Shown here: piece after piece, positions 1-64,000 of the stretch | Position numbering within the stretch: the first letter of the stretch is position 1 | Layout of the letters: each line of letters starts with the position of its first letter | Source of the DNA: Patescibacteria group bacterium | GTDB lineage: Bacteria > Patescibacteriota > JAQUNI01 | DNA: 64,000 nt | Assembly (NCBI GenBank): GCA_028717685.1 | Contig: JAQUNI010000002.1 | Coordinates: 7,903 to 71,902 of the forward strand | Reading direction: 5' to 3' | The notes under the pieces: model-generated | What the model was told of the DNA's origin: nothing | Seen by the model: the letters and a program-made list of their open reading frames with translations, nothing else | The model's database searches: none | Program-made: the position numbers and the translations under genes

Positions 1-1
1 C

Positions 2-3000
2 GATACTTCGGGCAATGGTAATGACGGGGCGATTAGTGGCGCAGCTTGGAAATCCGCTGCCTCGTGCCACAGCGGAGCGTGTTTGCAGTTTGACGGCACG
101 GATGATTATGTGAGTGTGAATGATTCGCCTGCCTTAAGCTCTACAAACGCCATGACAATATCCGGATGGATTAAAACAAGCTCCAATCAATTATACAAGC
201 ATGTACTTGTGAAAGGTGCTACCCTTATCAATAATGATTACGATTTTAGTTTGTATTTTTCAGGTACTTATTCAGTTAATGTTTATATGAAAGACAGCGT
301 GGGAACACTTGATACCGTTGGTTACAGTTTTTCTTTTGGCGATAACAAATGGCACCATTATGTTGCTATGTTTGATGGCGATTGGTTATATTTATATCTT
401 GACGGAACGTTGGTTGCGTCAAAAGATACGGCATTGACTAACATAAGAGATTCAGCTAATCCGTTTCAGATCGGGGTGGGGGGCAACGGGTATTATTTCA
501 ACGGCTCCATTGATGACGTGCGCATCTACAACTACGCGCGCACTCAAAAGCAAATTATAGAAGATATGAATGCCGACCACCCTGCGGTTGGTTCGCCCGT
601 GGGCAGTTATGCTGGGTATTGGAATTTTGACGAGGGGCAAGGCGATACTGCTTATGACAAATCAATAAATAAAAACAATGGGGACTTGGCTGGCGCTTGC
701 CCAGGGGCTGCTACTTGCCCCACATGGACCACTGCTGGCAAATTCGGCAAAGCATTGTCTTTTGACGGAGGCGATTATTTAACTGTAGCTGATAGTGCAA
801 TATTTAACACAGAATCCTTTGCGGTGTGTGCTTGGGTACGGCCAGCATCTTTTTCTAATTATCAGAGCATACTTGCGAAACAAAGGGCAGGGGATACTTT
901 TGAGCAGTTCGGATTATTAGTGTATAGTTCTGGAGCTGTAGCGCTCCAATTAGGAAATGGCGGAACGGGTGCTTTGGGATCTTTAACTCTTAATACGTGG
1001 GCGCATATATGCGGTTCCACAGACGGGACAACAGGAACGTTGTATATTAATGGTCGAGCTTTGGGTACTGGCACTGATAATGCAACTTATGGCGCAGGTA
1101 AGTCGTTTTATATTGGCTATACTCAATATGGAAGTGGGCGTTATTTTAATGGGCTTATAGATGAAGTTAAATTTTATCCATTTGATTTAAGCCCTGCGGA
1201 AATTAAGGAAGAATTTAACCGTGGCTCTTCGTTAAAATTGGGCGCTTCGGGAACCGAGGCAGATGGCATAACTCCAAGCAACTCGGCTTTGTCAGCTTAC
1301 TGCGTGCCGGGCGATGCTACTTCTTGCGCTGCGCCCATTGCCCATTGGAAAATGGACGAGAAAAAAGATAATACTTGTTCTGGGGGCGTAAATGATGTAT
1401 GTAATACTTCTGGCAATGGTAATGACGGGGCAAATACTGGCGGTCCAGTGTGGAAATCCGCTGCCTCGTGCCATTCTGGCTCCTGCCTGTCCTTTGACGG
1501 GACGGATGATTATGTGAATGTGGCGGATAGTGATAATTTAAGTTTTACGACTGGTTATCCGACCGATACTTCTGCAACTGTCTGCGCTTGGATAAAAGCT
1601 AATTCTTTTTCAGCAAATTCAACTATTGTTAGCAAAGTAGGAAGTTCATACGAATGGGAATTATACAATGTTGCTGGAAGCGGAGTAGGTTTTTGGATGT
1701 TGAGTTCGGGTGGCGCTCCTTATATAGGGAGATATGCTCCATTTCCTTCAACTAATGTTTGGCATTATATCTGTGGAGTATATGATGGGAGTAAAGTGGT
1801 AAGCGGTATTAAAGTTTATATTGATGGAATAAGAAGTGATACAAGTAATGACACATCGGGAACTTATGCGGGTTGCAGTAATACAAATGTGCCAGTTAAT
1901 ATAGGAAGAAGGAATGTGCCGGATTCTTATTTCAATGGCCTCATTGACGATGTCCGCATATACAACTACGTCCGCACTCCAGCGCAAATCGCCTGGGATT
2001 ACAATCGCGGAGCGCCAGTTGGGAGCTGGTCAATGGATTCTGTTGGGGTTTCTGCTTCGCCCGGCACGGCTTTGAATGTTTATGACAGCTCGGGAAAAGC
2101 CAACACGGGCGTAAGCTCGGGCGAAACAATGAATAATGGCACTATTACTGGCGCCACGTGGAAAGACGGCTCTAATTGCAAATACGGCTCTTGCCTGTCT
2201 TTTGACGGGAATGACTATGTAAACGTTGGAAGTGGAGCGAGTTTGCATTTTGCAGGAAGTTTTACGGTTGAAGCGTGGGTTAATATTCCAGTTGCACAAA
2301 CGCACGCTGCAGATAATATGATTGTGGGAGATTATAATGGGCTATGGAAAGGATATAAATTTTCAATTGCTTCTGACTCTAAGGTATTTTTTCAAGTCGG
2401 AAGGCAAAGTGACACTACTATGTGTGGCATGTATTCATCACAAACATTGTCACTTAATACTTGGTATCATGTTGTCGGAGTTTATGATGGAGTTAGGCCA
2501 AATATATACGTTAATGGGGTCAAAACGGAAGGCAATGCTTGTTCTCCAATAGAGGCAGAAGTCTCAAGTACGATTATCGGAAAAGCGCAATGGTACAGTC
2601 AATATTTCAACGGCTCCATTGACAATGTCCGCATCTACAATACCGCCTTAACAGCCACGCAAGTTGCCGCTTTGTATAATAACAACGACCGCTCGGCGGG
2701 CGCGAGCTTGGAAGCTAACTTGGTGGGCGAGTGGCGGCTTGACGAAAACGCAAGTTTGTATGCTGCGGACACCCACTACCAGCGCGTTGGCAAATACGGC
2801 TATGCTATGAACTTTGACGGGAGTAATGATTATGTGGCTATTCCATCTTATACGGTTGATGCAGATACTGGAACAATCGCAGCATGGTTTAAAACATCTG
2901 CAGATTTTTCATCAAATTATAATCAGCTTGGATTTTTATTAGGCAATACTGCTGTAAATTACAGTTATTTAGCTTTACAAGGCAATGGAAGCACAGCATA

Positions 3001-3334
3001 TAGCATAAGAGGTGAAACAAATACAAACGGAGAATTTTTTGCCGCTACTTCAGATATAGTGCCTGTAGGGGCATGGAATCAGATTATTACAACCTTCAAT
3101 AATAAAACAGCAAAAACATACTTAAATGGTATTCTCGTAGATACAGAGACTATCACAAATAGCTTAACTCTCTCTCGTATTAGTGGTCTTACATATCTAA
3201 CAAATGTAACATACTTCAACGGCCTCATCGACGATGTCCGCGTATATAACTACGCTCTAACTCCGTTACAAGTTAAGACGCTATATAACGAGAACTCAGC
3301 TGTTCGGTTGGGACCAACAGAGGGATTACCTTAG
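2..3334 (+). CDS. LamG (concanavalin A-like lectin/glucanase, Laminin_G_3-type) repeat protein; 5' partial, continues upstream of the window
   Basis: The frame is open from the window edge (no stop in 2-82). The first 80 nt repeat the module seen again at 1415-1510. Recurring motifs about every 200-250 aa: W-x-(F/M)DEG, SGNGN-G, CLSFDGTDDYV, YFNG(L/S)IDDVRIYN(Y/T)A. Ends ...VRLGPTEGLP*. Confidence 0.85.
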   Translation, partial: DTSGNGNDGAISGAAWKSAASCHSGACLQFDGTDDYVSVNDSPALSSTNAMTISGWIKTSSNQLYKHVLVKGATLINNDYDFSLYFSGTYSVNVYMKDSVGTLDTVGYSFSFGDNKWHHYVAMFDGDWLYLYLDGTLVASKDTALTNIRDSANPFQIGVGGNGYYFNGSIDDVRIYNYARTQKQIIEDMNADHPAVGSPVGSYAGYWNFDEGQGDTAYDKSINKNNGDLAGACPGAATCPTWTTAGKFGKALSFDGGDYLTVADSAIFNTESFAVCAWVRPASFSNYQSILAKQRAGDTFEQFGLLVYSSGAVALQLGNGGTGALGSLTLNTWAHICGSTDGTTGTLYINGRALGTGTDNATYGAGKSFYIGYTQYGSGRYFNGLIDEVKFYPFDLSPAEIKEEFNRGSSLKLGASGTEADGITPSNSALSAYCVPGDATSCAAPIAHWKMDEKKDNTCSGGVNDVCNTSGNGNDGANTGGPVWKSAASCHSGSCLSFDGTDDYVNVADSDNLSFTTGYPTDTSATVCAWIKANSFSANSTIVSKVGSSYEWELYNVAGSGVGFWMLSSGGAPYIGRYAPFPSTNVWHYICGVYDGSKVVSGIKVYIDGIRSDTSNDTSGTYAGCSNTNVPVNIGRRNVPDSYFNGLIDDVRIYNYVRTPAQIAWDYNRGAPVGSWSMDSVGVSASPGTALNVYDSSGKANTGVSSGETMNNGTITGATWKDGSNCKYGSCLSFDGNDYVNVGSGASLHFAGSFTVEAWVNIPVAQTHAADNMIVGDYNGLWKGYKFSIASDSKVFFQVGRQSDTTMCGMYSSQTLSLNTWYHVVGVYDGVRPNIYVNGVKTEGNACSPIEAEVSSTIIGKAQWYSQYFNGSIDNVRIYNTALTATQVAALYNNNDRSAGASLEANLVGEWRLDENASLYAADTHYQRVGKYGYAMNFDGSNDYVAIPSYTVDADTGTIAAWFKTSADFSSNYNQLGFLLGNTAVNYSYLALQGNGSTAYSIRGETNTNGEFFAATSDIVPVGAWNQIITTFNNKTAKTYLNGILVDTETITNSLTLSRISGLTYLTNVTYFNGLIDDVRVYNYALTPLQVKTLYNENSAVRLGPTEGLP

Positions 3335-3336
3335 GA

Positions 3337-3781
3337 AATGAAAAATGAAAAACTAAAAATGAAAAACGACAAAGAAAAATTTAAAAAGGAATTTAAAGCC
3401 AGAATCTACCACTTTATTTTGCGTTTAGTAAAATTTGTAGATAGCTTGCAAAAAGATAGAAGCTCGCAGGTTTTTGCTAATCAAATGCTTCGAAGCGGCA
3501 CAAGTATTGGCGCTAACTATATTGAAGCCCAAGCTTCAAGCTCTAAAAAAGATTTTGCTAATTTTTTCCACCATTCTTTAAAATCAGCCAACGAAACGAA
3601 GTTTTGGTTAGCATTATGCCGTGATTTAAACAAAGGAGAAAAAAGCCAAGCCGAATCTTTACTGCAAGAGCTTACAGAAATTGCCAATATTTTAGGCTCA
3701 AGCCTGCTTACCTTAAAAGGTAAGAAATGATTTTTTAATTTTAGATTGTGGTTTTTCATTTTTCATTTTCAGTTTTTCATT
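3337..3781. mobile_element. IVS-like cassette: a ~30-bp inverted-repeat pair (aaatgaaaaatgaaaaactaaaaatgaaaaac / gtttttcatttttcattttcagtttttcatt) enclosing the four-helix-bundle gene
   Basis: The left and right arms are reverse complements of each other. The same arm family occurs without cargo at 16395-16559, as a solo arm at 14998-15030, and at the nrdD disruption point (62012-62030). Confidence 0.55.
3338..3730 (+). CDS. Four-helix bundle protein (TIGR02436 / 23S rRNA intervening-sequence protein family)
   Basis: 130-aa ORF with the hallmark motif RSGTSIGANYIEAQASSSKKDFANF...ETKFWL. It lies inside an inverted-repeat cassette (3337-3368 / 3751-3781). The true start may be the internal Met at 3359, because the first codons fall in the left repeat arm. 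Confidence 0.8.
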   Translation: MKNEKLKMKNDKEKFKKEFKARIYHFILRLVKFVDSLQKDRSSQVFANQMLRSGTSIGANYIEAQASSSKKDFANFFHHSLKSANETKFWLALCRDLNKGEKSQAESLLQELTEIANILGSSLLTLKGKK

Positions 3782-3878
3782 TGCAACAATTAAGAATTAA
3801 AAATTTTAGAGAGTGGGCTTCGGCGAGACAGAAGGATTGCCATAAGGAGGTCGTGCGAAAGCGCGACACAAAAAGTTA

Positions 3879-6800
3879 ATGAGAAAAACTTCCTTTTTTA
3901 AAAAAATCATTTTTATCGCAATTGCCATCGGGACCATTACCTCCGGCATTTTTATTATCCGCGCGGCGAGCAATAAAGGCGCAGCGCCTGTGGCGTGGTG
4001 GAAGTTTGACGAAGGGTCGGGGACGAGCGCCTACGACTCCTCGGGCAATGGCAATACCGGCACTCTGACTAATATGGACAATACCGACTGGGTCAACGGC
4101 GAGTTTGGCAGTGCTTTGGACTTTGACGGGAGCAATGATTATGTTAACACTAATACTGATTTCAGCTGGGCTATAGCAGATAGTTTTTCTATTGCTTTTT
4201 GGGTTAATCCTACTTCTGTAACAGGCGGTCAAGGCATAATGGGGAAGGGAGCGGCTGGAGGTTATGGAGATTATAATTGGGAGTGGTCTTTTAAACTTGA
4301 TGGTACCAGCTTAAGTTTTGTTTATTGGAATACTGGCGGCGGCGGTGAAATAGTCCTTGGGTCAACAGTTACTCAAGGCACTTGGGATTATTTTGTTGTT
4401 ACTTACGACCCGACAAACAAAGCAAAACTTTACAAAAATGGTGTTGTTGTATCTACGGATACTAGTATTGCTAGCGCCTTGCAGAATAGAGCTACGCCTA
4501 TGTTAATAGGTCATGCGTATTACAATAGCGGTGTTAATTATTACTTCAATGGCCTTATTGATGATACTCGCGTATACAACCACACCCGCACCGCTGACCA
4601 AATCAAAAACGATTACAATGGAGGCAAGGCAATGTATGTTGGTGCGAAACAGCCTGTCTGCGACACTTCTCCGGCGGATTGCGTGAACAAAGGCTTGGTG
4701 GGTTATTGGGATATGGACCAGATGAACGGCACAACTGCCACGGATAAATCAGGGAATGGGAATACAGGCACATTTGCTAGCAGTCCTGTTTGGACGGGCG
4801 GCATAAAACCATTTAGTGGCGGCAGGGCTGGCGGGGGAGCGTTGCAGTTTGATGGGACGGATGATTATGTGAATGCAGGGCAGGGAAGCAGCTTAAATGG
4901 CCTTACTTCTGTGACATTATCGGCGTGGATTAAGCCTTATGGTTATTCGGCTTCTTATCGGAGCGGGATTATTTCTCGTAGAAGAAGCGGCGGGGCGGCG
5001 GAAGGATTGAACTTTACTATGGGTGGAGCGCTGGAAACGCCATATAAGCTGGCTATTTATGAGGCAGGTGGTGTCGCGTTGTATGCAAATACAGTAATTT
5101 CTCCAAATCAATGGTCTTTTGTTACCGCCACATTATCGGGAACTGACGCTAAAATTTATATTAATGGAGTTTTAGACGCAACTGGCACTGTTTCTTGGAA
5201 TTGGCCAAGCGATGTAAATGTATCAATTGGAGCGGTTTATTCTGGCGTTTATCATTTCAACGGACTTATTGACGATGTTCGCGTCTACAACCGAGCTCTG
5301 TCCGCCGCGGAAATACGGTATCAATACAATCAAGGCGACCCCGTTGCTTATTGGAAAATGGACGAAGGATCGGGGACGAGTGCTTACGACTCCTCGGGTA
5401 ATGGCAATACCGGCACTCTGACTAATATGGACAATACCGACTGGGTCAACGGCGAGTTTGGCACGGCTTTGGACTTTGACGGGAGCAATGATTATGTGGA
5501 AATAGTTGATAATGCATCCTTAGACCCTTCAAACGCAATCACGGTGTCTATGTGGTTTAGGCCAGACCAAACATTAGTAAATTACCAAGGAGTTTTAGGA
5601 AAAGGCGGAGGATCAAGTTTTGAAAAAGGATATGAATTCGCTACAAACAATGACGTGTTTGGATTTTGGATAAATGGAAGTACTAATATGGCTGTAACAA
5701 CTAAACCTGCAAGCGGAGAACTTGCTTTTTGGGTTGGAACATTTGATGGAACACAGATTAAATTATATAAAAATGGAAATTTAGTAAACACTGTAAATTA
5801 TATTGCTACGATTACAGATACTAATCTTCCTTTCCGTATTGGGAGGGTAAGTGAATATGGGGGAAATGATGAGTATACAAAAGGTATGTATGACGATGTC
5901 CGCATATATAACTATGCCCGCACCGCTGACCAAATCAAAAACGATTACAATGGAGGCAAGGCAATGTATGTTGGTGCGAAACAGCCTGTCTGCGACACTT
6001 CTCCGGCGGATTGCGTGAACAAAGGCTTGGTGGGTTATTGGGATATGGACCAGATGAACGGCACAACTGCCACGGATAAATCAGGGAATGGGAATACAGG
6101 CACATTTGCTAGCAGTCCTGTTTGGACGGGCGGCATAAAACCATTTAGTGGCGGCAGGGCTGGCGGGGGAGCGTTGCAGTTTGATGGGAGCGATGATTAT
6201 GTGAGCGGAAGCGGTGTTAATATTGCGAATTCTCCATTTACAATTTCAGCTTGGATTAAAGCAGATCAGTTTAATACGAGACAATTTTTTTCAATAGGGT
6301 CAGTGGGCAGCCTGCGCACGGCAATACATCTGCGTCTTCTATCATCCACTTCATTTTTATTCGGGCTGTATAGCGATGATTTGACTGTAACTATGGCGGA
6401 TATGTCTAACCGCTGGACGCATATTGTTGTAACTTTTGACAGTTCTTTTACGCAGAGTGTCTATCAGGATGGCGTGTTTGTTAACTCCAGAACTGCCGGG
6501 GGCTATTTTACCGGTAATACTAATTGGAATATTGGAAGATGGATGACTACTGAATATTTTGACGGCTTCATTGACGATGTCCGCGTCTACAACCGAGCGT
6601 TGTCCGCCGCGGAAATACGGTATCAATACAATCAGGGTGACCCGATTGCTCATTGGTCCTTTGATGAAGGCTCGGGATTATCAGCTTATGATAAAAGCGG
6701 CAATAGCAATACCGGCACTCTGACTAATATGGACGCCGCAACCGACTGGGTCAACGGCGAGTTTGGCAGTGCGTTGGATTTTGATGGGAGTAATGATTAC

Positions 6801-7982
6801 GTGAGCATAAACGGAAACCCAGACCTTTTCCGCGGTTCTAGAACATACGAACTATGGTTCTATCCCCATTTTAATTCTGATAGCGGGGTTAGTAATTTTA
6901 TGTTTTCAATATACCTCAATGATGGTAATGAAATGAGTCTTTATAATTATAGCAACGGCTTTTATGGATTCGCATATAAAGCTGGAGGAAGCGCTAATTA
7001 TATATCAGCAGGGAGTTTTACGGCTAATAATTGGTACCACATTGTTGCCACTTTTGACGACGACACCAATGAAATTAAAGTTTATCATAATGGAGTTTTA
7101 CAAAATCAAGGCACTGAAAGCAACGCAATTGTTGCTGGAACAACATACACTAAAATCGGTATGTATGTTTTGGACGGTTGGTTCAATGGTCTCATAGACG
7201 ATGTCCGCATATACAATTACGCTCGCACCGCTGACCAAATCAAAAACGACTATAATGCCGGTAAGGCGCTATATATTGGCGCGAAACAGCCGGACTGCGA
7301 CACTTCCCCGGGTGACTGCGTGAATAAAGGTCTTGTAGGGTATTGGGATATGGATCAGATGACTGGCACGACTGCGACTGATAAATCGGGCAATGGGAAC
7401 ACCGGCACTTTGACCAGTGGTCCCCTTTGGGCACAGGGCGTTCAGCCGTTTCAGGGTGGCAAAATTGGCGGGGGAGCTCTGCAGTTTGATGGCACGGATG
7501 ATTATGTGGGTGTGACACGAAACGCTAATTTAGAACCCGCAAGTGCTTTTTCCATAGAAACTTGGGTCAAAGTTAGCGCTTTTCAGGATTCAGAATGGAA
7601 TACAAGCCAAATAATATCAAAATATGGCGGAAATTATAAGGGGTATATTTTATCGTTGAATAAAGTTGGTTCAAGCTGGTATTTTTATTTTACCACATGT
7701 ACGCCCAGTACTTGTTACGGCACATCACAACCTACTCAAGCTGTGTCGCTGGGGCAATGGTATCATTTAGTAGCTGTCTTCCAAAATGGTTCTCCTAACT
7801 TAATGTATGTCAACGGGGTACTGGTTGGGCAAAGTGCTAATGCTGCCATTACTCACGATACTGCACAAAATCTATTTATCGGCAAGGCGGGATGGTATTC
7901 ATCTTTCTTCAACGGCACTATTGACGATGTCCGCGTCTACAACCGAGCTCTGTCTCCCGCTGAAATCCGCTATCACTATTAA
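3879..7982 (+). CDS. LamG repeat surface protein with an N-terminal signal anchor; its C-terminal 27 codons continue in the +1 frame (7981-8061)
   Basis: N-terminus MRKTSFFKKIIFIAIAIGTITSGIFII is a hydrophobic signal/TM. At least 5 LamG-like modules (WxFDEGSGTSAYDSSGNGNTGT...FDGSNDYV...FNGLIDDVRVYNRALS). Internal repeats identical at nucleotide level: 4585-4857 = 5917-6189. Strong RBS-like aaggagg at 3844-3850. Confidence 0.85.
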   Translation: MRKTSFFKKIIFIAIAIGTITSGIFIIRAASNKGAAPVAWWKFDEGSGTSAYDSSGNGNTGTLTNMDNTDWVNGEFGSALDFDGSNDYVNTNTDFSWAIADSFSIAFWVNPTSVTGGQGIMGKGAAGGYGDYNWEWSFKLDGTSLSFVYWNTGGGGEIVLGSTVTQGTWDYFVVTYDPTNKAKLYKNGVVVSTDTSIASALQNRATPMLIGHAYYNSGVNYYFNGLIDDTRVYNHTRTADQIKNDYNGGKAMYVGAKQPVCDTSPADCVNKGLVGYWDMDQMNGTTATDKSGNGNTGTFASSPVWTGGIKPFSGGRAGGGALQFDGTDDYVNAGQGSSLNGLTSVTLSAWIKPYGYSASYRSGIISRRRSGGAAEGLNFTMGGALETPYKLAIYEAGGVALYANTVISPNQWSFVTATLSGTDAKIYINGVLDATGTVSWNWPSDVNVSIGAVYSGVYHFNGLIDDVRVYNRALSAAEIRYQYNQGDPVAYWKMDEGSGTSAYDSSGNGNTGTLTNMDNTDWVNGEFGTALDFDGSNDYVEIVDNASLDPSNAITVSMWFRPDQTLVNYQGVLGKGGGSSFEKGYEFATNNDVFGFWINGSTNMAVTTKPASGELAFWVGTFDGTQIKLYKNGNLVNTVNYIATITDTNLPFRIGRVSEYGGNDEYTKGMYDDVRIYNYARTADQIKNDYNGGKAMYVGAKQPVCDTSPADCVNKGLVGYWDMDQMNGTTATDKSGNGNTGTFASSPVWTGGIKPFSGGRAGGGALQFDGSDDYVSGSGVNIANSPFTISAWIKADQFNTRQFFSIGSVGSLRTAIHLRLLSSTSFLFGLYSDDLTVTMADMSNRWTHIVVTFDSSFTQSVYQDGVFVNSRTAGGYFTGNTNWNIGRWMTTEYFDGFIDDVRVYNRALSAAEIRYQYNQGDPIAHWSFDEGSGLSAYDKSGNSNTGTLTNMDAATDWVNGEFGSALDFDGSNDYVSINGNPDLFRGSRTYELWFYPHFNSDSGVSNFMFSIYLNDGNEMSLYNYSNGFYGFAYKAGGSANYISAGSFTANNWYHIVATFDDDTNEIKVYHNGVLQNQGTESNAIVAGTTYTKIGMYVLDGWFNGLIDDVRIYNYARTADQIKNDYNAGKALYIGAKQPDCDTSPGDCVNKGLVGYWDMDQMTGTTATDKSGNGNTGTLTSGPLWAQGVQPFQGGKIGGGALQFDGTDDYVGVTRNANLEPASAFSIETWVKVSAFQDSEWNTSQIISKYGGNYKGYILSLNKVGSSWYFYFTTCTPSTCYGTSQPTQAVSLGQWYHLVAVFQNGSPNLMYVNGVLVGQSANAAITHDTAQNLFIGKAGWYSSFFNGTIDDVRVYNRALSPAEIRYHY

Positions 7983-8061
7983 TCAGGGCAGACCCATTGC
8001 TCATTGGTCTTTTGACGGAGGCGCTGCTTTCCGCCTCGGCTCGAACGAAGGATTACCTTAA
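7981..8061 (+). other. Frameshifted C-terminal tail of the second LamG gene (NQGRPIAHWSFDGGAAFRLGSNEGLP*), reachable only by a +1 shift at ~7980
   Basis: Removing one T in tatTaat at 7977-7983 restores ...IRYHYNQGRPIAHWSFDGG...NEGLP*. This matches both the repeat consensus (IRYQYNQGDPIAHWSFDEG) and the C-terminal ...RLG(P/S)(T/N)EGLP* of the first LamG gene. Confidence 0.6.
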
Positions 8062-8062
8062 A

Positions 8063-8550
8063 GTAATTTTTAATTTTTGATTTGTAATTTTTAACTAATT
8101 TTTATTGAGTTAACGAATTATTGATATGGAGCAAAAGCAGATTAATAATGTTAATTATGATTTGGAAGAAAAGTTTGAAAAATTGGGCGAAAAGATTATT
8201 ATTTTAGTAAAAAAAGCTTGTAAAAATCCTGTTGCATTTCCTTTAATTAATCAGCTAATTCGCTCTGGCACTTCAATAGGAGCCAACTATATGGAGGCAA
8301 ATGGAGCATCAAGTAAAAAGGATTTTAAGAACAAAATCCATATCTGCAAGAAAGAAGCCAAAGAAACAATGCACTGGCTTCGAATGTTGGCAATAGCTGA
8401 TGAAAATATAAAAGACGAATGCAGGATATTGTGGCAAGAAGTTCAGGGTTATGCCAAAATGTTTTCCAAAATTATTTCCACAATGCAAAACAATAAAAAT
8501 TAATACGTTAAGAATTAGTTAAAAATTAAAAATTAAGAATCAAAAATTTA
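8063..8550. mobile_element. Second IVS-like cassette: an inverted-repeat pair (agtaatttttaatttttgatttgtaatttttaac / gttaaaaattaaaaattaagaatcaaaaattta) enclosing the four-helix-bundle gene
   Basis: The arms are imperfect reverse complements. A related solo arm occurs at 63115-63160. Confidence 0.5.
8126..8503 (+). CDS. Four-helix bundle protein (TIGR02436 / 23S rRNA IVS protein family), paralog of 3338-3730
   Basis: Motif IRSGTSIGANYMEANGASSKKDFKNKIHICKKEAKETMHWL. Flanked by the inverted repeats 8063-8096 and 8518-8550. Confidence 0.8.
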   Translation: MEQKQINNVNYDLEEKFEKLGEKIIILVKKACKNPVAFPLINQLIRSGTSIGANYMEANGASSKKDFKNKIHICKKEAKETMHWLRMLAIADENIKDECRILWQEVQGYAKMFSKIISTMQNNKN

Positions 8551-8611
8551 GCCTTGTCTTGTGTAGGCTCTTTTTTTTTGTTAAACTAAAATAAACTAGG
8601 CTAAGAAAACA

Positions 8612-11600
8612 ATGCTTTTTAAAAAGGCTCCTCCCAAGCCCAATTTTCCAGAGATGGAAAGAAAAATCTTGGAATATTGGGAGAAAAATAAAATTTTTGA
8701 AAAAAGTTTAAAGAAACCCTTATCCAAAGGTGATTTTGTGTTTTATGAAGGACCGCCAACAGCGAATGGTAAACCCGGCGTGCATCACGTTGAAGCGCGG
8801 GCGTTTAAAGATTTATTTCCTCGTTATAAGACTATGCAAGGTTACAGGGTGGAACGCAAAGCGGGCTGGGATACGCACGGCCTGCCTGTGGAATTGGAGG
8901 TGGAGAAGAGTTTAGGTTTTTCGGGAAAACGCGACATTGAAAAATATGGCATAGAAAAATTCAACAAAAAATGCGCGGCGTCAGTTTGGAAATATAAAGA
9001 AGAGTGGGAAAAATTAACCAAGCGAATGGGATATTGGGTTGATTTGGAACATCCTTATATTACTTGCTCTAATGAATACATTGAGTCGGTTTGGTTTATT
9101 TTGAAGAAGATTTGGGAGAAAGGGCTTTTGTATCAAGGTCACAAAGTCGTGCCTTATTGCCCAAGATGCGGAACAGCCTTGTCTTCGCACGAAGTAGCGC
9201 AGGGGTATAAAAAGGTAAAGGAGGCAAGTGTGTATGTTAAATTAAAAGTTAAAAGTCAAAAGTTAAAAGTCAAAAGTAAAAATCAAAATTCAGAAATAGG
9301 AGAAACCCCCCTAACCCCCCTTGTCAGGGGGGAAGGCAAGAATGTCTATTTTTTAGCGTGGACGACGACGCCGTGGACATTGCCGGGGAATGTGGCGCTG
9401 GCGCTGGGAGCGGAGATTGGTTATGTTTTAGTGAAGTCTGGAATTAAATTAAAAATTAAAAATGAAAAATTAAAAACCACAATCAAAAATGAAAAAATTA
9501 AAGTTGCTTCGCAACTTTTGAAGGAAAAAGAGGGATATTTAGTTTTAGCTAAAAAGAGGTTGGAAGTTTTGGATGGGGAATATGAGATTATTCAAGAATT
9601 CAAAGGCAAGGATTTAGCAGGGATTGAATATGAGCCCTTGTATCCGGTTTTTTCGGGAGTGGAAAATAGAAACGAAGAAACCCCCCCAACCCCCCTTGTC
9701 AGGGGGGCGAAGAAAGAAGAAAAAGAAAAAGCTTACCATACAGTTTTAGCCGATTTTGTGACTACGGAAGAGGGGACGGGGATTGTGCATACAGCGGTGA
9801 TGTATGGCGAGGATGATTACGCGTTAGGGGAAAAATTGGGTTTGCCGATGATGCATACGGTGGATTTGCAGGGGAGATTTAAACTCAAATCTCAAAACTC
9901 AAATCTCAAAACTACAACTCAAATTTCAAAATTTAAAGTTGCTTCGCAACTTTTAGATAAAATAGAAGGAAAATTTGTTAAGGACGCGGAGAAGGATATT
10001 GTTGAGGATTTGCGAAAAAGGGATTTGCTTTATAAATCTGAATTATACGAGCATGATTATCCCTTTTGCTGGCGGTGCAAAACACCTTTGCTTTACTACG
10101 CGAAAAAAAGCTGGTTTATCGCGATGAGTAAGCTGCGTGATAAATTAGTGGAAAATAATGAGAAGATAAACTGGATTCCGAAATATTTAAAAACTGGCCG
10201 TTTTGGCAAGTGGATTGCCGAGGCAAAGGAGTGGGCAGTATCGAGGGAGAGGTACTGGGGCACTCCGATGCCGATATGGATTTGCAAAAAATGCGGAGAG
10301 GTGAAGGTGATTGGGAGTAGGGAAGAATTTTATTCCGTCATTGCGAGCGGAGCGAAGCAATCGCCAGCAAGCAAAACCGAAGCTAGAAATGTCGGAACAT
10401 TGTCTTTACTAAATGGAGATTGCCGCGGTCGTCCCTCGACAGGCTCGGGATTCCCTCGCAATGACGACATTCTAATGGATTTACATCGTCCATATATTGA
10501 TGAGATTGTTCTTAAATGTAAGTGTGGTGGAGAAATGCGGCGGGTGCCGGAAGTTTTGGATTGCTGGTTTGATTCGGGGGCGATGCCATTCAGCCAAAAC
10601 CATTGGCCGTTTACTGACAGTTCCTCCCCTCTAAAGGGGAGGGCAGGAGAGGTTGTGAAGGGAGAGCCGAAACCCCCCCTAATCCCCCTTGTCAGGGGGG
10701 AGGGAAATCCTCCGAAATTATTTCCTGCCGATTTTATTTGTGAAGCCGTGGATCAAACAAGGGGCTGGTTTTACACGCTCCTCGCGATTTCCACACTTTT
10801 GGATTTTGGAGCGCCCTATAAAAATGTAATTTCCTTAGGCCACGTTTTGGATAAAAATGGCCAAAAAATGAGCAAATCTAGGGGAAATATTGTAGAGCCT
10901 TTCAAGGCTTTGGACGAATTTTCCGCTGATTCTATCCGCTGGTTTTTTTACACCGTAAATCGGCCGCAGGAATCTAAGAATTTTGACCCCGCGATCTTGC
11001 GCGACATTGTCTCGCGGTTTATTTTGACTTTATGGAATAGTTATTCTTTCTTTTTAACCTATGCGAGTATTGATCAACCCAAGCTTTCTAATGTCTTTGC
11101 GAGCGGAGCCCAAAAAGGCGGAGCGAAGCAATCTCTTCGCAATGACATTGCTGGAAACATTCTTGATCAATGGATTCTTTCTCGTTTAGCTGAATTGAAC
11201 AATAATATTGTTCAGTATCTCGATCGTTATGATGTCTTAAAAGCCGCGAAAGAAATTGAACAATTTGTTGATGATTTATCAAACTGGTATATCAGGCGGT
11301 CGCGCCGTAGATTTTGGAAAAGTGAAAATGATCAAGATAAAAACCAAGGATACAATACATTGCATTCTGTTTTAGTCTTACTATGCGAAATGTTGGCGCC
11401 TTTTATGCCTTTCCTAACGGAAAATATTTATCGTAATTTAACGGGCAAGGAGTCGGTCCATTTAGCCAAATTTCCCAAGATTTCATCCGAAGGAACTGAC
11501 CAAGGTATTTTGGAGCAGATGGATATTACGCGTAAGATTGTAACTTTAGGGCTGAATTTACGGGCGCAAGCAAAGATAAAGGTTCGGCAGCCGTTAGATA

Positions 11601-12064
11601 AGTTAAAAGTTAAAAGTGAAAAGTTAAAAGTTATAACTCAAAACTCAAAACTTTTAAATTTAATGAGAGAAGAATTGAATATTAAAGAGATAAAGGTTGT
11701 ATCGGAAATCAAGGAAGCGGGTGATTTGCTCGTGGCTGAAGATGGGGATTTGAAAGTGGCTTTGAATATAAAGATTACCCCAGAATTGAAGCGGGAAGGT
11801 ATTGTCCGCGATTTAGTGCGGGTGGTTCAAGAAATGAGAAAGAAAGCGGGTTTAGAGGTTTCGGATCGGATTGAGCTTTCCTTATACAGTGAAGATGGAG
11901 AGATTCAAAAAGCAATTCAAGAATGGCAGGATTATATTCAAAAAGAAACTTTGGCAGAAAGGTTAGGAGAGATTTGGGGTGGGATAGATGAGGTAGAGAA
12001 AGTGAAAATAGAAGGCAAAGAGGTGCAGATTAGTATAAGAAATTGTTCTAATTGTTCTAATTAA
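8612..12064 (+). CDS. ileS: Isoleucine--tRNA ligase (type 2 IleRS) carrying several in-frame repeat insertions
   Basis: Class I aaRS signatures PPTANGKPGVHHV (HIGH-like), WTTTPWTLPGNVALA, KMSKSRGN. N-terminus NFPEMERKILEYWEKNKIFEKS. Low-complexity and palindromic insertions are described under findings. Confidence 0.92.
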   Translation: MLFKKAPPKPNFPEMERKILEYWEKNKIFEKSLKKPLSKGDFVFYEGPPTANGKPGVHHVEARAFKDLFPRYKTMQGYRVERKAGWDTHGLPVELEVEKSLGFSGKRDIEKYGIEKFNKKCAASVWKYKEEWEKLTKRMGYWVDLEHPYITCSNEYIESVWFILKKIWEKGLLYQGHKVVPYCPRCGTALSSHEVAQGYKKVKEASVYVKLKVKSQKLKVKSKNQNSEIGETPLTPLVRGEGKNVYFLAWTTTPWTLPGNVALALGAEIGYVLVKSGIKLKIKNEKLKTTIKNEKIKVASQLLKEKEGYLVLAKKRLEVLDGEYEIIQEFKGKDLAGIEYEPLYPVFSGVENRNEETPPTPLVRGAKKEEKEKAYHTVLADFVTTEEGTGIVHTAVMYGEDDYALGEKLGLPMMHTVDLQGRFKLKSQNSNLKTTTQISKFKVASQLLDKIEGKFVKDAEKDIVEDLRKRDLLYKSELYEHDYPFCWRCKTPLLYYAKKSWFIAMSKLRDKLVENNEKINWIPKYLKTGRFGKWIAEAKEWAVSRERYWGTPMPIWICKKCGEVKVIGSREEFYSVIASGAKQSPASKTEARNVGTLSLLNGDCRGRPSTGSGFPRNDDILMDLHRPYIDEIVLKCKCGGEMRRVPEVLDCWFDSGAMPFSQNHWPFTDSSSPLKGRAGEVVKGEPKPPLIPLVRGEGNPPKLFPADFICEAVDQTRGWFYTLLAISTLLDFGAPYKNVISLGHVLDKNGQKMSKSRGNIVEPFKALDEFSADSIRWFFYTVNRPQESKNFDPAILRDIVSRFILTLWNSYSFFLTYASIDQPKLSNVFASGAQKGGAKQSLRNDIAGNILDQWILSRLAELNNNIVQYLDRYDVLKAAKEIEQFVDDLSNWYIRRSRRRFWKSENDQDKNQGYNTLHSVLVLLCEMLAPFMPFLTENIYRNLTGKESVHLAKFPKISSEGTDQGILEQMDITRKIVTLGLNLRAQAKIKVRQPLDKLKVKSEKLKVITQNSKLLNLMREELNIKEIKVVSEIKEAGDLLVAEDGDLKVALNIKITPELKREGIVRDLVRVVQEMRKKAGLEVSDRIELSLYSEDGEIQKAIQEWQDYIQKETLAERLGEIWGGIDEVEKVKIEGKEVQISIRNCSNCSN
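10337..10465. repeat. 129-bp (43-codon) palindromic-ended element inserted in frame in ileS (gtcattgcgag ... ctcgcaatgac termini)
   Basis: 11-bp terminal inverted repeats. The length is divisible by 3 and it starts on a codon boundary. A shorter relative occurs at 11097-11146 in ileS and a related sequence at 23040-23150 in the tatD-leuS spacer. Confidence 0.55.
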
Positions 12065-12217
12065 GCTAATTGATCTAAATAAATCCCAATGCCTAAATCC
12101 CAATAAACAAAATCAATCATTAAATTTGATCATTGGGTAGTTCAAGATTTGGTCATTATTTAGAATAACCTGCCTACCGGCAGGCGGGTTAGAGTAATTA
12201 GAATAATTAGAACAATT
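12040..12217. repeat. MITE-like inverted-repeat element (aattgttctaattgttctaatt family) in the ileS-recO spacer
   Basis: Left arm 12040-12068 (supplies the ileS C-terminus ...RNCSNCSN*). Right arm 12196-12217 is its reverse complement. Internal hairpin cctgcctaccggcagg. A sibling element lies at 17566-17716. Confidence 0.5.
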
Positions 12218-12222
12218 CTCTA

Positions 12223-13020
12223 ATGTTTTATTCTTCCAAAACCAGAGGTATCATTATTAAACGCATAAAATATGGTGAAGCAGACCGTGTTTTGACGGTT
12301 TTTACTGAAGATTTAGGCAAAATTCAGGTGTTGGCGCGGGGAATTCGCCGCGGAAAAAGCAAGTTGGCAGGGATTTTAGAGCTTTTTAACTTGGTGCAGT
12401 TAGAGCTCGTCCGCGGCAGAAATTTAGATGTGGTGATTGGAGCGCATGCTTTAAATAATTTTTTAGGTTTAAAAACTGACTTCAAGAAAGTATCCTTTGC
12501 CCATTTTTCAGCCGAATTTATTGATAAGTTTACGGAAGAAAGAGGGACGGATAGGAGGCTTTACGCTCTTTTTCGTGATTTATTTTTAAATCTGGATAAA
12601 TTCGCGGGTAAAAAGGATTATTTATGGGCTTTGATTTTAGATGAATGGCGGATGTTGGAATATTTGGGGGTAATGCCGCGGCTTTATCATTGCGCGGGGT
12701 GCGGCTTATCTCTTTCGGATGCGAAAATTTTGTCTTTAGGCGAGGGGGGATTGTATTGCGCAAATTGCGCGTCGCGAGCAGGGCTTTCCGATCCTGTTCG
12801 CGAGGAAGTCGTGGAGATTTTATTGTCTTGCGGGGGGCGATATGTGCGCCAACCCGCAGGAATCGGGCGGACACGCTGGTCCGCTCCTACGGGAGATTTG
12901 GAGCAAGCAGGTTTAGTGTTGGCGTATTTTTTAAGCGCGAGTTTAGCCCCGCGAATAAAATCATGGCATTTTTTGAAAAAATATCAAGATTATGGGAAGA
13001 CCCGAACGCCGGTCCATTAG
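12223..13020 (+). CDS. recO: DNA repair protein RecO
   Basis: N-terminal OB-fold-like region (GIIIKRIKYGEADRVLTVFTEDLGKI). Zinc-finger-like CAGCG...CANC. Confidence 0.8.
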   Translation: MFYSSKTRGIIIKRIKYGEADRVLTVFTEDLGKIQVLARGIRRGKSKLAGILELFNLVQLELVRGRNLDVVIGAHALNNFLGLKTDFKKVSFAHFSAEFIDKFTEERGTDRRLYALFRDLFLNLDKFAGKKDYLWALILDEWRMLEYLGVMPRLYHCAGCGLSLSDAKILSLGEGGLYCANCASRAGLSDPVREEVVEILLSCGGRYVRQPAGIGRTRWSAPTGDLEQAGLVLAYFLSASLAPRIKSWHFLKKYQDYGKTRTPVH

Positions 13021-13095
13021 ATTGCCGGGGTATGATTATTCTGAAAGAACGGGGTCTAATCCATGGTATAATTGTGATTTTTATAATGCAGGGGT

Positions 13096-14994
13096 TTGAT
13101 TTATCAAACCCGAGAGCGCGATAAATCGCGCTCCTTTACTGGCACAATTTTAATGATTAATCTTGCTTACGTCTCCCAATTGAAAATGCCGAAGCAAAAG
13201 ATTTCCAAAAAAAGATTTTGGTTATTTTTGACTGCTTTTATTCTTGTTTTAGGGGCGGGTTGCGTGGCAGGTTATTTTCTGCTTTTGAAGCATAAAGCTA
13301 GTTTCACGGGTCAAGCCGTAAAGCTTGATATTATTGCTCCTCGCGAAGTGATTTCGGGGTCTACCTATGATTATTTGGTAGAATATGCCAATGAAGAGGG
13401 GGAGAACCTAGAAAACGCAAAGCTTACGATATATTTTCCTGCAGGTTTTAATTTTGTGGATGCTCTTCCCTCACCCGAGGAGCGGGAAGAATTGCAGGAG
13501 GCAAATGTGGTTAAAAAGGTTCAAGGCGAATCACGAGCGTTGACTTGGAATTTAGGCTCAATCGCGAAAGGAAACAAGGCCGCGGTGAAACTCAAAGGGG
13601 CGATTTTGGGCGAAGTAGGGGCAAAACGGGCATTGAAGGCGATTATTTCTTACCAACCCGAGAATTTTAACTCCCGTTTTTCCAAGGAGAAGGAGATAGA
13701 AGTTGAAATTAAGCAATCTTTAGTGGATTTTTCTATGGAAGTGCCCTCTCGCGTGGGGAAGGGCAAAGAGTTTAATATATCGGTGAAATACCGGAATGCG
13801 ACGGCTGAAAATTTGGAAAATTTAAGGATTATTGTGAATTATCCTATTGGTTTTAATTTTACTGCCAGTCAGCCACGGTCTGATCACGAGAATAATATTT
13901 GGGATTTGCGCGTTCTGGAGCCTGGAGAACGCGGTCGGATTGACATTCAGGGCAAGATTCCCGAGGTTTCCCCTCAAGGCTTGGTTTTTCGCGCGAATTT
14001 GGGAATTTTAGACCAATATCAACAGTTTTTCAGCCAAACTTCAGAAGAGCGTCCGGTCATAGTTTTAGACCCTCGCTTAGAGATTACTGCCACCGTGAAT
14101 AAAGAGGAAAAAGCTACTTTGCGTCCGGGTGAAGAGCTGGAATTCATCGTTACTTATTATAATGTTGGCGAAGTTAGCCTAGAGGGGACGAGCATTACTT
14201 ACAAAATGAATACGGATTTACTGGATCCAGACTCCATTGCCGTAGAAAATGGCCGCAGGGACGCGGGAGGGAATTTTGTCTGGGACGACCAGACTGAATC
14301 CACCTTAAAGAGGATAGCCCCTGGTGGGAAGGGTAAAGTGAAATTCACGGCGCGCCTTTTGCAAGTTTTCCCTTACAGTAGTTTAGATAAACGCAATTTG
14401 AAGCTTACAGGCAAAGCGTCCTTCGTAAGTAATAAGGTAGGCGATTTGGAAGGTTTTAATTTTAATGTTGAGAGCAATGATCTGGAGGCGAAAATCAATA
14501 CGGAATTTTCTTTAGCGGAAGAAGCGCGTTATTATACTTTGGAATATGAGAAAGCGGGATCCGGACCCCTGCCGCCTAAAGTCGGCGAATCCACTACTTA
14601 TCGTGTTTATTGGACAGTTTCCAATACCACTAATGACGCGGAGAATATCCGTTTGCAAACCACTCTGCCTGAAGGCGTGGGTTTTGGCGAAGACTCTTTT
14701 ACTTCTTTGGGCAATAATATTAAATATAATTCCGAAACCCGTGAGGTCTTGTGGGACTTGGGGAGACTTCAAGCCTATGCGGGCAGCGTTTTATCGGGAG
14801 CGCAAGCTTGGTTTGAAGTCGTTATAACCCCTAATGCTGCTCAAGTAGGGCAAATTTTACCTTTAACAGGGGAAACAAATATTTCAGGCAGGGATTTATT
14901 TACGGAGGAAGAAATCTACGGCTCCTATCCGGCTTTGGACACGGATTTAAAAAATGACCTGGGAGCGATAGGCAAGGGGAAGGTGGAAAAGTAA
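13096..14994 (+). CDS. Membrane-anchored repeat-domain surface protein (DUF11/CARDB-like repeats); start uncertain (13096/13153/13186)
   Basis: TM segment FWLFLTAFILVLGAGCVAGYFLLL. Repeated units containing (A/N)ENLEN..L.I.YP.GFNF and a later variant AENIRLQTTLPEGVGF. Confidence 0.7.
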   Translation: MIYQTRERDKSRSFTGTILMINLAYVSQLKMPKQKISKKRFWLFLTAFILVLGAGCVAGYFLLLKHKASFTGQAVKLDIIAPREVISGSTYDYLVEYANEEGENLENAKLTIYFPAGFNFVDALPSPEEREELQEANVVKKVQGESRALTWNLGSIAKGNKAAVKLKGAILGEVGAKRALKAIISYQPENFNSRFSKEKEIEVEIKQSLVDFSMEVPSRVGKGKEFNISVKYRNATAENLENLRIIVNYPIGFNFTASQPRSDHENNIWDLRVLEPGERGRIDIQGKIPEVSPQGLVFRANLGILDQYQQFFSQTSEERPVIVLDPRLEITATVNKEEKATLRPGEELEFIVTYYNVGEVSLEGTSITYKMNTDLLDPDSIAVENGRRDAGGNFVWDDQTESTLKRIAPGGKGKVKFTARLLQVFPYSSLDKRNLKLTGKASFVSNKVGDLEGFNFNVESNDLEAKINTEFSLAEEARYYTLEYEKAGSGPLPPKVGESTTYRVYWTVSNTTNDAENIRLQTTLPEGVGFGEDSFTSLGNNIKYNSETREVLWDLGRLQAYAGSVLSGAQAWFEVVITPNAAQVGQILPLTGETNISGRDLFTEEEIYGSYPALDTDLKNDLGAIGKGKVEK

Positions 14995-15093
14995 ATAAAA
15001 ATGAAAAATGAAAAACTAAAAATGAATAAGAGACAAGAAATACAAAATAAAAAATTTACTTTCTAAGTTTTTTGTGTTACGATAATAAAAAAT

Positions 15094-16365
15094 ATGGATA
15101 AAATAGATAAAATTGTCTCGTTAGCTAAGAGAAGGGGATTTATTTTTCAGTCTTCAGAAATTTATGGCGGCTTGGCAAATACTTGGGACTATGGTCCCTT
15201 AGGCGTTGAATTAGCCAATAATATCAAGCGGTTTTGGTGGAAACGGTTTGTTCAGGACCGAGAGGATGTTGTCGGCATTAGTTCGGCGATTTTAATGAAC
15301 CCGAAGGTTTGGCAGGTATCAGGCCATTTGAAAAATTTTACCGACCCATTGGTTGAGTGCAAGAAATGCCATCAGAGGTTTAGGGAAGACCAGATACCAT
15401 CAGATTCTCAAGCTGATAAATTTTGGGAATGTTCCAAGGGGGGAAAACATGAATTTGCCGAGGCGAGAAAGTTTAATTTAATGTTTAAAACCTTCGTGGG
15501 TCCGGTGGAGGACGCTAATTCCACGGTTTATCTTCGGCCTGAAACCGCCCAGGGAACGTTTGTTAATTTTGAGAATGTGCAAATAACGACGCGATTAAAA
15601 CTGCCTTTTGGCATTGCCCAGATAGGCAAAGCCTTCAGAAACGAGATAACTCCGGGCAATTTTATTTTTAGGGTTTTGGAATTTGAACAGATGGAAATAG
15701 AATATTTTATCAGGGAAGAGGACTGGCGAAAATATTTTGATTATTGGCAAGAGCAGATGCAACATTGGGTTTTGGACATCGGCATTAAAAAAGAAAATTT
15801 CGCGGTCCGAGAGCATGAAAAAAGCGAGTTGTCGCACTATTCCAAAAAAACCATTGATTTTGAATACAAATATCCTTTTGGCCAAAAAGAGCTTTATGGC
15901 TTGGCTTACCGCACCGATTTTGACTTGAGGGCACATAAATTATCTTACGAAGATATGATACCGCATGTTATTGAACCGAGTTTCGGTCTTGAAAGGACGA
16001 TTTTGGCTATTTTGTGCGACGGTTATCATGAAGATGAAGGCCGTATCGTTTTGCGATTAACCCCGGCGCTTGCGCCCTATAAAGCCGCGGTTTTCCCGCT
16101 TCTAGCAAACAAACCTGAGTTAGTTCAAAAGGCGAGAGAGATTTTCACGTTGCTTCAAGAGGAGTTTTCGACCGCTTGGGATTCGCGAGGCAACATTGGC
16201 AAGCGTTATTATTCGCAGGATGAAATTGGCACGCCTTTTTGCGTAACCATTGATTTTGAGACTTTGAAGGACAAAGCGATTACTGTGCGGGAGAGAGATA
16301 GTATGAAACAGGAGAGAGTGAAGATTAAAGAGTTAGAGGATTATATTCAAGATAAGATTAAGTGA
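15094..16365 (+). CDS. glyQS: Glycine--tRNA ligase (single-chain alpha2 type)
   Basis: N-terminus MDKIDKIVSLAKRRGFIFQSSEIYGGLANTWDYGPLGVELANNIKRFWW. Class II aaRS core. Confidence 0.9.
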   Translation: MDKIDKIVSLAKRRGFIFQSSEIYGGLANTWDYGPLGVELANNIKRFWWKRFVQDREDVVGISSAILMNPKVWQVSGHLKNFTDPLVECKKCHQRFREDQIPSDSQADKFWECSKGGKHEFAEARKFNLMFKTFVGPVEDANSTVYLRPETAQGTFVNFENVQITTRLKLPFGIAQIGKAFRNEITPGNFIFRVLEFEQMEIEYFIREEDWRKYFDYWQEQMQHWVLDIGIKKENFAVREHEKSELSHYSKKTIDFEYKYPFGQKELYGLAYRTDFDLRAHKLSYEDMIPHVIEPSFGLERTILAILCDGYHEDEGRIVLRLTPALAPYKAAVFPLLANKPELVQKAREIFTLLQEEFSTAWDSRGNIGKRYYSQDEIGTPFCVTIDFETLKDKAITVRERDSMKQERVKIKELEDYIQDKIK

Positions 16366-16394
16366 TAAAATTATTTTTCAGAATGGTAAAGATT

Positions 16395-16559
16395 AAAAAT
16401 GAAAAGTGAAAAATGAAAAACCATAATCTAAAATTAAAAAATTTTAAAGAATACTTTTTTTATCAATTTTTACTGCTTTTAGATGGTAAGAACCTGGGGT
16501 TTAAATTCTTTTTAGATTTTTCATTGTGATTTTTCATTTTTCACTTTCAGTTTTTCATT
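16395..16559. repeat. Cargo-less copy of the four-helix-bundle cassette inverted repeats (MITE-like, 165 bp)
   Basis: Left arm aaaaatgaaaagtgaaaaatgaaaaacc, right arm gatttttcattgtgatttttcatttttcactttcagtttttcatt. No ORF between them. Confidence 0.55.
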
Positions 16560-16625
16560 AAATTTTTTTAAATCTTCAACCATTAATCATAAATCATTTA
16601 TTCTCTAGAATAATAAGTTTAATTT

Positions 16626-17564
16626 ATGACTATTAATCAAATTTACGCTCTTGCCCTAAAAATGGGCATAGAAGCGGACCCGAGACCCGCGACAAGAATT
16701 AGTAAGATTTTAGGGAGGGAGAAGGAAAAATATCAAAGTTTAAAAGGAGTAAAGCGTGAAGTTTTTGATCGGGAGAGAATTAAAAATCCTTACGCGGACA
16801 CGCGAATCCTTTTCGGTAATGGCGATAAAGTAGTTCGCAAAGTAATGACTGGTGTTGATATCGGTTCGGGAGAAGTGTTGCTCGCGCAGAAAATGGGGGT
16901 AGATTTAATGATTGCCCATCATCCTTTGGGAATCGCTTTGGCTGGCTTGGATAATGTAATGGAATTACAAGCGGATTTGTTAGCCTCCTATGGGATTCCA
17001 ATTAATATTGCGGAAAGCCTTTTGGAAGTTAGAATGAGCGAAGTAGCGCGCGGAATAGCGGCTGTAAATCATCAGAGAATTGTTGATTTAGCAAGACTGG
17101 CGAAATTACCTTTGATGTGCGTGCATACTCCTTGTGATAATATGGTTTATCAGCAGGTGAATAAGAAAATTGTTCAGAAGGGAAAAACTTTGGATGTGGT
17201 GGGAGATATTATGGATCTCCTATACACCTTTCCTGAATATAAGGAAGCAGCTAAATTGGGAGCGGGACCAGTGCTTTTTGCAGGTAAAAGAGCAAGGAGG
17301 GCGGGTAAGATTGCCTTAACTGAACTCACAGGCGGCACGGAAGGGAATAAAGAGATGTATAAATTTATGGCAAATGCCGGCATTGGCACGATTATTGGGA
17401 TGCATATGTCCGAACCTCACCGCAAAGAAGCTGAAAAATATCATATCAATGTGATTATCGCCGGCCACATTGCCTCGGATTCCATTGGGATGAATGTGTT
17501 TTTGGATGAGCTGGAAAAGAAAGGGATTAAAATCATTCCTTGTTCAGGGTTGATTAGGAAATGA
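16626..17564 (+). CDS. Nif3-family dinuclear metal centre protein (YqfO/YbgI-like)
   Basis: Motifs MIAHHPL and AGHIASDSIGMNVFLDEL, arranged as in Nif3/GTP cyclohydrolase 1 type 2 homologs. Confidence 0.55.
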   Translation: MTINQIYALALKMGIEADPRPATRISKILGREKEKYQSLKGVKREVFDRERIKNPYADTRILFGNGDKVVRKVMTGVDIGSGEVLLAQKMGVDLMIAHHPLGIALAGLDNVMELQADLLASYGIPINIAESLLEVRMSEVARGIAAVNHQRIVDLARLAKLPLMCVHTPCDNMVYQQVNKKIVQKGKTLDVVGDIMDLLYTFPEYKEAAKLGAGPVLFAGKRARRAGKIALTELTGGTEGNKEMYKFMANAGIGTIIGMHMSEPHRKEAEKYHINVIIAGHIASDSIGMNVFLDELEKKGIKIIPCSGLIRK

Positions 17565-17565
17565 A

Positions 17566-17716
17566 ATTAAAATTATTCTAATTAACCTAATTATTCTAAG
17601 AAATGACCAATGTCTAAGTACCAATGAATAAATGAATAACAGAATTGGCTAATTAGGATTTGTTTATTCCTGATTTATTTAGGTCAATTAGAATAATTAG
17701 AGCAATTAGAAATTTA
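17566..17716. repeat. MITE-like inverted-repeat element (aattattctaatt family), sibling of 12040-12217
   Basis: Arms 17566-17601 and 17683-17716 are reverse complements. Confidence 0.5.
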
Positions 17717-17718
17717 AA

Positions 17719-18987
17719 ATGATGTTCTCAAAAAATATTTTAAAAAATGGCTTGCGCGTTGTGACTGTTCCAATGCAAAACACAAAGACAGTGACGGTTT
17801 TGGTGGTCGTGGAAACTGGTTCCAAATATGAGACGAAAAAAAACAATGGAATTTCCCATGTTTTAGAGCATATGTTTTTTAAGGGCACGCAGAGGCGGCC
17901 TAATACACAGATACTCGCTTCGGAAATTGACAAGATTGGCGGGGAACACAATGCTTTTACTTCTGAAGAGTTTACCGGTTACTATGCCAAAGCGGCTTCG
18001 CGCCACGCGCGTTTGCTCTTTGATTTGATCTCTGATATGTTTTTGAATTCTAAACTGGCAGAACAGGAGTTATCTCTGGAAAAGAACGTGATTTGCGAAG
18101 AGATTAATATGTATCAAGACATACCGATGCATTATGTGGGTTATTTGTGGGAGCAGTTGCTTTATGGCGATCAACCCGCGGGCTGGCTCACTATCGGCAC
18201 CAAGGAGAATGTTCAAGGTTTTTCCAGGGAGGATTTGGTGAATTATTTGAAGAAAAGTTATGTCGCGGCTAACACCATTATTATCGTTGCTGGCGATATT
18301 GATTCACAAAAAGCTTTAACAGAGGCAAATAATTTTTTTGGTTCTACGCGCGTTGCTCCCAAACCGCGGAAAGTAAAAGTTCTGGAAAAACAGAACGAGC
18401 CCCGAATTTTGCTCCAAACCAAAAAAACCGACCAGAGTCATTTTTGCCTTGGCGTGCGGGGTTATTCTGTCCATCATCCCGATTATTATCCTCTGGAAGT
18501 TTTAACCGCGGTTTTGGGGGGAGGAATGAGTTCTCGTTTATTTATCGCAGTTCGGGAAAGAAGAGGTCTTGCTTATTATGTCCATACCAACTTTGAAAGC
18601 TATACCGATCACGGTTATCTTGTTACGCAGGCAGGCGTGGATAATAATAACACAGAGGAGGCAGTAAAAGTGGTTTTGAGTGAACTTAGGAAGGCAAGAG
18701 AACAGAAGGTTCAAGAGAAAGAGCTGAATAAGGCGAAAGAATACCTGAAGGGCAAATTGACCTTGGATTTAGAAACTTCTGATGAATACGCCTTCTGGCT
18801 GGCAGGGCAAGAGGTGGTCCGAGGAGAAATGTTGACCGAAGAGCAAATTTTTCAGAAAATTGATGCCGTGAGCAGCGTAGACGCGCAAAGGGTGGCGAAT
18901 GATATCTTTAGAAATAATAAACTGAATCTGGCAGTAATTGGACCGCAGAAGGAAAAGGAGGGATTAAAGCAGGTTCTGAATTTATGA
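17719..18987 (+). CDS. M16-family zinc metallopeptidase (insulinase/pitrilysin-like)
   Basis: Inverted zinc-binding motif HVLEHMFFKGT (HxxEH). ~420 aa. Confidence 0.8.
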   Translation: MMFSKNILKNGLRVVTVPMQNTKTVTVLVVVETGSKYETKKNNGISHVLEHMFFKGTQRRPNTQILASEIDKIGGEHNAFTSEEFTGYYAKAASRHARLLFDLISDMFLNSKLAEQELSLEKNVICEEINMYQDIPMHYVGYLWEQLLYGDQPAGWLTIGTKENVQGFSREDLVNYLKKSYVAANTIIIVAGDIDSQKALTEANNFFGSTRVAPKPRKVKVLEKQNEPRILLQTKKTDQSHFCLGVRGYSVHHPDYYPLEVLTAVLGGGMSSRLFIAVRERRGLAYYVHTNFESYTDHGYLVTQAGVDNNNTEEAVKVVLSELRKAREQKVQEKELNKAKEYLKGKLTLDLETSDEYAFWLAGQEVVRGEMLTEEQIFQKIDAVSSVDAQRVANDIFRNNKLNLAVIGPQKEKEGLKQVLNL

Positions 18988-19138
18988 AAATTTTCAATTT
19001 CTAATTTTCAATTTTTATTAAATTTCTAATAATTTAATTTTCAAACAGTGAATAGAAACTTTTGTTGTGCGGTTATGAAGCTTTGAAAATTTAAAAATTG
19101 GGATTTGATTGAAAATTGGGATTTGAAAATTGAAAATT
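18988..19138. repeat. MITE-like inverted-repeat element (ttttcaatttctaattttcaattt family)
   Basis: Left arm 18988-19031, right arm 19085-19138 (its reverse complement). Same family at 32348-32462, 42064-42201 and 48811-48976, with a solo arm at 33117-33160. Confidence 0.55.
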
Positions 19139-20212
19139 AACCCCAAATCTATGCCTAAAAAACAAGTTATCTTGAATACCTCTTCAATTGTGATTGTAAA
19201 AATTGTTCTAGTTCTGCTAGGACTAGTCTTTTTGTATTTCGTGCGAGATGTAGTGATGGTTTTATTTACGGCGGTCGTGATTTCCGCCGCGCTTAATCCG
19301 ATCGTGGATTGGCTGCAAAAAAAGCGTATTCCGCGGACCTTAAGCGTACTTTTAATCTATACTGTCCTTCTTAGTATTGTTGTTCTATCCATCTATCTTT
19401 TAATTCCGCCGATTGTCACTCAGGTCAAAGATTTAGCGAATCAATTCCCTAATCTTTATGAGCAGCTGGCGCAGAAAGGGATGAAGTTGAAGGCTTTCTC
19501 GGCGCGCGAAGATCTTCTAAGTAATATCCAAAAAGTTGTTTCTTCGTTGGGTAATAATATTACAGGAGCGACGCGCAGTATCTTTGGGACTTTAGGCACC
19601 ATTTTTGGCAGTTTTATTTCCGCTTTTGTAATTTTGGTTTTATCTTTCTATTTAACCGTGCAGAAGGATGCCTTGAAGAGTTTTATTCGAGCGATTACGC
19701 CAGCACGTCGGCAAAAGCATATTATTGAACTTGTGGATCGCGTCCAGCATAAGATTGGGCAGTGGCTGTCTGGCCAGATTTTTTTATGCTTTGTGGTAGG
19801 TATCCTGACATTTTTAGGATTAACACTTCTAGGAGTGAAGTACAGCTTAGTTTTAGCGCTTTTCGCGGGGTTGATTGAGATTATTCCTTACGTGGGTCCA
19901 GTTTTAGGAGGACTGCCGGCTGTATTTTTAGCTTTGACCCAATCGCCAATTTTAGCTTTGTTCGTAATTATCCTTTTCTTTGTTGTCCAGCAGATAGAAA
20001 ATCATATCTTGGCGCCCAAGATAATGCAAAAAACGGTGGGTTTAAACCCGATTGTAGTTATTTTAGCTTTACTCGCGGGCGGCAAGCTCGCCGGGATTTT
20101 GGGGATGATTTTGGCTATCCCTGTCGCGACCGTGGTTACCGTTTTTGTACAGGATTATATGGAGCTTAAAAATAGAGCGCAAATTGCTAAAAAACCTAAA
20201 ATAAATGTTTAG
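19130..20212 (+). CDS. AI-2E family transporter (PerM/UPF0118 membrane protein)
   Basis: ~8 predicted TM helices. C-terminal motif LLAGGKLAGILGMILAIPVATVV. 360 aa. Confidence 0.75.
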   Translation: MKINPKSMPKKQVILNTSSIVIVKIVLVLLGLVFLYFVRDVVMVLFTAVVISAALNPIVDWLQKKRIPRTLSVLLIYTVLLSIVVLSIYLLIPPIVTQVKDLANQFPNLYEQLAQKGMKLKAFSAREDLLSNIQKVVSSLGNNITGATRSIFGTLGTIFGSFISAFVILVLSFYLTVQKDALKSFIRAITPARRQKHIIELVDRVQHKIGQWLSGQIFLCFVVGILTFLGLTLLGVKYSLVLALFAGLIEIIPYVGPVLGGLPAVFLALTQSPILALFVIILFFVVQQIENHILAPKIMQKTVGLNPIVVILALLAGGKLAGILGMILAIPVATVVTVFVQDYMELKNRAQIAKKPKINV

Positions 20213-20231
20213 CGCTTGTTATTCTTAAATT

Positions 20232-20266
20232 TAAAAAACCCTCCCATTATGAGAAGAGGGTTTTTG
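20232..20266. terminator. Bidirectional rho-independent terminator hairpin (accctcccattatgagaagagggttttt)
   Basis: 6-7 bp GC-rich stem followed by a T-run on the + strand and an A-run upstream. It sits between convergent genes. Confidence 0.5.
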
Positions 20267-20276
20267 GATAAAATCA

Positions 20277-20552
20277 TTAGCTCTCATTGTCAAGCTCAAG
20301 CTGGGACTGTTCCCCTGTCTTATCCAAAACGTTTTTTAAAGCCTTCTCCTCCAGGATTTTGATGATTTTCTGGGTCACTTGCGCTTTTTCCGGTTTGGCC
20401 GCAAATTGCGTAGCCGCATGGGTGATTTGGGCGATAACAGTTCTTTGGTCATCAAGTTCGGAAACAATTTCCAGGGCTTTAGCAATTAAATCGGCTTCAG
20501 AGGTGTTTAAGACCTCAAAGAACAAGTCCCAAAATGCTTTTTTCTGATCCAT
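20277..20552 (-). CDS. Hypothetical small helical protein (91 aa)
   Basis: Its non-repetitive, helix-like composition makes it the preferred reading over the overlapping + strand ORF. It is convergent with the AI-2E gene and shares the terminator hairpin. Confidence 0.45.
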   Translation of the reverse strand: MDQKKAFWDLFFEVLNTSEADLIAKALEIVSELDDQRTVIAQITHAATQFAAKPEKAQVTQKIIKILEEKALKNVLDKTGEQSQLELDNES

Positions 20553-20663
20553 AGAAGTAATCTAAAATGGAAAATCTAAAATATATATTTAAATCAAATT
20601 TTACATTTTAGATTTTAGTTTTTAAATTGAATTAGATTTTTAATTCTATCACAATATAAATTC

Positions 20664-22043
20664 GTGTCAAAATTCTATATTACCACCCCAATTTATTATG
20701 TAAATGATAAGCCGCATATTGGCCACGCTTATACGACAGTGGCAGCGGATGTTTTAGCACGCTGGCAGAAAATGAACGGCAAGGATGTGTTTTTTTTAAC
20801 GGGTACAGATGAGCATGGAGCAAAGATCGCAGAGGCAGCGGAAAAAGCAGGCAAAAATCCGCAGGAATTCTCCGATCAAGTCTCTGAAGAATTTAAAAAA
20901 ACGTGGAAGAACTTAGATATTGAACCTTCATATTTTATTCGGACAACTAATCCCGAACATGAAAAATTGGCAGTCGCTTTTTTAAGCCGTCTTTATGAAA
21001 AAGGTTTTTTGTATGAAAAAGATTATAAAGGGCTTTATTGTATTGGTTGTGAGAAATTTTTGACGGAAAAAGAATTGCTAGAAGGCAAATGTCCGGATCA
21101 TAATCAAAAACCCGAGATGGTTTTAGAAAAAAATTGGTTTTTCAACTTGAAGGAATTTTTACCAAAAGTTAAAGAAATAGTCGCGGGGGGTAAAATAAAG
21201 ATTGAGCCAGACACAGCTTATCAAGAGGTTTTAGGGATTTTCAAACAAGGTTTAGATGATTTTTCTATTTCGCGGCAGAAGGTAAAGTGGGGCATCCCCG
21301 TTCCTTGGGATAAGACACAAACAATTTATGTCTGGGTAGAGGCTTTGCTCAATTATTGGACTGCTCTCAAGATTGCCGACCATGAGGATTTTTGGCCGCC
21401 GGATGTGCATTTGATGAGCCACGATATTTTAAAATTTCATGCCATTTATTGGCTGGCGATGTTAGCGGCGGCAGATGTTGATCTTCCGCGCAGAATTTTT
21501 GTCCATGGTTATTTTACAATTGATGGTCAAAAGATGTCCAAGACGATAGGAAATGTGATTGATCCCAATGTTTTGGTGAAGAAGTTTGGGGTGGATGCCA
21601 CACGCTATCTTTTGCTTTCCCGGTTTCCTTTTGGGAAGGATGGCGATATCTCGGAAGCTAAGATGAAAGAGATGTATAATGCGGATTTGGCGAACGGAAT
21701 AGGAAATTTGGTGGCTCGAGTGGCGCGTTTTCAATTGCGGATTGATAAATTGCGAATTGCGAATTGCGAATTAAAAGAGTATAAAAGTTTAATGGAAGAG
21801 CTTAAATTTTATGAGGTGTTGAAGTTAATTATGAACAAAGTAAAGGAATGTAATGATATGATTGAAGAGAAGAAACCCTGGAGAATAAAAAATGAGCAGG
21901 AAATTAAGAAAACTTTAATGCCAGTGGTTGAGAAGATTATAATTATTGCGGAAATGTTGAAGCCATTTATGCCCAATGTTAGCGGAAAAATTTTAGAGAT
22001 TTTAAAGACTAGGAAGAGTGAAATTTTATTCCCCCGTATTTAA
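20664..22043 (+). CDS. metG: Methionine--tRNA ligase (short form)
   Basis: HIGH motif (PHIGHAYT) and KMSKTIGN. N-terminus MSKFYITTPIYYVNDKPHIGH. Confidence 0.9.
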   Translation: MSKFYITTPIYYVNDKPHIGHAYTTVAADVLARWQKMNGKDVFFLTGTDEHGAKIAEAAEKAGKNPQEFSDQVSEEFKKTWKNLDIEPSYFIRTTNPEHEKLAVAFLSRLYEKGFLYEKDYKGLYCIGCEKFLTEKELLEGKCPDHNQKPEMVLEKNWFFNLKEFLPKVKEIVAGGKIKIEPDTAYQEVLGIFKQGLDDFSISRQKVKWGIPVPWDKTQTIYVWVEALLNYWTALKIADHEDFWPPDVHLMSHDILKFHAIYWLAMLAAADVDLPRRIFVHGYFTIDGQKMSKTIGNVIDPNVLVKKFGVDATRYLLLSRFPFGKDGDISEAKMKEMYNADLANGIGNLVARVARFQLRIDKLRIANCELKEYKSLMEELKFYEVLKLIMNKVKECNDMIEEKKPWRIKNEQEIKKTLMPVVEKIIIIAEMLKPFMPNVSGKILEILKTRKSEILFPRI

Positions 22044-22059
22044 TAATTTTAAATTTGTT

Positions 22060-22875
22060 ATGATTGACACCCACGCGCATTTAAATTTCAAAGACTTTAA
22101 TGAAGATTATAAGCAGGTAATCAAAGATTCGATTGATAATGGCGTAGAGACTATTATAAATGTTGGTTCAGATTTTCAAACAAGCGAGAAAGCGATTAAA
22201 ATCGCGGGGGAAAATGAAATTTGTTATGCCGCGGTTGGTATTCATCCGATTCATACGGATCGGGTGGAAGGGATGCAAGAGGAAGAAATTTTTGAAAAAT
22301 TGGTAAATTTGGCAAAGGGAAAGAAAATAGTTGCGATCGGTGAAACAGGATTAGACTATTATCATCTGCCGTCGGAACAAAAGAAAAAGGGCAAGGTGAC
22401 GCGAGCGCAAAAACAATTATTTCAAATTCATTTAAATTTGGCGAGAAAAACAAATTTGTTTTTGATTTTGCATTGCCGCGACGCCTATGATGATTTACTG
22501 CAGATTATCAATGAAACAATAAAGCAATGGAACAATGAAATTATGATGGGGGTGGTGCATTGTTTTTGCGGCAGTCTTGAAATAGCAAGAAGGTTTTTAG
22601 ATCTAGGCCTTTATGTTGGTTTTACGGGTATGGTTACATATCCGGGCAATGAAAATTTGTCGCAGGTAATCCGTGAAATTCCGTTGGAAAAAATTTTAGT
22701 GGAAACGGATTGCCCGTACCTGCCGCCTCAGGAAAAACGTGGGGAAAGGAATTTGCCATACTATGTGAAATATACAATCCAAAAAATCGCGGAAATGAAG
22801 GGTTTAGATTATAAGGAAATGGAAAAGACTTTAAGTAAGAATGCAACTAATGCTTTTAATTTATCAATTACTTAA
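22060..22875 (+). CDS. tatD: TatD-family metal-dependent hydrolase/DNase
   Basis: MIDTHAHLNF start with HxH and conserved E/H/D residues. Start taken at the internal Met, 17 nt after the metG stop. Confidence 0.85.
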   Translation: MIDTHAHLNFKDFNEDYKQVIKDSIDNGVETIINVGSDFQTSEKAIKIAGENEICYAAVGIHPIHTDRVEGMQEEEIFEKLVNLAKGKKIVAIGETGLDYYHLPSEQKKKGKVTRAQKQLFQIHLNLARKTNLFLILHCRDAYDDLLQIINETIKQWNNEIMMGVVHCFCGSLEIARRFLDLGLYVGFTGMVTYPGNENLSQVIREIPLEKILVETDCPYLPPQEKRGERNLPYYVKYTIQKIAEMKGLDYKEMEKTLSKNATNAFNLSIT

Positions 22876-23213
22876 TTGCGGATTGCGCATTGCGGATTAT
22901 GAAGATCAAAAAATTTGAAGAATTACCAATTTGGAAACTCAGTTTACCTTGAATCGCGAAATGTATCGTCTATTAACGAGGGAGTCCCTCACCTTTTGTA
23001 AAAGATGGGGGACGACCGAAGCCCGCCCTCCTCGCACTCCCGCGAAGCTTGCGAGCGGGCAGGCAATCTCCTAAATCTGTATAAATACAGCTCGATGAGA
23101 TTGCTTCGTCGTCCGCTTAGGGCGGACTCCTCGCAATGACAAAATAAATTTCGTAATTCAAGGTTGAAAAGTAATGCGCAATTCGAAATTGATGAATTAA
23201 ATAATTTATTGAA

Positions 23214-25709
23214 ATGTATAATCACAAAGAAATAGAAAAAAAATGGCAAAAGAAATGGGAAAAAGATAGACTTTACAAATCCCAGGATTTTAGCGATAAA
23301 CCCAAATTTTATTGCTTGGATATGTTCCCCTATCCTTCGGGCGCGGGTCTGCACGTGGGGCACCCCGAGGGTTACACGGCAACAGACATTGTTTCCCGCT
23401 ACAAGCGGATGAATGGCTATAATGTCCTGCATCCGATGGGTTGGGACGCTTTCGGGTTACCCGCGGAAAATTACGCGATTAAGACTAAGGTTCACCCCGA
23501 TAAAAGCACGCACGAGAATATTAATCGTTTTCGGGAACAGATTCAGTCCTTAGGTTTATCTTACGACTGGGAACGGGAAGTGGACACTTCCAGCCCGGAA
23601 TATTACAAATGGACACAGTGGTTTTTCCTCTTTTTGTATAAAAACGGCTGGGCTTATCGCAAAAAAGCGCCGGTGAATTGGTGTCCTTCCTGCCAGACTG
23701 TGCTTGCGAATGAACAGGTGATTGATGGCGCGTGCGACCGTTGCAAAACTAAAGTTATTCAAAAAGAACTTAAACAGTGGTTTTTCAAGATTACCGATTT
23801 TGCCGAAGAATTAATCGCTGGTTTGGATAAAATTGACTGGCCAGAATCAACCAAAATTATGCAGAGGCATTGGATTGGAAAGAGCGAGGGGGCCGAAATA
23901 AAATTTTCAATTTTCAATTTTCAATTTTCAATTAGTGTTTTTACGACAAGACCGGATACAATTTTTGGGGCTACTTATTTGGTTTTGGCACCGGAACATA
24001 AAATTGTAGAAAAGTTAAAAGATAAAATTGAAAATTATGCAGAAATAGAGAAATATGTTTTGGCATCTAAGAAAAAAACGGAAAGGGAAAGATTAGCGCA
24101 AGAAAAGGAGAAGACAGGCGTGGAATTGAAAGGTATCAAAGCTATAAATCCGGCTAATAATCAAGAAATCCCCATTTTTATTGCAGATTATGTGCTCAAG
24201 GGTTATGGCACGGGTGCGATTATGGCGGTGCCAAAACATGATTTACGTGATTATTTATTTGCTCAAAAGTATAATTTACCAATAGTTGAGGTGATAAAAC
24301 TATGTGAAATTAAAAATGAAAAATTAAAAATTAAAAATCACAATTTAAAATTTAAAAATAATAGAGAGGAAGAATTAGTTTATGAAGATGAGGGGGTATT
24401 AGTTAACTCTGGCGAATTTAACGGGTTGGATTCGGAAGCAGCGAGGGAAAAAATCACCGAATGGCTAGCTACAAAGGGATTAGCCAAGAAAAAAATAAAT
24501 TACAAACTCCGTGATTGGCTGATTTCGCGGCAAAGATATTGGGGCGCGCCGATTCCTATATTTTATTGTGAAAAATGCGGCGAGGTGCCAGTATCAGAAG
24601 AAGATTTGCCGGTGTTATTGCCTCGCGATGTAGATTTTATGCCGCACGGAGAATCGCCGCTTACGCGCTCTAAGGAATTTCATAAAGTCAAATGCCCAAA
24701 ATGCGGGGGGAAGGCGCGGCGCGAATCAGATACTATGGATACCTTCGTCTGTTCTTCCTGGTATTTTTTTCGGTATTGCGATCCCAAAAATGCAGAAGAA
24801 TTTGCTTCCAAGAAACTTTTAAAATATTGGATGCCCGTTGATTTATATGTGGGCGGCGCGGAACATACGGTTCTGCATTTGCTATACTCCCGCTTTTTTA
24901 CCAAAGCCCTGCATAAAAAGGGCTTAATCAATTTTGACGAGCCTTTCTTAAAACTCCGTCACCAAGGAATGATTTTAGCCGAAGACGGTCGCAAGATGAG
25001 CAAGAGTTTAGGCAATGTGATTAATCCAGATGAGGTGGTAGAAAAGTATGGCGCCGACACAATGCGGATGTATGAGATGTTTATGGGACCGTTTGAAGAT
25101 TCTATCGCTTGGAACACCAAAGGGGTGATTGGAGTGCGAAGGTTTTTGGAAAAAGTGTGGAAGATAAAGTCAGGAATCAGGAACCAGGAATCAGGAACCA
25201 GGAATAATAAGCTAGATGGCTTGGTTCATAGAATAATTAAAAAGGTGGGTGTTGATATTGAGAACTTTAAGTTTAATACCGCGGTGGCGAGTTTAATGAT
25301 TTTGGTGAACCATATGGAAAGGGAAGAATTTATCCCCCAGCATTTATTTGAATCATTTTTAAAAATTTTATCGCCTTTCGCGCCACATTTGGCGGAAGAA
25401 TTATGGACACAGCTTGGATACAAAGTCGGAGATGCCGAAGGTAGTGGAACTGCTGACGAAGGAAGTAAGAGTATTTTTGTTGAAAAATGGCCAGAATATG
25501 ATTTGCGATTAGTGCAAGAGGACGAAGTGGACTTAGTGATTCAGGTGAATGGCAAGGTGCGGGCGGTCGTTCAGGTAAAGACGGATATTTCCGAAAGCGA
25601 AGCTAAAAAAATCGCTCTGAAACAGGAAAAAATTAAGAAATGGATAGGCGGCAAGAAAGTCCGCAAATTTATTTTCGTGCCAGGCAGGCTGATTAATATT
25701 GTTATTTAA
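23214..25709 (+). CDS. leuS: Leucine--tRNA ligase (bacterial type) with in-frame AT-repeat insertions
   Basis: FPYPSGAGLHVGHPEGYTATDIVSRY (HIGH), KMSKSLGNVINP, and a CxxC...CxxC zinc knuckle. Confidence 0.92.
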   Translation: MYNHKEIEKKWQKKWEKDRLYKSQDFSDKPKFYCLDMFPYPSGAGLHVGHPEGYTATDIVSRYKRMNGYNVLHPMGWDAFGLPAENYAIKTKVHPDKSTHENINRFREQIQSLGLSYDWEREVDTSSPEYYKWTQWFFLFLYKNGWAYRKKAPVNWCPSCQTVLANEQVIDGACDRCKTKVIQKELKQWFFKITDFAEELIAGLDKIDWPESTKIMQRHWIGKSEGAEIKFSIFNFQFSISVFTTRPDTIFGATYLVLAPEHKIVEKLKDKIENYAEIEKYVLASKKKTERERLAQEKEKTGVELKGIKAINPANNQEIPIFIADYVLKGYGTGAIMAVPKHDLRDYLFAQKYNLPIVEVIKLCEIKNEKLKIKNHNLKFKNNREEELVYEDEGVLVNSGEFNGLDSEAAREKITEWLATKGLAKKKINYKLRDWLISRQRYWGAPIPIFYCEKCGEVPVSEEDLPVLLPRDVDFMPHGESPLTRSKEFHKVKCPKCGGKARRESDTMDTFVCSSWYFFRYCDPKNAEEFASKKLLKYWMPVDLYVGGAEHTVLHLLYSRFFTKALHKKGLINFDEPFLKLRHQGMILAEDGRKMSKSLGNVINPDEVVEKYGADTMRMYEMFMGPFEDSIAWNTKGVIGVRRFLEKVWKIKSGIRNQESGTRNNKLDGLVHRIIKKVGVDIENFKFNTAVASLMILVNHMEREEFIPQHLFESFLKILSPFAPHLAEELWTQLGYKVGDAEGSGTADEGSKSIFVEKWPEYDLRLVQEDEVDLVIQVNGKVRAVVQVKTDISESEAKKIALKQEKIKKWIGGKKVRKFIFVPGRLINIVI

Positions 25710-25785
25710 CATTGCTGCATTGGTTTCTGAAACCAAATTTTCTGTAAATTGGGAATCCTGATAAAAGAAGGGAAGGAGAGAAGAG

Positions 25786-26517
25786 ATGAGTGATATTCTG
25801 GAAGTACTGACAAAGGAAGTATATGTGACCTTAGATGGTGAAAAGTTTGATCTTAGTAAGTTATCCCGAGAAGAGTGGAGAGTGTATTGGGTCGTGCGGC
25901 AATTTTGGGGAAAAGTGCCGAGGCCTGGGTGGGCAGGCGAGTTCCCGAATTTTTGGTCAAGCCAGTTAGTAAATCTATATGGCGGAGAGCAGCAGATGTT
26001 GGGCACAGTTCTTTATGAAATTTGTCAAGATTTGGAGGCATATTTGGGCATTAAACAGGGCTATATTATGCCGCCTGAAGAATGTTATCGGTTCTTGAAA
26101 GATCGGGGCATAGCGTGTAGGGGTAAGCTTATTTTTTTCTTTTATGCTGTGAGGAGTTTCAGAGGGCTGACAGAAGAGAGGGTGCAAAGCTACCTTTATC
26201 TTTTGCACCTTATGAAAATATTGCCCTTGTTGGGATATCCCTTCAGGCACAGACCAGAACCACATAGCGACTATTTACAAACTGATCTTGAGGGTCTTAC
26301 TGCCGCCGGATATTTGGAAGCAGGATCAGAAGGGGTTACTATTACGGAACAGGGAGTGTCTTGGGTAGAGAAAGAAATCCCTCCGGTTCCCGTGTGCCAG
26401 TTACTGGAGGATATAATCAGGGTTAAGACTGAAGAGTTTGTCGTTTTATCTGATCCGGAGTTGTTTGGCGCAGTACTTCAAGAGTATGGCAAGAGCCATG
26501 CTTTGCGGGCTGCTTAA
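25786..26517 (+). CDS. Hypothetical protein (243 aa)
   Basis: RBS ggaaggagagaag precedes the ATG. No motif recognised. Confidence 0.55.
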   Translation: MSDILEVLTKEVYVTLDGEKFDLSKLSREEWRVYWVVRQFWGKVPRPGWAGEFPNFWSSQLVNLYGGEQQMLGTVLYEICQDLEAYLGIKQGYIMPPEECYRFLKDRGIACRGKLIFFFYAVRSFRGLTEERVQSYLYLLHLMKILPLLGYPFRHRPEPHSDYLQTDLEGLTAAGYLEAGSEGVTITEQGVSWVEKEIPPVPVCQLLEDIIRVKTEEFVVLSDPELFGAVLQEYGKSHALRAA

Positions 26518-26640
26518 AATAGGAGCGATGAGGTCAAAATTATTGGCCTCTATTTTTTTGACACTCCGCAGGAATTAATGGTTTAATTTAGGGAAAATTG
26601 AACCAAAGCAGTGATTGTAATATTTTATGATTTATCAGTT

Positions 26641-26669
26641 AGATTTGACAGATTTGGATGTTTGCTGTA
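26641..26669 (+). promoter_or_regulatory. Putative sigma70-like promoter (ttgaca-17-tatcct) upstream of the secreted-protein gene
   Basis: -35 TTGACA and a TATAAT-like -10 with 17-bp spacing, ~75 nt upstream of the ATG at 26747. Confidence 0.25.
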
Positions 26670-26746
26670 TCCTTTTATCTTGGCTCTCTAATGGGTAAAA
26701 ACTAGCAGAACTTCAATTTTTTTATTAAATCTTAAGATTCTAGCAT

Positions 26747-27208
26747 ATGAAGAAACTCATTTTTTCGGTCGGAGTAGGCGTTTTAGCCTTTTGCAGCGTA
26801 GGATTCTCGGCCCAGGCGCATTGTAATTGGGCTTGCCAGGATCCCGAGTATGACTGGGTGATTAAGCCAGAAGTCCTTGGCGATAGATTGAAGATTATCG
26901 CCAACCCGGCATTTACTTGCGCACCAGGGTGCGGGGACAAAATTGTGATTACGGGCGACCCAGACAAGTGGAAATACGCATGGGAAATGAAATGGACCAA
27001 CCAGGGCTATGTTGCCTATATCCCTTTGAGCAAGCTGCCCAGAGGGCGCAAAATTCGCATGAATTACGCGATTCGCAGTTATAACAACAACACTTGTTGG
27101 GCTTTGTATTCAGAAGACAATGATGATGAATGGACCGGTCCAGGGAGCCACGGCGGCACGATTATTGACTTTATGATTCAAGGCAGGCGGGTGGTGCCAG
27201 TGGATTAA
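26747..27208 (+). CDS. Small secreted cysteine-rich hypothetical protein (signal peptide)
   Basis: N-terminus MKKLIFSVGVGVLAFCSVGFSAQA with an Ala-x-Ala cleavage site. 6 Cys. Followed by a strong terminator. Confidence 0.6.
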   Translation: MKKLIFSVGVGVLAFCSVGFSAQAHCNWACQDPEYDWVIKPEVLGDRLKIIANPAFTCAPGCGDKIVITGDPDKWKYAWEMKWTNQGYVAYIPLSKLPRGRKIRMNYAIRSYNNNTCWALYSEDNDDEWTGPGSHGGTIIDFMIQGRRVVPVD

Positions 27209-27221
27209 AGAATTTTTGAAA

Positions 27222-27262
27222 TAAACAAGATCGCCTTTCAAGATAAGGCGATCTTGTTTATT
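27222..27262 (+). terminator. Rho-independent terminator (aaacaagatcgccTTTCAAGATAAggcgatcttgttt + T-run)
   Basis: Perfect 13-bp stem followed by a T-rich tail. Confidence 0.7.
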
Positions 27263-27495
27263 TACTTTGGTAACGATGATTTGTTATAATGGAAAAGTAG
27301 AAAATATAATTGATATTATGGAAGCTTTTGGGATCAATCCATAATATATATGTTTTCTAGATGCGGATGTAACTAATTTAGAAAGAGACATTGAACCAAC
27401 GAAAAAGGAGGGTTTTTGGGCTCATTGTCAACCGAATAACCGAATGGTGGTATAAGGGTTGTTTTGCGCGAAATGGCGCAGAAAGGATAGGAAAA

Positions 27496-28446
27496 ATGGA
27501 ATGGACCGAAGAGTTCATTGGTGAACAAGTGGAAGGTATCAGAGCATTCGTCGGCGACCAAAAAGCTCTCGTTGCACTCTCGGGCGGCGTGGATAGCTCG
27601 GTGGTAGCGATGTTAGCCTATAATGCGTTGCCATCAGAGCAGGTTGCATTCGTCACCATCGATGATGGGTTCCGGCGAAAAGGCGAACCAGAATGGGTAG
27701 CGATAACCTTTAAAGAGCTCGGCATTACCGCAGAGATAGTAGTGGCTGAAAATGTAATTTATCGGTCTTATCTTTCTTTAAGACAGGCAAGAAGTGCGGG
27801 GGAAAAAAGGAAATGGTTCCGTCAGGTTTTCTATGAGCTTTTGGCCTTTGAAGCCCAAAAATTGGGGGCAACTATTGCTCTGCAGGGAACTAACAAGGCG
27901 GATGTCCAGGAAACTGTCGCTGGTGTCAAAGCCCAGCACAATGTGCTATCCCAGATCGGCATTGACCCCCTCGTGGAATATGGCATCAAGGTTTATGAAC
28001 CCCTAGCCGAGCTTTACAAGGACCAAATCCGAAAAGTGGCTCGCATTCTTAAGTTGCCGAAAGAAATCTGCACTCGTATGCCGTTCCCGGGACCAGGACT
28101 CTCCATTAGGGTCTATGGAGCGCCTACCAAGCCAAAAATAGCCATAATCAGAGAGATAACGGCGATAGTAGAAAAGATGCTCCTGCCACTCAATCCTTTC
28201 CAAGTGCTGGCGTATTTGGGACCCAAGGCAACTGGCGTTAGCACGGAAGGCAAAAGAATAAACGGTTACGTTGTCTATGTGCGGGCGGTTAATTCTATTG
28301 ATGCCATCACCGCCACACCAATTCAGATGACCGGTCAAATTGAAGACGAACTGATCGCACATATCACGGCTGCCTTTCCTAGCGAAATCAGCCATGTGCT
28401 TTTTGATTACACGCCAAAACCGCCCGCTACGATTGAATTTGAGTAA
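27496..28446 (+). CDS. GMP synthase ATP-pyrophosphatase (PP-loop) subunit/domain, lacking a glutamine amidotransferase domain
   Basis: PP-loop SGGVDSSV and the GMP-synthase-specific C-terminal motif YEPLAELYKDQIRKVARILKLPKEICTRMPFPGPGLSIR. Confidence 0.75.
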   Translation: MEWTEEFIGEQVEGIRAFVGDQKALVALSGGVDSSVVAMLAYNALPSEQVAFVTIDDGFRRKGEPEWVAITFKELGITAEIVVAENVIYRSYLSLRQARSAGEKRKWFRQVFYELLAFEAQKLGATIALQGTNKADVQETVAGVKAQHNVLSQIGIDPLVEYGIKVYEPLAELYKDQIRKVARILKLPKEICTRMPFPGPGLSIRVYGAPTKPKIAIIREITAIVEKMLLPLNPFQVLAYLGPKATGVSTEGKRINGYVVYVRAVNSIDAITATPIQMTGQIEDELIAHITAAFPSEISHVLFDYTPKPPATIEFE

Positions 28447-28465
28447 AGGATGAAAATATTATTTA

Positions 28466-28500
28466 ATACCTGTGGATAAGTTTCACAGGTTTTTTATTTT
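28466..28500 (+). terminator. Terminator-like hairpin (cctgtggataagtttcacagg + T-run)
   Basis: 6-bp stem followed by ttttttatttt. Confidence 0.45.
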
Positions 28501-28657
28501 GTCGAAGATTTTCTGACAAGAATAGATGATGAACATATTTAGTTTTTGGCTTAAATATGATAAAATTTTATTTAAAATATGATTTTAATAAAAATTAGTA
28601 GGAAAATATTTGACATAAATCTGAACTCGGAATAAAATAAAAAAGTATTTAAAAAAT

Positions 28658-29407
28658 ATGATTACAGCCGCTTTAAAGCAATTAGGTCTAGAGGAAAAAG
28701 AAACCAAGGTTTATTTGGCGTCTTTGCGTTTGGGACCCGCGCCGGTGCGTAAGATTGCCCGCGAGGCTGGCGTGAACCGCGGCAGCTGTTATGATCTTTT
28801 GAAACTTTTGATGTCCAAGGGGATGGTGAGCTATTATCATCAGAATAAACATAAATATTTTGTCGCTGAAGATCCGGATCATCTTCAGGAGATAGTGGCG
28901 GAAGAAGAAGAAAGGTTAGAAAAAACCAAAAAACAGATTGAAAAGATTATTCCAGAACTGAAATCAATTTACGACAACGCGGGCGATAAACCAGTGGTGA
29001 AATATTATGAAGGGCTCGTAGGCGTGAAAATAATTTTGAAAGATGTCTTAAATTCTTTTCTGGGAGCGAAGAGGCGCGAATATTATGTCTATTCAGCAGT
29101 GGACATCCGCGATTATCTTTACCAGGCTTATCCTAATTTCACAGCCCAGAGGGTCAGCGAGAAGATTAAGGTCAAGGTGATCGCGATGGGTTCTGGAGGG
29201 CGATTACGCGGTCTGGACGAGCGGCGCTGGCTTTCGCGCCAGAAAAGTTCGCCTACCTATATTTTAATCTACCAGAATAAGATGGCGATGATTTCCCTGG
29301 ACCGCGAAAAGAAGCCGCGGGGGGTGATTATTGAAGACGAGGGAATTTATCGGACAGAGGTGCTTCTTTTTGAGAAGATGTGGGAGTTTTTAAATCATAC
29401 AACCTGA
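28658..29407 (+). CDS. TrmB-family transcriptional regulator
   Basis: N-terminal winged HTH LGLEEKETKVYLASLRLGPAPVRKIAREAGVNRGSCYDLLKLLMSKGMV, typical of TrmB. Confidence 0.7.
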   Translation: MITAALKQLGLEEKETKVYLASLRLGPAPVRKIAREAGVNRGSCYDLLKLLMSKGMVSYYHQNKHKYFVAEDPDHLQEIVAEEEERLEKTKKQIEKIIPELKSIYDNAGDKPVVKYYEGLVGVKIILKDVLNSFLGAKRREYYVYSAVDIRDYLYQAYPNFTAQRVSEKIKVKVIAMGSGGRLRGLDERRWLSRQKSSPTYILIYQNKMAMISLDREKKPRGVIIEDEGIYRTEVLLFEKMWEFLNHTT

Positions 29408-29468
29408 AATCTGAAACATAGAGGGAACGCCTTAATGTTTCAGCCACAGAGTTGCAAATTTCAAATTT

Positions 29469-30476
29469 ATGCCTCAAAAAAAACCAAAAATTGTCTGTTT
29501 AGGCGCTGGCACCGGTCAGGCAACAGTTTTAAGCGGATTAAAAGATTATCAATGTGATTTAACCGGTATTGTGAATGTTACCGATAATGGCGGCTCTTCA
29601 GGGGTTTTGCGGCGGGAGATGAATATTCCCCAACCCGGGGATACGCGTCAGTGTTTACAGGCTGTAGCGGGTTTAGAAGAGGATCTAATGACGAAACTTT
29701 TTGCCTACCGCTTTGAGGAAGGGTCTTTGAAGGGGGGAAGCCTTGGTAATTTTATTTTAGCCGCCTTGACGCGCATTACTGGCGATTTTGGCCAAGGCGT
29801 GGAAATGGCGGCGAGGCTTTTACGAACAGCGGCAAAAATTTATCCGGTAACGAGCGCCAGCGTTGATGTTGGTTGCGAATTGGAAAATGGCAGTAAAATC
29901 CGTGGCGAGTGGGATATTATCTTACGGGCAGACAGGACGCCGATTAAAAAAATGTTTTTAACGAAAAAGGCAGAGGCCTATCCTCCTTGTCTTGAGGCTT
30001 TGCGCCGCGCCGATTTAATTGTCATTGGACCGGGTTCTCTGTTTACGGGTATTATTCCGCATTTTTTAGTCCGCGGCGTCAAAGAGGCAATAATGTCCTC
30101 CAAAGGCAAAAAGGTATATATTTGTAATATGATGAGCCAACCCGGGCAAACCGATGGTTTGAAGGTTTCAGACCATGTGCGGCAAGTGGCGCGTTATTTA
30201 GGGCAAATGCCGGATTATGTCATTGCGAACCGCAACGCAATCGGTCCGCGCATTTTGAAACATTACCGTCAGTTCGGATCCGTGCCCGTGGAGCTTGATC
30301 GCGTTTCTGATGCTAAGATGATTATCCGCTCCCTAGCTCAAAATGAAGTTGGCGAGGCGGTACATTTAGACAAGCGCGCTGGGAAAAGATTCCGTGAATG
30401 GAGCGAGTGGACGCATCTTTTAAGGCACGATGCGAAAAAACTCGCGAAAATTTTAATGGATCTAGCAAAAGAATAG
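29469..30476 (+). CDS. YvcK/CofD-family protein (gluconeogenesis factor / 2-phospho-L-lactate transferase-like, UPF0052)
   Basis: Motifs KIVCLGAGTGQATVLSGLK and VNVTDNGGSSGVLRREM. Confidence 0.75.
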   Translation: MPQKKPKIVCLGAGTGQATVLSGLKDYQCDLTGIVNVTDNGGSSGVLRREMNIPQPGDTRQCLQAVAGLEEDLMTKLFAYRFEEGSLKGGSLGNFILAALTRITGDFGQGVEMAARLLRTAAKIYPVTSASVDVGCELENGSKIRGEWDIILRADRTPIKKMFLTKKAEAYPPCLEALRRADLIVIGPGSLFTGIIPHFLVRGVKEAIMSSKGKKVYICNMMSQPGQTDGLKVSDHVRQVARYLGQMPDYVIANRNAIGPRILKHYRQFGSVPVELDRVSDAKMIIRSLAQNEVGEAVHLDKRAGKRFREWSEWTHLLRHDAKKLAKILMDLAKE

Positions 30477-30522
30477 TCTTTTGGTTTATTATTACATTGT
30501 TAAAAATTAGATGTTTTAGTTT

Positions 30523-32346
30523 ATGAAAATCAAAGCCGTCATTTTAGCTGCTGGCGAGGGTAGCCGGCTCTATCCTTTTTCAACGCGCGAGAATCCTAAA
30601 ATTTTGATGCGTTTTTGCGGTAAGCCTTTGCTTTTGCACCATATTGCCGAATTTTTAGAGCACAAGATAGAGGACTTGGTTATAGTTTGCAACCCTCAAA
30701 ATAGAGATTTAGTTCAAGGGATTGTGGCTGGCGCTTACCCTAGATTAAAGGTTGCTTTCGTGGTGCAGAAAGAGCTTTCGGGACCCAGCCGCGCCATTTA
30801 TGAGGCGAGAAAAGAGCTTCAAGGCGCGGATTTTTTTGTGCTGAAATATGCCGATAGTTTTAGCCCTGTTTCCCCCTTGCCTTTACTCTTGAAATGTTTA
30901 AAGGAAAATCCCAAAGACGGCGCTATTTTATTGTTTCAGGTGAAAGATTTTAAACGTTTCGGCATCGCGCGATTTGTTAGCGGAAAATTGGTGGAGATTG
31001 TGGAAAAACCGCATAAAAATCCTCCCTCTAATCTCGCTTGGCGGGGAATGTCAATTTTGAGTTGCGATAAGTTTTTGCAGGGTTTTGAAAAAGAAGTTAT
31101 ACGCCGAGGCGCGTCCGAGGTCGCGCCGCCAGAGTATGTTTTAAGGGTAAAAGGTGAATTGAATTATCAAATAATAAATGGCGAGATTTTTGATTTGGGC
31201 TATCCTTGGGATATTTTAACTTTTAATCGTTTGTTGCTGGATAAATTTGGCGGTCATGTTTTAAGCAAAAAGATAGGTAAAAATGTTCGGATTTCTTCCA
31301 AAAGCTACATTGGTCCCAAAGCAATCCTTGGGGATGGCGTAAAAATAGGGGAATATGTTTCCCTGGAAGAGGCTTATGTGGCGCGTGACACGGAAATTCG
31401 CGATAGTTATGTGATGCCCCGAGCGCGTATTGGAGAGGCTTGCCAGATTCAAAAAAGCGTCATTGGAGGAGAGGTTAATGTTGGTTCTCACTTTAAAACT
31501 AAAATTAAATCAAAAGGGAAGGTGAAGGTTTTTGCCAAAGGGGATTATAAAGAGACTTCTTTCAGCACTTTAGGTTGCTTTCTGGGACCTCGAGTTAAAG
31601 TCCAAAATGAAATCTCCTCTGAAGCGGGGCGGATTGTTTATCCTGATAGAGAGGTGAACAAAAATATTGTTCAGGATATTTTGCCTATCCGCGCCATATT
31701 TTTTGACGCGGATAATACGCTTTATCAAAGCAGGGACGCGGCTCAAGCCGCTGATCTGGCGGCAATGGCTTATCTAGCCGGAGGGGCAAAATATGAATCC
31801 AAAGAGCTTTACAATATTTGGAGAAATAAAATAGTCGTTTCTCTTAAAGAAAGCAAGTCGCCAGTGATGCGCCACCGCCAATATTCTTACCAAAGGTTGA
31901 TTGATAAGTTGAAACTTCGGCATCGCGCGAGACGGGCTTTTTTGATCTTTCGCGAGGGATTAGTGAAGAAATTAAGAATCGCGCCTCACCTAAAAACTGT
32001 TTTGGAGCGGCTCAAGGATTATAAAAAGATAGTGGTGAGCGAGGACAACCAAGATTTAATCCAATTTAAGCTTAAAAAATTGGACCTTGAAGGATATTTT
32101 GACTTAGTGATTGCCGCTGAAACCATCGGCGCGATGAAGCCCGATAAGAGATATTTTGATTATGCGTTAAAAAGGCTCAAACTTTGGCCGGGAGAGTGCG
32201 TGATGATCGGGGATGACTGGGAAAAAGATTTAGAGATAGCTTGTAAATTAGGTTTAAGAACGATTAAATGGGGTGATGAGGATAAGAGGGCGCACAGGAA
32301 TATGAAGGATTTTAGAACACTTTTGGAAATATTAAGGATTATTTAA
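30523..32346 (+). CDS. Sugar-phosphate nucleotidyltransferase + left-handed beta-helix + C-terminal HAD-family hydrolase fusion protein
   Basis: N-terminus KAVILAAGEGSRLYPFS (NTP-transferase G-loop). Hexapeptide-like repeats around aa 250-320. HAD motif I FFDADNTLY and motif IV MIGDDWEKDL. Confidence 0.75.
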   Translation: MKIKAVILAAGEGSRLYPFSTRENPKILMRFCGKPLLLHHIAEFLEHKIEDLVIVCNPQNRDLVQGIVAGAYPRLKVAFVVQKELSGPSRAIYEARKELQGADFFVLKYADSFSPVSPLPLLLKCLKENPKDGAILLFQVKDFKRFGIARFVSGKLVEIVEKPHKNPPSNLAWRGMSILSCDKFLQGFEKEVIRRGASEVAPPEYVLRVKGELNYQIINGEIFDLGYPWDILTFNRLLLDKFGGHVLSKKIGKNVRISSKSYIGPKAILGDGVKIGEYVSLEEAYVARDTEIRDSYVMPRARIGEACQIQKSVIGGEVNVGSHFKTKIKSKGKVKVFAKGDYKETSFSTLGCFLGPRVKVQNEISSEAGRIVYPDREVNKNIVQDILPIRAIFFDADNTLYQSRDAAQAADLAAMAYLAGGAKYESKELYNIWRNKIVVSLKESKSPVMRHRQYSYQRLIDKLKLRHRARRAFLIFREGLVKKLRIAPHLKTVLERLKDYKKIVVSEDNQDLIQFKLKKLDLEGYFDLVIAAETIGAMKPDKRYFDYALKRLKLWPGECVMIGDDWEKDLEIACKLGLRTIKWGDEDKRAHRNMKDFRTLLEILRII

Positions 32347-32474
32347 AAATTTATAATTTCTAATTTTAAATTTTCATTAAATTTTCAATGATATAATTTC
32401 TAAACGGGGTTTGAAAATTAATTCATTGATAATTTAATAGAAATTAGGAATTGAAAATTGCAAATTTTTTGGCT

Positions 32475-33116
32475 ATGAAAATTATTACTATTAACATCAG
32501 AAATCCAAATCCTGAAATTGTCAAAGAGGTGGCAGAAGTGATTAGGGCTGGTGGCGCGGTGGCTTTCCCTACTGACACTGCTTATGGCATCGCCGTAAAT
32601 GCTTTGGATTATAAGGCTTTGGCGCGTTTGGACCGGATCAAAGGCAGGCAAGACCAGAAACCTTACCCCATAGCGGTTTTAAATTGTGAGGAAGCGGAAA
32701 GATATGCTATATTTAACAAACAAGCAAAAATTTTAGCCCGTCATTTTTGGCCTGGGGCGCTGACTCTGATTTTAAAGCGCAAGGAAGGCGCAGAGATTTT
32801 AGACCCTCATTTAGAAACCATCGGGGTGCGCGTTCCGGATTCAAAATTATGCAACGCGCTGTCAAAAGTTTTAGGTTTTCCTTATACTATTACGAGCGCG
32901 AATATTTCCGGTATGCCCACGGCATACACAGTCCGAGAAATAGCAGAGCAGTTTTTGAGCGCGAAGTATAAACCGGATTTGATTTTGGACGGCGGAGAGC
33001 TTGTGGAAAACAAAATTTCAACCGTGGTGGACTTGTCCCATGGGAAAGCGAAGATTTTGAGGGAAGGGGAAATAGAGGCGGAGATAATTGAGCGAGTTGT
33101 AAATGAAAATTTCTAA
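32475..33116 (+). CDS. tsaC: L-threonylcarbamoyladenylate synthase (YrdC/Sua5 family)
   Basis: Motifs VAFPTDTAYGIAVNA and ALTLIL...GVRVP. Start chosen at the second Met. Confidence 0.8.
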   Translation: MKIITINIRNPNPEIVKEVAEVIRAGGAVAFPTDTAYGIAVNALDYKALARLDRIKGRQDQKPYPIAVLNCEEAERYAIFNKQAKILARHFWPGALTLILKRKEGAEILDPHLETIGVRVPDSKLCNALSKVLGFPYTITSANISGMPTAYTVREIAEQFLSAKYKPDLILDGGELVENKISTVVDLSHGKAKILREGEIEAEIIERVVNENF

Positions 33117-33274
33117 TTTCTAATTTTCAATTTTCATTAAATTTCCAATTTTAAAATTTTCAAACATGTTGTAAAAAATAAAAGTTCAAAAATTATTTCG
33201 TTAGAAATCTAATAAAGAGCTAAAATTTTCGTGCCTTTAGGGTGGACGAACCTAGGGCGAAAAATTATAAATTT

Positions 33275-34519
33275 ATGTTCAATATATTAAAAGAAAAAGA
33301 TCCAGAAGTTTACAAAGCTATTTTCAATGAGCAAAAACGCCAAAAAGAAGGTTTGGAATTAATCGCTTCAGAGAATTATGTTTCGCGCGCGGTTCTTGCG
33401 GCAATGGGTTCGGTTTTGACGAATAAATATTCGGAAGGTTATCCAGGCAAGCGCTATTATGGCGGCAACAAATTTATTGATCAGGCGGAGAACTTGGCTG
33501 TGAAGCGCGCGAAAAAACTTTTTGGCGCGGAGCACGTGAATGTTCAGCCCTACTCGGGATCCCCTGCCAACATAGAAGTTTATTTCGCATTTGTGCCTTT
33601 TGGCGGCAAGATTATGGGAATGAGCTTAGCCCATGGCGGACATTTAACCCATGGGCATAAGGTTAATTTTTCAGGGAAAGCTTATCAGGTAGTGTCTTAC
33701 GGCGTGGAAAAAAATGGCCGCATTTCTTACGCCAAGGTGCGGGCGTTGGCGAAAGCCGAGAAACCTAATTTAATCATCTCGGGTTATACCGCTTATCCCC
33801 GCAAGGTTGATTTTAAAAAGTTTAAAGAAATCGCGGACGAGGTGGGGGCGATTTCTATGGCGGATATTTCCCATATCGCCGGTTTAATCGCCGCGGGATT
33901 GCACGAAAATCCAGTGCCTTATTTTGACGTGGTTACGACGACCACCCACAAAACTCTGCGCGGTCCGCGCGGCGCGATGATTATGTGCAAAAGAAAATGG
34001 GCGGAAATTGTGGATCGGGCGGTCTTTCCGGGAATGCAGGGCGGGCCGCATAATCATATTAACGCCGCTAAGGCTGTGGCTTTTGGTGAAGCATTAAAGC
34101 CCGAATTCAAGGTTTATTGCCGCCAGATTATTAAGAATGCCAAAGCTTTAGCCGCTGCCTTAATGAAGCTTAGATTCACGGTCGTTTCCGGCGGCACGGA
34201 TAATCATCTGATGCTCGTTGATTTGACCAATAAAAAAGTAACAGGTAAAGAGGCGGAGCATATTTTAGAAGAAGCGGGGATTACATTAAACAAAAATATG
34301 GTGCCTTATGATCCCCGTTCGCCTTTTGACCCTTCGGGAGTGCGGATTGGCACGCCGGCAATAACGAGCCGCGGGATGAAGGAGCCCGAGATGCAAAAAA
34401 TCGCCCTTTGGATTGACCGGGCGATTCGGGCAAAAAATAGAGCGGCGGAGCTTCTCAAAATTCAGAGAGAGATCAAAGAATTTTGTCAGGATTTTTCCGT
34501 GCCGGGGATAGATGAATAA
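33275..34519 (+). CDS. glyA: Serine hydroxymethyltransferase
   Basis: Motifs [38 protein letters not shown] and [13 protein letters not shown] (PLP lysine). Confidence 0.92.
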
Positions 34520-34603
34520 TATTGAATCAGGAGTCATCAAGCACGGAATATTTATTAGTTCCATGGGGATTTGTTGTGATATCGATTTGAAGGAGGGGAG
34601 AAA

Positions 34604-35266
34604 ATGAGGAGACCTAAAAGTATTCGTGATTGGCAAGCAATGTTCTTTGCTATATATGGAGAAAGGAATAGAGAGCTTTATTCTGTTCCCGAGATTCTGA
34701 ACCACGTTTTTGAAGCAATGGCGGAGCTAGTAGAAGAGTTGCGCAAGGAGAATAGAGATGGAATTATTGCTAAGATTCCTGATCTTTTCGCCTGGATATT
34801 GGGTTTGGGCAGTATTTTAGAGATTGATCTGGAAGAGGCGGTATGGCATAAATATCCCAATATTTGTCCTTATTGCTTGCAGAAAAAAAATTGTATCTGC
34901 ATTTCTCGCCAACTTAAATATCGCCCCAATATCAAGAAATTGGAGACCTATCGGATCAGGGTCAATAATATACCATCCACGCTATATGGCTGGCAGAAAA
35001 TGTTTGATAGAATTTACGGGGGTGTGAATACGATCAAATCTCAACTCCAGTTGTGGCTTCATTTATTTGAAGAACTTGGTGAAATTAGCAAGGCATTGCA
35101 TCAACGCAAAGGTGGTAATTTAGAAGCAGAACTCGCTGACACTTTGGCTTGGCTTTTCGCGGTATGCACGAAACTTCGGATCTCTCTTTCCGAACTTGCT
35201 TGGGAGATCTATCCGGGAAAATGCAGGGTATGTCTTCAAGGACAATGCCAATGCCCGAAAGATTAG
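34604..35266 (+). CDS. Tandem MazG-like (all-alpha NTP pyrophosphohydrolase) domain protein with CxxC pairs
   Basis: Two repeats of W-Q-xF-xIYG ... EExGE...A...E(L/A)AD(T/L)xAW(L/I). Each is followed by a CxxC...C motif. Confidence 0.55.
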   Translation: MRRPKSIRDWQAMFFAIYGERNRELYSVPEILNHVFEAMAELVEELRKENRDGIIAKIPDLFAWILGLGSILEIDLEEAVWHKYPNICPYCLQKKNCICISRQLKYRPNIKKLETYRIRVNNIPSTLYGWQKMFDRIYGGVNTIKSQLQLWLHLFEELGEISKALHQRKGGNLEAELADTLAWLFAVCTKLRISLSELAWEIYPGKCRVCLQGQCQCPKD

Positions 35267-35516
35267 TTTATATGGGTCTTAATACAAGACCCATTTTAAT
35301 TTTTAGGTGAATTTTGGCTGGTGGAGAGAGACAGTCTATTATTAATAAACAAAAAATCCGCCTTGGGCGCGGGTTTTTGGATTACAGATTTTTTTGAAGT
35401 TCGTTTTATGCAAGGAATAGCGACAGGGAAGACATTTTTGCGTTTACTATTCATAATGTCTTCCCTGTGTTCCAGAATAGAGAAAAACCCTTAAGATAGG
35501 TAGGTGAATATTTCGT

Positions 35517-35636
35517 GCTATCTTATCAGGGCACAACTGGTCTCAACCTGGAAATGTTCGGCTTCGTCTATCAGTGTCAGTGCTTCAGAAACTACTAATG
35601 CAGTGGAGCCGCGAACGCGGCATAGAAGAATGAACA
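35517..35636 (-). CDS. Candidate small protein (39 aa, MFILLCRVRGSTALVVSEALTLIDEAEHFQVETSCALIR)
   Basis: Perfect AGGAGG Shine-Dalgarno 8 nt upstream of the ATG (forward cctcct at 35645-35650). Lies in a 1.2-kb region with no other gene. Confidence 0.35.
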
Positions 35637-36079
35637 TAATACTACCTCCTGTGTGATAATTTGAAAACAAGGAGATTACTTCATTTCATTTTTAGCCTAT
35701 TTCTTTTTGATGATGAAGTCAAGAAAATAATTGTGGATAAGTAGAGACGTAAGATTTTTCCGTCTCTATATTTATAAAAAATAAAAAAGCTGCTTTTTAA
35801 GCAGTAAAACGATTCTTTAAAGAATGCATTTTTCTCCCCTTAAGATTTGTTAACGTTTTGAAATAAATTTCTCCGCTACCTTTCTTTTGCGCTTTAAACA
35901 GGGGACATCAGGACGATAATAAATCCAAGAAAGTAATTTAATAGATTCTTTTTTGGCAAATTTTAATTCCCACATATTGGTTGTCTGGTATGGTTTTCTT
36001 GTTTTTCTTTCCCATGTGTGGCCTTTGATGACGAGCAGGCAATTTTGGTTTGGGTATAATGCGGCGCAGAAAGTCAATG

Positions 36080-36165
36080 TGGGGATGGAGGGATTTGAAC
36101 CCTCACGGACTTTATGGTCCAGAGGTTTTTGAGACCTCTTTGTCTACCAGTTCCAACACATCCCC
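36080..36165 (-). tRNA. tRNA-Leu (anticodon CAA), class II with a long variable arm
   Basis: Reverse complement reads GGGGATG tGTTGGAAcTGGTAGACaaag AGGTCTCAAAAACCT ctggaccataaagtccgt GAGGGTTCAAATCCCTC CATCCCC A. It has a 7-bp acceptor stem, a GTTCAAATC T-loop and a CTCAAAA anticodon loop. No encoded CCA. Confidence 0.8.
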
Positions 36166-36483
36166 TGAAGATATTATTTTTTTACTAAGAAACATTTTAA
36201 ATATAAGAAAAATTGGGGTTTTTGTCAATTTTGTTTTTTTATGATAAAATAATAAAAGATTGACCCCGTTAGAAACATACCCCGCCCCGTTAGAAAATTT
36301 TTTCTAACGGGGCCCGCAGCTAGGCTAGCGGTTAGTGTAGAAATATAGATGACTCGTGCGGTTGGGTTTCATGCCCCGCACGAGTTTCTAACAGGGTTGA
36401 CTTCTCCTCTCGTAAAGGAAGATGAGAGAGGTTATTTGTTAATATTTAAACCCTCCCTTTAGAGGCGAGGGACTAAAATAGAA

Positions 36484-37251
36484 ATGTCTCAAATCATTTC
36501 TTTTGTGAATCAAAAGGGCGGCGTAGGGAAGACAACGAGCGCCGTGAATATCGCTTCTTACTTAGCCTATTTTGGCAAAAAGGTTTTATTGATTGATTTA
36601 GACCCCCAAGGCAATGCTACTTCGGGCTTAGGAATCGCGAAAGAAAAACTGGCGAAGAATGTTTATGATGTGCTTTGCGGCAGGGTGAATCTAAAAGAAA
36701 TTCTATACCAAGGATTGCAACCCACCTTGCATATCGCGCCAGCTTCGCCGGATTTGGCCGGCGCGGCTGTAGAATTGGTCAGCTTGCCCGACCGAGAATT
36801 TTTATTGAAAAAAGTTTTAACCCCGCTTAAAGGGGATTATGATTATGTGATGATTGACTCGCCGCCTTCTTTGGGAATTTTGACCGTGAACGCGCTTACG
36901 GCGGCGGACAGCGTTGTTATTCCCGTGCAGTGCGAGTATTATGCCCTAGAAGGACTTTCTCAACTTTTATACACCATTGATTTAGTGCAGAAAAATTTGA
37001 ATCCCGGTTTGAATATTTTGGGAGTGGTGCTTACGATGCGGGATAAAAAAACACGCATTGCCAATGACGTGGTGCGCGAGGTGCAAAGAAATTTTCCCGG
37101 CAAAGTATTTGAAACAATTGTCCCGAGAAACGTGCGGCTGGCTGAAGCGCCGAGCTTTGGTCAGGCAATTTTAAACTATGAACCTCTCTGCAAGGGCGCG
37201 CGAGCATACAAACATCTGGCACAAGAGATAATTAGTTTGAATAATGAATAA
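36484..37251 (+). CDS. parA: ParA/Soj chromosome partitioning ATPase
   Basis: Deviant Walker A KGGVGKTT. Confidence 0.9.
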   Translation: MSQIISFVNQKGGVGKTTSAVNIASYLAYFGKKVLLIDLDPQGNATSGLGIAKEKLAKNVYDVLCGRVNLKEILYQGLQPTLHIAPASPDLAGAAVELVSLPDREFLLKKVLTPLKGDYDYVMIDSPPSLGILTVNALTAADSVVIPVQCEYYALEGLSQLLYTIDLVQKNLNPGLNILGVVLTMRDKKTRIANDVVREVQRNFPGKVFETIVPRNVRLAEAPSFGQAILNYEPLCKGARAYKHLAQEIISLNNE

Positions 37252-37325
37252 TGAATCAGGAATAATGAATCATGAATCAGGAATAGTTCCTGATTCCCCA
37301 TTCCTAATTCCTGATTCCTTTCAAT

Positions 37326-38171
37326 ATGCCTCACATTGGTTTGGGCAAGGGATTGTCCGCCTTAATTCCTAATCTGCCTATAAATGAAAAGTCCCAGAAT
37401 GTAGATACGGAAATCGGGATAGACGAGGTTTTGATTTCGGAAATTAAGCCCAACCCGAATCAGCCGCGCAAGGAGATTGACCAAGAGAAACTTTTGGAGC
37501 TCGCAAGTTCTATTAAAGCCCACGGCATCCTGCAGCCTTTGATTATTAATGGGAACTATGAACTCATCGCAGGACAGCGGCGTCTGGAAGCGGCGCGCCT
37601 TGCGGGATTAAAGAGGGTGCCAGTAGCGATCCGTACGGGCAAAGAAAGCGATAACCTAGAGATGAGTATTATTGAAAATGTGCAGCGCGAAGATTTAAAC
37701 CCCATTGAAGAAGCGGAAGGTTATCAGTCTTTGATTCAGAAATTCGGTTTAACCCAGAACGAGGTTGCGAAAAGAGTGGGGAAGAATAGAAGCACGATTA
37801 CGAATATTCTGCGGCTTTTGGATTTACCTATAGAAATTCAGAAAGGAATCAGAGAGGAAAAAATTTCGGAAGGTCACGCCAAACTTATTTTAAGTCTTGC
37901 TAATCCCGAGAAACAACTAGGGCTGTATAAAAAGATTGTTCAAGATAGTTTGTCCGTACACAAAACCGAAGAGATTTTAAGAAAAGTGATGGTGAAAAAG
38001 CATCTGCGCGAGATTAAAGCCAAAGACCAGAGCTTGGTGGAAGCGGAAGAGCTTTTGCAAGAGGCTTTGGGCACGCGGGTTAAAGTTTCCCGCGACGGCA
38101 GAGTGGGAAGGATCACCATTGAATTTTATTCCGAGGAGGAATTGGAGGGGATTCTTGACAAAGTAAAGTAA
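37326..38171 (+). CDS. parB: ParB/Spo0J partition protein
   Basis: ParB box motifs GLGKGLSALIP and IAGQRRLEAARLAGLKRVPV. Confidence 0.9.
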   Translation: MPHIGLGKGLSALIPNLPINEKSQNVDTEIGIDEVLISEIKPNPNQPRKEIDQEKLLELASSIKAHGILQPLIINGNYELIAGQRRLEAARLAGLKRVPVAIRTGKESDNLEMSIIENVQREDLNPIEEAEGYQSLIQKFGLTQNEVAKRVGKNRSTITNILRLLDLPIEIQKGIREEKISEGHAKLILSLANPEKQLGLYKKIVQDSLSVHKTEEILRKVMVKKHLREIKAKDQSLVEAEELLQEALGTRVKVSRDGRVGRITIEFYSEEELEGILDKVK

Positions 38172-38302
38172 TTCATAGGAAATTAGAGAGTCAATGAAGA
38201 TCCTCTAAATGAGGATTTTCTTTGTATATCTTGAAAACTATTGGTTTGAATTTGAGTTGGTTCATTATTAAACTTAACAATAGTAGGTAGGAGGGATGAC
38301 GA

Positions 38303-39718
38303 GTGGGTAATTATTTGTTCACACGCAGCCTTGTCGGCGCAGCGACAAATGTGGCGCAGACGGGCTGGGGACAAAGATTGTTTAGAAATTCGGTGACTAA
38401 CCGTTCTTTCCAGGCAATGTTCCAAAAGGGGTTACTACATTTTTTGCGCGGTGATGATCCCGCGCGCGCGCGGATGATGGCTGATGTCGCTTGTATCACG
38501 AGCGGACTGGTCACTGCGGTCTATAGCCAAAATAGACCCAATAGCGTTAAGAAGGCTTTTGCTTTAATGATCCGGAGTATGGCTACTGTTAGCCATCGGG
38601 ATCGGGTGCGGGCAGAATGTGGAGCGGGACCGAGCTTTTTTGTGCTGAATCCGACACAACAATGCAATTTGTCTTGCTATGGGTGTTATGACGCTTGCAG
38701 GCGAGAAGGTCCGAGTTTATCTCTGGATATGATGGACTATATTGTATCCGAGATGAAGGATTTCGGCATTCATTTTGTAGTGGTGAGCGGTGGCGAGCCA
38801 TTTATGAGCGAAGATTTTCTGAAGCTGGCGGAATTGCATCAAGACGTCGTTTTTATGCCCTATACGAATGGCACGAAGATTGACGGGGCGGTCATTTCAG
38901 AACTGGCGCGGCTAGGCAATATCAGCCCTGCTATTTCCCTAGAGGGGACAGAGGCATTTACAGACGGACGCCGCGGTAAAGGTCATTTTCAGAAAATGAT
39001 GGAGATGATCGCCGCATTGCGCAAAGCTGGAATCGTTTATGGCTTCTCGGCAACCTGCACGCGCAATAATGCAAAATATTTGGCTAGTAAAGAGTTTATG
39101 GAGTGGTGCATTGCGCAAGGCTATCTTTATGGGTGGCTCTTTCAATATATTCCTATTGGGAGAAATCCCGATATTGATTTGATGGCAACACCTGAACAGA
39201 GATTCGTCCTCGGTGCGCTTGTGCGCGAGATACGGGCAGAGCATTGGCCCATTTTTCTCGCTGATTTCTGGAACGATGGCCAACTGGTAGATGGGTGCAT
39301 TGCCGCGGGCCGTCGATATTTTCATATCAACGCCTTCGGCGAAATCAAACCTTGCGTGTTCGCCCAAGTAGCGATTAGGGATACTGTTCATTTAATTAAA
39401 GCAGGCGAGGGAATTCATCCATCTATTGCCGCAGCGATTTCGAAGGATCCTTTAATGGTCGCATTCCGGAAGAACCAAGAGATACTGCGTCAGGAAGGGC
39501 ATTCTGTATTTCGTCCCTGTTCGGTGATTGATCATCCGCAATTATTCCGAGCATTGTGCCGGAGTCCGCACGCCACGCCTTTGACGCCTGATCGGTGCCC
39601 CCCATCTATGTTAGAGGAAGATGGTGAAATCGCGCGAGGGCTTGATGCATACGCCGCGGCTTATGCGCAGTTGATTGACGAGAAGACAGATGCTTTAAGC
39701 CTTATGGTCGCCGCCTAG
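38303..39718 (+). CDS. Radical SAM enzyme with a C-terminal SPASM/twitch-like Cys cluster and a ~100-aa N-terminal extension (candidate peptide-modifying maturase)
   Basis: CNLSCYGC (CxxxCxxC) at aa ~113-120 with VVVSGGEPF downstream. C-terminal DGCIAAGRRYFHINAFGEIKPCVF...RPCSVIDHP. GTG start 9 nt after aggagg. Local GC is clearly above the window average. Confidence 0.75.
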   Translation: MGNYLFTRSLVGAATNVAQTGWGQRLFRNSVTNRSFQAMFQKGLLHFLRGDDPARARMMADVACITSGLVTAVYSQNRPNSVKKAFALMIRSMATVSHRDRVRAECGAGPSFFVLNPTQQCNLSCYGCYDACRREGPSLSLDMMDYIVSEMKDFGIHFVVVSGGEPFMSEDFLKLAELHQDVVFMPYTNGTKIDGAVISELARLGNISPAISLEGTEAFTDGRRGKGHFQKMMEMIAALRKAGIVYGFSATCTRNNAKYLASKEFMEWCIAQGYLYGWLFQYIPIGRNPDIDLMATPEQRFVLGALVREIRAEHWPIFLADFWNDGQLVDGCIAAGRRYFHINAFGEIKPCVFAQVAIRDTVHLIKAGEGIHPSIAAAISKDPLMVAFRKNQEILRQEGHSVFRPCSVIDHPQLFRALCRSPHATPLTPDRCPPSMLEEDGEIARGLDAYAAAYAQLIDEKTDALSLMVAA

Positions 39719-39814
39719 AAATCTCAACCTAGATTATTTTAAATGTAATGCTGTGATTTAATCTAGGTTTTTTAATTATAAAAAATCCCTGGCAGATTAT
39801 TCCAGAGATTTTTG

Positions 39815-39842
39815 CCCCATTAGAAATAAATTTCTAACGGGG
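39815..39842. terminator. Bidirectional terminator hairpin (ccccattagaaaTAAAtttctaacgggg) shared by the convergent rSAM and topA genes
   Basis: 12-bp stem. A related hairpin ccccgttagaaaattttttctaacgggg lies at 36285-36312. Confidence 0.5.
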
Positions 39843-42059
39843 TTTGCATTCTTTATTGCTGCAGACCGCGGCACTTTCCTTGCCAAAGACAAGCAGACTG
39901 CCACATTCGGGGCATTTTTTGCCAGTGGGTTTGTTCCAAAGGGCAAACTCGCATTTCGGGTATTGGTCGCAGGCATAGAAGGTTCTCCCCTTTTTACTTC
40001 TTTTTTCAATAATTTCACCTTTTTCGCATTTGGGGCAGGAAACGCCGGTTTTCTTTACAACGGATTTAATATTTTTGCACGCGGGGTAACCCGAACAAGC
40101 GAGGAAAGGTCCGAAGCGTCCTTGGCGCACCACCATTTCTTTGCCACACTTTTCGCATTTTCCGCCAGCAAGTTCCTTTGCTAAAATTTTCTCTTCGCCT
40201 AAGGGCTCGGTGTGTTTGCATTCCGGATAACCAGTGCAAGCTAAAAATTTTCCAAAACGTCCGAGTTTCACCACCATCGCCTTACCGCAGTCAGGGCATT
40301 TTTTGTCGGTTTTTTGCTCGGTGATTTCTTTTTTGGAGATTTCCATTTCTTTGGTCTTTAAATTTTTAATAAAGGGATCATAAACCTCCCGCACCACGGG
40401 CACCCATTCTTTTTTTTGATTCGCGATTTCGTCCAGTTCATCTTCAATCTGGGCAGTAAAATGAATATCCACAATTTTAGGGAAATGTTTTACTAGAAGG
40501 TCATTGACCACGATGCCGATTTCTTGGGGGTGAAATTTTTTTTCAATTTTTTTTACATAGCCGCGGTTCTGAATCGTGGAGATGATTGGCGCGTACGTGG
40601 AGGGGCGGCCAATGCCGTATTTTTCCAAGGCGCGGACAAGTGACGCTTCGTTGTAGCGCGCCGGCGGTTCGGTAAAGTGCTGTTCCGATGCCAAGCGGGA
40701 TAGGCTAAGAATTTCGTTGTCTTCCAGTTTGGGCAGGTAAGTTTCAGTGGCGGAGGCAGGATAGATTTTCAAGAAGCCATCAAACTTAATTACCGCCCCT
40801 GCAGCTCGAAACAAATAATTTTTTGCCTGAATATCCACGGTCGTACCGTCAATAACCGCTTCTTTTGTTTGACAGGCGATGGCGCGTTTCCAAATCAATT
40901 CATAGAGTTTATATTGGCGCGGGTCTAGATAGTCCTTGATCTTTTCTGGGGTGAGGCTCGGAATCGTGGGTCGGATCGCCTCGTGCGCTTCTTGGGCGGA
41001 TTTTGTTTTGGTTTTGTAAAAACAAGGTTTTTGAGGCAGATAAGACACCCCGAGCTTTTTTTCAATTACCTCACGGATTTCTTTTACCGCCTTTGCCGCC
41101 AGGTTGGTGGAATCCGTGCGCATATAGGTAATTAAGCCTGTCGCTTCTTTTTCGCCAATTTTAACTCCCTCATAAAGTGTTTGGGCGAGCCGCATAGTGA
41201 ACTTTGTTGAAAAGCCAAAATGTTGAGCCGCCGCTTGCTGGAGAGTGGAAGTGGTAAAAGGAGCGAACGGTTTTCTCCGGATTTCTTTTTTGGCGATATT
41301 CGCTACTTTATAGACGGCATTTTTTAAATCCTGCAGAATTTTATCCGCTTCCTTTTTGGTCTTGATACCTAATCTAGGGATAGTTGTTTCACCGTTTTGT
41401 ATTAATGTCGCTTTAAATTCCTGCCCGCTTTTATCTGAAGCTTGCTCTCCCGCGCGGGGATTCTTTTTCAGCAACGAAGCGATGATTGTCCAGTATTCTT
41501 GCGGCTTAAATTTTTTAACTTCTTCTTCCCGTTCGCAAACAAGGCGCACGGTTACGGATTGCACCCTACCCGCGGAAAGACCTCTTGCTACCTTGCGCCA
41601 TAAAAAAGGGGAAAGTTTGTAACCGACGAGGCGATCCAAGATCCGCCGCGCCTGTTGCGCGTCAACGAGAGCGAGGTTAATCTCGCGAGGTTTTTTCAGA
41701 GCGGAAAGAATCGCTTCTTTGGTAATTTCGTGAAAAGCGATTCTTTGGGTATTTTTTTCTTTTAATCCCAGAGCTTTTTTTAAGTGCCAAGCAATCGCTT
41801 CGCCTTCACGGTCTTCGTCAGTGGCAAGATACACCTTGTTTGCTCGGTCAGCGAGGTCTTTCAATTTTTTGACTATTTTTCTCGCGCGCGGCGCGATCAC
41901 ATATTCGGGTTCAAAATTTTTACGCGTATTCACACCAAGCTTCTTTTGGGGTAAATCGCGGATATGACCATACGAGGATTCTACTTTATATTCCGAACCC
42001 AAAAAACGCGAAATAGTGTTCGCTTTGGTAGGAGATTCAACGATGACGAGATTCCTCAT
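39834..42059 (-). CDS. topA: DNA topoisomerase I with multiple C-terminal zinc ribbons
   Basis: TOPRIM N-terminus (VIVESPTKANTISRFLG) and active-site region. Four C4 zinc-ribbon repeats (CPDCG...C..C). Confidence 0.92.
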   Translation of the reverse strand: MRNLVIVESPTKANTISRFLGSEYKVESSYGHIRDLPQKKLGVNTRKNFEPEYVIAPRARKIVKKLKDLADRANKVYLATDEDREGEAIAWHLKKALGLKEKNTQRIAFHEITKEAILSALKKPREINLALVDAQQARRILDRLVGYKLSPFLWRKVARGLSAGRVQSVTVRLVCEREEEVKKFKPQEYWTIIASLLKKNPRAGEQASDKSGQEFKATLIQNGETTIPRLGIKTKKEADKILQDLKNAVYKVANIAKKEIRRKPFAPFTTSTLQQAAAQHFGFSTKFTMRLAQTLYEGVKIGEKEATGLITYMRTDSTNLAAKAVKEIREVIEKKLGVSYLPQKPCFYKTKTKSAQEAHEAIRPTIPSLTPEKIKDYLDPRQYKLYELIWKRAIACQTKEAVIDGTTVDIQAKNYLFRAAGAVIKFDGFLKIYPASATETYLPKLEDNEILSLSRLASEQHFTEPPARYNEASLVRALEKYGIGRPSTYAPIISTIQNRGYVKKIEKKFHPQEIGIVVNDLLVKHFPKIVDIHFTAQIEDELDEIANQKKEWVPVVREVYDPFIKNLKTKEMEISKKEITEQKTDKKCPDCGKAMVVKLGRFGKFLACTGYPECKHTEPLGEEKILAKELAGGKCEKCGKEMVVRQGRFGPFLACSGYPACKNIKSVVKKTGVSCPKCEKGEIIEKRSKKGRTFYACDQYPKCEFALWNKPTGKKCPECGSLLVFGKESAAVCSNKECKPR

Positions 42060-42063
42060 ACAA

Positions 42064-42201
42064 TAATTTTTAATTTCTAATTTTCAATTTTTATTAAATT
42101 TCTAATGTTTTAATTTTTAAACTTCCTTATTGAAAAATGAGTGTTTGGAAATTGATCCATTGAAAATTTAATAGAAATTAGAAATTGAAAATTTGAAATT
42201 T
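42064..42201. repeat. MITE-like inverted-repeat element (ttctaattttcaattt family) between topA and dprA
   Basis: Arms 42064-42107 and 42162-42201 are reverse complements. Confidence 0.5.
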
Positions 42202-43294
42202 ATCTTGCTATCACATAATTCGCGCTTCCAATATTGCGAACAATACCTTTCATTTCTAGGATTGTCAATGTTGTGGATATCTTAGCCGGCGCGAGTTTTG
42301 TTTTTTTGGCTAATGCGTCAATGTAAATTGGCTCGCCAGAAAGATGTTGCAGCACTAAAGCTTCTTCGGGATTATCGGGGGTGATTTTTTGGTTTCTTGG
42401 GATTTCCTGCAAGACACTTAAATTCAATTCTTCTAAAATATCTTGGATATTAGTTACGAGTTTAGCGCCTATTTTAATCAAATAATTAGTCCCGCGCGAA
42501 CAAGGATTATAAATGGAGCCGGGCACGGCGAAGACTTCGCGATTTTGTTCTAAAGCGGCGCGCGCGGTAATCAAAGTGCCGCTTTTTTCACCCGCTTCAA
42601 TAATCAGAGCTCCCTTGGAGAGACCAGAAATAATGCGATTGCGCTGCGGAAAATTTTGTTTTAATGGGCGGGTAGCAGGCGGGTATTCGGAGACCAGAGC
42701 GCCGCCTCTTCGGATAATATTTTGGGCAAGCTGCCAATTCGCCCGCGGATAAATTGAAGGATCGTCCACGCCTCCGCCCAAAACCGCGATGGTGTAGCCG
42801 CCAAAATTCAAACAAGCTTGATGGCTAAGGGCGTCAATGCCTAAAGCCAATCCGGAGACGATGGTGATTTGGGCTTGGACAAGCAGACCTACAAGTTGAA
42901 ATGCTACTTCTCGGCCATAAGATGTGGGTTTGCGCGTGCCGACTACGCTTAAAGAGGTATCGTTCGGATTTGTAATTTGACCGCGCAGATACAAGATTGC
43001 CGGCGGGTCATAAGTTTCTTTGAGGAGAGGGGGATAATCTTTATCTTGAATGGTGATGGCTTGAATCCCCTGCGCTGTTAATTTCTGCCATTCCGTTTCA
43101 GGATTGACACGCTGGCGTTCCGCGCAGATTCTTTCGCTTACTTCTTCCGAAATGCCGCTTTTGATGATTTCCGTGCAGGGCGCGAACCAGGCTTTTTCTA
43201 AATCCGAAAAATAAGCAATAAGCTTTTTAAACTTTAATGGTCCGATGTTGGGAATCAAATTGAAGGCGTGATAATATTTAGCGTCACTGGGCAT
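42200..43294 (-). CDS. dprA: DNA processing protein DprA (Smf)
   Basis: Rossmann-like DprA core (SVVGTRKPTSYGREVAF...IVSGLALGIDALSHQACL...GALVSEYPP). Confidence 0.85.
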   Translation of the reverse strand: MPSDAKYYHAFNLIPNIGPLKFKKLIAYFSDLEKAWFAPCTEIIKSGISEEVSERICAERQRVNPETEWQKLTAQGIQAITIQDKDYPPLLKETYDPPAILYLRGQITNPNDTSLSVVGTRKPTSYGREVAFQLVGLLVQAQITIVSGLALGIDALSHQACLNFGGYTIAVLGGGVDDPSIYPRANWQLAQNIIRRGGALVSEYPPATRPLKQNFPQRNRIISGLSKGALIIEAGEKSGTLITARAALEQNREVFAVPGSIYNPCSRGTNYLIKIGAKLVTNIQDILEELNLSVLQEIPRNQKITPDNPEEALVLQHLSGEPIYIDALAKKTKLAPAKISTTLTILEMKGIVRNIGSANYVIAR

Positions 43295-43335
43295 TTTTAT
43301 GTTTTGTAGAGACGTTGCATTGCAACGTCTCTACT

Positions 43336-43680
43336 TCATTTCAATTTATTTAGTCCCTCAAAATGTATTTCATTGTCCTGAAATACCGCGGTGACTTTAT
43401 ATTTCCCTTTGGTGCAAACCTCGCCATTTTTTAAAAAATGGGTGGCTTCCAAAATAATAATACTGGCTTTAGGGCGGGAAAGAATCTCATTGCCCTTGGT
43501 TTCCATAAGCGGGATTTCACCAAAAAGCCAATAATTTCTTTGACCTTTTTTAAGAAAGGAATAGATTTTTTTTATCTGAAGATTTGGAGGGATGCATTCT
43601 TCGCGTTTGCGGTTGCCCTTTTTGTATTCAGAAATATTCCTTAAAGCAAGGTCGGGATTAAATTCAACTTGGATGCCCAT
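43336..43680 (-). CDS. Hypothetical protein (114 aa), upstream of and co-oriented with dprA
   Basis: ORF only. No recognised motif. Confidence 0.4.
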   Translation of the reverse strand: MGIQVEFNPDLALRNISEYKKGNRKREECIPPNLQIKKIYSFLKKGQRNYWLFGEIPLMETKGNEILSRPKASIIILEATHFLKNGEVCTKGKYKVTAVFQDNEIHFEGLNKLK

Positions 43681-44021
43681 AGAAATAAATTAAAAATTTA
43701 AAATTAAAAGTGAAAAATTTGAGAGAATTTTATTAGATTTTTCAATATCCCATCCGCTCGGTGGGGTATTTTATTTAAGCCAAAATAATCCTAAAATAAG
43801 TTTTGCCAATATTGACATAATATTTAATATATTGTATCATAAAATTCCTTCGTGAAATTCGTATTAAATATTTTCCCTCGGTAATTCATTCCGGTTAATG
43901 ATTCCCAGCACCTTAAAAAATCAATCAGCCTATCCGCGCCTATTGTAGGGTAAAGTTTTAGTTTCTACAGTTTGTACTTACTTAATCACAGCAACTAAAT
44001 AATCAAAAAAGGAGTCACGGC

Positions 44022-44513
44022 ATGAAAGAACAAAATGTTTTTCTTTTGGAGATTAATCAACCAAAAACTACTGTTCAAAAATTCTTAAAGGATCATTATG
44101 GTGGAAGACAAAGTCTCCTTGGCTGGGTGCAACCCAAAATCAGAGAGGAGTGGGATTTATCAATAGGTAGTGAAGAAAAAAAGCAAATAAAGGTTAAATT
44201 GATCGAGTTTCCAGGAGAGGTCTCTTTCGAAGAAATTCTACAAGAGCTTCAACATCAGAACCTCAATCAGCCTACAATAGAACAGTCTTTTGATTGCACT
44301 ATTCGTTTGGCTCAATCTTACCCGGAAGAAGTAGAAGAAAAAGCTATAGTCTTCCCACATAAACCTTGGAAATCAAAAACTAAGTCTCAGTTTGTTACTT
44401 CCGAAGGGCTGCTTGTTCTTTGTAATCTAGCAGGAGGACCAAGCCTTGCTCTTCAATGGCACGATAAATGGCCCTCCAAATATAGATATGCGGGTATCCT
44501 GCCTCCTAATTAG
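44022..44513 (+). CDS. Hypothetical protein (163 aa)
   Basis: RBS aaaaaggag 7 nt upstream of the ATG. No recognised motif. Confidence 0.5.
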   Translation: MKEQNVFLLEINQPKTTVQKFLKDHYGGRQSLLGWVQPKIREEWDLSIGSEEKKQIKVKLIEFPGEVSFEEILQELQHQNLNQPTIEQSFDCTIRLAQSYPEEVEEKAIVFPHKPWKSKTKSQFVTSEGLLVLCNLAGGPSLALQWHDKWPSKYRYAGILPPN

Positions 44514-44539
44514 CAAAACTAACTTATGCAAAGTTGTAC

Positions 44540-47500
44540 TTAACTAAAGTGCAACTTTTTTAATATTTTCAAACTCTCTTTTAATTCTTTTACCCACTCT
44601 TTACCTAAATCCTCAAAATCAATCTTCACTTTGTTTTCGCCAATGATCCAACGGGGATTATGTTTTAAAAGTTCGCCTATTTTGTCCCAGTCCATTTCTT
44701 CGGCAAAGTCTAAGATGATGCGTTGTCTTGGGCGGCCATCAATTCCCCAAACCTTGATTGTATCAATAGCTTTTATTCTCGCTGTCCGGGCGAGGATTTT
44801 TATTCCCAGAATCTGGAAGAGATTTTTCACTTCTTCGGGCAAGGGACCATACGCTTTTTCCATTTTATTTTTAAGAAGCGTTAGGTCGGCAAAAGCATTA
44901 ATGCCGCTTAGTTGGTGGTAGTAGGAAAGCCGTTTTTTCTCGGCAGGAATGAAGCGTTGCGGCAAGCGCGCCGGAAGAGGTAGGTCAATAGAGACTTCCA
45001 GAATGGGTTCAGGAACCTTGCCGGTCTTGAATTCTTGGATTGCTTGGCTAAGAAGCTTGGTGTATAAATACAACCCGATAGAATTGACATTGCCTGATTG
45101 CTCACGACCCAAGATATTGCCCGACCCTCGGATTTCCAGATCGCGCATCGCGATATTGAATCCTGAGCCGAGTTCCTGCATGGAAAGGAGAGCCTCTAAT
45201 CTTTTGCTCGCGGCTGCTGGAAGCTTTTCTTGGTGATAGAAAAAATAGGCGTAAGCTTGGCGTGTTCCTCGGCCAATGCGGCCGCGGATTTGATAGAGCT
45301 GGGAGAGGCCGAATTGCGGCGCGTTATCCACAATGAGCGTATTCACGTTCGGGAGGTCCAATCCGTTTTCAATAATGGTGGTGGCGATCAGAATCTGGAT
45401 TTTTCCTTCATCAAATTGTTGCATTACGCGGGTTAAATCGCGTTCGTTCATCTGACCGTGGGCGACGTCAATTTTGGCTTCGGGAATAAGTTTCTGAATT
45501 TTTTTCGCGAAAGGCAGAATTGTTTCCACTTTATTATAAAGATAATACACTTGTCCTTCTCTTTCAAGTTCGCGGCGAATCGCTTTTTGGATGAGTTTGT
45601 TTTTAGCAAGATGCACATAGGTCTTGATTGCTTTGCGGCCGGCGGGCGCGGTTTGAATGCTGCTGATATCGCGGAGGCCGGAAAGAGTAAAGTTCAGGGT
45701 GCGTGGGATAGGCGTCGCGGAAAGAGTAAGAATATCAAGGTTAGGCCGCAGCGATTTTAATTTTTCCTTGTGGCGCACGCCAAAACGTTGTTCCTCGTCA
45801 ATAATGATCAAGCCCAGGTTAAAAAAATAAACATCAGGGGAGAGGAGACGATGGGTGCCGATAACAATGTCTATTTTTCCTCGTTTTAAATCTTTTAAGG
45901 TTTGTTTTTGACGCTTTTTAGATTGGAAGCGCGACAGGAGACCAATCCTCACATCTAATGATCGCAGCCTTTTTTTAAAAGTATCAAAGTGCTGCTGGGC
46001 GAGAATGGTGGTAGGCGCGAGGAGCGCGATCTGCTTTTTGTTTTCACACGCCTTAAAGGCGGCGCGAATGGCGACTTCGGTTTTGCCGAAACCCACATCG
46101 CCGCAAATTAAACGGTCCATTGGAAGAGCACTTTCCATATCAGTCTTTACATCGCGAATTGCTTTCTCCTGATCTTGTGTCTCGGAGTAGGGGAAGGACG
46201 CTTCCAGCGCGTTTTGGCGGGGAGTGTCAGGCATAAAAATAAACCCTTTTTCAGTTTGGCGCGCTGCTTGAATTTTTAAAAGTTCCGCGGCCATTTTTTT
46301 AGCGTCAACCTGAACTTGTTTTTTGATTTGGTGCCAAATGCCGCCATGTAAGCGGTGGATGACGGGATTTTCCCGCCCGATATAGCGCGTGATTTTATCC
46401 GCCTGATCAATAGGCAGGAAAAGCTTATCGCTATAAGCGTATTCTAAACAAAAATATTCTCTCACGAGATGGTCAATCTCTTTTTGGACCATTCCGACAA
46501 ATTTGCCGATGCCGTGGTCAATATGCACGATATACATTCCGGGCGTGAGGGCGTTCAGAGGTTCAATATCCATTTGAAAACGGCGCTCGCGGCGCCTTTG
46601 TCTTCGGAAACCGAAGATTTCCGTGTCCGTGAAGACAATAATTTTTTCTTTTTTATTTTGGAAACCAGCGGAAAGCGAAAAGGGGGTTATTACTGCGGAG
46701 ACAGGTTCAAAACTTGTCTCCATAAGAGGCAATTTTTGGCTTGCGATAAAGACTTGATAATTTTTTTTCCTGAATTGCTGGAGAGCGCTGTTTAATGTTT
46801 GAAGATTACCCAAAGCTAGGGGAGGATTCTGAAAACTGAATCGGACTACATTTTCCGGCTCTGCACAAGGGAAGGATTCAAAAACAATCAAAGGAAATTT
46901 TTTCAGCCTTTTTTTCAATTCGGGTTCGGGTTCGTCCAGAATGATGGTAGTTTGGGAAGGAAGCCAGTCTAAAAGAGTGCCTTGGGGATTTTTGATAGTT
47001 AAGGGGGGAATTGTTATATTGTTATATTGTTGTATTGCCTGACCTTGGTTAATTGCTTTCAAGCTTTCTATTTGATTGCCAAATAATTCTAGGCGGACAG
47101 GGTGCGGTTGAAAGGGAGGAAAGATATCCATAATTCCACCCCGCACAGCAAAGGTGCCTGGAGAATGAGCGGCTTTTTCTTTTTGATAATGGGCGGATAA
47201 AAGAAAACCGATTAGTTTGGGCAAGTTGAGAGTCTGCCCTTCCGAGAGCCGCAAGCTTTTGGATTCTAATTCTTTTGGCGAGGGAAATTTTTGAGCGAGA
47301 ATTTCCGTTTGCGCTAAAACCAATATTGGTTCGTTATCCTTAAGGCGGGAGAAGATTGGATAATTTTTTATTAAAACATCAGCGTTTGATTCCAGAATTG
47401 CGGAGACAGGTTTAAAGCCTGTCTCTACTGCATTCAGATTTTTTTGCCAAAATTGGATTTGGGTAAGCCAGATTTTCGGATTTTTAGCGCATAGCAAAGA

Positions 47501-47602
47501 AGCCCCTTTTCGCATAAGGGGGGAGGTAGCCAAGACATAAGGCTTAGCCGTTTGCGGCACGCCAGTCCAATATTGAATTTTGGTCAGCGGTTCTGTTGAC
47601 AA
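44540..47602 (-). CDS. mfd: Transcription-repair coupling factor Mfd
   Basis: Superfamily 2 helicase motifs GDVGFGKTEVA, DEEQRFGV, TATPIPRTL, QLYQIRGRIGR. N-terminal UvrB-homology and C-terminal TRCF domains. Confidence 0.9.
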   Translation of the reverse strand: MSTEPLTKIQYWTGVPQTAKPYVLATSPLMRKGASLLCAKNPKIWLTQIQFWQKNLNAVETGFKPVSAILESNADVLIKNYPIFSRLKDNEPILVLAQTEILAQKFPSPKELESKSLRLSEGQTLNLPKLIGFLLSAHYQKEKAAHSPGTFAVRGGIMDIFPPFQPHPVRLELFGNQIESLKAINQGQAIQQYNNITIPPLTIKNPQGTLLDWLPSQTTIILDEPEPELKKRLKKFPLIVFESFPCAEPENVVRFSFQNPPLALGNLQTLNSALQQFRKKNYQVFIASQKLPLMETSFEPVSAVITPFSLSAGFQNKKEKIIVFTDTEIFGFRRQRRRERRFQMDIEPLNALTPGMYIVHIDHGIGKFVGMVQKEIDHLVREYFCLEYAYSDKLFLPIDQADKITRYIGRENPVIHRLHGGIWHQIKKQVQVDAKKMAAELLKIQAARQTEKGFIFMPDTPRQNALEASFPYSETQDQEKAIRDVKTDMESALPMDRLICGDVGFGKTEVAIRAAFKACENKKQIALLAPTTILAQQHFDTFKKRLRSLDVRIGLLSRFQSKKRQKQTLKDLKRGKIDIVIGTHRLLSPDVYFFNLGLIIIDEEQRFGVRHKEKLKSLRPNLDILTLSATPIPRTLNFTLSGLRDISSIQTAPAGRKAIKTYVHLAKNKLIQKAIRRELEREGQVYYLYNKVETILPFAKKIQKLIPEAKIDVAHGQMNERDLTRVMQQFDEGKIQILIATTIIENGLDLPNVNTLIVDNAPQFGLSQLYQIRGRIGRGTRQAYAYFFYHQEKLPAAASKRLEALLSMQELGSGFNIAMRDLEIRGSGNILGREQSGNVNSIGLYLYTKLLSQAIQEFKTGKVPEPILEVSIDLPLPARLPQRFIPAEKKRLSYYHQLSGINAFADLTLLKNKMEKAYGPLPEEVKNLFQILGIKILARTARIKAIDTIKVWGIDGRPRQRIILDFAEEMDWDKIGELLKHNPRWIIGENKVKIDFEDLGKEWVKELKESLKILKKLHFS

Positions 47603-47936
47603 GGGGATAGCGATATGATAAATTTTACTGTTTTACCGCGGTTGCATTGTCTCATTGTTTCTTTATTCCATTGAAGTGGAAATTTATCAATGAAGCAATG
47701 AAACCATGAAACAATATTCTTCTTCGCTACCCCATTTGCAAGTGGCGAAAGTAGGAGCCAATCCCTCCTTAGGTCTTCTACAAGTAGCTGTTAACTTAAG
47801 GTCCAAAACCTTTATGGTTTTTGCGGCTCTAGACTTGCAAGTGGGATAAGGGAGAAGAAAGATGCGGTGTATTTTGAATTTGAAATGGTGTAAAATAAAA
47901 GCATTCAATCATCAATTGTTCTTTGGAAGGAGGTGT

Positions 47937-48293
47937 ACAATGCCTAATAATGCCAGAAGGAAGAGGAAAAATAGATATTTGGGTTTGGGTAATTCATTAA
48001 AAAAGAAGTATACCAAGCCGTCACATTCAGATGGAACCAAAGGTTCCGGAAAGAAGGATGAAATTTATTCTCTTTATATTACGGATGTTGCTTATAGGGG
48101 TGATATCTATTCTGTAGCCGTGTTGATCCAGAATATTACCGGATGGACAGGGACGAAGGCGGAGGATTGCTCTTCAAATGCATATAGAGGTATTTCTAAT
48201 TTTATTGCCTCAAGCGGAGATGAAAAAAAAGTAGAGGATTGGAAAAGGCAACTAGAGAATGCTGGAGCCACAGTAAGCATTAAAACGTCATAA
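47937..48293 (+). CDS. Small basic protein with a ribosomal L7/L12 C-terminal-domain-like (ClpS-like fold) region
   Basis: Strong RBS ggaaggaggtg before the ATG at 47937. C-terminus SSGDEKKVEDWKRQLENAGATVSIK resembles the L7/L12 CTD (DAEALKKALEEAGAEVEVK). Confidence 0.5.
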   Translation, partial: TMPNNARRKRKNRYLGLGNSLKKKYTKPSHSDGTKGSGKKDEIYSLYITDVAYRGDIYSVAVLIQNITGWTGTKAEDCSSNAYRGISNFIASSGDEKKVEDWKRQLENAGATVSIKTS

Positions 48294-48809
48294 TAGCTTT
48301 GGCAAGATTTCTGCCAGAGCTTTTTTTATTGTCTTTAAAATGATTTCTTTTTCTTCTGGCAGAAATTTTTGTAAGACAAAATCCTCGGCGGGAATTTTTT
48401 CCAGCATTTCGGTTTTAATCCCGATTCTTAAACGGTTAAAATTTTGCGTGTTGAGGGCGTCAATAATGGATTGCACGCCTTTGTGTCCAGCAGAACTTTT
48501 ATCTTGCTGAATGCGGTATTCGCCGAGGGGAATGTCAAGGTCATCCTGCGCGACTAAGAGATGCGGGGGATCTATTTTATAAAAATTATAAAGGAGGGAA
48601 ACAGCCTCGCCGGAGTTGTTCATAAATGTCTGGGGTTTAGCCAAGATTAAATTTTTTCCTTTAGCGATTTCAGCCTTAAACTTTTTTTCCGAATTAAATT
48701 CCGGAAGCTTTAAACTCTCGCGCAATTTTTCTACCACAAAAAAACCGACATTGTGTCGCGTTCCTTCATATTCTTTGCCGGGATTGCCTAGGCCGATGAT
48801 TGTAATCAT
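48288..48809 (-). CDS. pth: Peptidyl-tRNA hydrolase
   Basis: N-terminus MITIIGLGNPGKEYEGTRHNVGF. Confidence 0.9.
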   Translation of the reverse strand: MITIIGLGNPGKEYEGTRHNVGFFVVEKLRESLKLPEFNSEKKFKAEIAKGKNLILAKPQTFMNNSGEAVSLLYNFYKIDPPHLLVAQDDLDIPLGEYRIQQDKSSAGHKGVQSIIDALNTQNFNRLRIGIKTEMLEKIPAEDFVLQKFLPEEKEIILKTIKKALAEILPKLL

Positions 48810-48810
48810 G

Positions 48811-48976
48811 AAATTTTCAATTTTCAATTTCTAATTTCTATTAAATTTCTAGTGAATCAATTTTAAAACTTCATACGGAATAAATTTTATTGTACTTGGC
48901 TTGATTAAAGATTTGAGGTTTAAAAATTAAAAGAATTGAAAATTCAATAAAAATTGAAAATTAGAAATTAGAAATT
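48811..48976. repeat. MITE-like inverted-repeat element (ttttcaatttctaatttc family) between pth and the LCP gene
   Basis: Arms 48811-48852 and 48929-48976. Confidence 0.5.
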
Positions 48977-50494
48977 CTACAGCTTTTGATCTTTCCCTAA
49001 AACAATAACGAAATCCGCGTCAGCCCCGCGGCCGTCGGGTGATTGTTCCAGAAAAAAACTGCGGCCGGCGGCGACGTTGGCGTCAAATTTTGTCCTCAAC
49101 TTCTCTAATGCTTTTTCTTGTTTGCCTTCCGTGTAATCAAAAATGACGGTTTTGTCATAGTCTTGGGAGTCCGCGTTAAAAATACCCACAATTTCATAAC
49201 CTTCTTCTTGCAGTTCCACCGCCGCTTTGCCCGCGAGACCTTCAGTGGTGGTGCCGTTTCTGACCTGCACTTTAATTTTTTCCTCTGTTTTCTGTTTCGG
49301 TTTTACTGCTTCGCTTTCGCTTTTTTCCGTTTCGGGACTAAAAATATTTTGGGCAAGCTTTTGGATTTCAGAGAAATCGCCCGCAGCGGGCACTAAAATG
49401 GAGGCGCCCCCTTCACTGGTAGTAGCAATAAGCAACCCCCCGTTGCCATTATCTAAAACGCGATTTGCGATTTGGTCGGGATTTACTTCCCGAGTGATCT
49501 GAATGAGTTCGCGCGCTTCCGAAAGTTCCAAATTCGTCAACATATGATCGCCCATAGAATCAATTAGACCAGTAATCTTAATAGGATTTAAAATCGTGCT
49601 TAAGGAGAAGATTTTATCTTTTGCCGCCACCAATACTTTTTGCTGGCGGTGCGCTCGGGCAAAGTCCGAGCCTTCACCATTTCCCCCATGGCGGCTGCGG
49701 ACAAATTTAAGCGCCCTATCTCCGTTCATGTGTTGTGGTCCGGCGGAAAAAGAAATTGTCTGGTATTCGTAATTCCAGGCGGGATAAAAGTAATCAGTAA
49801 AGGCTTGATCCACATTAACATCAATGCCGCCCATAATATCAAGCGCTTTTTCAAAACCGGCAAAATCAATGATCACATAATAATCCAAAGGAAGACCCGT
49901 GACTTTTTCCACGGCGCTTGTAAGAAGGCGCGCTCCCCCTTCTTTCGGATCATCGCGTAAACCGTAAGCGTAAGCGGCGTTGATTTTAGCCTCTCCGTAG
50001 TTATCGAGATTGACCCAGAGATCGCGGGGAATGGACAACATCGCCACCTCTTTCGTTGTTGGTTTTATGCTTAAAACAATGATGGTGTCGGCAAGATAGA
50101 TGCCTCCTCCTTGATCTTTATTTTGCTCCGTGCCGCGGATGCCGATTAAGAGGATATTAATTCTCTCCTTTGTTTCTATTTCCGGCGTGCTCTTTTCCGG
50201 CGAAATCAGCTTTTTAATCTGGGTAATAAGAGAGTGATTTTTTTTCCCTAAAAATACTTTTTCTCCGGCGGAGAAAATTTTATAAGCAAAAAAGATGCCC
50301 CCGATCACCAGTAATACTCCAAAAATCAAAGTTATTTTTTTACCCCAATATTTAAAAGACCTCCTCTTCGTTTCCCCGGGATAGGGGGATACTTCTGACG
50401 AGAGGGCGAGATCGTTATCCTCAGAGCTTGGCAGATGGCTTTGAGATAGAATGTTTTGCTCTTTTTCTCGGCCTTCAGGATAATAATTATACAT
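48977..50494 (-). CDS. LytR-CpsA-Psr (LCP) family cell-envelope phosphotransferase
   Basis: TM anchor followed by the LCP core (RINILLIGIRG ... DTIIVLSIKPTTKEVAMLSIPRDLWV). Confidence 0.8.
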   Translation of the reverse strand: MYNYYPEGREKEQNILSQSHLPSSEDNDLALSSEVSPYPGETKRRSFKYWGKKITLIFGVLLVIGGIFFAYKIFSAGEKVFLGKKNHSLITQIKKLISPEKSTPEIETKERINILLIGIRGTEQNKDQGGGIYLADTIIVLSIKPTTKEVAMLSIPRDLWVNLDNYGEAKINAAYAYGLRDDPKEGGARLLTSAVEKVTGLPLDYYVIIDFAGFEKALDIMGGIDVNVDQAFTDYFYPAWNYEYQTISFSAGPQHMNGDRALKFVRSRHGGNGEGSDFARAHRQQKVLVAAKDKIFSLSTILNPIKITGLIDSMGDHMLTNLELSEARELIQITREVNPDQIANRVLDNGNGGLLIATTSEGGASILVPAAGDFSEIQKLAQNIFSPETEKSESEAVKPKQKTEEKIKVQVRNGTTTEGLAGKAAVELQEEGYEIVGIFNADSQDYDKTVIFDYTEGKQEKALEKLRTKFDANVAAGRSFFLEQSPDGRGADADFVIVLGKDQKL

Positions 50495-50612
50495 AAAATA
50501 AAACCGCTATATTGCGATGTTTCAATTATACAAGATGTGGATAGCGAAAGTCAATTGTTGCCTGAAGAGTTGATGTTGTGTTATAATCCACATATATTAT
50601 TCATTAAAGTTT

Positions 50613-51206
50613 ATGAATAACAACCAGGAAACAAATATTTTGGAAAAGATGGGTCGTTTTGTTTGGGAGATAGTGAAAGTGGTAGCGGTCTCTTTGGCGA
50701 TTGTGATTCCTATCCGCTATTTTTTGATTCAGCCATTTTTCGTGAAGGGAGCTTCAATGGAGCCGAATTTTGAAGACGGTGAATATTTAATAATTGATGA
50801 AATCAGTTATAATTTAGGCAAGCCCCGCCGCGGGGAAGTGGTGGTTTTTCGTTATCCCCGCGATCCCTCGCAATATTACATCAAAAGAATCGTCGGACTG
50901 CCCGAGGAGAGAGTGGTGGTTTCAGGCGGCAGAGTAATGATTTACAACTGGCGTTATCCCCAAGGTTTTGTTTTGGATGAGAAGAAATATCTTTATTCCC
51001 TGCGTTCCACTCCTGGCGAGGTGAATATAGTTTTGGGGAGTAATGAGTATTTTGTTTTAGGGGACAACCGGCCTGGGAGTTCCGATTCGCGCATTTTTGG
51101 TCCCGTCCCCGCCAAAAATATCATCGGCCGCGCGTGGATTAGAGCCTGGCCTTTCAACAGGATGACTAAATTTGATGTCCCTATATTCGCGCAAGACCTT
51201 CAATAG
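50613..51206 (+). CDS. lepB: Signal peptidase I
   Basis: Box B GASMEPNF, box D RIVGLPEE, box E GDNRPGSSDSR. Confidence 0.9.
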   Translation: MNNNQETNILEKMGRFVWEIVKVVAVSLAIVIPIRYFLIQPFFVKGASMEPNFEDGEYLIIDEISYNLGKPRRGEVVVFRYPRDPSQYYIKRIVGLPEERVVVSGGRVMIYNWRYPQGFVLDEKKYLYSLRSTPGEVNIVLGSNEYFVLGDNRPGSSDSRIFGPVPAKNIIGRAWIRAWPFNRMTKFDVPIFAQDLQ

Positions 51207-51310
51207 TCCAAAATTCAAAGTTGAGTCCAAAATTCAAAGTTAAATTCCTAAAATTTTAAATTTTTAACTGTAATTTTTAACTTTGCACTTTGAACTTTTA
51301 ACTAAATCCA

Positions 51311-52663
51311 ATGCCTAGAATAAAAAAACAAAAGATGGTTTCCGAGCAATCTATTCCTCGCAGGCGGATTTTTTTGCGGGCGGTTAAAGGGACGAAAGAT
51401 ATCTTGCCCGAGGATCAGCCTTATTGGGATTTTATGCGGGACACGGTGAGAAAGATAGCATTTGAATATGGTTTTAGCCGTATTGACACGCCAATTATTG
51501 AAGACACAAATATTTTTGTGCGGGGAGTGGGAAGCGGAACGGATATTGTGGAGAAGGAGATGTTCACTTTCAAAGATAAGGGAGGAGACAGTATCTCTTT
51601 GCGTCCGGAAAACACGGCGGGGATCGTCCGCGCCTATATTGAAAATGGGCTTGTGAATAAGCCTCAACCATTAAAGCTTTATTATCTTGGTCCTATGTTT
51701 AGGTATGACCAGCCCCAGAAAGGACGTTTTAGGGAGTTCCATCAATTTGGTTTTGAGATTTTAGGGTCGGCTTCACCTACCTCGGACGCCCAAATGATTT
51801 TAGTCGCCAGCAATATTTTAAAAGCTTTGGGATTGTCCCGCTTCAATATTAAAATCAATAGTGTAGGTTGCGCGGTTTGCCGACCGGCATATAAAGAGAC
51901 TTTGTTAAGTTATTATCAAGGGCAAACTTCTCGACTTTGCGCCCATTGTAAGAGACGACTCAAAACTAATCCCTTGCGGCTTTTAGATTGTAAAGAGGAA
52001 AAATGTCAGAGGCTGGCTAATAATGCCCCAGCTTTGATTGATTCTCTGTGCGAGGAATGCCACGACCACCTGAAAGAAGTTTTAGAACAGCTTGATGAAT
52101 TAGAGATTGCCTACAGTTTGACTTCTAAATTAGTAAGAGGCTTGGATTATTATACCAAGACGGTTTTTGAAATTTGGCCCGGAAAGTCAGAGGGGCAGGA
52201 AGAAGGAAAACAAATCGCTTTAGGCGGCGGCGGACGTTATGATAATCTGGTGGAAGATTTAGGAGGCGAATTAACGCCGGCTGTGGGTTTTTCCTGCGGT
52301 ATGGAACGAATTATCATGCAACTTATGGAAAGTAAAATTGAGCCTCCTCGCTCGCGCAAAATCCACGTCTTTCTGGCGCAACTCGGGGAACTTGCCAAAA
52401 GGAAAGCTTTGGTGCTCTTTGAAGAGTTTCGCCAAAACGGCATTACTGTTTCGGAATCCTTTTCGCGAGGGAGCCTTAAGTCTCAACTTAAAGTAGCGGA
52501 CCGACTGGGCGTTAAAGTCACTTTAATTCTAGGCCAGAAAGAAGCTTTAGAGAAAACAATTCTTTTACGCGATATGGAAACGGGGGTGCAGGAACTTATC
52601 AACAGAGATAAAATCGTTAGTGAGGTAAAGAAGAGGTTGGCGAAGGCCAGGAAGAAACCTTAA
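51311..52663 (+). CDS. hisS: Histidine--tRNA ligase
   Basis: Class II motifs with the HisRS-specific RPENTAG and GGGRYD. Confidence 0.9.
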   Translation: MPRIKKQKMVSEQSIPRRRIFLRAVKGTKDILPEDQPYWDFMRDTVRKIAFEYGFSRIDTPIIEDTNIFVRGVGSGTDIVEKEMFTFKDKGGDSISLRPENTAGIVRAYIENGLVNKPQPLKLYYLGPMFRYDQPQKGRFREFHQFGFEILGSASPTSDAQMILVASNILKALGLSRFNIKINSVGCAVCRPAYKETLLSYYQGQTSRLCAHCKRRLKTNPLRLLDCKEEKCQRLANNAPALIDSLCEECHDHLKEVLEQLDELEIAYSLTSKLVRGLDYYTKTVFEIWPGKSEGQEEGKQIALGGGGRYDNLVEDLGGELTPAVGFSCGMERIIMQLMESKIEPPRSRKIHVFLAQLGELAKRKALVLFEEFRQNGITVSESFSRGSLKSQLKVADRLGVKVTLILGQKEALEKTILLRDMETGVQELINRDKIVSEVKKRLAKARKKP

Positions 52664-52672
52664 TTTTTTCGT

Positions 52673-53008
52673 ATGTGCATTTTTTGCGATATCGCCACGG
52701 GCAAACAAAAAGCGGAGATTATGTTTCAGGATCAGGATATAGTCGCCTTTTCCGATATTAATCCTAAAGCGCCGGTGCATATTTTGCTTGCGCCTAAAAA
52801 GCACCTAGAATCGCTTCAGGCTTTAGGAAAGGAGGATATTACTTTAATCGGGAAGTTAGTCTGGAGGGCGAAGGAGTTGGCGCGGGAGCAAGGAATCAGC
52901 GATGGTTATAAACTTATTTTTAACGGAGGTCAGCTCCAGAAGGTTTCCCATTTACATCTTCATTTGTTAGGTGGCTGGAAGGCGGAAGAGAAAGTTTCCG
53001 AAGTTTGA
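52673..53008 (+). CDS. HIT-family (histidine triad) nucleotide hydrolase
   Basis: N-terminal CIFC, and HLHLHLL (HxHxHxx) near the C-terminus. Confidence 0.85.
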   Translation: MCIFCDIATGKQKAEIMFQDQDIVAFSDINPKAPVHILLAPKKHLESLQALGKEDITLIGKLVWRAKELAREQGISDGYKLIFNGGQLQKVSHLHLHLLGGWKAEEKVSEV

Positions 53009-53094
53009 CGAGCGCATTTCTTTTGTGCTATGATTATGACCGAATTCACGTTTAGAATCTAAATTTTTAATCTCACCAAGGAGGTGAATAAATT

Positions 53095-53337
53095 GTGGTT
53101 GAAGTTACAAAGAAAGAATCCGAGTCTCTGGCGAGCCTTTTGCGCAGATTTAACCGCAAAGTGCAGCAGAGCGGTATTTTAGTAGAGGCGAGAAAAGCGC
53201 GATTTTTTGACCCTCCCAAAAGCAAGCAGCAAGTCAGGGAAAGCGCGAAACGGAGGGCGCAGATCGTCAAAGAAAAGGAATATTTAAGAAAGATCGGCAA
53301 GCTTCCCACCTTTGATCGGAATATGTATCAAAGATAA
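53095..53337 (+). CDS. rpsU: 30S ribosomal protein S21 (GTG start)
   Basis: Basic 80-aa protein with SLLRRFNRKVQQSGILVEARKARFF. SD aaggaggtg 8 nt upstream. Confidence 0.8.
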   Translation: MVEVTKKESESLASLLRRFNRKVQQSGILVEARKARFFDPPKSKQQVRESAKRRAQIVKEKEYLRKIGKLPTFDRNMYQR

Positions 53338-53346
53338 ATAATCCTT

Positions 53347-53805
53347 ATGGTTGTTTTAGAAAAAATTGATTCTGATTTTAAACAAGCCTTGAAGAAGAGG
53401 GATCGAGAAACGATCTCTGTGTTAAGTATTTTGAGATCCGCTTTAAAAAACGAAGAGATAAAAAAGAGGCGCGAAAACCTTTCTGAAGATGATGTCTTGG
53501 GAGTATTGCGCAGAGAGTTAAAGCAACGCAAAGAGTCGCAAGAGGAGTGGCATAAAGCAGGGCGGATGGAGAAAAAAGAAGAGGAACAGAGAGCAATTGA
53601 ATTAATTGAAAGTTATTTGCCGCTGCCGATGGCGCGGGAAGAAATAGAAAAGATCGCGGCGGACGTGATCAAAGAGCTTAAAGCCGCTTCTCCGGCTGAT
53701 ACGGGAAAGGTAATGGGTACTTTGATGCCGCGTTTAGAAGGCAGGGCGGATGGAGCGCTCGCAAGCAAGATAGTCGGAGATTTATTAAGCGCAAATAAAG
53801 AATAA
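53347..53805 (+). CDS. yqeY: GatB/YqeY domain protein
   Basis: YqeY-type N-terminus (LKKRDRETISVLSILRSALKNEEI) and C-terminus (GKVMGTLMPRLEGRADGALASKIV). The rpsU-yqeY linkage is conserved. Confidence 0.8.
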   Translation: MVVLEKIDSDFKQALKKRDRETISVLSILRSALKNEEIKKRRENLSEDDVLGVLRRELKQRKESQEEWHKAGRMEKKEEEQRAIELIESYLPLPMAREEIEKIAADVIKELKAASPADTGKVMGTLMPRLEGRADGALASKIVGDLLSANKE

Positions 53806-53879
53806 ATTAAAAAAACAAATATCAAACGCAAAATGAAAGATTAAAATTGACGCGAAACATTATTTTTAAGCGAAGTGAA

Positions 53880-54130
53880 GAATCCATTGGTCGGGTTGGC
53901 TAAAAGCGAGATCTTTTATTTCAACTACACACCAGAAAGTCACGGGTGCCCGGTCTTCGCAGTCGAAGACTGCTTCGGTGGAGTAGGCTAAACCTGCAGA
54001 TAAATAGTGGCTTTAGGGTAGAGGGGTTTCCTGCCCGCTCGTGCCTCGCGGTGGCAGGCGGGCGCTCCACGAAATCTTATTATAAAAAGATGTCGCGAGC
54101 CTCACGCCCGTGGAGCTTCACTTAAGTTAG
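53880..54130 (+). ncRNA. Candidate structured non-coding RNA of unknown class (GC-rich, multi-hairpin); strand uncertain
   Basis: A 250-nt GC-rich island in an AT-rich spacer. Hairpins include gtcttcg-cagt-cgaagac, gctccacg...cgtggagc and ctcgcg/cgcgag pairings. No ORF. Confidence 0.3.
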
Positions 54131-54184
54131 GCTTAAGGATGATGTAAGGCATCATTTTCACATTTTACATTTTGCATTCTTATT

Positions 54185-55384
54185 ATGCCAGCATCACCAC
54201 CCAATAATCTGCCTCTTCCAGAGGACAACAACACTCCTCCCTTCCAAACTCCTCCCTTTCAAGCAAATAATAATGGAGCTAATCCTCTTGCCGAAGTGAG
54301 AGGGGAAAATAGCAGTCCCATTTTTAGCGAGCCTCGGGAAGGGTTAGGAGAGGTTTTTTCTCCGGGAGAAGGGGGATCCCCTGGCGTGGCAGGAAGGAAG
54401 GATTTTTTTGCCTCTTCAGAGCAGGCGAGCAGAGTTATGCCCTCGGAGTATCGCGGGACAGGAGGCGAGCGGAATCCTTCAGAATTAAGTCCCGTCACCT
54501 CTACCATGTCGCCAGTGGCGGTAGCGCCTCAGAAAAGACAAATTTTTTCTAAGAAGCTTGCTATTATTTTGATTATTTTAGTATTGGGCGGGGGAGGCGC
54601 ATTCGTATATTTTAATTGGTTTTGGAATCCTTCCGCGGAGCCAGATACTCCTCCCGTTATTACGCCAGCGCTTCCAGAGAATCTCGAGACATCAGAGGGA
54701 GGGGAGACTGTCCCCTCGGAACAGTCTGATCTGCCTGTCACTCCGCCGCCCTCACCCAATCAGGATTCCGACAATGATGGATTAACCGATCAAGAGGAAG
54801 AAGCTTTGGGCACTAATTTGAAAGAGGCAGACTCGGATCAAGACGGGTTACCGGATGGTTGGGAAAAACAGAATAATTTAAATCCTTTGGATCCTGGGGA
54901 TGCTCATCAAGACCCGGATGGAGATGGTTTAGATAATAGTCAGGAGTATTATTATACAACCAATCCTTTCCTATCGGACACGGATGGCGATTCTTACAAT
55001 GATGGGGCGGAGGTGGAGAAAGGTTACGACCCTGCACGGGCGGGAGAAAAATTAGAACCTGCGCCTGAAGAGCAGCAACAAGGAGCGGCAACGACCCCTG
55101 CGGAGAGGGATAAAATTCGCAAGAATGATTTAGAAGCTTTAGAAGTAGCTTTGGAATTATATTATGATGACAATGGGTTTTTCCCCGATAATTTAACCGA
55201 TCTTTCCCCTGATTACGTTATTAAGGTCCCGGAGGACCCTCTGACATCAAGATATAGTTATCAGTATCAAAAATTGTCCCCGCGAAGTTATGAATTCACG
55301 GTTGCCATTGAAGGGGACAATGACCCGGAAGATTTAGCGGATGGCGCAGGAGATCATCTTTACAAAGTGAAAGTGGGAGAGTAA
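54185..55384 (+). CDS. Membrane-anchored protein with thrombospondin-type-3-like Ca-binding repeats and a C-terminal type II secretion pseudopilin (GspG)-like domain; start may be the internal Met at 54506
   Basis: TM segment LAIILIILVLGGGGAFVYF. DxDxDG repeats (DSDNDGLTD, DSDQDGLPDGWE, DPDGDGLDNSQE, DTDGDSYNDGAE). C-terminus KNDLEALEVALELYYDDNGFFPD is pilin-like. Confidence 0.65.
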   Translation: MPASPPNNLPLPEDNNTPPFQTPPFQANNNGANPLAEVRGENSSPIFSEPREGLGEVFSPGEGGSPGVAGRKDFFASSEQASRVMPSEYRGTGGERNPSELSPVTSTMSPVAVAPQKRQIFSKKLAIILIILVLGGGGAFVYFNWFWNPSAEPDTPPVITPALPENLETSEGGETVPSEQSDLPVTPPPSPNQDSDNDGLTDQEEEALGTNLKEADSDQDGLPDGWEKQNNLNPLDPGDAHQDPDGDGLDNSQEYYYTTNPFLSDTDGDSYNDGAEVEKGYDPARAGEKLEPAPEEQQQGAATTPAERDKIRKNDLEALEVALELYYDDNGFFPDNLTDLSPDYVIKVPEDPLTSRYSYQYQKLSPRSYEFTVAIEGDNDPEDLADGAGDHLYKVKVGE

Positions 55385-55478
55385 TAAATGTTTATTTCTT
55401 CGGTAGAGAGGCGCTATTTGTCCTGTCGGATATCTTTTACATCCATCAGAAAGTTAGCGTGGAGATAAAGACATATTA

Positions 55479-55922
55479 ATGATTTTTGATTTTAGAAACC
55501 TTACCCGTTCTAAGGTAAAAAAAGACTTCTTTCACGGGATTGCCAAAAGATCAGTCCATTTCCAAACCGCCTTAAGAAATTTTGAGATTAGTTTGGTTTT
55601 AGTGGACAATGCCAGAATTCGCCGGCTGAACCGGGAATATCGCCGCGAGGCGAGGAATACGGATGTTTTATCTTTTAGTTTGGGGAAGCCTGACGATAAT
55701 CAAATTGCTGAAATTTTTATTTCCGTAGAGCAAGCGCGATTGCAGGCAAAGGAGATGGGTCATTCTTTAAAGCAGGAATTATCCATTCTTTTTATTCACG
55801 GGCTTCTGCATATTTTAGGGTATAACGACAGAGTGAAAGAGGATAAAATTAAAATGTTCAAAGAGCAAGACAGAATTTTTAAATCCATAAAGGACGAGAA
55901 GATTATATTATCTAAACCATAG
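55479..55922 (+). CDS. ybeY: rRNA maturation endoribonuclease YbeY
   Basis: Motif HGLLHILGYNDR (H3xH5xH zinc site). Confidence 0.85.
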   Translation: MIFDFRNLTRSKVKKDFFHGIAKRSVHFQTALRNFEISLVLVDNARIRRLNREYRREARNTDVLSFSLGKPDDNQIAEIFISVEQARLQAKEMGHSLKQELSILFIHGLLHILGYNDRVKEDKIKMFKEQDRIFKSIKDEKIILSKP

Positions 55923-55928
55923 CAAGGA

Positions 55929-56288
55929 ATGCGGTTTATAAATTTCAAAAAATTATTGTATAGTTTTCGTTATGCCTTTAGAGGCATTTACATCACTTTT
56001 CGGGAAGAGCAAAATTTTCGGATTGCCGTCTTTTTGAGTTTTGTTGTTATTTTTTTTATGATATACTATAAAGTAGCTTTGAGTAGCAAGGTGATTTTGA
56101 TTTTAACTCTTATCGCTGGCTTAGTCTTAGAAGTTTTGAATACGATTTTAGAAAAGATAGTGAATATTTTAAAACCCCGTGTCCATCCCTATGCCGAAGT
56201 GATTAAGGATATGATGTCTGGCGCTGTTTTATTGGCTTTCCTAGCTTGGTTGGTTATTATTTACCTCATTTTTCGTCCCTACGTCTGA
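55929..56288 (+). CDS. dgkA: Diacylglycerol/undecaprenol kinase (DgkA family)
   Basis: 119-aa three-TM protein with EVLNTILEKIVN. The ybeY-dgkA linkage is conserved. Confidence 0.75.
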   Translation: MRFINFKKLLYSFRYAFRGIYITFREEQNFRIAVFLSFVVIFFMIYYKVALSSKVILILTLIAGLVLEVLNTILEKIVNILKPRVHPYAEVIKDMMSGAVLLAFLAWLVIIYLIFRPYV

Positions 56289-56543
56289 AGAATTTTATAC
56301 CTTTTGAAAATTTTTAATTTTTTACGGAGCGATCCCTTGGGGATATTTTGTCGCTGACCTTATCCGCCGCGTAAGGTCTATTCTTCTTCCGCCTTGAGTG
56401 GATTTTAGATGGATGAATTTTAGAAGGCGAGCATTCAGAGTGCGTCGTGGTTTAAGGCTTTTGGAGCGTAAGCGACTTTTCACAAAGCGATCTTGCAAGA
56501 AGCGACGGAGCGATTTTTAATTTTTAAGTTTTGTGTTTTATTT

Positions 56544-57788
56544 ATGCCTAGACAAGAAATTATTTCGGGTATTGACCTAGGTTCGGCGAATATTCGGGTG
56601 ATTATCGTAGAAAGAGGGGGCTTAGAAGATAAGCCCCGTATTTTGGGAATTGGCGAGTCTCCTTCTTTCGGGATCAGAAAGGGCGCTATCGTGGACGCCG
56701 AAGAAATCGTCACGAGTATTTCTTCCGCCTTGGAGAAAGCGGAGAGAATGGCGGGTTCACCGGTGGGGCGGGCTTATGTCTCGGTGGGCGGCGCGCAGGT
56801 ATCGTATCTCGAGTCCCGCGGGGTGATCGCGATTTCAAGGGCGGACGGCGAGATTTCAAAAAACGATGTTTCCCGCGTGATTGAAGCCGCTTCCGCGGTA
56901 AGCATTTCTTCTAATCGGGAAATTTTGCATATTCTGCCGCGGGATTTTATCGTAGATGATGAAGGCGGCATCAAAGATCCTGTGGGGATGAACGGCGTTC
57001 GTTTGGAAGCGGTGACAACCATCGTGGAAACTTCGTCTTCCCTGCTTAACAATCTGACGCGCTGCGTGGAGCGCACGGGGGTGGATGTCGCGGGATTAGT
57101 TTTTGCGCCTTTAGCCTCCGCTTGGTCAGTACTTGAGAAACGTCAGCGTGATTTAGGCGTAGTGCTGATTGACCTTGGAGGAGGAAGCACAAGTTTTAGC
57201 GTTTATGAAGAAGGCGGGCTTCTTTCCGGCGGAGCATTGCCAGTGGGCGGGGAGCATATTAGTTCAGATTTGGCGATTGGATTGCGTACTTCCATGGATA
57301 CGGCGGAACGGATTAAGATTGAATATGGGTCTTGTTTGCCTCGCGAGATTGATAAACAAGAAGAGATTGACCTTGCGAAAGTCGTGAAGAAGGAGAAAGG
57401 AGTGATTTCAAGACGCGAAGTCGCGGAGATTATTGAAGCCCGCGGTGAAGAGATTTTTAAGATGATTGATAAAGAATTACATAAAATTGGTCGCAGCGCG
57501 CAGTTGCCCGCCGGAGCGGTGCTTGTGGGCGGCGGTGCGAAGTTGCCAGGGGTGGTTGATTTAGCCAAGGAAATTCTGCGTCTCCCGGCACAGATTGGTT
57601 TTCCGATGGGACTTTCAATATCTGTGGATAAAGTAGATGATCCTGTTTTTGCCACCGCCACAGGTCTAATTCATTGGGGGTTGGGAGAGGGAAATAGATT
57701 TTCCTTTGAGTTCAACCGTGAGGGTTTAACCAAATTGAACAGCGGCGTGGACAGAATGAAACGTTGGTTTAAAAACTTCTTACCGTAA
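56544..57788 (+). CDS. ftsA: Cell division protein FtsA
   Basis: Actin-fold phosphate motifs ISGIDLGSANIRVII and VLIDLGGGSTSFSVY. Confidence 0.9.
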   Translation: MPRQEIISGIDLGSANIRVIIVERGGLEDKPRILGIGESPSFGIRKGAIVDAEEIVTSISSALEKAERMAGSPVGRAYVSVGGAQVSYLESRGVIAISRADGEISKNDVSRVIEAASAVSISSNREILHILPRDFIVDDEGGIKDPVGMNGVRLEAVTTIVETSSSLLNNLTRCVERTGVDVAGLVFAPLASAWSVLEKRQRDLGVVLIDLGGGSTSFSVYEEGGLLSGGALPVGGEHISSDLAIGLRTSMDTAERIKIEYGSCLPREIDKQEEIDLAKVVKKEKGVISRREVAEIIEARGEEIFKMIDKELHKIGRSAQLPAGAVLVGGGAKLPGVVDLAKEILRLPAQIGFPMGLSISVDKVDDPVFATATGLIHWGLGEGNRFSFEFNREGLTKLNSGVDRMKRWFKNFLP

Positions 57789-57857
57789 GATAATTTTAGA
57801 CAAAAGGTATTGCCATAAAAAAAAGAATCATCTATAATAACTTGAACCTTGGAAACC

Positions 57858-57990
57858 TGTGACTTGTAACGTGTAACACAAGGGAAAACTTGCCCCCCAC
57901 CTTTTGAAAAAGGTGGGGGTGGTGCGGGGTTTATAGACCTGCGGAACTTCACTTGAGTTACAAATTTCAAGTTACACGTTATAAATAAGA
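57858..57990 (+). promoter_or_regulatory. Structured ftsA-ftsZ intergenic element: long-range 11-bp inverted repeat (taacgtgtaac / gttacacgtta) around a strong hairpin cccccacctttt-gaa-aaaaggtggggg
   Basis: Seen directly in the sequence. Sits immediately upstream of the ftsZ start. Confidence 0.4.
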
Positions 57991-57995
57991 ATTTT

Positions 57996-59111
57996 ATGGA
58001 GATTAAACCAGATTTAGAAACATTTGCGCGGTTAAAAGTAATAGGCGTTGGCGGCTCAGGGGGGAATGCGATTAATCGGATGATCGCTTCGGATATTAAA
58101 GGCGTGGAATTTATCGCCGTTAATACTGATGCCCAAGCATTACAGAAAAGCAGCGCTCAAACGCGGATTCATATTGGTAAAAATATCACCAAGGGATTGG
58201 GAGCCGGAATGGACCCCGAAGTCGGCAGGCAGGCGTCAGAAGAAGGCCGTGATGAAATTGCTAAGGCATTAAAAGGCGCGGATATGGTTTTTATCACCTG
58301 TGGTTTAGGCGGCGGGACGGGTACGGGCGCGAGCCCCGTGATCGCCAATTTAGCGCGAGAGGCGGGAGTGCTTACGATTGGCGTGATCACGAAACCCTTC
58401 AATTTTGAAGGTTTAGCGCGGCGGAATATCGCGGAACAAGGTTTGGTGTCTTTAGCGAAAGAAGTGGATACGCTGATTACAATTCCCAATGACCGCCTTT
58501 TGCAAGTTATTGATAAATCCACCTCACTTTTAGAGGCTTTTGAAATTGTAGATGATGTTTTGCGCCAAGGCGTGCAGGGTATTTCCGATTTGATTGTCGT
58601 CCCTGGTATTGTCAATGTGGATTTTGCCGACGTAAAAGCAATTATGCGCGATGCCGGTTCTGCTCTAATGGGCATCGGTCGCGCGAGCGGTGAAGGGCGA
58701 GCCAGGGAGGCAGCTAAAGCGGCGATTTCCAGTCCTCTTTTGGAGCTTTCCATTGACGGGGCGAAGGGGGTCCTTTTTAACATAACTGGCGGGTCGGATT
58801 TAGGAATGTATGAGATTGACGAAGCCGCTAAGGTAATTACGGAAAAAGTGTCGCCGGAGGCGAGAATTATTTTCGGCGCGGTGATTGATCCGGAAGTGGA
58901 AGGAGAACTCAAAATCACCGTAATTGCCACGGGCTTTGAGGGGAAAAAGAGGGAGGAAGAAAAGAAAGAGGAGGAAGATATCTTTAGCGCCGAACCCCCA
59001 GAAGAAGCCTTAGAGGTTAAGACTAGAGAAGCGGAAAAAGTAGAAGAAGAAACGAGCAACGAGGACGAATTGGATATCCCTGCTTTCATCAGGAAGAAGA
59101 TGGGAAAATAA
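57996..59111 (+). CDS. ftsZ: Cell division GTPase FtsZ
   Basis: Tubulin signature GGGTGTG, with NTDAQAL and the T7 loop. Confidence 0.95.
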
Positions 59112-59145
59112 AGCTAATTTATTATATTTTTTAATATATTTTTCA

Positions 59146-59180
59146 TAAAACAAGTCTTTTGACTTGTTTTATTATTTCTT
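59146..59180 (+). terminator. Rho-independent terminator after ftsZ (aaaacaagtcTTTTgacttgtttt + T-run)
   Basis: 9-bp stem followed by a T-rich tail. Confidence 0.6.
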
Positions 59181-59312
59181 TTTTAAATTCAAAATCAAAA
59201 ATTTGAATTTTTCATTTTTAACTTTTAATTGGAGCGAAGCGACAGTTATCCACATCCCAATCCCAATCAGTTGTGGTATAATGTTCTTGTTTAATACTAC
59301 ATTTGGTTATTT

Positions 59313-59798
59313 ATGAGATGCCCACATTGCCATGCCAGCGAGACCAAAGTGCTGGATTCCAGGAGCGCGAACGATGGTTTTGTCATTCGGCGCCGCCGCG
59401 AATGCCCGAGATGCCGCTCCCGTTTTTCCACCTATGAAGAAGTGGAATTATTGAATTTTTATGTTATTAAAAAAGACGGTCGGCGCGAGCTCTATGACCG
59501 CACCAAATTAGAACGAGGTATCCGACGCGCTTGCGAAAAACGTCCTATTGCCGAGGAGACAATCTTGAAGATGCTTTCCCGCATTGAACAAAAGATTCGC
59601 GAGGACAGAAAAAGAGAAATAGGGAGCCGCTTAATTGGCGAGTTGGTGATGAAGGAATTAAAAAAGTTGGACGATGTAGCCTATATTCGTTTTGCCTCGG
59701 TCTATAAGTCTTTTAAAGATGTAGAAAGTTTCGCGCAAGAGCTAAGCGCGTTCACGGATCTCAAAAGACAGATTTGCCGTCCCCAAAAAGCCCCATAA
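59313..59798 (+). CDS. nrdR: Transcriptional repressor NrdR
   Basis: Zinc ribbon MRCPHCH...CPRC followed by an ATP-cone. Confidence 0.9.
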   Translation: MRCPHCHASETKVLDSRSANDGFVIRRRRECPRCRSRFSTYEEVELLNFYVIKKDGRRELYDRTKLERGIRRACEKRPIAEETILKMLSRIEQKIREDRKREIGSRLIGELVMKELKKLDDVAYIRFASVYKSFKDVESFAQELSAFTDLKRQICRPQKAP

Positions 59799-59997
59799 AA
59801 TCAAAAATTTTATGGGGGACCCCGAAATAAATAGAAATTAAAATTTAAAGGTTAGCCCGTCTATCAAAGCGGACACTTTTAAAAGGGTATTCGCTTACGA
59901 GCCCTGTCGCTCGAGAGCGACGGGACTCGAGAGCGACAGGGCGAGCGAGTAAAACCCTAAAGGGTTTCGTTCGCGAGCAAAACCCTAAATAATCAAA

Positions 59998-62025
59998 ATG
60001 GCAAAAACAAAACAGGTCAGAGAAATTAAGAAGCGGGATGGCAGGGTTGTCCCCTTTGAACCGGAAAAAGTCGCGACGGCTATTTTTAAGGCGGCGCAAG
60101 CGGTGGGAGGGCGAAATAGGGTGCTTGCTAGACAATTAGCCGCCAAGGTAGTTATCCTTTTAAATGAAAAATTTGATGGTCATACTATCCCATCCGTGGA
60201 ACAAATCCAAGATTTGGTGGAAAAGGTTTTGATTGAAGAAGGGCACGCGAAGACGGCGAAGGCCTATATTCTTTATCGCGATCAACACGCGCGGTTGCGG
60301 GATTTGCGGAAGTTCATTGATTCCGACGAACTAATGGAGGGCTATCTGTCACAGGTGGATTGGCGCGTCCGCGAAAACAGCAATATGACTTTTTCTTTGC
60401 AGGGGCTGAATAACCATGTCGCGTCCTCGGTTTCTTCCCATTATTGGTTGCACAAGATTTATCCTCCGGAAGTGCGGGACGCGCATCTAAATCGGGATTT
60501 CCATATCCATGATCTTCAGCTTTTATCCGCTTACTGCACGGGTTGGGATTTACGCGATCTTTTGATGCGCGGTTTTGGCGGGGTTTCCGGTAAGGTTGAA
60601 TCCCGCCCGCCCAAGCACTTGCGCACAGCCTTGGGCCAGATTGTCAATTTCTTTTATACCGTGCAGGGCGAAATCGCAGGGGCAGTGGCTTTCTCTAATT
60701 TTGATACTTATCTTGCCCCTTTTATCCACTATGATGATTTAAGTTATGGAGATATTAAACAGTGCCTGCAGGAATTTTTATTTAATATGAATGTGCCGAC
60801 GCGGGTAGGTTTTCAAACGCCTTTTACCAATATTACGCTAGATTTAACTGTTCCTAGTAATATTAAAAATGAACCCGTGGTAATTGGGGGAAAGCTTAAA
60901 GATGAAACCTACGGCCGATTTCAGAAGGAAATGGATCTTTTTAATCGTGCCTTTGGCGAAACTATGCTTGAAGGCGATGCTAAGGGACGTGTTTTTTCTT
61001 TTCCTATTCCCACGATTAACATCACCCGCGATTTTCGATGGGGGAAACGTGAATGGAATCCCTTGTGGGAAATGACCGCTAAATACGGCGTCCCATATTT
61101 TGCCAACTTTGTCAATTCTGATATGAGTCCGGATGACGCGCGCAGTATGTGTTGTCGTTTGCGCCTCGACAACCGAGAGCTTCGCAAGAGAGGCGGCGGA
61201 CTCTTTGGGGCGAACCCGCTGACTGGCTCTATCGGGGTAGTCACGATCAATATGCCGCGCTTGGGCTATCTAGCCAAAGACAAAGAAGATTTTTTTAAAC
61301 GTTTGGGAAAAATAATGGCGATTGCGCGCAAAAGCCTGCAGGTGAAAAGAGAGGCGTTAGAGCAATTTACCGAAGGAGGTCTTTATCCCTACTGCCGTCA
61401 TTACTTAGACAAGATTAAAGAATCTTTTGGCGAATACTGGCGCAATCATTTTAACACCATTGGTCTTTTGGGGATGAATGAAGCCTGCCTCAATCTTCTC
61501 AAAACGAACCTTTCTACAAAGAGGGGTCATAAATTTGCCAAGGAAACTTTAGTTTTTATGCGGGAAAGGATGATGGATTATCAGAACGAGGAGAATCAAT
61601 TATATAATTTGGAGGCGACGCCAGCCGAAGGCACAAGCTATAATTTCGCCAAATATGACAAAGAAAAATACCCTAAAATTATTGTGGCGAATGAAAAAGC
61701 TTATCAGGCAGGAGCAAAGCCGTATTACACGAATTCCACCCATCTTCCTGTTAACTTTAGTGATGATTTATTTGAAGCCTTGGACCGTCAGGACGACCTG
61801 CAGAGCCTTTACACGGGCGGTACGGTATTGCACGGTTTTATTGGCGAACGGCTGCCCAATATTACTGCCGTTAAAAGCTTAATTAAAAAGGTTTGCCACC
61901 GCTATCACCTTCCCTATTTTACCCTGACGCCGACCTTCAGCATCTGCCCCAAGCACGGTTATATCGCCGGCGAGCATGAATATTGTCCCAAGTGCGACGC
62001 GGAAATCGGTTACGCAGCCAAATGA
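59998..62025 (+). CDS. nrdD: Anaerobic ribonucleoside-triphosphate reductase NrdD, truncated 8 aa after the C-terminal zinc-binding CxxC pair; lacks the glycyl-radical motif
   Basis: ATP-cone N-terminus (VVPFEPEKVATAIFKA), class III RNR core, and ...CPKHGYIAGEHEYCPKCDAEIGYAAK*. The stop lies inside the repeat motif aaatgaaaagtgaaaaatg. Confidence 0.85.
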   Translation: MAKTKQVREIKKRDGRVVPFEPEKVATAIFKAAQAVGGRNRVLARQLAAKVVILLNEKFDGHTIPSVEQIQDLVEKVLIEEGHAKTAKAYILYRDQHARLRDLRKFIDSDELMEGYLSQVDWRVRENSNMTFSLQGLNNHVASSVSSHYWLHKIYPPEVRDAHLNRDFHIHDLQLLSAYCTGWDLRDLLMRGFGGVSGKVESRPPKHLRTALGQIVNFFYTVQGEIAGAVAFSNFDTYLAPFIHYDDLSYGDIKQCLQEFLFNMNVPTRVGFQTPFTNITLDLTVPSNIKNEPVVIGGKLKDETYGRFQKEMDLFNRAFGETMLEGDAKGRVFSFPIPTINITRDFRWGKREWNPLWEMTAKYGVPYFANFVNSDMSPDDARSMCCRLRLDNRELRKRGGGLFGANPLTGSIGVVTINMPRLGYLAKDKEDFFKRLGKIMAIARKSLQVKREALEQFTEGGLYPYCRHYLDKIKESFGEYWRNHFNTIGLLGMNEACLNLLKTNLSTKRGHKFAKETLVFMRERMMDYQNEENQLYNLEATPAEGTSYNFAKYDKEKYPKIIVANEKAYQAGAKPYYTNSTHLPVNFSDDLFEALDRQDDLQSLYTGGTVLHGFIGERLPNITAVKSLIKKVCHRYHLPYFTLTPTFSICPKHGYIAGEHEYCPKCDAEIGYAAK

Positions 62026-62198
62026 AAAGTGAAAAATGTCAGCCCTAGATCGTTCAGACTGTTCAGGTTCTGAAAAGCTTTTAGGCTCTGAATGAACTCT
62101 GATGAGTCTTCAGACTCGAAGAGCTGGTCCGCTCTTCAGGCGGAAAGATGAAAAACGATAATTAAAAATAAAAAAATAATTTTAAGGAGGAAGATAGA

Positions 62199-62354
62199 AT
62201 GAAAAACACAATACAAAATTTAGAATCACAACGAACGCGATGTGAAGTTTATTCGCGTGTTGTTGGTTATTTGCGGCCGGTGAAACAGTGGAATGACGGG
62301 AAGCAGGAGGAGTTTCATGATCGGAAGGAATATAATAAGGCATTAGGGAAATAA
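62199..62354 (+). CDS. Separately encoded NrdD C-terminal glycyl-radical domain (51 aa)
   Basis: MKNTIQNLESQRTRCEVYSRVVGYLRPVKQWNDGKQEEFHDRKEY carries the class III RNR glycyl-radical signature (RVVGY...W..GK..E...R). It has its own SD ttaaggagg 8 nt upstream. It is out of frame with the upstream fragment (173-nt gap). Confidence 0.7.
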   Translation: MKNTIQNLESQRTRCEVYSRVVGYLRPVKQWNDGKQEEFHDRKEYNKALGK

Positions 62355-62408
62355 TCAGTAATTGGTAATTGGGGCAACTCGCCTTTCGGGTGAGAATATT
62401 ATTATTTT

Positions 62409-63110
62409 ATGCAAATCCGCGGTTTTCAGAAATTTTCTCTTCTCGATTACCCGGGAAAGATTGCGGCGATTATTTTCACATCAGGCTGCACCCTCCGGTG
62501 CCCTTTTTGTTATAATCCTGAATTAGTGAGAGGCGACTCCCGCTTGCCCGTTTTTACCGAGACGGAAGTGTTAAAGTTTTTGGGCAAAAGAAAAGGCAAA
62601 TTGGAAGCATTGGTAATTACCGGCGGCGAGCCGACCCTGCAGGCGGATTTGCCTCGTTTTATTTCGCGAGTGAAGGATTTAGGTTACCTGGTTAAATTAG
62701 ATACTAATGGTTCCAACCCTGCGATGTTAAAGAAGTTGATTCAAAAAAAATTTGTGGATTACGCGGCGATGGATTTAAAAACCAGCTGGCAGGATTATTC
62801 AAAGGTGCAGCCAGCTGTAGAGCTTGCGCGGATCAAAGAGAGCGTAATTTTTTTGCTCAAAGCGAAAAAGCCAGATGGGTTCCATTATGAATTTCGGACC
62901 ACTCTTTTCCCGCCTCTTGTGCGCAAGGATAATTTGGAGGAAATGGTCAAGATTATCGTCGGCGCGGAAAAATACGCGCTCCAGCAATATCAGCCCCTCA
63001 AAACATTGGCGCCCGATCCGGAGAGAAAAGTTTATAGGGAGAGCGTGATCCAAGGATTCAGAAAGATAGCGGAGAAGTATGTGAGGAAAGTGGAAATTAG
63101 AGGAGTTTAA
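62409..63110 (+). CDS. nrdG: Anaerobic ribonucleotide reductase activating protein (radical SAM)
   Basis: CTLRCPFC (CxxxCxxC) at the N-terminus. ~230 aa. Immediately downstream of nrdD. Confidence 0.8.
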   Translation: MQIRGFQKFSLLDYPGKIAAIIFTSGCTLRCPFCYNPELVRGDSRLPVFTETEVLKFLGKRKGKLEALVITGGEPTLQADLPRFISRVKDLGYLVKLDTNGSNPAMLKKLIQKKFVDYAAMDLKTSWQDYSKVQPAVELARIKESVIFLLKAKKPDGFHYEFRTTLFPPLVRKDNLEEMVKIIVGAEKYALQQYQPLKTLAPDPERKVYRESVIQGFRKIAEKYVRKVEIRGV

Positions 63111-63256
63111 AATTTTTAATTCTTAATTTTTGATTTTTAACTAATTTTTATTTGCTTATTGATTTATTGCGTTGCCAAGGTTAAATAATTCAATAAGACA
63201 TTAAAACAATAAAAATTAGCTAAAAAATAAGAAATAAAAATTAAAAACTATTTTTT

Positions 63257-63685
63257 ATGAAAATCACAATAAAACGCGTAGATAAAAGTTTACCGCTTCC
63301 TAAATATGAAACCAGTGGTGCGGTTGCTTTTGATTTTCTTTGCCGCGAAGGAGCCTTAGTTAAACCCAAAGAGATTAAATTAATTCCGGCGAACGTGATT
63401 ATAAAAATTCCGTCGGGATATATGCTGCTTTTAGCCTCGCGCTCTTCAACATCAATGAAAAAGGGCTTAATGCTGATTAATGGCATTGGCGTTATTGATC
63501 AGGATTATTGCGGGTCCGAGGATGAAATCAGGGTTCAAGTTTATAATTTTACGGATCAAGAAGTAAGAGTGGAAAAGGGGGATCGTTTAGCCCAAGGGAT
63601 TTTTGTGAAGATTGAAAGAGGAGAATGGAGGGAAGTAGAAAAGACGCAAAATCATTCCCGTGGGGGTTTTGGGTCAACGGGGTAA
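63257..63685 (+). CDS. dut: dUTP diphosphatase
   Basis: dUTPase motifs including C-terminal motif V RGGFGSTG. Confidence 0.85.
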   Translation: MKITIKRVDKSLPLPKYETSGAVAFDFLCREGALVKPKEIKLIPANVIIKIPSGYMLLLASRSSTSMKKGLMLINGIGVIDQDYCGSEDEIRVQVYNFTDQEVRVEKGDRLAQGIFVKIERGEWREVEKTQNHSRGGFGSTG

Positions 63686-63787
63686 GACGGCAAATTTGTT
63701 TTTTTCGTGTTAAAATAGGAATAAGAGATAAAAACGCAGGAACAAAAAATTTTTGTTCCTGCGGATAATTTAAATTGATCTCCATTT

Positions 63788-64000
63788 ATGACCCAAGCGG
63801 AAGCTTTTGCGATCTTAAAATTAGGCTACAACGCGCTATTGACCGGACCGCCGGGGTCAGGCAAGACTTTTTTATTGAATCAATTTATCCAATACTTAAA
63901 AAAACACGGGGAGAACGTCGCTATTACCGCTTCCACGGGCATTGCCGCTACCCATATGAACGGCGTGACTATTCATTCTTGGTCTGGCTTGGGCATTAGG
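63788..64000 (+). CDS. PIF1/RecD-like (AAA_30) DNA helicase, 3' partial (runs off the window)
   Basis: Walker A GPPGSGKTF, motif Ia TASTGIAA, then TIHSWSGLGI. No stop before the window end. Confidence 0.65.
   Translation, partial: MTQAEAFAILKLGYNALLTGPPGSGKTFLLNQFIQYLKKHGENVAITASTGIAATHMNGVTIHSWSGLGIR

Follow-up and report, generated by a model that had tools for sequence, protein, structure and literature searches.

The Rickettsia palindromic elements (RPE) are short palindromic repeats that lie in frame within housekeeping genes. Intervening sequences (IVSs) of the 23S rRNA are known from Leptospira and Coxiella burnetii; the Coxiella IVS measures 428-444 nt and has a 28-bp stem, which is cut by RNase III (PMC4990558). 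Here we describe two genes from a 64,000-nt stretch of DNA of a Patescibacteria group bacterium (the window, in whose positions coordinates are given) that belong to the same PF05635/TIGR02436 family as the IVS genes of Leptospira and of Coxiella burnetii (S23p). They further resemble the rRNA IVSs in that the ORF stands within terminal inverted repeats forming a long stem, in size (about 447 and 487 nt), in being promoterless and oriented in sense within a transcription unit of the host, and in a sporadic distribution, which suggests horizontal transfer (PMC4990558). We think it fairly probable that both genes, together with their arms, are IVS-type mobile cassettes, promoterless and served by read-through from the host, which decay to empty hairpins and solo arms.

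Both ORFs had been assigned to the four-helix-bundle family in a first-pass annotation made from the letters of the window, and the profile search agreed. Gene 1 (3359-3730, forward strand, 123 aa) matched TIGR02436 at 2.5e-25 (88.8 bits, cutoff 24; ORF 3338/3359-3730) and PF05635 at 8.9e-21, and gene 2 (8126-8503, forward strand, 125 aa) matched the same two profiles at 4.4e-21 and 1.2e-15, respectively; the two products are 31-37% identical. A second ATG for gene 1 lies upstream at 3338, inside the left arm; because the homologues are 123 aa long, M8 at 3359 was taken as the true start. The AF2 model of gene 1 consists of four helices (pLDDT 94.8) and retrieved 2RLD, 2GSC and Avd (4DWL/8UB7) in Foldseek, and gene 2 retrieved 2RLD at 2e-14. 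The dN/dS values, 0.04 for gene 1 against locus L001 and 0.06 for gene 2 against locus L064 (about 0.05 overall), indicate strong purifying selection on both proteins. As dS is saturated (>1) even in the closest pairs, recent transfer is not directly visible.

Each gene is enclosed in one hairpin cassette of about 450-490 nt placed between host genes, and the proposed IVS-like architecture, a PF05635 ORF in the loop of a long inverted-repeat stem, was thereby recovered. The left arm of cassette 1 (3336-3387, forward strand) begins 1 nt past the stop codon of the upstream LamG gene, consists of A-rich heptads (AAATGAA, five times) and contains the ATG of gene 1, and its right arm (3731-3782, forward strand) consists of T-rich heptads. 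In cassette 2 the left arm (8064-8113, forward strand) is made of AATTTTT-type heptads and the right arm (8500-8550, forward strand) overlaps the last codons of gene 2. The inverted repeats extend over 52 nt (I1, 81% complementary) and 49 nt (I2, 8065-8113/8500-8548, 82% complementary), so that both genes are bracketed as first claimed, by arms of about 50 nt instead of the reported ~30 bp. When the folding was checked, the predicted arm-to-arm stems formed in both cassettes, in the MFE as well as the centroid structures, with z-scores against shuffles of -4.6 for cassette 1 and -3.2 for cassette 2. A terminator-like GCCT...AGGC hairpin followed by a T9 run can be read straight off the sequence at 8552-8580 (forward strand), where a consensus terminator scan made no call. 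A counterpart is kept at about 6596-6640 in the syntenic relative L145, and the hairpin is the downstream edge of the insertion site of cassette 2.

The closest relatives of the two cassettes, L001 (84% nucleotide identity) and L064 (82%), are homologous to the window over 3333-3781 and 8059-8548, respectively; beyond the outer arm ends the homology breaks off into unrelated flanks. In L145 the spacer between the LamG and IleRS genes carries a cassette of another clade with GGGAGAT arms, and further spacers contain hairpins whose repeat type differs between the window genome and L145. The limits of homology and the reuse of this spacer support the mobility that had been suggested for the cassettes. 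Counting against it, none of 52 elements showed a target-site duplication, and no exact pair of filled and empty orthologous sites was recovered. A RAYT-like Y1 transposase gene is intact in L145 (11512-12249) and left as a relic in the window (12992-13044); the Y1 gene adjoins no cassette.

We then considered 157 homologous loci, 61 from genomes, 75 from metagenomes and 21 from viral contigs. Flanking inverted repeats of their own (z>=5) were present at 43/61, 67/75 and 15/21 of these loci, respectively (about 125/157), including loci with G/C-containing heptads. Elements of the one set span 426-545 nt, those of the other 423-574 nt (median 471). A tandem array of 7-nt repeats makes up each arm and is mirrored on the opposite side; the heptad differs by clade (AAAAATG, AATTTTN, GGGAGAT, AAGTATC, TAATTCG and others) while the arms remain complementary. 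Arm autocorrelation is 0.62 at lag 7 compared with about 0.35 at other lags, lag 7 or 14 is the peak in 42-43 of 46 arms, and near-perfect period-7 tracts comprise mostly 4-5 heptads (about 28-35 nt). The upstream neighbour lies on the same strand at 43/45 and 61/62 loci of the two sets and the downstream neighbour at about 38/45 and 45/53, and the left arm begins a median of about 0-5 nt past the upstream stop codon. The general feature is thus placement in sense orientation in the spacer right after a same-strand stop codon (104/107). No match to 23S rRNA was found at the 143 genome and metagenome loci screened, and an Rfam scan of 20 of these yielded no rRNA. Promoter-like sites are not enriched (15, with 12.7 expected), and no transposase, integrase or reverse transcriptase was among the neighbour families listed. 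The architecture looks like a widespread mobile element of bacteria and phages, seemingly undescribed outside ribosomal RNA.

Both genes of the window follow giant LamG genes, and the first-pass annotation had offered two explanations for this: a target preference for LamG 3' ends, or a processing or stability module for the LamG transcripts. The homologous loci speak against the first of these, since LamG genes occur in the flanks, upstream or downstream, of 0/63 clade-1 loci and 14/80 loci of the cassette-2 clade, and the neighbours are diverse. The 88 immediate neighbours in clade 1 are diverse housekeeping genes, LamG being absent among the 25 commonest families listed, and the cassette-2 clade has 111 neighbour families. 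With a general position after any same-strand stop codon and neighbours of such diversity, a module dedicated to LamG transcripts is unlikely as well. On our preferred reading the LamG association in the window probably reflects a permissive or recurrently used spacer with no dedicated LamG function; that LamG adjacency recurs in the cassette-2 clade counts against this.

The upstream gene, LamG1 (1-3334, forward strand; PF13385 at 1.5e-136 in 5 stretches), is cut at its 5' end by the window start, its frame being open at base 1, and ends in ...AVRLGPTEGLP*, with the 15-nt motif GARGGAYTRCCNTAR in frame at 3320-3334. LamG2 (3879-7982, forward strand; 1367 aa, PF13385 at 1.7e-160 in 6 stretches) had been thought to share this 3' end. 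The motif is present there (8047-8061), in another reading frame: aligned with the gene's internal repeats, LamG2 has 1 extra nucleotide near 7975, and this insertion creates the TAA at 7980-7982. The former C-terminus (...NQGRPIAHWSFDGGAAFRLGSNEGLP*), recognised by translation and motif match, now lies out of frame at 7983-8061 (forward strand), so that cassette 2 starts 82 nt past the actual stop codon. The motif has a third, non-coding copy at 3831-3845, which makes three matches compared with 0.26 expected by chance. This copy belongs to a segment (3786-3845, forward strand) that begins with a solo type-2 right-arm fragment (3786-3806; 18/18 identity to the reverse complement of the left arm of e2, an empty hairpin described below) and continues with the frame RVGFGETEGLP* (3810-3845). 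The same arm-plus-motif module recurs in L145 at about 16990-17045.

Arms of both types are also found without a gene. The empty type-1 hairpin e1 (16395-16560, not assigned to a strand), first placed at 16395-16559, was confirmed between a class II aaRS gene and NIF3; its arms (16395-16450/16506-16560) are 95-97% identical to the right arm of cassette 1, and its fold has a z-score of -4.0. The solo type-1 arm first noted at 14998 also stood: it occupies 14999-15026 (forward strand), 3' of the stop codon of a DUF11 gene, with 28/28 identity to the left arm of cassette 1, and a search for an inverted partner found none. The site at 63115, likewise taken for a solo arm, proved to be an empty type-2 hairpin (e2, 63111-63247, not assigned to a strand) after nrdG, in which the arm at 63111 pairs with 63207-63247 (z = -4.2); its arms are 90-95% identical to those of cassette 2. 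The presence of a repeat arm at the nrdD break was verified too. There an insert of ~110 nt interrupts a type-1 left arm (62020-62198, forward strand); the part at 62020-62038 provides a TGA stop codon, the glycyl-radical C-terminus restarts at 62199 with AAGGAGG plus ATG, and the match to the Pfam NRDD model extends no further than position 528 of 562. Two further type-1 arms lie in frame within synthetase genes on the forward strand. The one in IleRS (9441-9497, peptide KLKIKNEKLKTTIKNEKIK) is 88% identical to the right arm of cassette 1 over 52 nt, and the corresponding site differs in the IleRS of L145; the other, recognised by arm matches, is in LeuRS (24300-24361, peptide EIKNEKLKIKNHNLKFKN). 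Cargo-less copies in the window are 94-100% identical to the resident cassette arms; matches of such copies to the cassette arms of the same genome range over 90-100%, and at 29 of 90 loci the flanks contain additional copies of the locus's own arms. The window contains further repeat types, AATTATTCT, CAGGAAT and TTAAAAG, with no matching protein gene in view.

Several explanations were weighed against these data. That the arms are ordinary A/T-rich low-complexity sequence, complementary by accident, is scarcely credible; they are indeed A/T-rich and repetitive, and short matches to them are frequent, but this explanation was rejected on the fold z-scores (-3.2 to -4.6), on the 21 period-7 tracts of the window compared with 0 in five shuffled windows, on the rarity (1.8%) with which random control segments of the loci reach the tract score, on the generality of the inverted repeats and on stem covariation. 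In alignment A1, 77.7% of cells were paired, compared with 48-63% when the partner was slid, and changes on both sides occurred at 21 pairs (score 0.126, at most 0.062 in the slid controls). RNAalifold predicted no consensus structure from the full-length alignment. Mismatches in the arms comprised 160 G:U and 154 A:C (p = 0.78); as G:U is not favoured, the arms carry no RNA-specific signature, and selection on a sense-strand RNA stem, which would predict a G:U excess, is disfavoured. Judging from these mismatches, complementarity may be kept at the DNA level instead. The same counts weaken the view, unlikely in our opinion, that the hairpins benefit the host as stabilisers of mRNA 3' ends, processing sites or terminators, kept REP/BIME-like after operon stop codons, the four-helix-bundle genes being merely regulated by them. 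This would fit elements directly after same-strand stop codons, stable folds for all of them, and spacers that hold some hairpin in both related genomes, if of differing repeat type. It is harder to reconcile with unrelated neighbour genes (hence no LamG specificity), with hairpins in orthologous spacers that are non-homologous, which indicates turnover and not conservation, with arms inside coding sequences, one of them splitting nrdD, and with A:T-rich stems followed by no T-run, the terminator-like hairpin lying outside cassette 2.

A constraint at the DNA level, suggested by equal G:U and A:C mismatches, would suit a doubtful but better-placed alternative, modelled on REP/REPIN-RAYT systems, in which the Avd-like protein would be a sequence-specific partner of the heptad arms. 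It would bind the repeats in their 7-nt register, as DNA or RNA, and steer their spread or regulate them, acting by itself or jointly with an enzyme of the host (a Y1 transposase or reverse transcriptase, for example). Empty hairpins and solo arms would be non-autonomous and dependent on the resident protein. Each protein clade has its own heptad and the cargo-less copies match the cassette arms of the same genome; near-perfect tracts group at 4-5 heptads, and relatives crystallise as pentamers (five chains per entry in 2RLD and 2GSC). In 8UB7, a DGR ribonucleoprotein, Avd is bound to RT and RNA, and a RAYT-like Y1 transposase is at hand in L145 and, as a relic, in the window. Physical linkage alone would, however, lead one to expect that arm type follows protein clade; for three repeat types of the window no matching protein gene is in view, no catalytic motif is known from the protein, and the Y1 gene keeps apart from the cassettes. 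A role of the two genes as Avd accessory genes of a retroelement (DGR) diversifying the LamG C-termini can be regarded as highly improbable, although PF05635 is the Avd-like family (PMC10053308), Foldseek matched Avd (4DWL) and the DGR ribonucleoprotein (8UB7), and the genes lie directly 3' of large surface-protein genes. The window ORFs of at least DGR-RT size (about 300-400 aa) and the smaller ORFs scanned gave no Pfam reverse-transcriptase match, and no repeat pair of the window shows adenine-biased mismatches (maximum 48%). RT is likewise absent among the 25 commonest families listed per neighbour set (three sets, 205 neighbours; families matched by more than one neighbour), and the closest relatives adjoin unrelated housekeeping genes. 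With neither a reverse transcriptase nor a TR/VR pair, the window does not contain a DGR, and this role was largely rejected for it.

Our preferred reading, that of IVS-type cassettes, would combine these observations as follows. A gene and its two ~50-nt arms would form one compact element, kin to the ORF-bearing 23S rRNA IVSs, lodged in spacers between codirectional protein-coding genes. It would be a selfish cassette, mobile or horizontally exchanged and expressed by read-through from the host operon, and the stem may be opened with the help of translation of the upstream gene. Once transcribed, the arms would form a long A:U-rich duplex, which by analogy with the rRNA IVSs could be cut by RNase III. 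Copies would decay to empty hairpins and solo arms; IleRS and LeuRS appear to tolerate some of these in frame, and nrdD would have been split by one.

The cassettes share features with several known systems. They are reminiscent of RPE in the in-frame arms of IleRS and LeuRS, which vary between close relatives, and of MITEs in the empty hairpins, which code for nothing and carry terminal inverted repeats; they depart from both in the periodic heptads of the arms, in a coding 'master' copy for a non-enzymatic protein and in that no target-site duplication was detected. The Avd proteins of DGRs share the four-helix-bundle fold and the superfamily (Foldseek 4DWL, 8UB7; PMC10053308), and an Avd gene likewise is small and follows a large surface-protein gene at its 3' end. 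The retroelement itself, with its reverse transcriptase and TR/VR pair, distinguishes DGRs from the window. To our knowledge, known Avd genes are not described as enclosed by inverted repeats. With REP/REPIN-RAYT systems the cassettes have in common a single gene between inverted copies of one short repeat, the scattering of that repeat as cargo-less hairpins mostly just after stop codons, the lack of target-site duplications and a repeat type specific to the genome or clade. There the resemblance ends, since the product of the flanked gene here is a four-helix bundle lacking HUH/Tyr motifs, ~50-nt arms of A/T-rich tandem heptads take the place of GC-rich palindromes of 20-40 nt, and the RAYT-like gene is found only elsewhere. 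The 23S rRNA IVSs themselves differ from the cassettes in lying in helix 45 or 25 and not in spacers of protein genes, and the stem of Coxiella is 28 bp whereas the cassette arms consist of heptads in tandem over about 50 nt. In Coxiella the ORF reportedly decays and is untranslated, whereas the protein is under strong purifying selection here.

The window has the gene content of a Patescibacteria (CPR) chromosome, with ordinary housekeeping genes and a G+C content of approximately 42%, and a Candidatus Doudnabacteria MAG is the closest relative. The encoded IleRS matches an NCBI protein of a "Patescibacteria group bacterium" MAG with 100% identity. Both small ORFs downstream of its LamG genes are clear members of the TIGR02436/PF05635 four-helix-bundle family, as the first-pass annotation had proposed: in an HMM search they exceeded the curated cut-offs of both profiles, with 88.8 bits (protein 1) and 75.1 bits (protein 2) for TIGR02436 (cut-off 24), and 74.5 and 58.0 bits for PF05635 (cut-off 33.8). 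The start of gene 1 was placed at 3359 because its database homologues are 123 aa long. The two proteins share only 31-37% identity, and the nearest solved structure is 2RLD for both (2.6e-16 and 2e-14, respectively). The AF2 model of protein 1, built as a monomer (pLDDT 94.8), comprises four long helices (2-28, 34-58, 63-89 and 95-119). A Foldseek search with this model returned 2RLD (TM 0.77-0.88) and 2GSC (TM 0.75-0.85), PDB entries of five chains apiece, followed by Avd, the accessory protein of the Bordetella phage DGR (4DWL, 8UB7). The modelled fold is an up-down four-helix bundle like 2RLD and 2GSC. The dN/dS ratio of 0.04-0.06 indicates strong purifying selection on the protein. PADLOC gave no defence-system match, and a role as a known defence component was rejected on this basis.

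Gene 1 lies within cassette 1 (3336-3782), which follows the first LamG gene (LamG1, 1-3334, its 5' part cut by the window start) and precedes a short relic region (3786-3845) and the second LamG gene (LamG2, 3879-7982). A dead LamG2 C-terminus (7983-8061) separates LamG2 from cassette 2 (8064-8550), which is followed by a terminator-like hairpin (8552-8580) and the IleRS gene (8612-12064). The inverted repeats reported to bracket each four-helix-bundle gene are indeed complementary (81-82%), and their arms measure 52 nt in cassette 1 and 49 nt in cassette 2 rather than the approximately 30 bp first given. Arm-to-arm folds were obtained for both cassettes and for both cargo-less elements of the window (z = -3.2 to -4.6). 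The left arms are built of A-rich heptads (AAAAATG) in cassette 1 and of AATTTTT-type heptads in cassette 2; they represent distinct elements of a common kind, and to each belongs an empty derivative in the window (e1 with type-1 arms, e2 with type-2 arms). When e1 and e2 were compared with the cassettes for an origin by internal deletion, convincing alignment was confined to the arms. The window contains 21 period-7 tracts, compared with none in five shuffles, and the period-7 tract score was reached by only 1.8% of random control segments from the homologous loci, so that chance low-complexity sequence was rejected as an explanation.

The architecture recurs in homologous loci, which were collected from species-representative genomes with protein 1 as the query (63 loci, 61 testable), from metagenome contigs with protein 2 (80 loci, 75 testable) and from IMG/VR viral contigs with the family profile (21 loci). 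Own inverted repeats, called at z>=5, were present at 43 of 61 genome loci, 67 of 75 metagenome loci and 15 of 21 viral loci, and the ORF-in-a-stem arrangement was thus seen at approximately 125 of 157 loci, in Patescibacteria, Planctomycetota, Bacteroidota and phage contigs. The genome set comes mainly from Patescibacteria and also includes MAGs labelled Planctomycetota, Bacteroidota, Verrucomicrobiota or Actinomycetota. The viral relatives of the protein are distant (32-45% identity) and include examples with perfect tandem arms (TAATTCG repeated 4.7 times in L147, AACCTAT in L148); phages may carry cassettes between hosts. The length of the element is tightly constrained: it ranges from 426 to 545 nt among the genome loci and from 423 to 574 nt, with a median of 471, among the metagenome loci.

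The arms share a period rather than a sequence. Their mean autocorrelation was 0.62 at lag 7 and 0.58 at lag 14, compared with approximately 0.35 at other lags, and the peak fell at lag 7 or 14 in 42-43 of 46 arms. The heptads themselves are diverse (AAAAATG, AATTTTC, AAGTATC, AAATTCA, AAGTGAC, TAATTCG, AACCTAT, GGGAGAT), and each is always mirrored on the opposite side of the ORF. The lengths of near-perfect heptad tracts group around 4-5 repeats, and the full arms in alignment A1 comprise approximately seven A-tract blocks. As RNAalifold yielded no consensus structure for 25 full-length cassettes, the stem was tested through explicit pair counts. In an alignment of 25 clade-1 cassettes (relatives of protein 1), the 52-pair stem was 77.7% paired, compared with 48-63% when the partner was slid by 1-3 columns; both sides had changed at 21 pairs, and the covariation score reached 0.126, whereas no slid control exceeded 0.062. 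Selection acting on the sense-strand RNA is expected to leave more G:U pairs than A:C mismatches. A first, smaller set gave 77 G:U and 55 A:C (p = 0.07), a trend that was gone with 115 elements (160 versus 154), which hence show no RNA-specific signature in their arms. Complementarity is thus maintained without preference for either strand, in keeping with a property that the element has as DNA. A hairpin at its ends might be what is recognised, or one arm might be homogenised against the other. In the transcript the stem would form all the same, and cleavage by RNase III is plausible by analogy with rRNA intervening sequences (IVSs), the stems of which are cut by this enzyme (PMC4990558).

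Cassettes occupy a narrow position between genes. The upstream neighbour lies on the ORF strand in 43 of 45 cases in the genome set and 61 of 62 in the metagenome set, and the downstream neighbour in approximately 38 of 45 and in 45 of 53 cases, respectively. Since the arms have a similar appearance on either strand, this bias concerns the ORF. The left arm starts a few nucleotides past the upstream stop codon, which it at times provides, and the distance from the end of the right arm to the next start codon is usually at most approximately 10-15 nt. The region 3200-8700 shows no enrichment of promoter-like sites. The strand bias of the ORF, together with its low dN/dS, speaks for synthesis of the protein from read-through transcripts of the host. 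The neighbours are diverse and include PrgI/T4SS pilin, GrpE-DnaJ, EF-Tu/EF-G, GroEL and aminoacyl-tRNA synthetase genes, among many others. In four Bacteroidota MAGs (L056, L057, L059 and L062), three of them labelled Chitinophagaceae or Chitinophaga, the cassette lies between grpE and dnaJ, which suggests either vertical retention or repeated use of this site. Tandem cassettes also occur (L064 1193-2482): the gene just upstream of the cassette in L064, the closest relative of cassette 2, encodes a PF05635 protein, and three of 117 clade-2 neighbours (clade 2 being the relatives of protein 2) belong to this family.

The placement of both cassettes after LamG genes had been read as a target preference for LamG 3' ends or as a module serving the LamG transcripts. 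Neither reading holds in general, as no LamG gene was found in the flanks of the 63 clade-1 loci and one was nearby in only 14 of 80 clade-2 loci, directly adjacent (upstream or downstream) in approximately nine; the hairpins are therefore not LamG-specific. LamG was absent from the 25 commonest neighbour families listed for the clade of cassette 1. In the clade-2 set it is the commonest single neighbour family, yet accounts for 7 of 117 neighbours. LamG as a general target was thus rejected for the clade of cassette 1 and is a recurrent minority in that of cassette 2. In the syntenic relative L145 a single LamG gene is present, with a clade-2 cassette upstream and a third-clade cassette downstream (443 nt, GGGAGAT arms at 5927-5956 and 6340-6369). 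The latter sits in the same LamG-IleRS spacer as cassette 2 in the window, and this site 3' of LamG is thus one in recurrent use.

The LamG genes do share a tail. A motif of 15 nt, GARGGAYTRCCNTAR, embedded in approximately 35 nt of similar sequence, closes the LamG genes as ...EGLP*, including that of L145. It was found at 3320-3334, 3831-3845 and 8047-8061 in the window (three matches, compared with 0.26 expected) and at 5911-5925 and 17031-17045 in L145, and in both sequences it also occurs as non-coding DNA directly 3' of type-2 right arms. The weak similarity on either side of cassette 1 (z = 2.8) is this tail motif, which is also present 3' of a type-2 element in L145. LamG2 had been described as ending in the same peptide, and this needed correction: compared with its internal repeats, LamG2 carries one inserted nucleotide (window 7970-8061), so that a premature TAA arises at 7980-7982 and the conserved tail ...RLGSNEGLP* falls out of frame. 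Either a genuine mutation or an error of assembly could underlie this frameshift.

Comparison with the closest relatives defines the unit that is shared between genomes and supports its mobility and turnover. L001 (protein 92%, DNA 84% identical) matches the window over 3333-3781 only, and L064 (88% and 82%) over 8059-8548 only, the flanks being unrelated in both; the outer arm ends are therefore the limits of the shared unit. Where spacers of the window and L145 are orthologous, the hairpins in them are of differing repeat types. No consistent flanking direct repeat that would represent a target-site duplication was found at any of 52 elements, no transposase, integrase or reverse transcriptase (RT) was seen adjoining the cassettes, and no exact empty orthologous site was recovered.

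Copies of the arms are scattered over the window, largely where the first-pass annotation had placed them: a solo type-1 arm at 14999-15026, the empty hairpin e1 at 16395-16560 and an arm copy at the nrdD break (62020-62198). The supposed solo arm at 63115 proved to be one half of an arm pair, that is, of the empty hairpin e2 (63111-63247). Identity between the cargo-less copies and the resident arms is 94-100%, which exceeds that of the same cassette in another genome, and 29 of 90 loci have further copies of their own arms within a few kb of flank. In the split nrdD gene (59998-62354) the type-1 arm at 62020 provides a TGA stop, followed by an insert of approximately 110 nt, after which AAGGAGG and an ATG at 62199 restart a 51-aa piece with the glycyl-radical motif (RVVGY). 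Arm copies also lie in frame within the IleRS and LeuRS genes. The in-frame repeat inserts of these two genes include heptad tracts at 9233-9297, 9441-9486, 9875-9919 and 11594-11657 in IleRS and at 23893-23942, 24300-24361 and 25165-25210 in LeuRS (23214-25709). Between IleRS of the window and that of L145 (6701-10459), blocks of 95-100% identity alternate with approximately eight sites of non-homologous in-frame inserts. These repeat inserts in synthetase genes resemble the Rickettsia palindromic elements, which occur in housekeeping genes. The same two genes also contain GC-rich palindromic units (peptides PLTPLVRGEG, three times, and ASGAKQSP...PRNDD).

Further cargo-less periodic hairpins lie in intergenic spacers at 12041-12217, 17564-17714, 20560-20627, 37250-37320 and 48812-48976, with repeat types AATTGTTCT/AATTATTCT (period 9), CAGGAAT and AATTTTC; IleRS owes its last residues (NCSNCSN*) and its stop codon to the hairpin at 12041. 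In L018 the four-helix-bundle ORF is interrupted near its start (approximately 5930-6000) by a GC-rich palindrome (CTGCCTGCCCTGCCTGCCGGTAGGCAGGGCGGTAGGCA), so that different repeat families nest in one another.

The cassettes are probably IVS-type elements that are exchanged between genomes and decay in place. Each would consist of an Avd-like gene without a promoter of its own, enclosed by heptad-repeat arms and lodged in sense orientation between co-transcribed genes, would be expressed by read-through of host transcription, and would leave empty hairpins and solo arms as it decays. The main rival, which we consider rather improbable, makes the protein the specific partner of the heptad arms, by analogy with RAYT and REPINs. 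The clustering of near-perfect tracts at 4-5 repeats and the five chains per entry in 2RLD and 2GSC both point this way, as does a RAYT-like Y1 (IS200-type) transposase that would be the candidate helper enzyme. An intact gene for this enzyme is present in L145 (11512-12249; Pfam Y1_Tnp 1.4e-5; motifs RLPGYDY, PNHLHG and NYYEHI), and a relic of it, the first 17 codons, remains at the same site in the window (12992-13044), between recO and a DUF11 gene. A broader version, which we regard as unlikely, would have Avd-like pentamers as dedicated partners of a large, hitherto unrecognised class of 7-nt-repeat hairpins, reading approximately 4-5 heptads per arm and driving or controlling the spread of arms in bacteria and phages; ORF-bearing 23S rRNA IVSs, the in-frame inserts in Patescibacteria housekeeping genes and possibly the Avd of DGRs would be descendants of this single element type. 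One heptad per subunit is a speculation that goes with it.

The function of IVS ORFs and the origin of IVSs have, to our knowledge, been open questions since the early 1990s, and only a handful of rRNA-borne examples are available for study. In the loci collected here the ORF-in-a-stem architecture is common in the family and located in ordinary operons, where arm binding, stem cutting and element movement become testable. One family thereby connects the ORFs of rRNA IVSs with DGR Avd proteins and with the hairpin repeats that are dense in Patescibacteria genomes, including the in-frame aminoacyl-tRNA synthetase inserts and the split nrdD. For annotation, cassettes account for many isolated "four helix bundle protein" calls and can provide stop codons and C-termini to neighbouring genes. 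Earlier work had established that PF05635 ORFs occur in 23S rRNA IVSs (PMC4990558) and that the family is related to Avd (PMC10053308). Among open-access papers and preprints we found no description of the ORF-in-a-stem as common across the family outside rRNA, of the 7-nt periodicity of the arms or of sense-oriented operon wedges with cargo-less derivatives; an earlier one is possible in each case.

Several known systems share part of this organisation. A DGR was rejected: no RT family was found in the window, either in ORFs of DGR-RT size (approximately 300-400 aa) or larger or in the smaller ones scanned, nor among the 25 commonest families listed per neighbour set (families with a single neighbour left out). 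No TR/VR pair with adenine-biased mismatches was present, the best repeat pair having 48% of its mismatches at A or T. Inverted repeats are shared with MITEs, which differ from the cassettes in their target-site duplication. From REPIN/RAYT systems the cassettes differ in that the repeat-flanked genes belong to PF05635 and not to the Y1 (HUH) transposases, Y1_Tnp being found only in L145 and as the relic in the window; the likeness lies in the dispersal of the element's own repeat as cargo-less hairpins in spacers (e1, e2 and the solo arm here, and the arm copies of the 29 loci). With respect to 23S rRNA IVSs, the difference is one of location, as the cassettes are flanked by protein-coding genes and do not lie in a 23S helix: no rRNA was found in the window or in an Rfam scan of 20 genome and metagenome loci, and in these two sets, 143 loci in all, blastn with E. 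coli 23S gave no match; one of the 143 has a 16S start approximately 3 kb from the cassette. The likeness is in the element itself, and here the IVS-like architecture originally suggested for the two cassettes is upheld, as terminal inverted repeats form a stem, supported by covariation, around a PF05635 ORF.

Follow-up and report, generated by a model that had tools for sequence, protein, structure and literature searches.

The isoleucyl-tRNA synthetase gene (ileS) of this window, by which we mean the whole 64-kb stretch of DNA analysed, from an uncultured, ultra-small member of the Patescibacteria, appears to be a case of colonisation: short repeat DNA of four or more kinds would have entered it at eight surface loops that tolerate insertion, a reading to which we give a probability of roughly 0.7. 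The gene product matches PDB 8c8w (E = 5e-238), and a Patescibacteria MAG encodes an identical protein, annotated as IleRS. An occupancy analysis of 77 IleRS sequences revealed eight segments specific to the query; in 69 more distant Patescibacteria IleRS, which lack the inserts, these loops span only 2-14 aa, and the alignment to 8c8w is gapped where the inserts sit, the inserts being missing from solved IleRS structures. These alignments identify the segments as repeat DNA inserted in frame and specific to the lineage, as a preliminary description of this DNA had expected. The repeat-derived inserts make up about 15% of the protein; four sites lie in the CP1/editing domain and one beside the zinc knuckle, and the others precede the second half of the Rossmann fold, interrupt the anticodon-binding helical domain, or fall at the C-terminal junction. 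The host gene and its inserts are:

8612-12064, + strand: ileS, type 2 isoleucyl-tRNA synthetase of 1150 aa, host of the inserts (ORF; PDB 8c8w match).
9244-9340, + strand: site 1 (start of CP1, aa ~217-243), array of seven AAAAGTY units over 9244-9292, followed by C-run unit AACCCCCCTAACCCCCCTTGTCAGGGGGG at 9304-9332; gap versus 8c8w, pLDDT <50 at 224-231.
9440-9526, + strand: site 2 (aa 277-305, CP1), ~58-nt heptamer arm at 9446-9502 plus hairpin AAAGTTGC-TTC-GCAACTTT at 9500-9518; pLDDT <50 at 280-304.
9659-9715, + strand: site 3 (aa 350-368, CP1 loop following EPLYPVF), lone C-run unit at 9679-9707; pLDDT <50 at 352-371.
9881-9953, + strand: site 4 (aa 424-447, CP1), array (AAACTCA)x7 at 9881-9931 plus hairpin AAAGTTGC-TTC-GCAACTTT at 9935-9953; fold z = -3.76.
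10336-10466, + strand: site 5 (following the CxxC zinc knuckle, aa 576-618), MITE-like 129-nt element with 12-bp terminal inverted repeats (TIRs) CGTCATTGCGAG / CTCGCAATGACG; pLDDT <50 at 583-620, also in L001, the nearest orthologue.
10622-10714, + strand: site 6 (flanked by HWPF and FPADF, aa 671-701), two hairpin types combined; pLDDT <50 at 671-696.
11090-11149, + strand: site 7 (aa 827-846, loop of the anticodon-binding helical domain), GTCTTTGCGAG...CTTCGCAATGAC, a short relative (60 nt) of the TIR element; z = -2.05, pLDDT <50 at 831-842.
11600-11661, + strand: site 8 (aa ~997-1016), heptamer array forming a palindrome, (AAAAGTT)n then inverse (AACTCAA / AACTTTT)n; arm complementarity.

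The five inserts noted in the preliminary description are all real, but the total is eight. Overlooked in it were the sites at 9440-9526, 9881-9953 and 11600-11661, the left-hand period-7 array in site 1, and the hairpin at 10623-10642. The four or more repeat types comprise period-7 tandem arrays, the ~58-nt arm, a C-run/G-run hairpin unit and the 129-nt TIR element, with heptamer-array elements, unrecognised in the preliminary description, accounting for half of the sites. Hairpins abut heptamer arrays at sites 1, 2 and 4, and the hairpin common to sites 2 and 4 is identical. Site 6 combines an inverse-type hairpin CCTCCCCT-ctaa-AGGGGAGG (10623-10642), tailed by GGAGAGGTT, with a C-run unit (10671-10700) on the far side of a spacer, and a diverged homologue of this composite is present at the same position in the related locus L004; the arms of site 8, 30-31 nt long, are 70-74% complementary. 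Site 3 is empty in L004 and in a further related locus, L002.

The three hairpin copies reported earlier hold up, with CCCCCCTTGTCAGGGGGG exact at 9315-9332 and 9690-9707, although the third lies at 10683-10700 and carries one mismatch; this hairpin had zero matches in 100 of 100 shuffled sequences. A second C-run stands upstream of each copy (gaaacccccctaa, gaaacccccccaa and gaaaccccccctaa). The translations of the units are ETPLTPLVRGEG, ETPPTPLVRGAK and KPPLIPLVRGEG, so the peptide previously given matches the first copy exactly and differs from the other two. Further, the identical 29-mer AACCCCCCTAACCCCCCTTGTCAGGGGGG is read as NPPNPPCQGG at site 2 of another orthologue, L127, and as TPLTPLVRG at site 7 of L127, in L001 and in the window; the use of two frames for one and the same 29-mer, depending on the orthologue, indicates DNA elements, not peptide modules. 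When the hairpin-unit peptides were joined into a 50-aa query, a peptide search returned no candidates. At the DNA level, the unit and its conserved upstream C-run (93% C) recur across many phyla, in more than 120 stretches, the copies outside Patescibacteria lying mostly within short open stretches; an inverse-type hairpin occurs <=90 nt away in 42% of the copies, and inverted pairs are often 13-52 nt apart. An exact 31-mer scan of metagenomes, too strict for estimating copy number, recovered only the L001 contig and one more ileS. In searches against Rfam 15, tRNA alone reached the gathering score in the window, with nothing credible at E <= 1 in 8000-12300, and a GC-island scan for further elements was too noisy to be of use.

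Outside ileS, the features of the window that bear on the inserts are:

23040-23142, + strand: diverged relative of the TIR element in the tatD-leuS spacer, intergenic (alignment; fold -39.8 kcal/mol, z = -3.54).
8060-8548, + strand: PF05635 gene (23S rRNA IVS protein, four-helix bundle) at 8126-8503 with inverted heptamer arms at 8063-8095 and 8513-8548, directly upstream of ileS.
3333-3790, + strand: second PF05635 gene cassette, gene at 3338-3730, with ~58-nt inverted arms that are the best matches of the site 2 arm.
16385-16570, no strand assigned: gene-less inverted pair of ~58-nt arms, a MITE-like derivative (sequence match).
24307-24359, + strand: solo ~58-nt arm in frame in leuS, adding ~14 aa versus T. 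thermophilus LeuRS.

As had been described, the 129-nt element (10337-10465) amounts to 43 codons and begins at a codon boundary; its TIRs are perfect and measure 12 bp rather than 11 (10336-10347 / 10455-10466), and its predicted fold has -43.7 kcal/mol (z = -2.35). Its short relative, formerly placed at 11097-11146, does exist in frame but is better bounded at 11090-11149, where its 60 nt respect the codon boundaries and make 20 codons, and the proposed relationship to the tatD-leuS spacer is borne out by the termini and the right arm, which align over 23040-23142. The element is low-copy, being found at site 5, at the same site in L001, in one L001 copy upstream of ileS (a second full 129-nt element) and as diverged relatives, and its termini recur in the L001 copies and in locus L134. 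The earlier notion of a dispersed element was not supported: the GC-rich elements were not shown to be dispersed in this genome, with the 129-nt element at low copy and the hairpin unit confined to ileS within the 64 kb. Beyond this clade, a homologous ~90-nt element is present in an unrelated GC-rich viral contig, and both GC-rich families, i.e., the hairpin unit and the TIR element, occur in unrelated phyla; the 9-mer core of the TIR was not enriched in ~0.9 Mb of loci from other phyla. The flanks of the element (TTATTCC / GACATTC in the window and TTATAAT / GAAAAAA around the upstream L001 copy) show no obvious target duplication, and neither the window nor the related loci yielded an autonomous parent element that shares its ends. 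The 43-aa peptide of site 5 had no counterpart among 1.84 billion protein representatives searched with HMMER (one irrelevant repeat protein only), so the 129-nt element is not a coding module of wide occurrence. Site 5 was at first taken to be better conserved than the sequence around it, a view abandoned because the local core identity is itself 95-100%.

The heptamer arrays number ~42 in the 64 kb and are built of many different units. The site 2 arm is homologous to the arms of the PF05635 cassettes, matching 3730-3782, 16392-16443 and 24307-24359 over 52-53 nt (87-89% identity); the arm thus occurs in ileS and leuS, where the copies are read in different frames, as well as in intergenic DNA and flanking PF05635 genes. 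The A-rich arms in ileS are always in the Lys-coding orientation, which we attribute to the stop codons and hydrophobic peptides that the T-rich strand gives.

The host gene nonetheless appears to be functional, as had been argued from the preserved length: the dN/dS of its core is 0.17 versus L001 and 0.08 versus both L002 and L004, values indicating that the core is under purifying selection. In the AlphaFold model of the protein (pLDDT 82.6, pTM 0.79), all segments with pLDDT <50 fall inside six of the eight insert sites. The inserts are stop-free and in frame in five independent orthologue assemblies. At sites 1, 4 and 8 the frame in use is the only open one of the six; among intergenic arrays 31% of the frames are open, and the five longest of these (53-57 nt) have at most one open frame in six, four of them having none. 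At site 5, the window and L001 differ by three 1-nt indels in a span of 27 nt, which together restore the frame and alter the peptide. The maintained frame is our one basis for inferring that the inserts are translated, as disordered loops that would be tolerated rather than needed. Selection would then merely filter the inserts for a length that is a multiple of three, freedom from stops and a permissive site, and would leave the amino-acid sequence essentially free. The core of L001 is 93-100% identical to that of the window, and seven of the eight sites, at ~40% identity, contain different elements there. Based on this one close orthologue, the turnover of the loops seems much faster than point substitution and probably proceeds by new or nested insertion, array slippage and hairpin-mediated deletion. 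The loci compared offered no clean pair of empty and filled sites with a target duplication.

Alternatively, class I synthetase genes, ileS above all, might carry fixed loop "landing pads" whose contents, drawn from pan-bacterial hairpin repeats and heptamer arrays, are swapped far more quickly than point mutations accrue by a targeted, structure-directed process, possibly driven by HUH transposases or linked to the adjacent PF05635 cassettes, as opposed to random selfish insertion filtered by selection. We consider this unlikely, as we do the specific proposal that the eight hypervariable loops are exchanged by a site- or structure-directed process specific to these genes, for which hairpin-targeting HUH transposition, gene conversion from donor repeats and recombination of ileS alleles are the candidates. 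Targeting would be consistent with the replacement of seven of the eight sites at only ~5% core divergence and with the distribution of the hairpin unit, which is ~60-fold denser in ileS than in flanking DNA (five loci). Specifically, ~20 of 22 copies in four related loci are in ileS and none is intergenic, and ~110 kb of non-ileS DNA across the clade is free of the unit except for two copies in recO; this scarcity outside ileS is not predicted by random insertion plus filtering. Deep in-gene heptamer arrays are also almost confined to the class I synthetase genes ileS, leuS and metS in four genomes (LamG genes of up to 7.5 kb have no such arrays), which suggests targeting or a function beyond tolerance. 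In addition, PF05635 cassettes directly adjoin ileS in three of four genomes, and ungapped, highly divergent blocks at 11691-11780 and 11961-12005 suggest recombination. However, no reverse transcriptase, template repeat or donor array is present in any locus, the contents of the sites are generic repeats that are also intergenic or found in other phyla, the loci are all centred on ileS so that few other genes were sampled, and a high insertion rate combined with a selection filter can mimic hot spots. As for a mobiliser, a gene adjoining recO in L001 (L001:11512-12246) matches PF01797 Y1_Tnp at 25.6 bits (cut-off 23) and has HLH and NYYEH motifs, and window positions 12992-13045 correspond to its first 18 codons at 94% identity, i.e., a remnant. 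The palindromes that flank and interrupt the L001 gene belong to another family (VGADPCVCP / GRTHGSAPT) than the elements of the window ileS, and mobilisation of the GC-rich palindromes in trans by such a Y1/HUH (IS200/RAYT-like) transposase is speculative.

The arrays at sites 1, 4 and 8 could instead have arisen in situ, by slippage of native Lys-rich K-x-K codons rather than from a mobile element, an origin that we regard as possible but doubtful. More distant IleRS already have KFKxK (site 1) and KLxI (site 8), the arrays adjoin native Lys-rich codons, and period-7 arrays are ubiquitous in the window; but the non-repetitive part of the site 2 arm, AAAAACCACAATCAAAAATGAAAAAATT, is shared at 87-89% with intergenic and cassette copies, the hairpin of sites 2 and 4 is the same, and the GC-rich units are not explicable by slippage. 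It is improbable that some of the inserts now benefit IleRS and are maintained by positive selection, either with the Lys-rich KLKVKS / IKLKIKNEKLK segments as extra tRNA-binding appendages or with mRNA hairpins in a pausing or regulatory role. The constant orientation of the A-rich arms, the site 5 element kept in the window and L001, and the site 6 composite kept in the window and L004 would speak for such a role, yet the orientation is accounted for as above, the inserts are predicted to be disordered and differ at seven of eight sites in the closest relative, and their peptides are not conserved, parts of site 5 being frame-shifted and more than one reading frame being used. Removal of the segments by RNA processing or ribosomal bypass, or their origin as assembly artefacts, is highly improbable: while the elements do form hairpins and repeats break assemblies (an independent Logan contig stops at the 32346 palindrome), five independent assemblies agree on stop-free, in-frame inserts, the indels at site 5 compensate one another, L002 and L003 are identical across two assemblies, and excision would abolish the constraint on the reading frame. 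Readings as an intein, an intron or a diversity-generating retroelement were rejected, given the lack of splicing motifs, reverse transcriptase and template repeats and the generic nature of the inserted repeats.

Colonisation of permissive loops by repeat DNA, the reading we favor, has its closest parallel in the Rickettsia palindromic elements (RPEs), which are short palindromic repeats lying in frame in unrelated housekeeping genes of a reduced genome, translated and compatible with the fold (Ogata et al. 2000, 2002, summarised in PMC10969869). The likeness proposed in the preliminary description is apt as one of behaviour: palindromic repeats lie in frame in ileS without disrupting a functional host gene, and the heptamer arm is spread over genes and spacers within the window. 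The ileS inserts differ in coming from Patescibacteria, in their seemingly different sequences, in belonging to several unrelated families (including period-7 arrays of only 25-60 nt), in occupying eight sites of one gene with near-complete replacement between close relatives, and in that the GC-rich units are concentrated in ileS whereas RPEs are spread over many genes. By this analogy, the phenomenon is an RPE-like one in a new lineage, of unusual density and turnover. The hairpin unit, an imperfect G+C-rich palindrome of 20-30 nt that often forms inverted pairs, also resembles REP/REPIN sequences. REPs are extragenic by definition, however, while all copies of the unit in this clade lie inside ileS or recO, and the Y1_Tnp gene of L001, in contrast to REP-RAYT systems, is flanked by a different palindrome. 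With its perfect 12-bp TIRs, long hairpin, several copies and no coding capacity of its own, the 129-nt element is similar to MITEs (Correia, ERIC, Nezha), but neither a target duplication nor a parent IS was found and its copy number is very low in the 64 kb and related loci. STRR heptamers, which Elhai and colleagues reportedly described in 2008 (work cited in PMC5861425 and PMC3116915) together with small dispersed repeats in heterocystous cyanobacteria, are said to be mainly intergenic; by that description, they share with the present arrays their abundance, variety and adjacent or embedded small hairpins, whereas the Patescibacteria arrays are read in frame in synthetase genes. Finally, the PF05635 genes bracketed by long inverted arms (3333-3790, 8060-8548), with solo arms in ileS and leuS, recall the intervening sequences of 23S rRNA, except that the cassettes here lie in spacers between protein genes and not in rRNA. 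Searches of the literature by topic and sequence string turned up neither these elements nor any account of repeats lying in frame in Patescibacteria genes.

These results extend "selfish DNA inside proteins", hitherto a Rickettsia speciality, to the Candidate Phyla Radiation, and in an extreme case, where the repeat-derived share of an essential enzyme is almost fully swapped between relatives whose core is ~95% identical. Such inserts inflate and scramble the alignments, phylogenies and structure predictions of Patescibacteria marker genes, seed spurious ORFs and break assemblies. The analysis also brings to light two small palindromic repeat families that are common to many bacterial phyla and whose biology and mode of spread are undescribed in the literature searched. 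If the concentration in class I synthetase genes turns out to be genome-wide, it would provide a testable lead to a targeting mechanism.

The isoleucyl-tRNA synthetase (IleRS) gene, ileS, carries eight segments that an occupancy analysis across an alignment of 77 IleRS sequences marks as specific to the query; their combined length is ~175 amino acids (aa), which is 15% of the protein. The gene and its insert sites, with the query-specific aa segments in the same order, are as follows:

8612-12064, + strand: ileS, type 2 isoleucyl-tRNA synthetase, a single open reading frame (ORF) of 1150 aa
9244-9340: site 1 (aa 217-242)
9440-9526: site 2 (aa 277-305)
9659-9715: site 3 (aa 350-365)
9881-9953: site 4 (aa 425-445)
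10336-10466: site 5 (aa 583-619)
10622-10714: site 6 (aa 676-700)
11090-11149: site 7 (aa 827-842)
11600-11661: site 8 (aa 1006-1010)

The equivalent eight loops measure 2-14 aa in 69 more distant Patescibacteria IleRS, and the gaps in the alignment to 8c8w, the best solved relative (E = 5e-238), coincide with the insert positions; that is, the segments are lineage-specific, as the preliminary description had supposed. A MAG labelled 'Patescibacteria group bacterium' encodes an identical protein, annotated as IleRS, and the closest homologues are a 1252-aa Doudnabacteria protein (P0002; 79% identity over aligned columns) and six others with 63-70% aligned-column identity, most Patescibacteria IleRS being only 916-1000 aa long. 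When aligned with IleRS of solved structure, the protein has four of the sites in the editing domain, CP1, one after the CxxC zinc knuckle, one ahead of the second Rossmann half, one at a loop within the anticodon-binding helical domain, and one at the C-terminal junction. The AlphaFold model (77 sequences; pLDDT 82.6, pTM 0.79) falls below a pLDDT of 50 solely at aa 224-231, 280-304, 352-371, 583-620, 671-696, and 831-842, i.e., at six of the eight inserts; example peptides across insert junctions, as predicted from the ORF, are SEIGETPLTPLVR, VIASGAKQSPASK, and GEPKPPLIPLVR. The expectation that the host protein stays functional agrees with a core dN/dS of 0.17 against the nearest orthologous locus (L001) and ~0.08 against two others (L002 and L004; 897 core codons), and with intact HIGH-like and KMSKS regions.

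Three C-run/G-run hairpins had been reported within ileS, and all three were recovered: the 18-mer CCCCCCTTGTCAGGGGGG is exact at 9315-9332 and 9690-9707 and has one mismatch at 10683-10700, found no match in any of 100 shuffles, and has a second C-run upstream of every copy in ileS. The 129-nt element at 10337-10465 does span 43 codons from a codon boundary (folding energy -43.7 kcal/mol, z = -2.35), with terminal inverted repeats (TIRs) that are a perfect 12 bp rather than 11 bp; its shorter in-frame relative is better bounded at 11090-11149 (20 whole codons), and the tatD-leuS spacer sequence, at 23040-23142, has the termini and the right arm in common with the 129-nt element. The proposal of dispersed elements akin to Rickettsia palindromic elements is partly supported: it holds for their behaviour, but dispersal within this genome finds no support for the GC-rich elements, and the hairpin unit in the window is confined to ileS. 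In other respects the phenomenon is broader than first described, and further insert sites at 9440-9526, 9881-9952, and 11600-11659 are period-7 arrays with small hairpins.

An identical 29-mer, AACCCCCCTAACCCCCCTTGTCAGGGGGG, has two translations, TPLTPLVRG in both the window and L001 as well as at one site of the orthologous locus L127, and NPPNPPCQGG at another L127 site; its third forward frame contains TAA, and the reading frame of the heptamer arm differs between ileS and leuS. Judged from their sequences, the inserts are elements at the DNA level and not modules of peptide. Of the six frames of an intergenic array, 31% are open on average; among the five longest arrays (53-57 nt), four have no open frame and the fifth no more than one. 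In contrast, ileS sites 1, 4, and 8 each have exactly one open frame, which is the frame used. At site 5, three single-base indels within 27 nt separate the window from L001, after which the frame is regained with an altered peptide (CRGRPSTGSGFPRNDD vs. CRVVPRGLGTPRNDD). The kept frame and the changed peptide are, we infer, the mark of selection that holds the frame open without acting on the sequence.

Comparison of the orthologous loci (L001, L002/L003, L004, and L127), which conserve the gene order LamG, ileS, recO, CLIPPER, showed different elements in the same eight loops, genome by genome, in the codon alignment. The window has just site 5 in common with L001 and just the site 6 composite with L004; the core is 93-100% identical between the window and L001 (60-nt windows), yet identity drops to ~40% at all sites but one. 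The relatives' loops hold other families, e.g., CHAEF...LKQVQDD hairpins, (ATTGCGG)n arrays, and a VGADPCVCP/GRTHGSAPT palindrome. Separately, two blocks of the ileS C-terminal domain (11691-11780 and 11961-12005) align without gaps at 45-53% identity to L001 between flanks of 92-97%, which suggests recombinational replacement rather than insertion.

C-run copies in the four related loci (≤5 edits) lie in ileS in 3/3, 6/6, and 8/10 cases, the other two being at the recO C-terminus and none intergenic, which amounts to ~20 hairpin units in 16.6 kb of ileS vs. 2 in ~110 kb outside ileS. Most heptamer arrays in the window are intergenic (24 in the non-coding 13%), and those deep within genes occur in ileS, leuS, and metS only; in L001, L002, and L004 the genes with such arrays are ileS, metS (one array), and, as weak cases, CLIPPER and tgt (one array each). 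LamG genes (≤7.5 kb) showed no such arrays, and those of the window (83-3334 and 3879-7982) no small repeat elements. The latter encode two very large LamG (Laminin_G_3) proteins with ~1.3-kb internal repeats up to 97% identical (4559-4858 vs. 5891-6190). In these loci, all chosen around ileS, the distribution of hairpin units and arrays points to more than passive tolerance.

Tandem Repeats Finder (TRF) reported ~42 period-7 arrays with many different units in the 64-kb window. The ~58-nt arm, which ends in a non-repetitive tail (...GAAAAATGAAAAACCACAATCTAAAATTAAAAAAT), is represented at ileS site 2 by a copy 87-89% identical over 52-53 nt to the right arm of the PF05635 cassette at 3333-3790 (whose left arm has diverged further, to 80% over 50 nt), to one arm of the inverted pair at 16385-16570 (partner arm 82% over 56 nt), and to the copy within leuS at 24307-24359. 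That inverted pair contains no gene, has its arms ~60 nt apart, and lies between a class II synthetase gene and the gene after it; it has the look of a PF05635 cassette turned into a MITE-like derivative. Cassettes and palindromes of the window are:

3333-3790: PF05635 (23S rRNA IVS protein / four-helix bundle) gene, inverted heptamer-repeat arms on both sides, gene-cassette-like
8060-8548: second PF05635 cassette, with the same arrangement, directly upstream of ileS
18987-19139, 32346-32467, 33106-33181, 42063-42201, 48810-48977, 63109-63250: AT-rich palindrome family

PF05635 cassettes differ in position from locus to locus: the window and L001 have theirs 5' of ileS, L127 has its own 3' of ileS, and in L002 it comes after CLIPPER. 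In L001, a (GGGGATA)n-like array at 5920-5965, upstream of a 186-aa PF05635 gene, recurs in frame inside that gene (6270-6320), and hence the arrays colonise cassette genes too. In-frame arrays also occur in two other class I synthetase genes, leuS (23902-23933, 24307-24359, and 25170-25205; KFSIFNFQFSI, EIKNEKLKIKNHNLKFKN, and SGIRNQESGTRN) and metS (21748-21772; KLRIANCE); compared with LeuRS of T. thermophilus, the 24307 copy alone lengthens the protein, and the other two leuS arrays overlie native segments of equal length. The AT-rich palindromes (~120-150 nt, intergenic, at gene ends) consist of heptamer repeats in two arms, first T-rich and then A-rich, and may be MITEs or terminators that work in both directions; the 32346 palindrome is exactly where an independent Logan assembly of this organism stops.

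The C-run unit, AACCCCCCT-nnn-CCCCCCTTGTCAGGGGGG, was matched in at least 120 stretches when one genome per species was scanned; among the matches listed, hosts include Nitrospinota, Poribacteria, Beta- and Gammaproteobacteria, Desulfuromonadales, Omnitrophota, Chloroflexota, and Patescibacteria, as well as six viral contigs. Matches were picked by the 18-mer alone, the upstream C-run being no selection criterion, and among those listed this C-run is 93% conserved in 152 copies, and an inverse-type hairpin (C3+ TGAYAA G3+), which carries ...CCCCTGAYAAGGGGAGGNNGGGAGGGGTT, follows within 90 nt in 42% of copies. The complete unit is therefore an inverted hairpin pair with AACCCC...GGGGTT ends, and site 6 has both halves in permuted order. 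The TIR element has a second full copy in L001, just upstream of the ileS start, and a ~90-nt element with its left and right arms occurs in an unrelated GC-rich viral contig. No Rfam family matched the element families. Two GC-rich hairpin-forming intergenic segments, at 54014-54080 (upstream of 54185-55384) and 59891-59953 (after nrdR, 59313-59798, and upstream of nrdD, 59998-62025), likewise had no Rfam match at gathering score.

An extra gene of L001 between recO and CLIPPER (11512-12249) matches PF01797 (Y1_Tnp; 25.6 bits, cut-off 23), encodes HLH and NYYEH motifs, and is interrupted in frame by GC-rich palindromes. The same palindrome family occurs in frame in the window recO (12830-12902; ...GRTRWSAPTG...), and of the Y1/IS200-like transposase gene that L001 has intact, the window retains just the first 18 codons (MGRPERRSIRLPGYDYSD), a short way downstream (12992-13045). 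Single-stranded hairpins are the substrate of HUH transposases, which makes the Y1_Tnp protein a plausible candidate mobiliser of the GC-rich families, with no direct link to the ileS units.

The hallmark of Rickettsia palindromic elements, as stated in PMC10969869 (citing Ogata 2000, 2002), is that palindromic repeats sit in frame inside housekeeping genes, and the ileS inserts are alike in behaviour; some features are also shared with each of REP/REPIN-RAYT systems, MITEs, cyanobacterial STRR, and cyanobacterial small dispersed repeats. In the searchable literature, whose coverage is incomplete, we found no description of in-frame inserts of this kind in Patescibacteria, no description of the two GC-rich families, and no name for the C-run unit. 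The interest of the ileS inserts lies in their density, their hot-spot turnover, and the preference that such inserts appear to show for class I synthetase genes.

Follow-up and report, generated by a model that had tools for sequence, protein, structure and literature searches.

REPs tagged with GTAG, together with the RAYT transposases that accompany them, are the described elements that the hairpins considered here most resemble (Di Nocera, De Gregorio and Rocco, 2013, BMC Genomics 14:522, PMC3733652); REPINs have been described by Bertels and Rainey (2011, PMC3116915), and the structure of the E. coli enzyme TnpA-REP is 4ER8. In the 2013 survey the GTAG is defined as unpaired, and GTAG and CGTC REPs are noted within genes, notably uvrABCD, recBCD, polA, dnaE2 and tRNA synthetase genes, sometimes two per ORF; of the RPEs, the short RPE-4 and RPE-6 fall under CGTC and not under GTAG (PMC3733652). 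Neither a Patescibacteria host nor mfd is in that survey ("mfd" has 0 occurrences in its text; PMC3733652). Here we report on two hairpins in the mfd gene within a 64-kb stretch of DNA (the window) from a Patescibacteria MAG, and on the family of 29-nt palindromes around them. The family resembles GTAG REPs in several ways: these are stem-loops of 20-40 nt starting with GTAG, with a fixed part and complementary stem changes within families; copies appear to be dispersed and mostly intergenic, and RAYT-like genes are flanked by their matching repeats; some copies, the smaller part, lie in frame in genes, notably those for nucleotide-excision repair and tRNA synthetases, sometimes twice per ORF; and the GTAG can supply a TAG stop. 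It differs in that GTAG is paired with a 3′ CTAC, the 29-nt palindrome being identical on both strands, and in that its RAYT-like proteins are distant and carry an in-frame REP of their own after the HUH motif. Selfish-DNA insertions of this kind have been described before; the mfd hairpins place them in a new host group.

Rickettsia palindromic elements (RPEs) are reportedly selfish palindromic DNA that interrupts the protein genes of Rickettsia in frame; RPE-1 has a length of about 100-150 bp, and RPEs are not known outside Rickettsia. They too are palindromic repeats read through as extra peptides in essential proteins and tolerated in loops, but the 29-nt unit, the Patescibacteria host, the occurrence in many phyla and the unrelated sequence set the present family apart, and only the in-frame read-through is common to both. 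The small dispersed repeats (SDRs) of heterocystous cyanobacteria are said to be about 21-27 nt long, some of them hairpins; going by description, they are similar as mobile short repeats in Nostoc-type genomes that are, like the window genome, rich in heptamer tandem repeats. IS200/IS605 elements with a Y1 (HUH) enzyme are about 0.7-2 kb long, with the transposase flanked by two imperfect hairpins that differ from each other, whereas the present mobile unit is the hairpin alone; by analogy, recognition of an ssDNA hairpin by an HUH/Tyr enzyme without target-site duplication may be common to both, and would be consistent with the clean insertion at 43306 described below. MITEs (70-300 bp, with terminal inverted repeats and target-site duplication) are a poor match for a 29-nt unit with no duplication at 43306, and the element hairpins do not have the features of an intrinsic terminator or of an Rfam family. 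Literature searches by element sequence returned primer tables only, and searches for RAYT in Patescibacteria returned nothing relevant.

Two hairpins in the mfd gene

The host gene and its two hairpins lie as follows:

44540-47602, minus strand: mfd, transcription-repair coupling factor, 1020 aa with a TTG start, hosting both hairpins (from the ORF list)
46695-46723, no strand assigned: REP copy A in its 29-nt register, with core hairpin 46698-46720; coding strand ATGGAGACAAGTTTTGAACCTGTCTCCGC
47400-47428, no strand assigned: REP copy B in its 29-nt register, with core hairpin 47403-47425; coding strand GTAGAGACAGGCTTTAAACCTGTCTCCGC

Judged by homology, the 1020-aa ORF is a bona fide Mfd: its Pfam domains are UvrB_inter (residues 117-201), CarD_TRCF_RID (352-408), DEAD, Helicase_C and TRCF, and it has the UvrB-homology module, RNAP-interaction domain, SF2 translocase and TRCF domain of that protein. 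It matches solved Mfd structures in the PDB with an E-value of about 1e-185, and a full-length search yields a graded series of orthologs at 100, 89, 77, 65% identity and onward. That series is used below; an N-terminal word-index search gave a single close homolog, and an exhaustive representative search added little. Look-up of the exact window protein found no record, a version with a different start being P0016, and tblastn found no further mfd genes among 282 fetched loci. The relatives compared are L002 and L003-L007, the latter being five contigs of the P0018 species with a 77%-identical Mfd.

The preliminary description of this DNA had placed two hairpin copies in the N-terminal part of Mfd, translated as ETSFEPVSA and ETGFKPVSA, and both the positions and the translations hold. 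In a 27-nt register, copy A (46694-46720, TGCGGAGACAGGTTCAAAACTTGTCTC) and copy B (47399-47425, TGCGGAGACAGGTTTAAAGCCTGTCTC) are identical at 24 of 27 nt and lie 705 nt (235 codons) apart, on the same strand and in the same frame. Copy A is read as M-ETSFEPVSA-V (aa 294-304; in the 29-nt register M-ETSFEPVS-A, aa 294-303) and copy B as V-ETGFKPVSA-I (aa 59-69; V-ETGFKPVS-A, aa 59-68). Both have decayed: copy A has ATGG for GTAG at its head, one stem mismatch and the tail CCGC, while copy B has an 8-bp stem and CCGC for CTAC at its tail, with GTAG kept on the coding strand. Their predicted ssDNA folds reach -6.9 (A) and -7.5 kcal/mol (B), with z about -4.8, against -12.2 kcal/mol for the canonical unit. 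A degenerate 23-mer finds only these two sites in the 64 kb (0.00 expected, 100 shuffles), and GAGAC-N(3-33)-GTCTC occurs four times in the window against 0.18 expected, with N = 13 every time. A covariance model of the family (R1, filters off) scores copy B at 17.5 bits (E 1.4e-3) and copy A at 15.2 bits (E 9e-3); on the window it returns exactly these two and two intergenic copies, and a model built without the mfd copies of the window still recovers both. The terminator scan called no T-run or terminator context at the element hairpins, and Rfam returned tRNA-Leu only on the window, with no match at the hairpins, and nothing on element-bearing viral loci. In a structure prediction, copy B falls in a coil (56-66, pLDDT below 50 at 59-62) and copy A in another (288-313, pLDDT below 50 at 292-299), and the N-terminal Mfd fold around the two segments is otherwise confident. 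Copies A and B belong, in decayed form, to a large family of perfect 29-nt palindromes.

Two further family members lie in the window, and mfd also holds a short tandem repeat:

43306-43334, no strand assigned: canonical family member of another subtype, a perfect 29-nt palindrome GTAGAGACGTTGCATTGCAACGTCTCTAC between a 114-aa ORF and dprA
35741-35769, no strand assigned: degenerate family member GTAGAGACGtaagatttttcCGTCTCTAt, in a non-coding stretch near tRNA-Leu
47010-47037, minus strand: 8-nt tandem ATTGTTAT in 3.5 copies

The copy at 43306 (R1 47.5 bits, E 4.5e-14) is missing from the corresponding junction in both L002 and L003; excising exactly 29 nt gives the L002 length. By this alignment it is a clean, lineage-specific 29-nt insertion, with no target-site duplication seen. 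Genomes of Nostoc, Chloroflexota, Uhrbacteria and Saprospiraceae contain the same 29-mer without a change. The copy at 35741 keeps the outer stem and has lost the inner one (R1 19.1 bits, E 3.8e-4; fold -6.2 kcal/mol). The tandem had been taken for a further in-frame insertion, of ttatattg units. It is real (TRF score 49) and read through (as ..QQYNNITIP..), but TRF reports about 100 short repeats of this sort across the window, this one included, and the region is of equal length and related sequence in orthologs (CAACAATTTAGCAATTTAACAATT in L001, GAACAATTGAACAATATTATTATC in L003). The tandem is therefore not an insertion, and it stands outside the element system. A supposed parallel with ileS did not survive either: the ileS segments differ, being made of heptamer-repeat units. 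The window genome is rich in heptamer repeats.

The 29-nt family and its RAYT-like genes

The family unit is a perfect 29-nt palindrome, GTAGAGAC-(6 nt)-N-(6 nt′)-GTCTCTAC, with GTAG and CTAC ends, a fixed outer stem and an inner stem that covaries. It folds into a 13-bp stem with a 3-nt loop, canonical copies reaching -12.2 to -13.5 kcal/mol. The mfd-type subtype is GTAGAGAC-AGGTTT-N-AAACCT-GTCTCTAC; its canonical unit, GTAGAGACAGGTTTNAAACCTGTCTCTAC, stands at both orthologous mfd sites of the 77%-identical relative and in more than 120 metagenome contigs. A scan of metagenomes with the 23-nt core, requiring neither GTA nor TAC, gave at least 118 copies, and among the matches listed GTA precedes the core in 105 of 118 and TAC follows it in 102 of 118. 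These triplets recur although they were not required and the flanks are unrelated, so the unit is 29 nt long and not the 25 bp first proposed. In viral sequences GTAGAGAC-N13-GTCTCTAC occurs at 23 sites, with the inner 13 nt fully palindromic in 13 of the 23 and with 5/6 pairs in another five; a shuffled-arm control gave 11 sites with just 0-3 inner pairs, which rules out a selection artefact behind the palindromic inner parts of the viral hits. A genome scan found at least 128 sites; among the matches listed, 81 have 6/6 and 30 have 5/6 inner pairs, and the hosts are Nostocales (the commonest), Chloroflexota, Bacteroidota, Patescibacteria, Omnitrophota, Brocadiales and Acidobacteriota. In a set of sites pre-selected for pairing, the inner five pairs covary through all four Watson-Crick pair types, with 88 double changes (0 of 500 shuffles as high).

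Among the metagenome matches listed, 24 of 117 copies lie within ORFs of at least 200 aa and about 80% lie outside. The coding copies are nearly all in one phase (phase 0 in 23 of 24 of the matches listed), encoding VETG[L/F]KPVST, and their hosts include UvrA (twice), RecJ, PheT (twice), ValS, an Eco57I-type RM enzyme, ComEC and NadC. Density reaches four copies in 4 kb (L061) and three in 11.5 kb (L025), compared with the four, two of them intergenic, in the 64-kb window. Several other identities for the repeat were considered and set aside. A Tn5/Nextera mosaic-end artefact, suggested by a resemblance to AGAGACAG, was rejected: other members read GAGACG, the copies keep the reading frame, and independent assemblies show them diverged. 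BsmAI/BsmBI-type (GTCTC) restriction sites, a LexA-like box and DNA uptake sequences were dropped: inner complementarity and the association with RAYT genes speak for a hairpin element, and the copies are far sparser than uptake sequences.

RAYT-like HUH/Tyr transposase genes are present in 10 element-bearing loci, with the cognate REP subtype adjacent to and inside each; one of the ten is from Patescibacteria (Uhrbacteria, L083). The proteins carry the motifs MPNHxH and WQxxFYDxIIR..YIxNNP, and an in-frame copy of their own REP follows the HUH motif. Their sole NCBIfam match is NF047646, the REP-associated tyrosine transposase (E 8e-10 to 1e-4, below the curated cut-off), and a profile of them has 4ER8 (TnpA-REP) as its top PDB match (E 0.0036, across the HUH and WQxRF..IR..YIxxNP motifs); they have no Pfam match, and a single-sequence PDB search was empty. 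At the level of the family, the cognate repeats flank a RAYT-like gene; none was found in the 64 kb of the window or in the loci of the relatives.

Age, constraint and competing explanations

Alignment to Mfd homologs finds the hairpin motif in just two homologs, those of the closest relatives at 89% and 77% protein identity; orthologs of 65% identity or less do not have it. The segments are not conserved across Mfd orthologs, and the element occurs by the hundred in non-coding DNA and unrelated genes; the preliminary description was right about a dispersed hairpin read through in frame. At the orthologous sites, L003-L007 have a perfect 14+1+14 palindrome at site B (GTAGAGACAGGTTTGAAACCTGTCTCTAC) and L003 a 13+1+13 palindrome at site A (TAGAGACAGGTTTAAAACCTGTCTCTA). 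Being common to relatives of 89% and 77% protein identity, the mfd insertions are old on alignment evidence. Compared with outgroup Mfds, the net length difference amounts to +3 to +8 aa for site A and to about 0 to +5 aa for site B rather than to +10. None of the outgroup Mfds aligned has a clean empty site; a bare 29-nt insertion would break the frame, so extra events must be assumed. Between the window and L003 the elements are identical at 48 of 60 nt (0.80) and the rest of the gene at 0.76 (p = 0.29), and third positions agree at 14 of 20 in the elements and at 0.57 in the rest (p = 0.17), which gives no measurable extra constraint. An early idea of a conserved functional palindrome was dropped when excess conservation of the hairpins was tested and not found. 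The hairpins evolve no slower than the remainder of mfd and are therefore probably tolerated passengers, not regulators. In the window and L002, however, both copies carry the same two derived changes (TCT AC. to TCC GCA), for which independent neutral decay does not account. A third copy stands at the stop codon of mfd in L002 (13051-13080) and is absent from the window and L003; its GTAG supplies the TAG stop. With the 43306 copy, it shows mobility between close relatives as presence and absence of the element.

One could instead suppose that the hairpins are mfd-specific cis-regulatory structures, RNA hairpins or dimeric-protein operators such as a roadblock or autoregulatory site, kept for expression control. 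Two same-orientation copies in one gene at the same positions in three species, the still perfect palindromes of both L003 copies and the concerted change of copies A and B would fit, but the lack of measurable extra constraint (0.80 vs 0.76), the degraded stems in the window (about -7 vs -12 kcal/mol), the identical element in many unrelated genes and in intergenic DNA across many phyla, and the missing terminator context and Rfam match make this very unlikely. Still less credible is that ETG(F/L)(K/E)PVS is an internal protein repeat, a structural or functional motif of this Mfd clade with the DNA palindrome as a by-product. Three species retain the peptide at both sites, and the single phase of all but one of the listed metagenome coding copies shows selection on the encoded peptide. 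Yet wherever the window copies encode the same amino acid they do so with an identical codon (7/7), and the three differences are non-synonymous; moreover, the sequence is a perfect DNA palindrome, most family copies listed are outside long ORFs, the motif is absent from solved Mfds as well as from the more distant orthologs, and both segments are modelled as low-confidence coil.

The exact multiple of three between the copies and their same phase could also suggest direct recombination sites at which gene conversion or a RAYT/recombinase exchange removes or inverts the 705-nt segment encoding the UvrB-homology, UvrA-recruiting module, giving a switchable Mfd; the derived substitutions common to both copies do suggest sequence exchange between them. 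This reading is just as improbable as an internal protein repeat, given that the full arrangement is present in the window, L002 and all five L003-L007 contigs with no deleted or inverted variant, that no shortened Mfd is among the closest hits, and that the copies are only 24/27 identical with differing central bases. Chance likeness of two short palindromes has nothing beyond the small size of the motif in its favour, and against it stand the shuffle expectations (0.00 and, for GAGAC-N(3-33)-GTCTC, 0.18) and the recovery of both copies by a model built without them; its probability is negligible. A wider joint reading strikes us as unlikely, if less so than the preceding ones. It would make the GTAGAGAC...GTCTCTAC palindromes a single horizontally spreading REP/RAYT lineage, kept with hardly a base changed across at least seven bacterial phyla and phage-like contigs, with the RAYT's own in-frame REP between its HUH and Tyr halves possibly autoregulatory; coding insertions would be filtered to one phase and enriched in nucleotide-excision-repair, DNA-processing and aminoacyl-tRNA synthetase genes including mfd, and the mfd copies would exchange sequence and could mediate in-frame loss of a 235-codon UvrA-recruiting module.

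Proposed history and meaning

The account that we favour, with a probability of roughly 0.85, is that the hairpins are old, partly decayed REP-type miniature mobile elements, presumably mobilised by a RAYT and read in frame in loops of Mfd. Membership of the family, dispersal and, at family level, the RAYT association are established, alongside presence/absence polymorphism, the loop location and the lack of extra constraint. The family would be moved by a cognate RAYT, a REP-associated HUH/tyrosine transposase acting on the ssDNA hairpin, and both copies would already have been in mfd when the lineages of the window organism and of its two closest known relatives parted. The predicted sites are two surface loops of low conservation, one within domain D1a and one in the linker that precedes the RNAP-interaction domain, where translation in the single phase that gives a loop-friendly peptide, VETG(L/F)KPVST, could have been tolerated. 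Both copies would later have drifted at the rate of the remaining gene, probably neutrally for Mfd function.

An odd feature of an essential repair gene is in this way explained as tolerated selfish DNA and not as a new regulatory device, and the habit of REP palindromes of settling in nucleotide-excision-repair and tRNA-synthetase genes is extended to mfd and to the reduced genomes of Patescibacteria. The by-products are perhaps more useful: a defined 29-nt family in many phyla and viral contigs, a near-absolute phase bias, and RAYT-like genes with their own REP. VETxxxxVST offers annotators a peptide signature by which to spot such insertions, and the whole is compact enough to study the movement of mini-elements, the reasons why repair genes are such frequent targets and the ways in which proteins accommodate inserts of 10 residues.

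Two palindromic units read through in mfd

The paired hairpins in mfd had been described as in-frame elements, and both lie in frame within a real Mfd ORF whose product aligns with solved structures of Mfd (E about 1e-185). The feature is genuine and the preliminary description's interpretation of it is essentially right. The elements considered here are as follows.

44540-47602, minus strand: mfd, encoding a 1020-aa Mfd (UvrB_inter, CarD_TRCF_RID, DEAD, Helicase_C and TRCF domains)
46694-46720 (29-nt register 46695-46723): copy A, TGCGGAGACAGGTTCAAAACTTGTCTC
47399-47425 (29-nt register 47400-47428): copy B, TGCGGAGACAGGTTTAAAGCCTGTCTC
43306-43334: perfect palindrome GTAGAGACGTTGCATTGCAACGTCTCTAC, intergenic, between a 114-aa ORF and dprA
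35741-35769: degenerate copy of the same family

Copies A and B are 24/27 identical and 705 nt (235 codons) apart, and no other site in the 64-kb window has their motif; 100 shuffles gave zero. On the coding strand, copy A reads ATG GAG ACA AGT TTT GAA CCT GTC TCC GCA and copy B reads GTA GAG ACA GGC TTT AAA CCT GTC TCC GCA. All seven shared residues have the same codon (the three differences fall within two non-synonymous codons), and this codon-level identity points to kinship as DNA rather than to a conserved protein motif.

Searching with the full-length protein produced Mfd orthologs of stepwise decreasing identity: P0016 (identical), P0017 (89%), P0018 (77%), and P0019-P0025 with P0001 (57-65%). 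The window, P0017 and P0018 alone carry ETG[FL][EK]PVS at both sites; in orthologs further removed, the loops at these sites are of comparable length and unrelated in sequence. Residues between the site A anchors number 15 in the clade, 12-13 in outgroups, and 7 in the P0001/P0020/P0021 group, and a net gain of 10 residues over outgroup Mfds was seen at neither site. The elements are thus clade-specific, but a clean empty site in outgroups is not demonstrable. A hairpin unique to mfd encoding peptides conserved among Mfd orthologs is not what was found, as the family is dispersed and the peptides are missing from distant orthologs.

The P0018 species carries better-preserved forms: a perfect palindrome (14+1+14) at site B, GTAGAGACAGGTTTGAAACCTGTCTCTAC, and a 13+1+13 palindrome at site A, TAGAGACAGGTTTAAAACCTGTCTCTA. 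As single-stranded DNA these fold at -12.2 and -11.3 kcal/mol, respectively, versus -7.5 for copy B and -6.9 for copy A; the window copies are this 29-nt unit in worn form. A third, slightly degenerate mfd-type copy, GTAGAAACAGGTTTAAAAATCTGTCTCTAC, lies at the extreme 3′ end of mfd in the P0017 species (L002:13051-13080); it is missing from the window and from L003, a contig of the P0018 species.

A dispersed family and its coding copies

The pattern GAGAC-N(3-33)-GTCTC has four sites in the window against 0.18 expected, all with N = 13: the two mfd copies, 43306-43334 and 35741-35769. The 43306 copy is missing from the orthologous junction of both relatives, and removing exactly 29 nt gives their length. 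Scanning viral contigs for GTAGAGAC-N13-GTCTCTAC returned 23 sites, with the inner 13 nt fully complementary in 13 and 5/6 pairs in another 5, versus 11 sites with 0-3 inner pairs for a control with one arm shuffled, so the palindromes form a genuine family whose outer stem is fixed. The genome collection yielded at least 128 sites; among the matches listed, 81 had 6/6 and 30 had 5/6 inner pairs, and hosts included Nostocales, Chloroflexota, Bacteroidota, Rhodothermales, Patescibacteria (including an Uhrbacteria contig), Omnitrophota, Brocadiales and Acidobacteriota. Identical copies of the 43306 sequence occur in several of these phyla, and the exact mfd-type unit is present in a Kuenenia genome. 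Across 37 distinct members, all four Watson-Crick types occur at the five inner pairs, with 88 double changes (0/500 shuffles as high), a count that is descriptive only because the set was pre-chosen for pairing. A covariance model built from the family and run unfiltered over the window recovered precisely these four sites, with no further match below E = 0.1. The expectation that the hairpin would recur elsewhere is borne out across genomes, viral contigs and metagenomes.

For the mfd subtype, metagenomes were queried with the 23-nt core alone, GAGACAGGNTTNNAACCTGTCTC. Among the matches listed (at least 118), GTA preceded the core in 105/118 and TAC followed it in 102/118, neither being required, and the flanks beyond were unrelated; the unit is thus 29 nt. 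Of 117 copies among the matches listed, 24 fall within open frames that span 200 aa or more. The mfd phase is used in 23 of these 24, reading VETG(L/F)KPVST, and the alternative open phase (RDRF.TCLY) in none, implying that the inserted peptide is under selection.

Host genes of coding copies, confirmed by Pfam
UvrA, L277:3683-6604 and L246:2-2149: element right after the UvrA_inter domain, the same place in two different genes
RecJ: element between DHH and DHHA1
ValS, L164:2-2035: VETGLKPVST
PheT (two), Eco57I-type restriction-modification enzyme, ComEC, NadC: element hosts

The L277 UvrA has a second, degenerate copy further along (..MEKGLKPFST..). The L164 ValS also contains ..HPELVSGSEKN.. 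and ..RHAELVSASIPS.., which look like read-through of another palindromic repeat family.

Other repeats in the window

The 8-nt tandem noted in mfd (ATTGTTAT x3.5) is present but is not an insertion, since close orthologs all have the same length there, with related sequence; it is ordinary low-complexity coding sequence. The mfd hairpins had also been likened to insertions in ileS (8612-12064, 1150 aa). This gene does have four in-frame segments of another element type (9244-9292, 9446-9502, 9881-9931 and 11600-11657; peptides KLKVKSQKLKVKS.., KLKIKNEKLKTTIKNEKIK, KLKSQNSNLKTTTQISK and KLKVKSEKLKVITQNSK), but they are a separate phenomenon, made of heptamer-repeat units that also fill intergenic spacers of the genome. 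Almost all window spacers carry tandem heptamers of AAAATTN / AATTTTC type, in inverted blocks around genes (for example 3336-3391, 16395-16559, 24307-24359, 42064-42200 and 48812-48976). They recall those of Nostoc-type cyanobacteria, which host the GTAGAGAC family more often than any other group among the matches listed.

Two further observations concern mobile or repeated sequence. P0362, a Falkowbacteria LeuRS of 974 aa, has PF01797 (Y1/IS200-type transposase) among its listed Pfam matches, suggesting that an aminoacyl-tRNA synthetase has taken up a transposase-derived segment in frame. Several CCCCGTTAGAAA / TTTCTAACGGGG copies lie at 36260-36400, just upstream of parA-parB (one pair forms a perfect 14-bp inverted repeat, 36284-36313), and may mark a site connected with partition or the origin.

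RAYT-like genes and the place of the mfd copies among REPs

Element pairs 340-415 nt apart flagged a small gene with relatives, by tblastn, in ten element-bearing loci; tblastn found none in the window or the relatives' loci. The proteins resemble RAYTs (REP-associated HUH/tyrosine transposases), with YFxTxCT and MPNHxH (HUH) motifs and, in the three full-length members, WQxxFYDxIIR...YIxNNP. Pfam gave no match; the sole NCBIfam match was NF047646, REP-associated tyrosine transposase (E 8e-10, 9e-8 and 1e-4, below the curated cut-off), and the best PDB match of the profile was E. coli TnpA-REP (4ER8, E 0.0036), aligned over the same two motifs. Each gene has its own REP subtype both adjoining and in frame inside, the internal copy always immediately following the HUH strand, ahead of the Tyr half, and read VETxxxxVST (L052:733-1404, L097:4878-5528, L128:4682-5212, L083:256-786, L169:2-430 and four more in alignment A3). 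Such a pairing of gene and cognate REP is the REP/RAYT relationship; no description of a RAYT-like gene with its own internal REP was found in the literature searched.

Within mfd, the most economical reading is that the hairpins are tolerated passengers in loops. In the AlphaFold model (17-sequence alignment, mean pLDDT 70.8) the N-terminal fold is predicted with confidence, broken by two sharp dips at residues 59-62 and 292-299; these lie inside predicted coil segments 56-66 and 288-313 and are exactly the two elements. The terminator scan found no terminator context at the hairpins, and Rfam no match. Between the window and L003, mfd outside the elements is 76% identical (57% at third positions) and the elements 48/60 (80%; third positions 14/20), not significantly higher (p = 0.29 and 0.17). 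Both copies carry the derived tail TCC GCA in the window and L002, where the canonical unit and both L003 copies have TCT AC./AT. These four parallel changes on one branch, the copies having changed in concert, suggest sequence exchange between A and B. A bare 29-nt insertion would shift the frame, and the compensating +1 or -2 that coding copies would need may lie behind their untidy boundaries.

GTAG- and CGTC-tagged REP super-families have been described in eight phyla including Cyanobacteria, Chloroflexi and the PVC group, with RAYTs proposed as transposases of the GTAG REPs (Di Nocera et al., 2013; PMC3733652). That survey, which includes neither mfd nor Patescibacteria, reported intragenic REPs, a good number of which lie in genes for tRNA synthetases or in uvrABCD, recBCD, polA and dnaE2, in some cases two to an ORF, and GTAG often providing a TAG stop. 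The window comes from a Patescibacteria MAG, whose LeuRS has 100% identity to an NCBI entry so named. The mfd case fits this picture with differences: as with GTAG REPs, the GTAG of the third copy in the P0017 species supplies the TAG stop of mfd, but here GTAG takes part in pairing, the whole unit is perfectly palindromic, and the RAYT-like proteins are distant and have a REP of their own inside.
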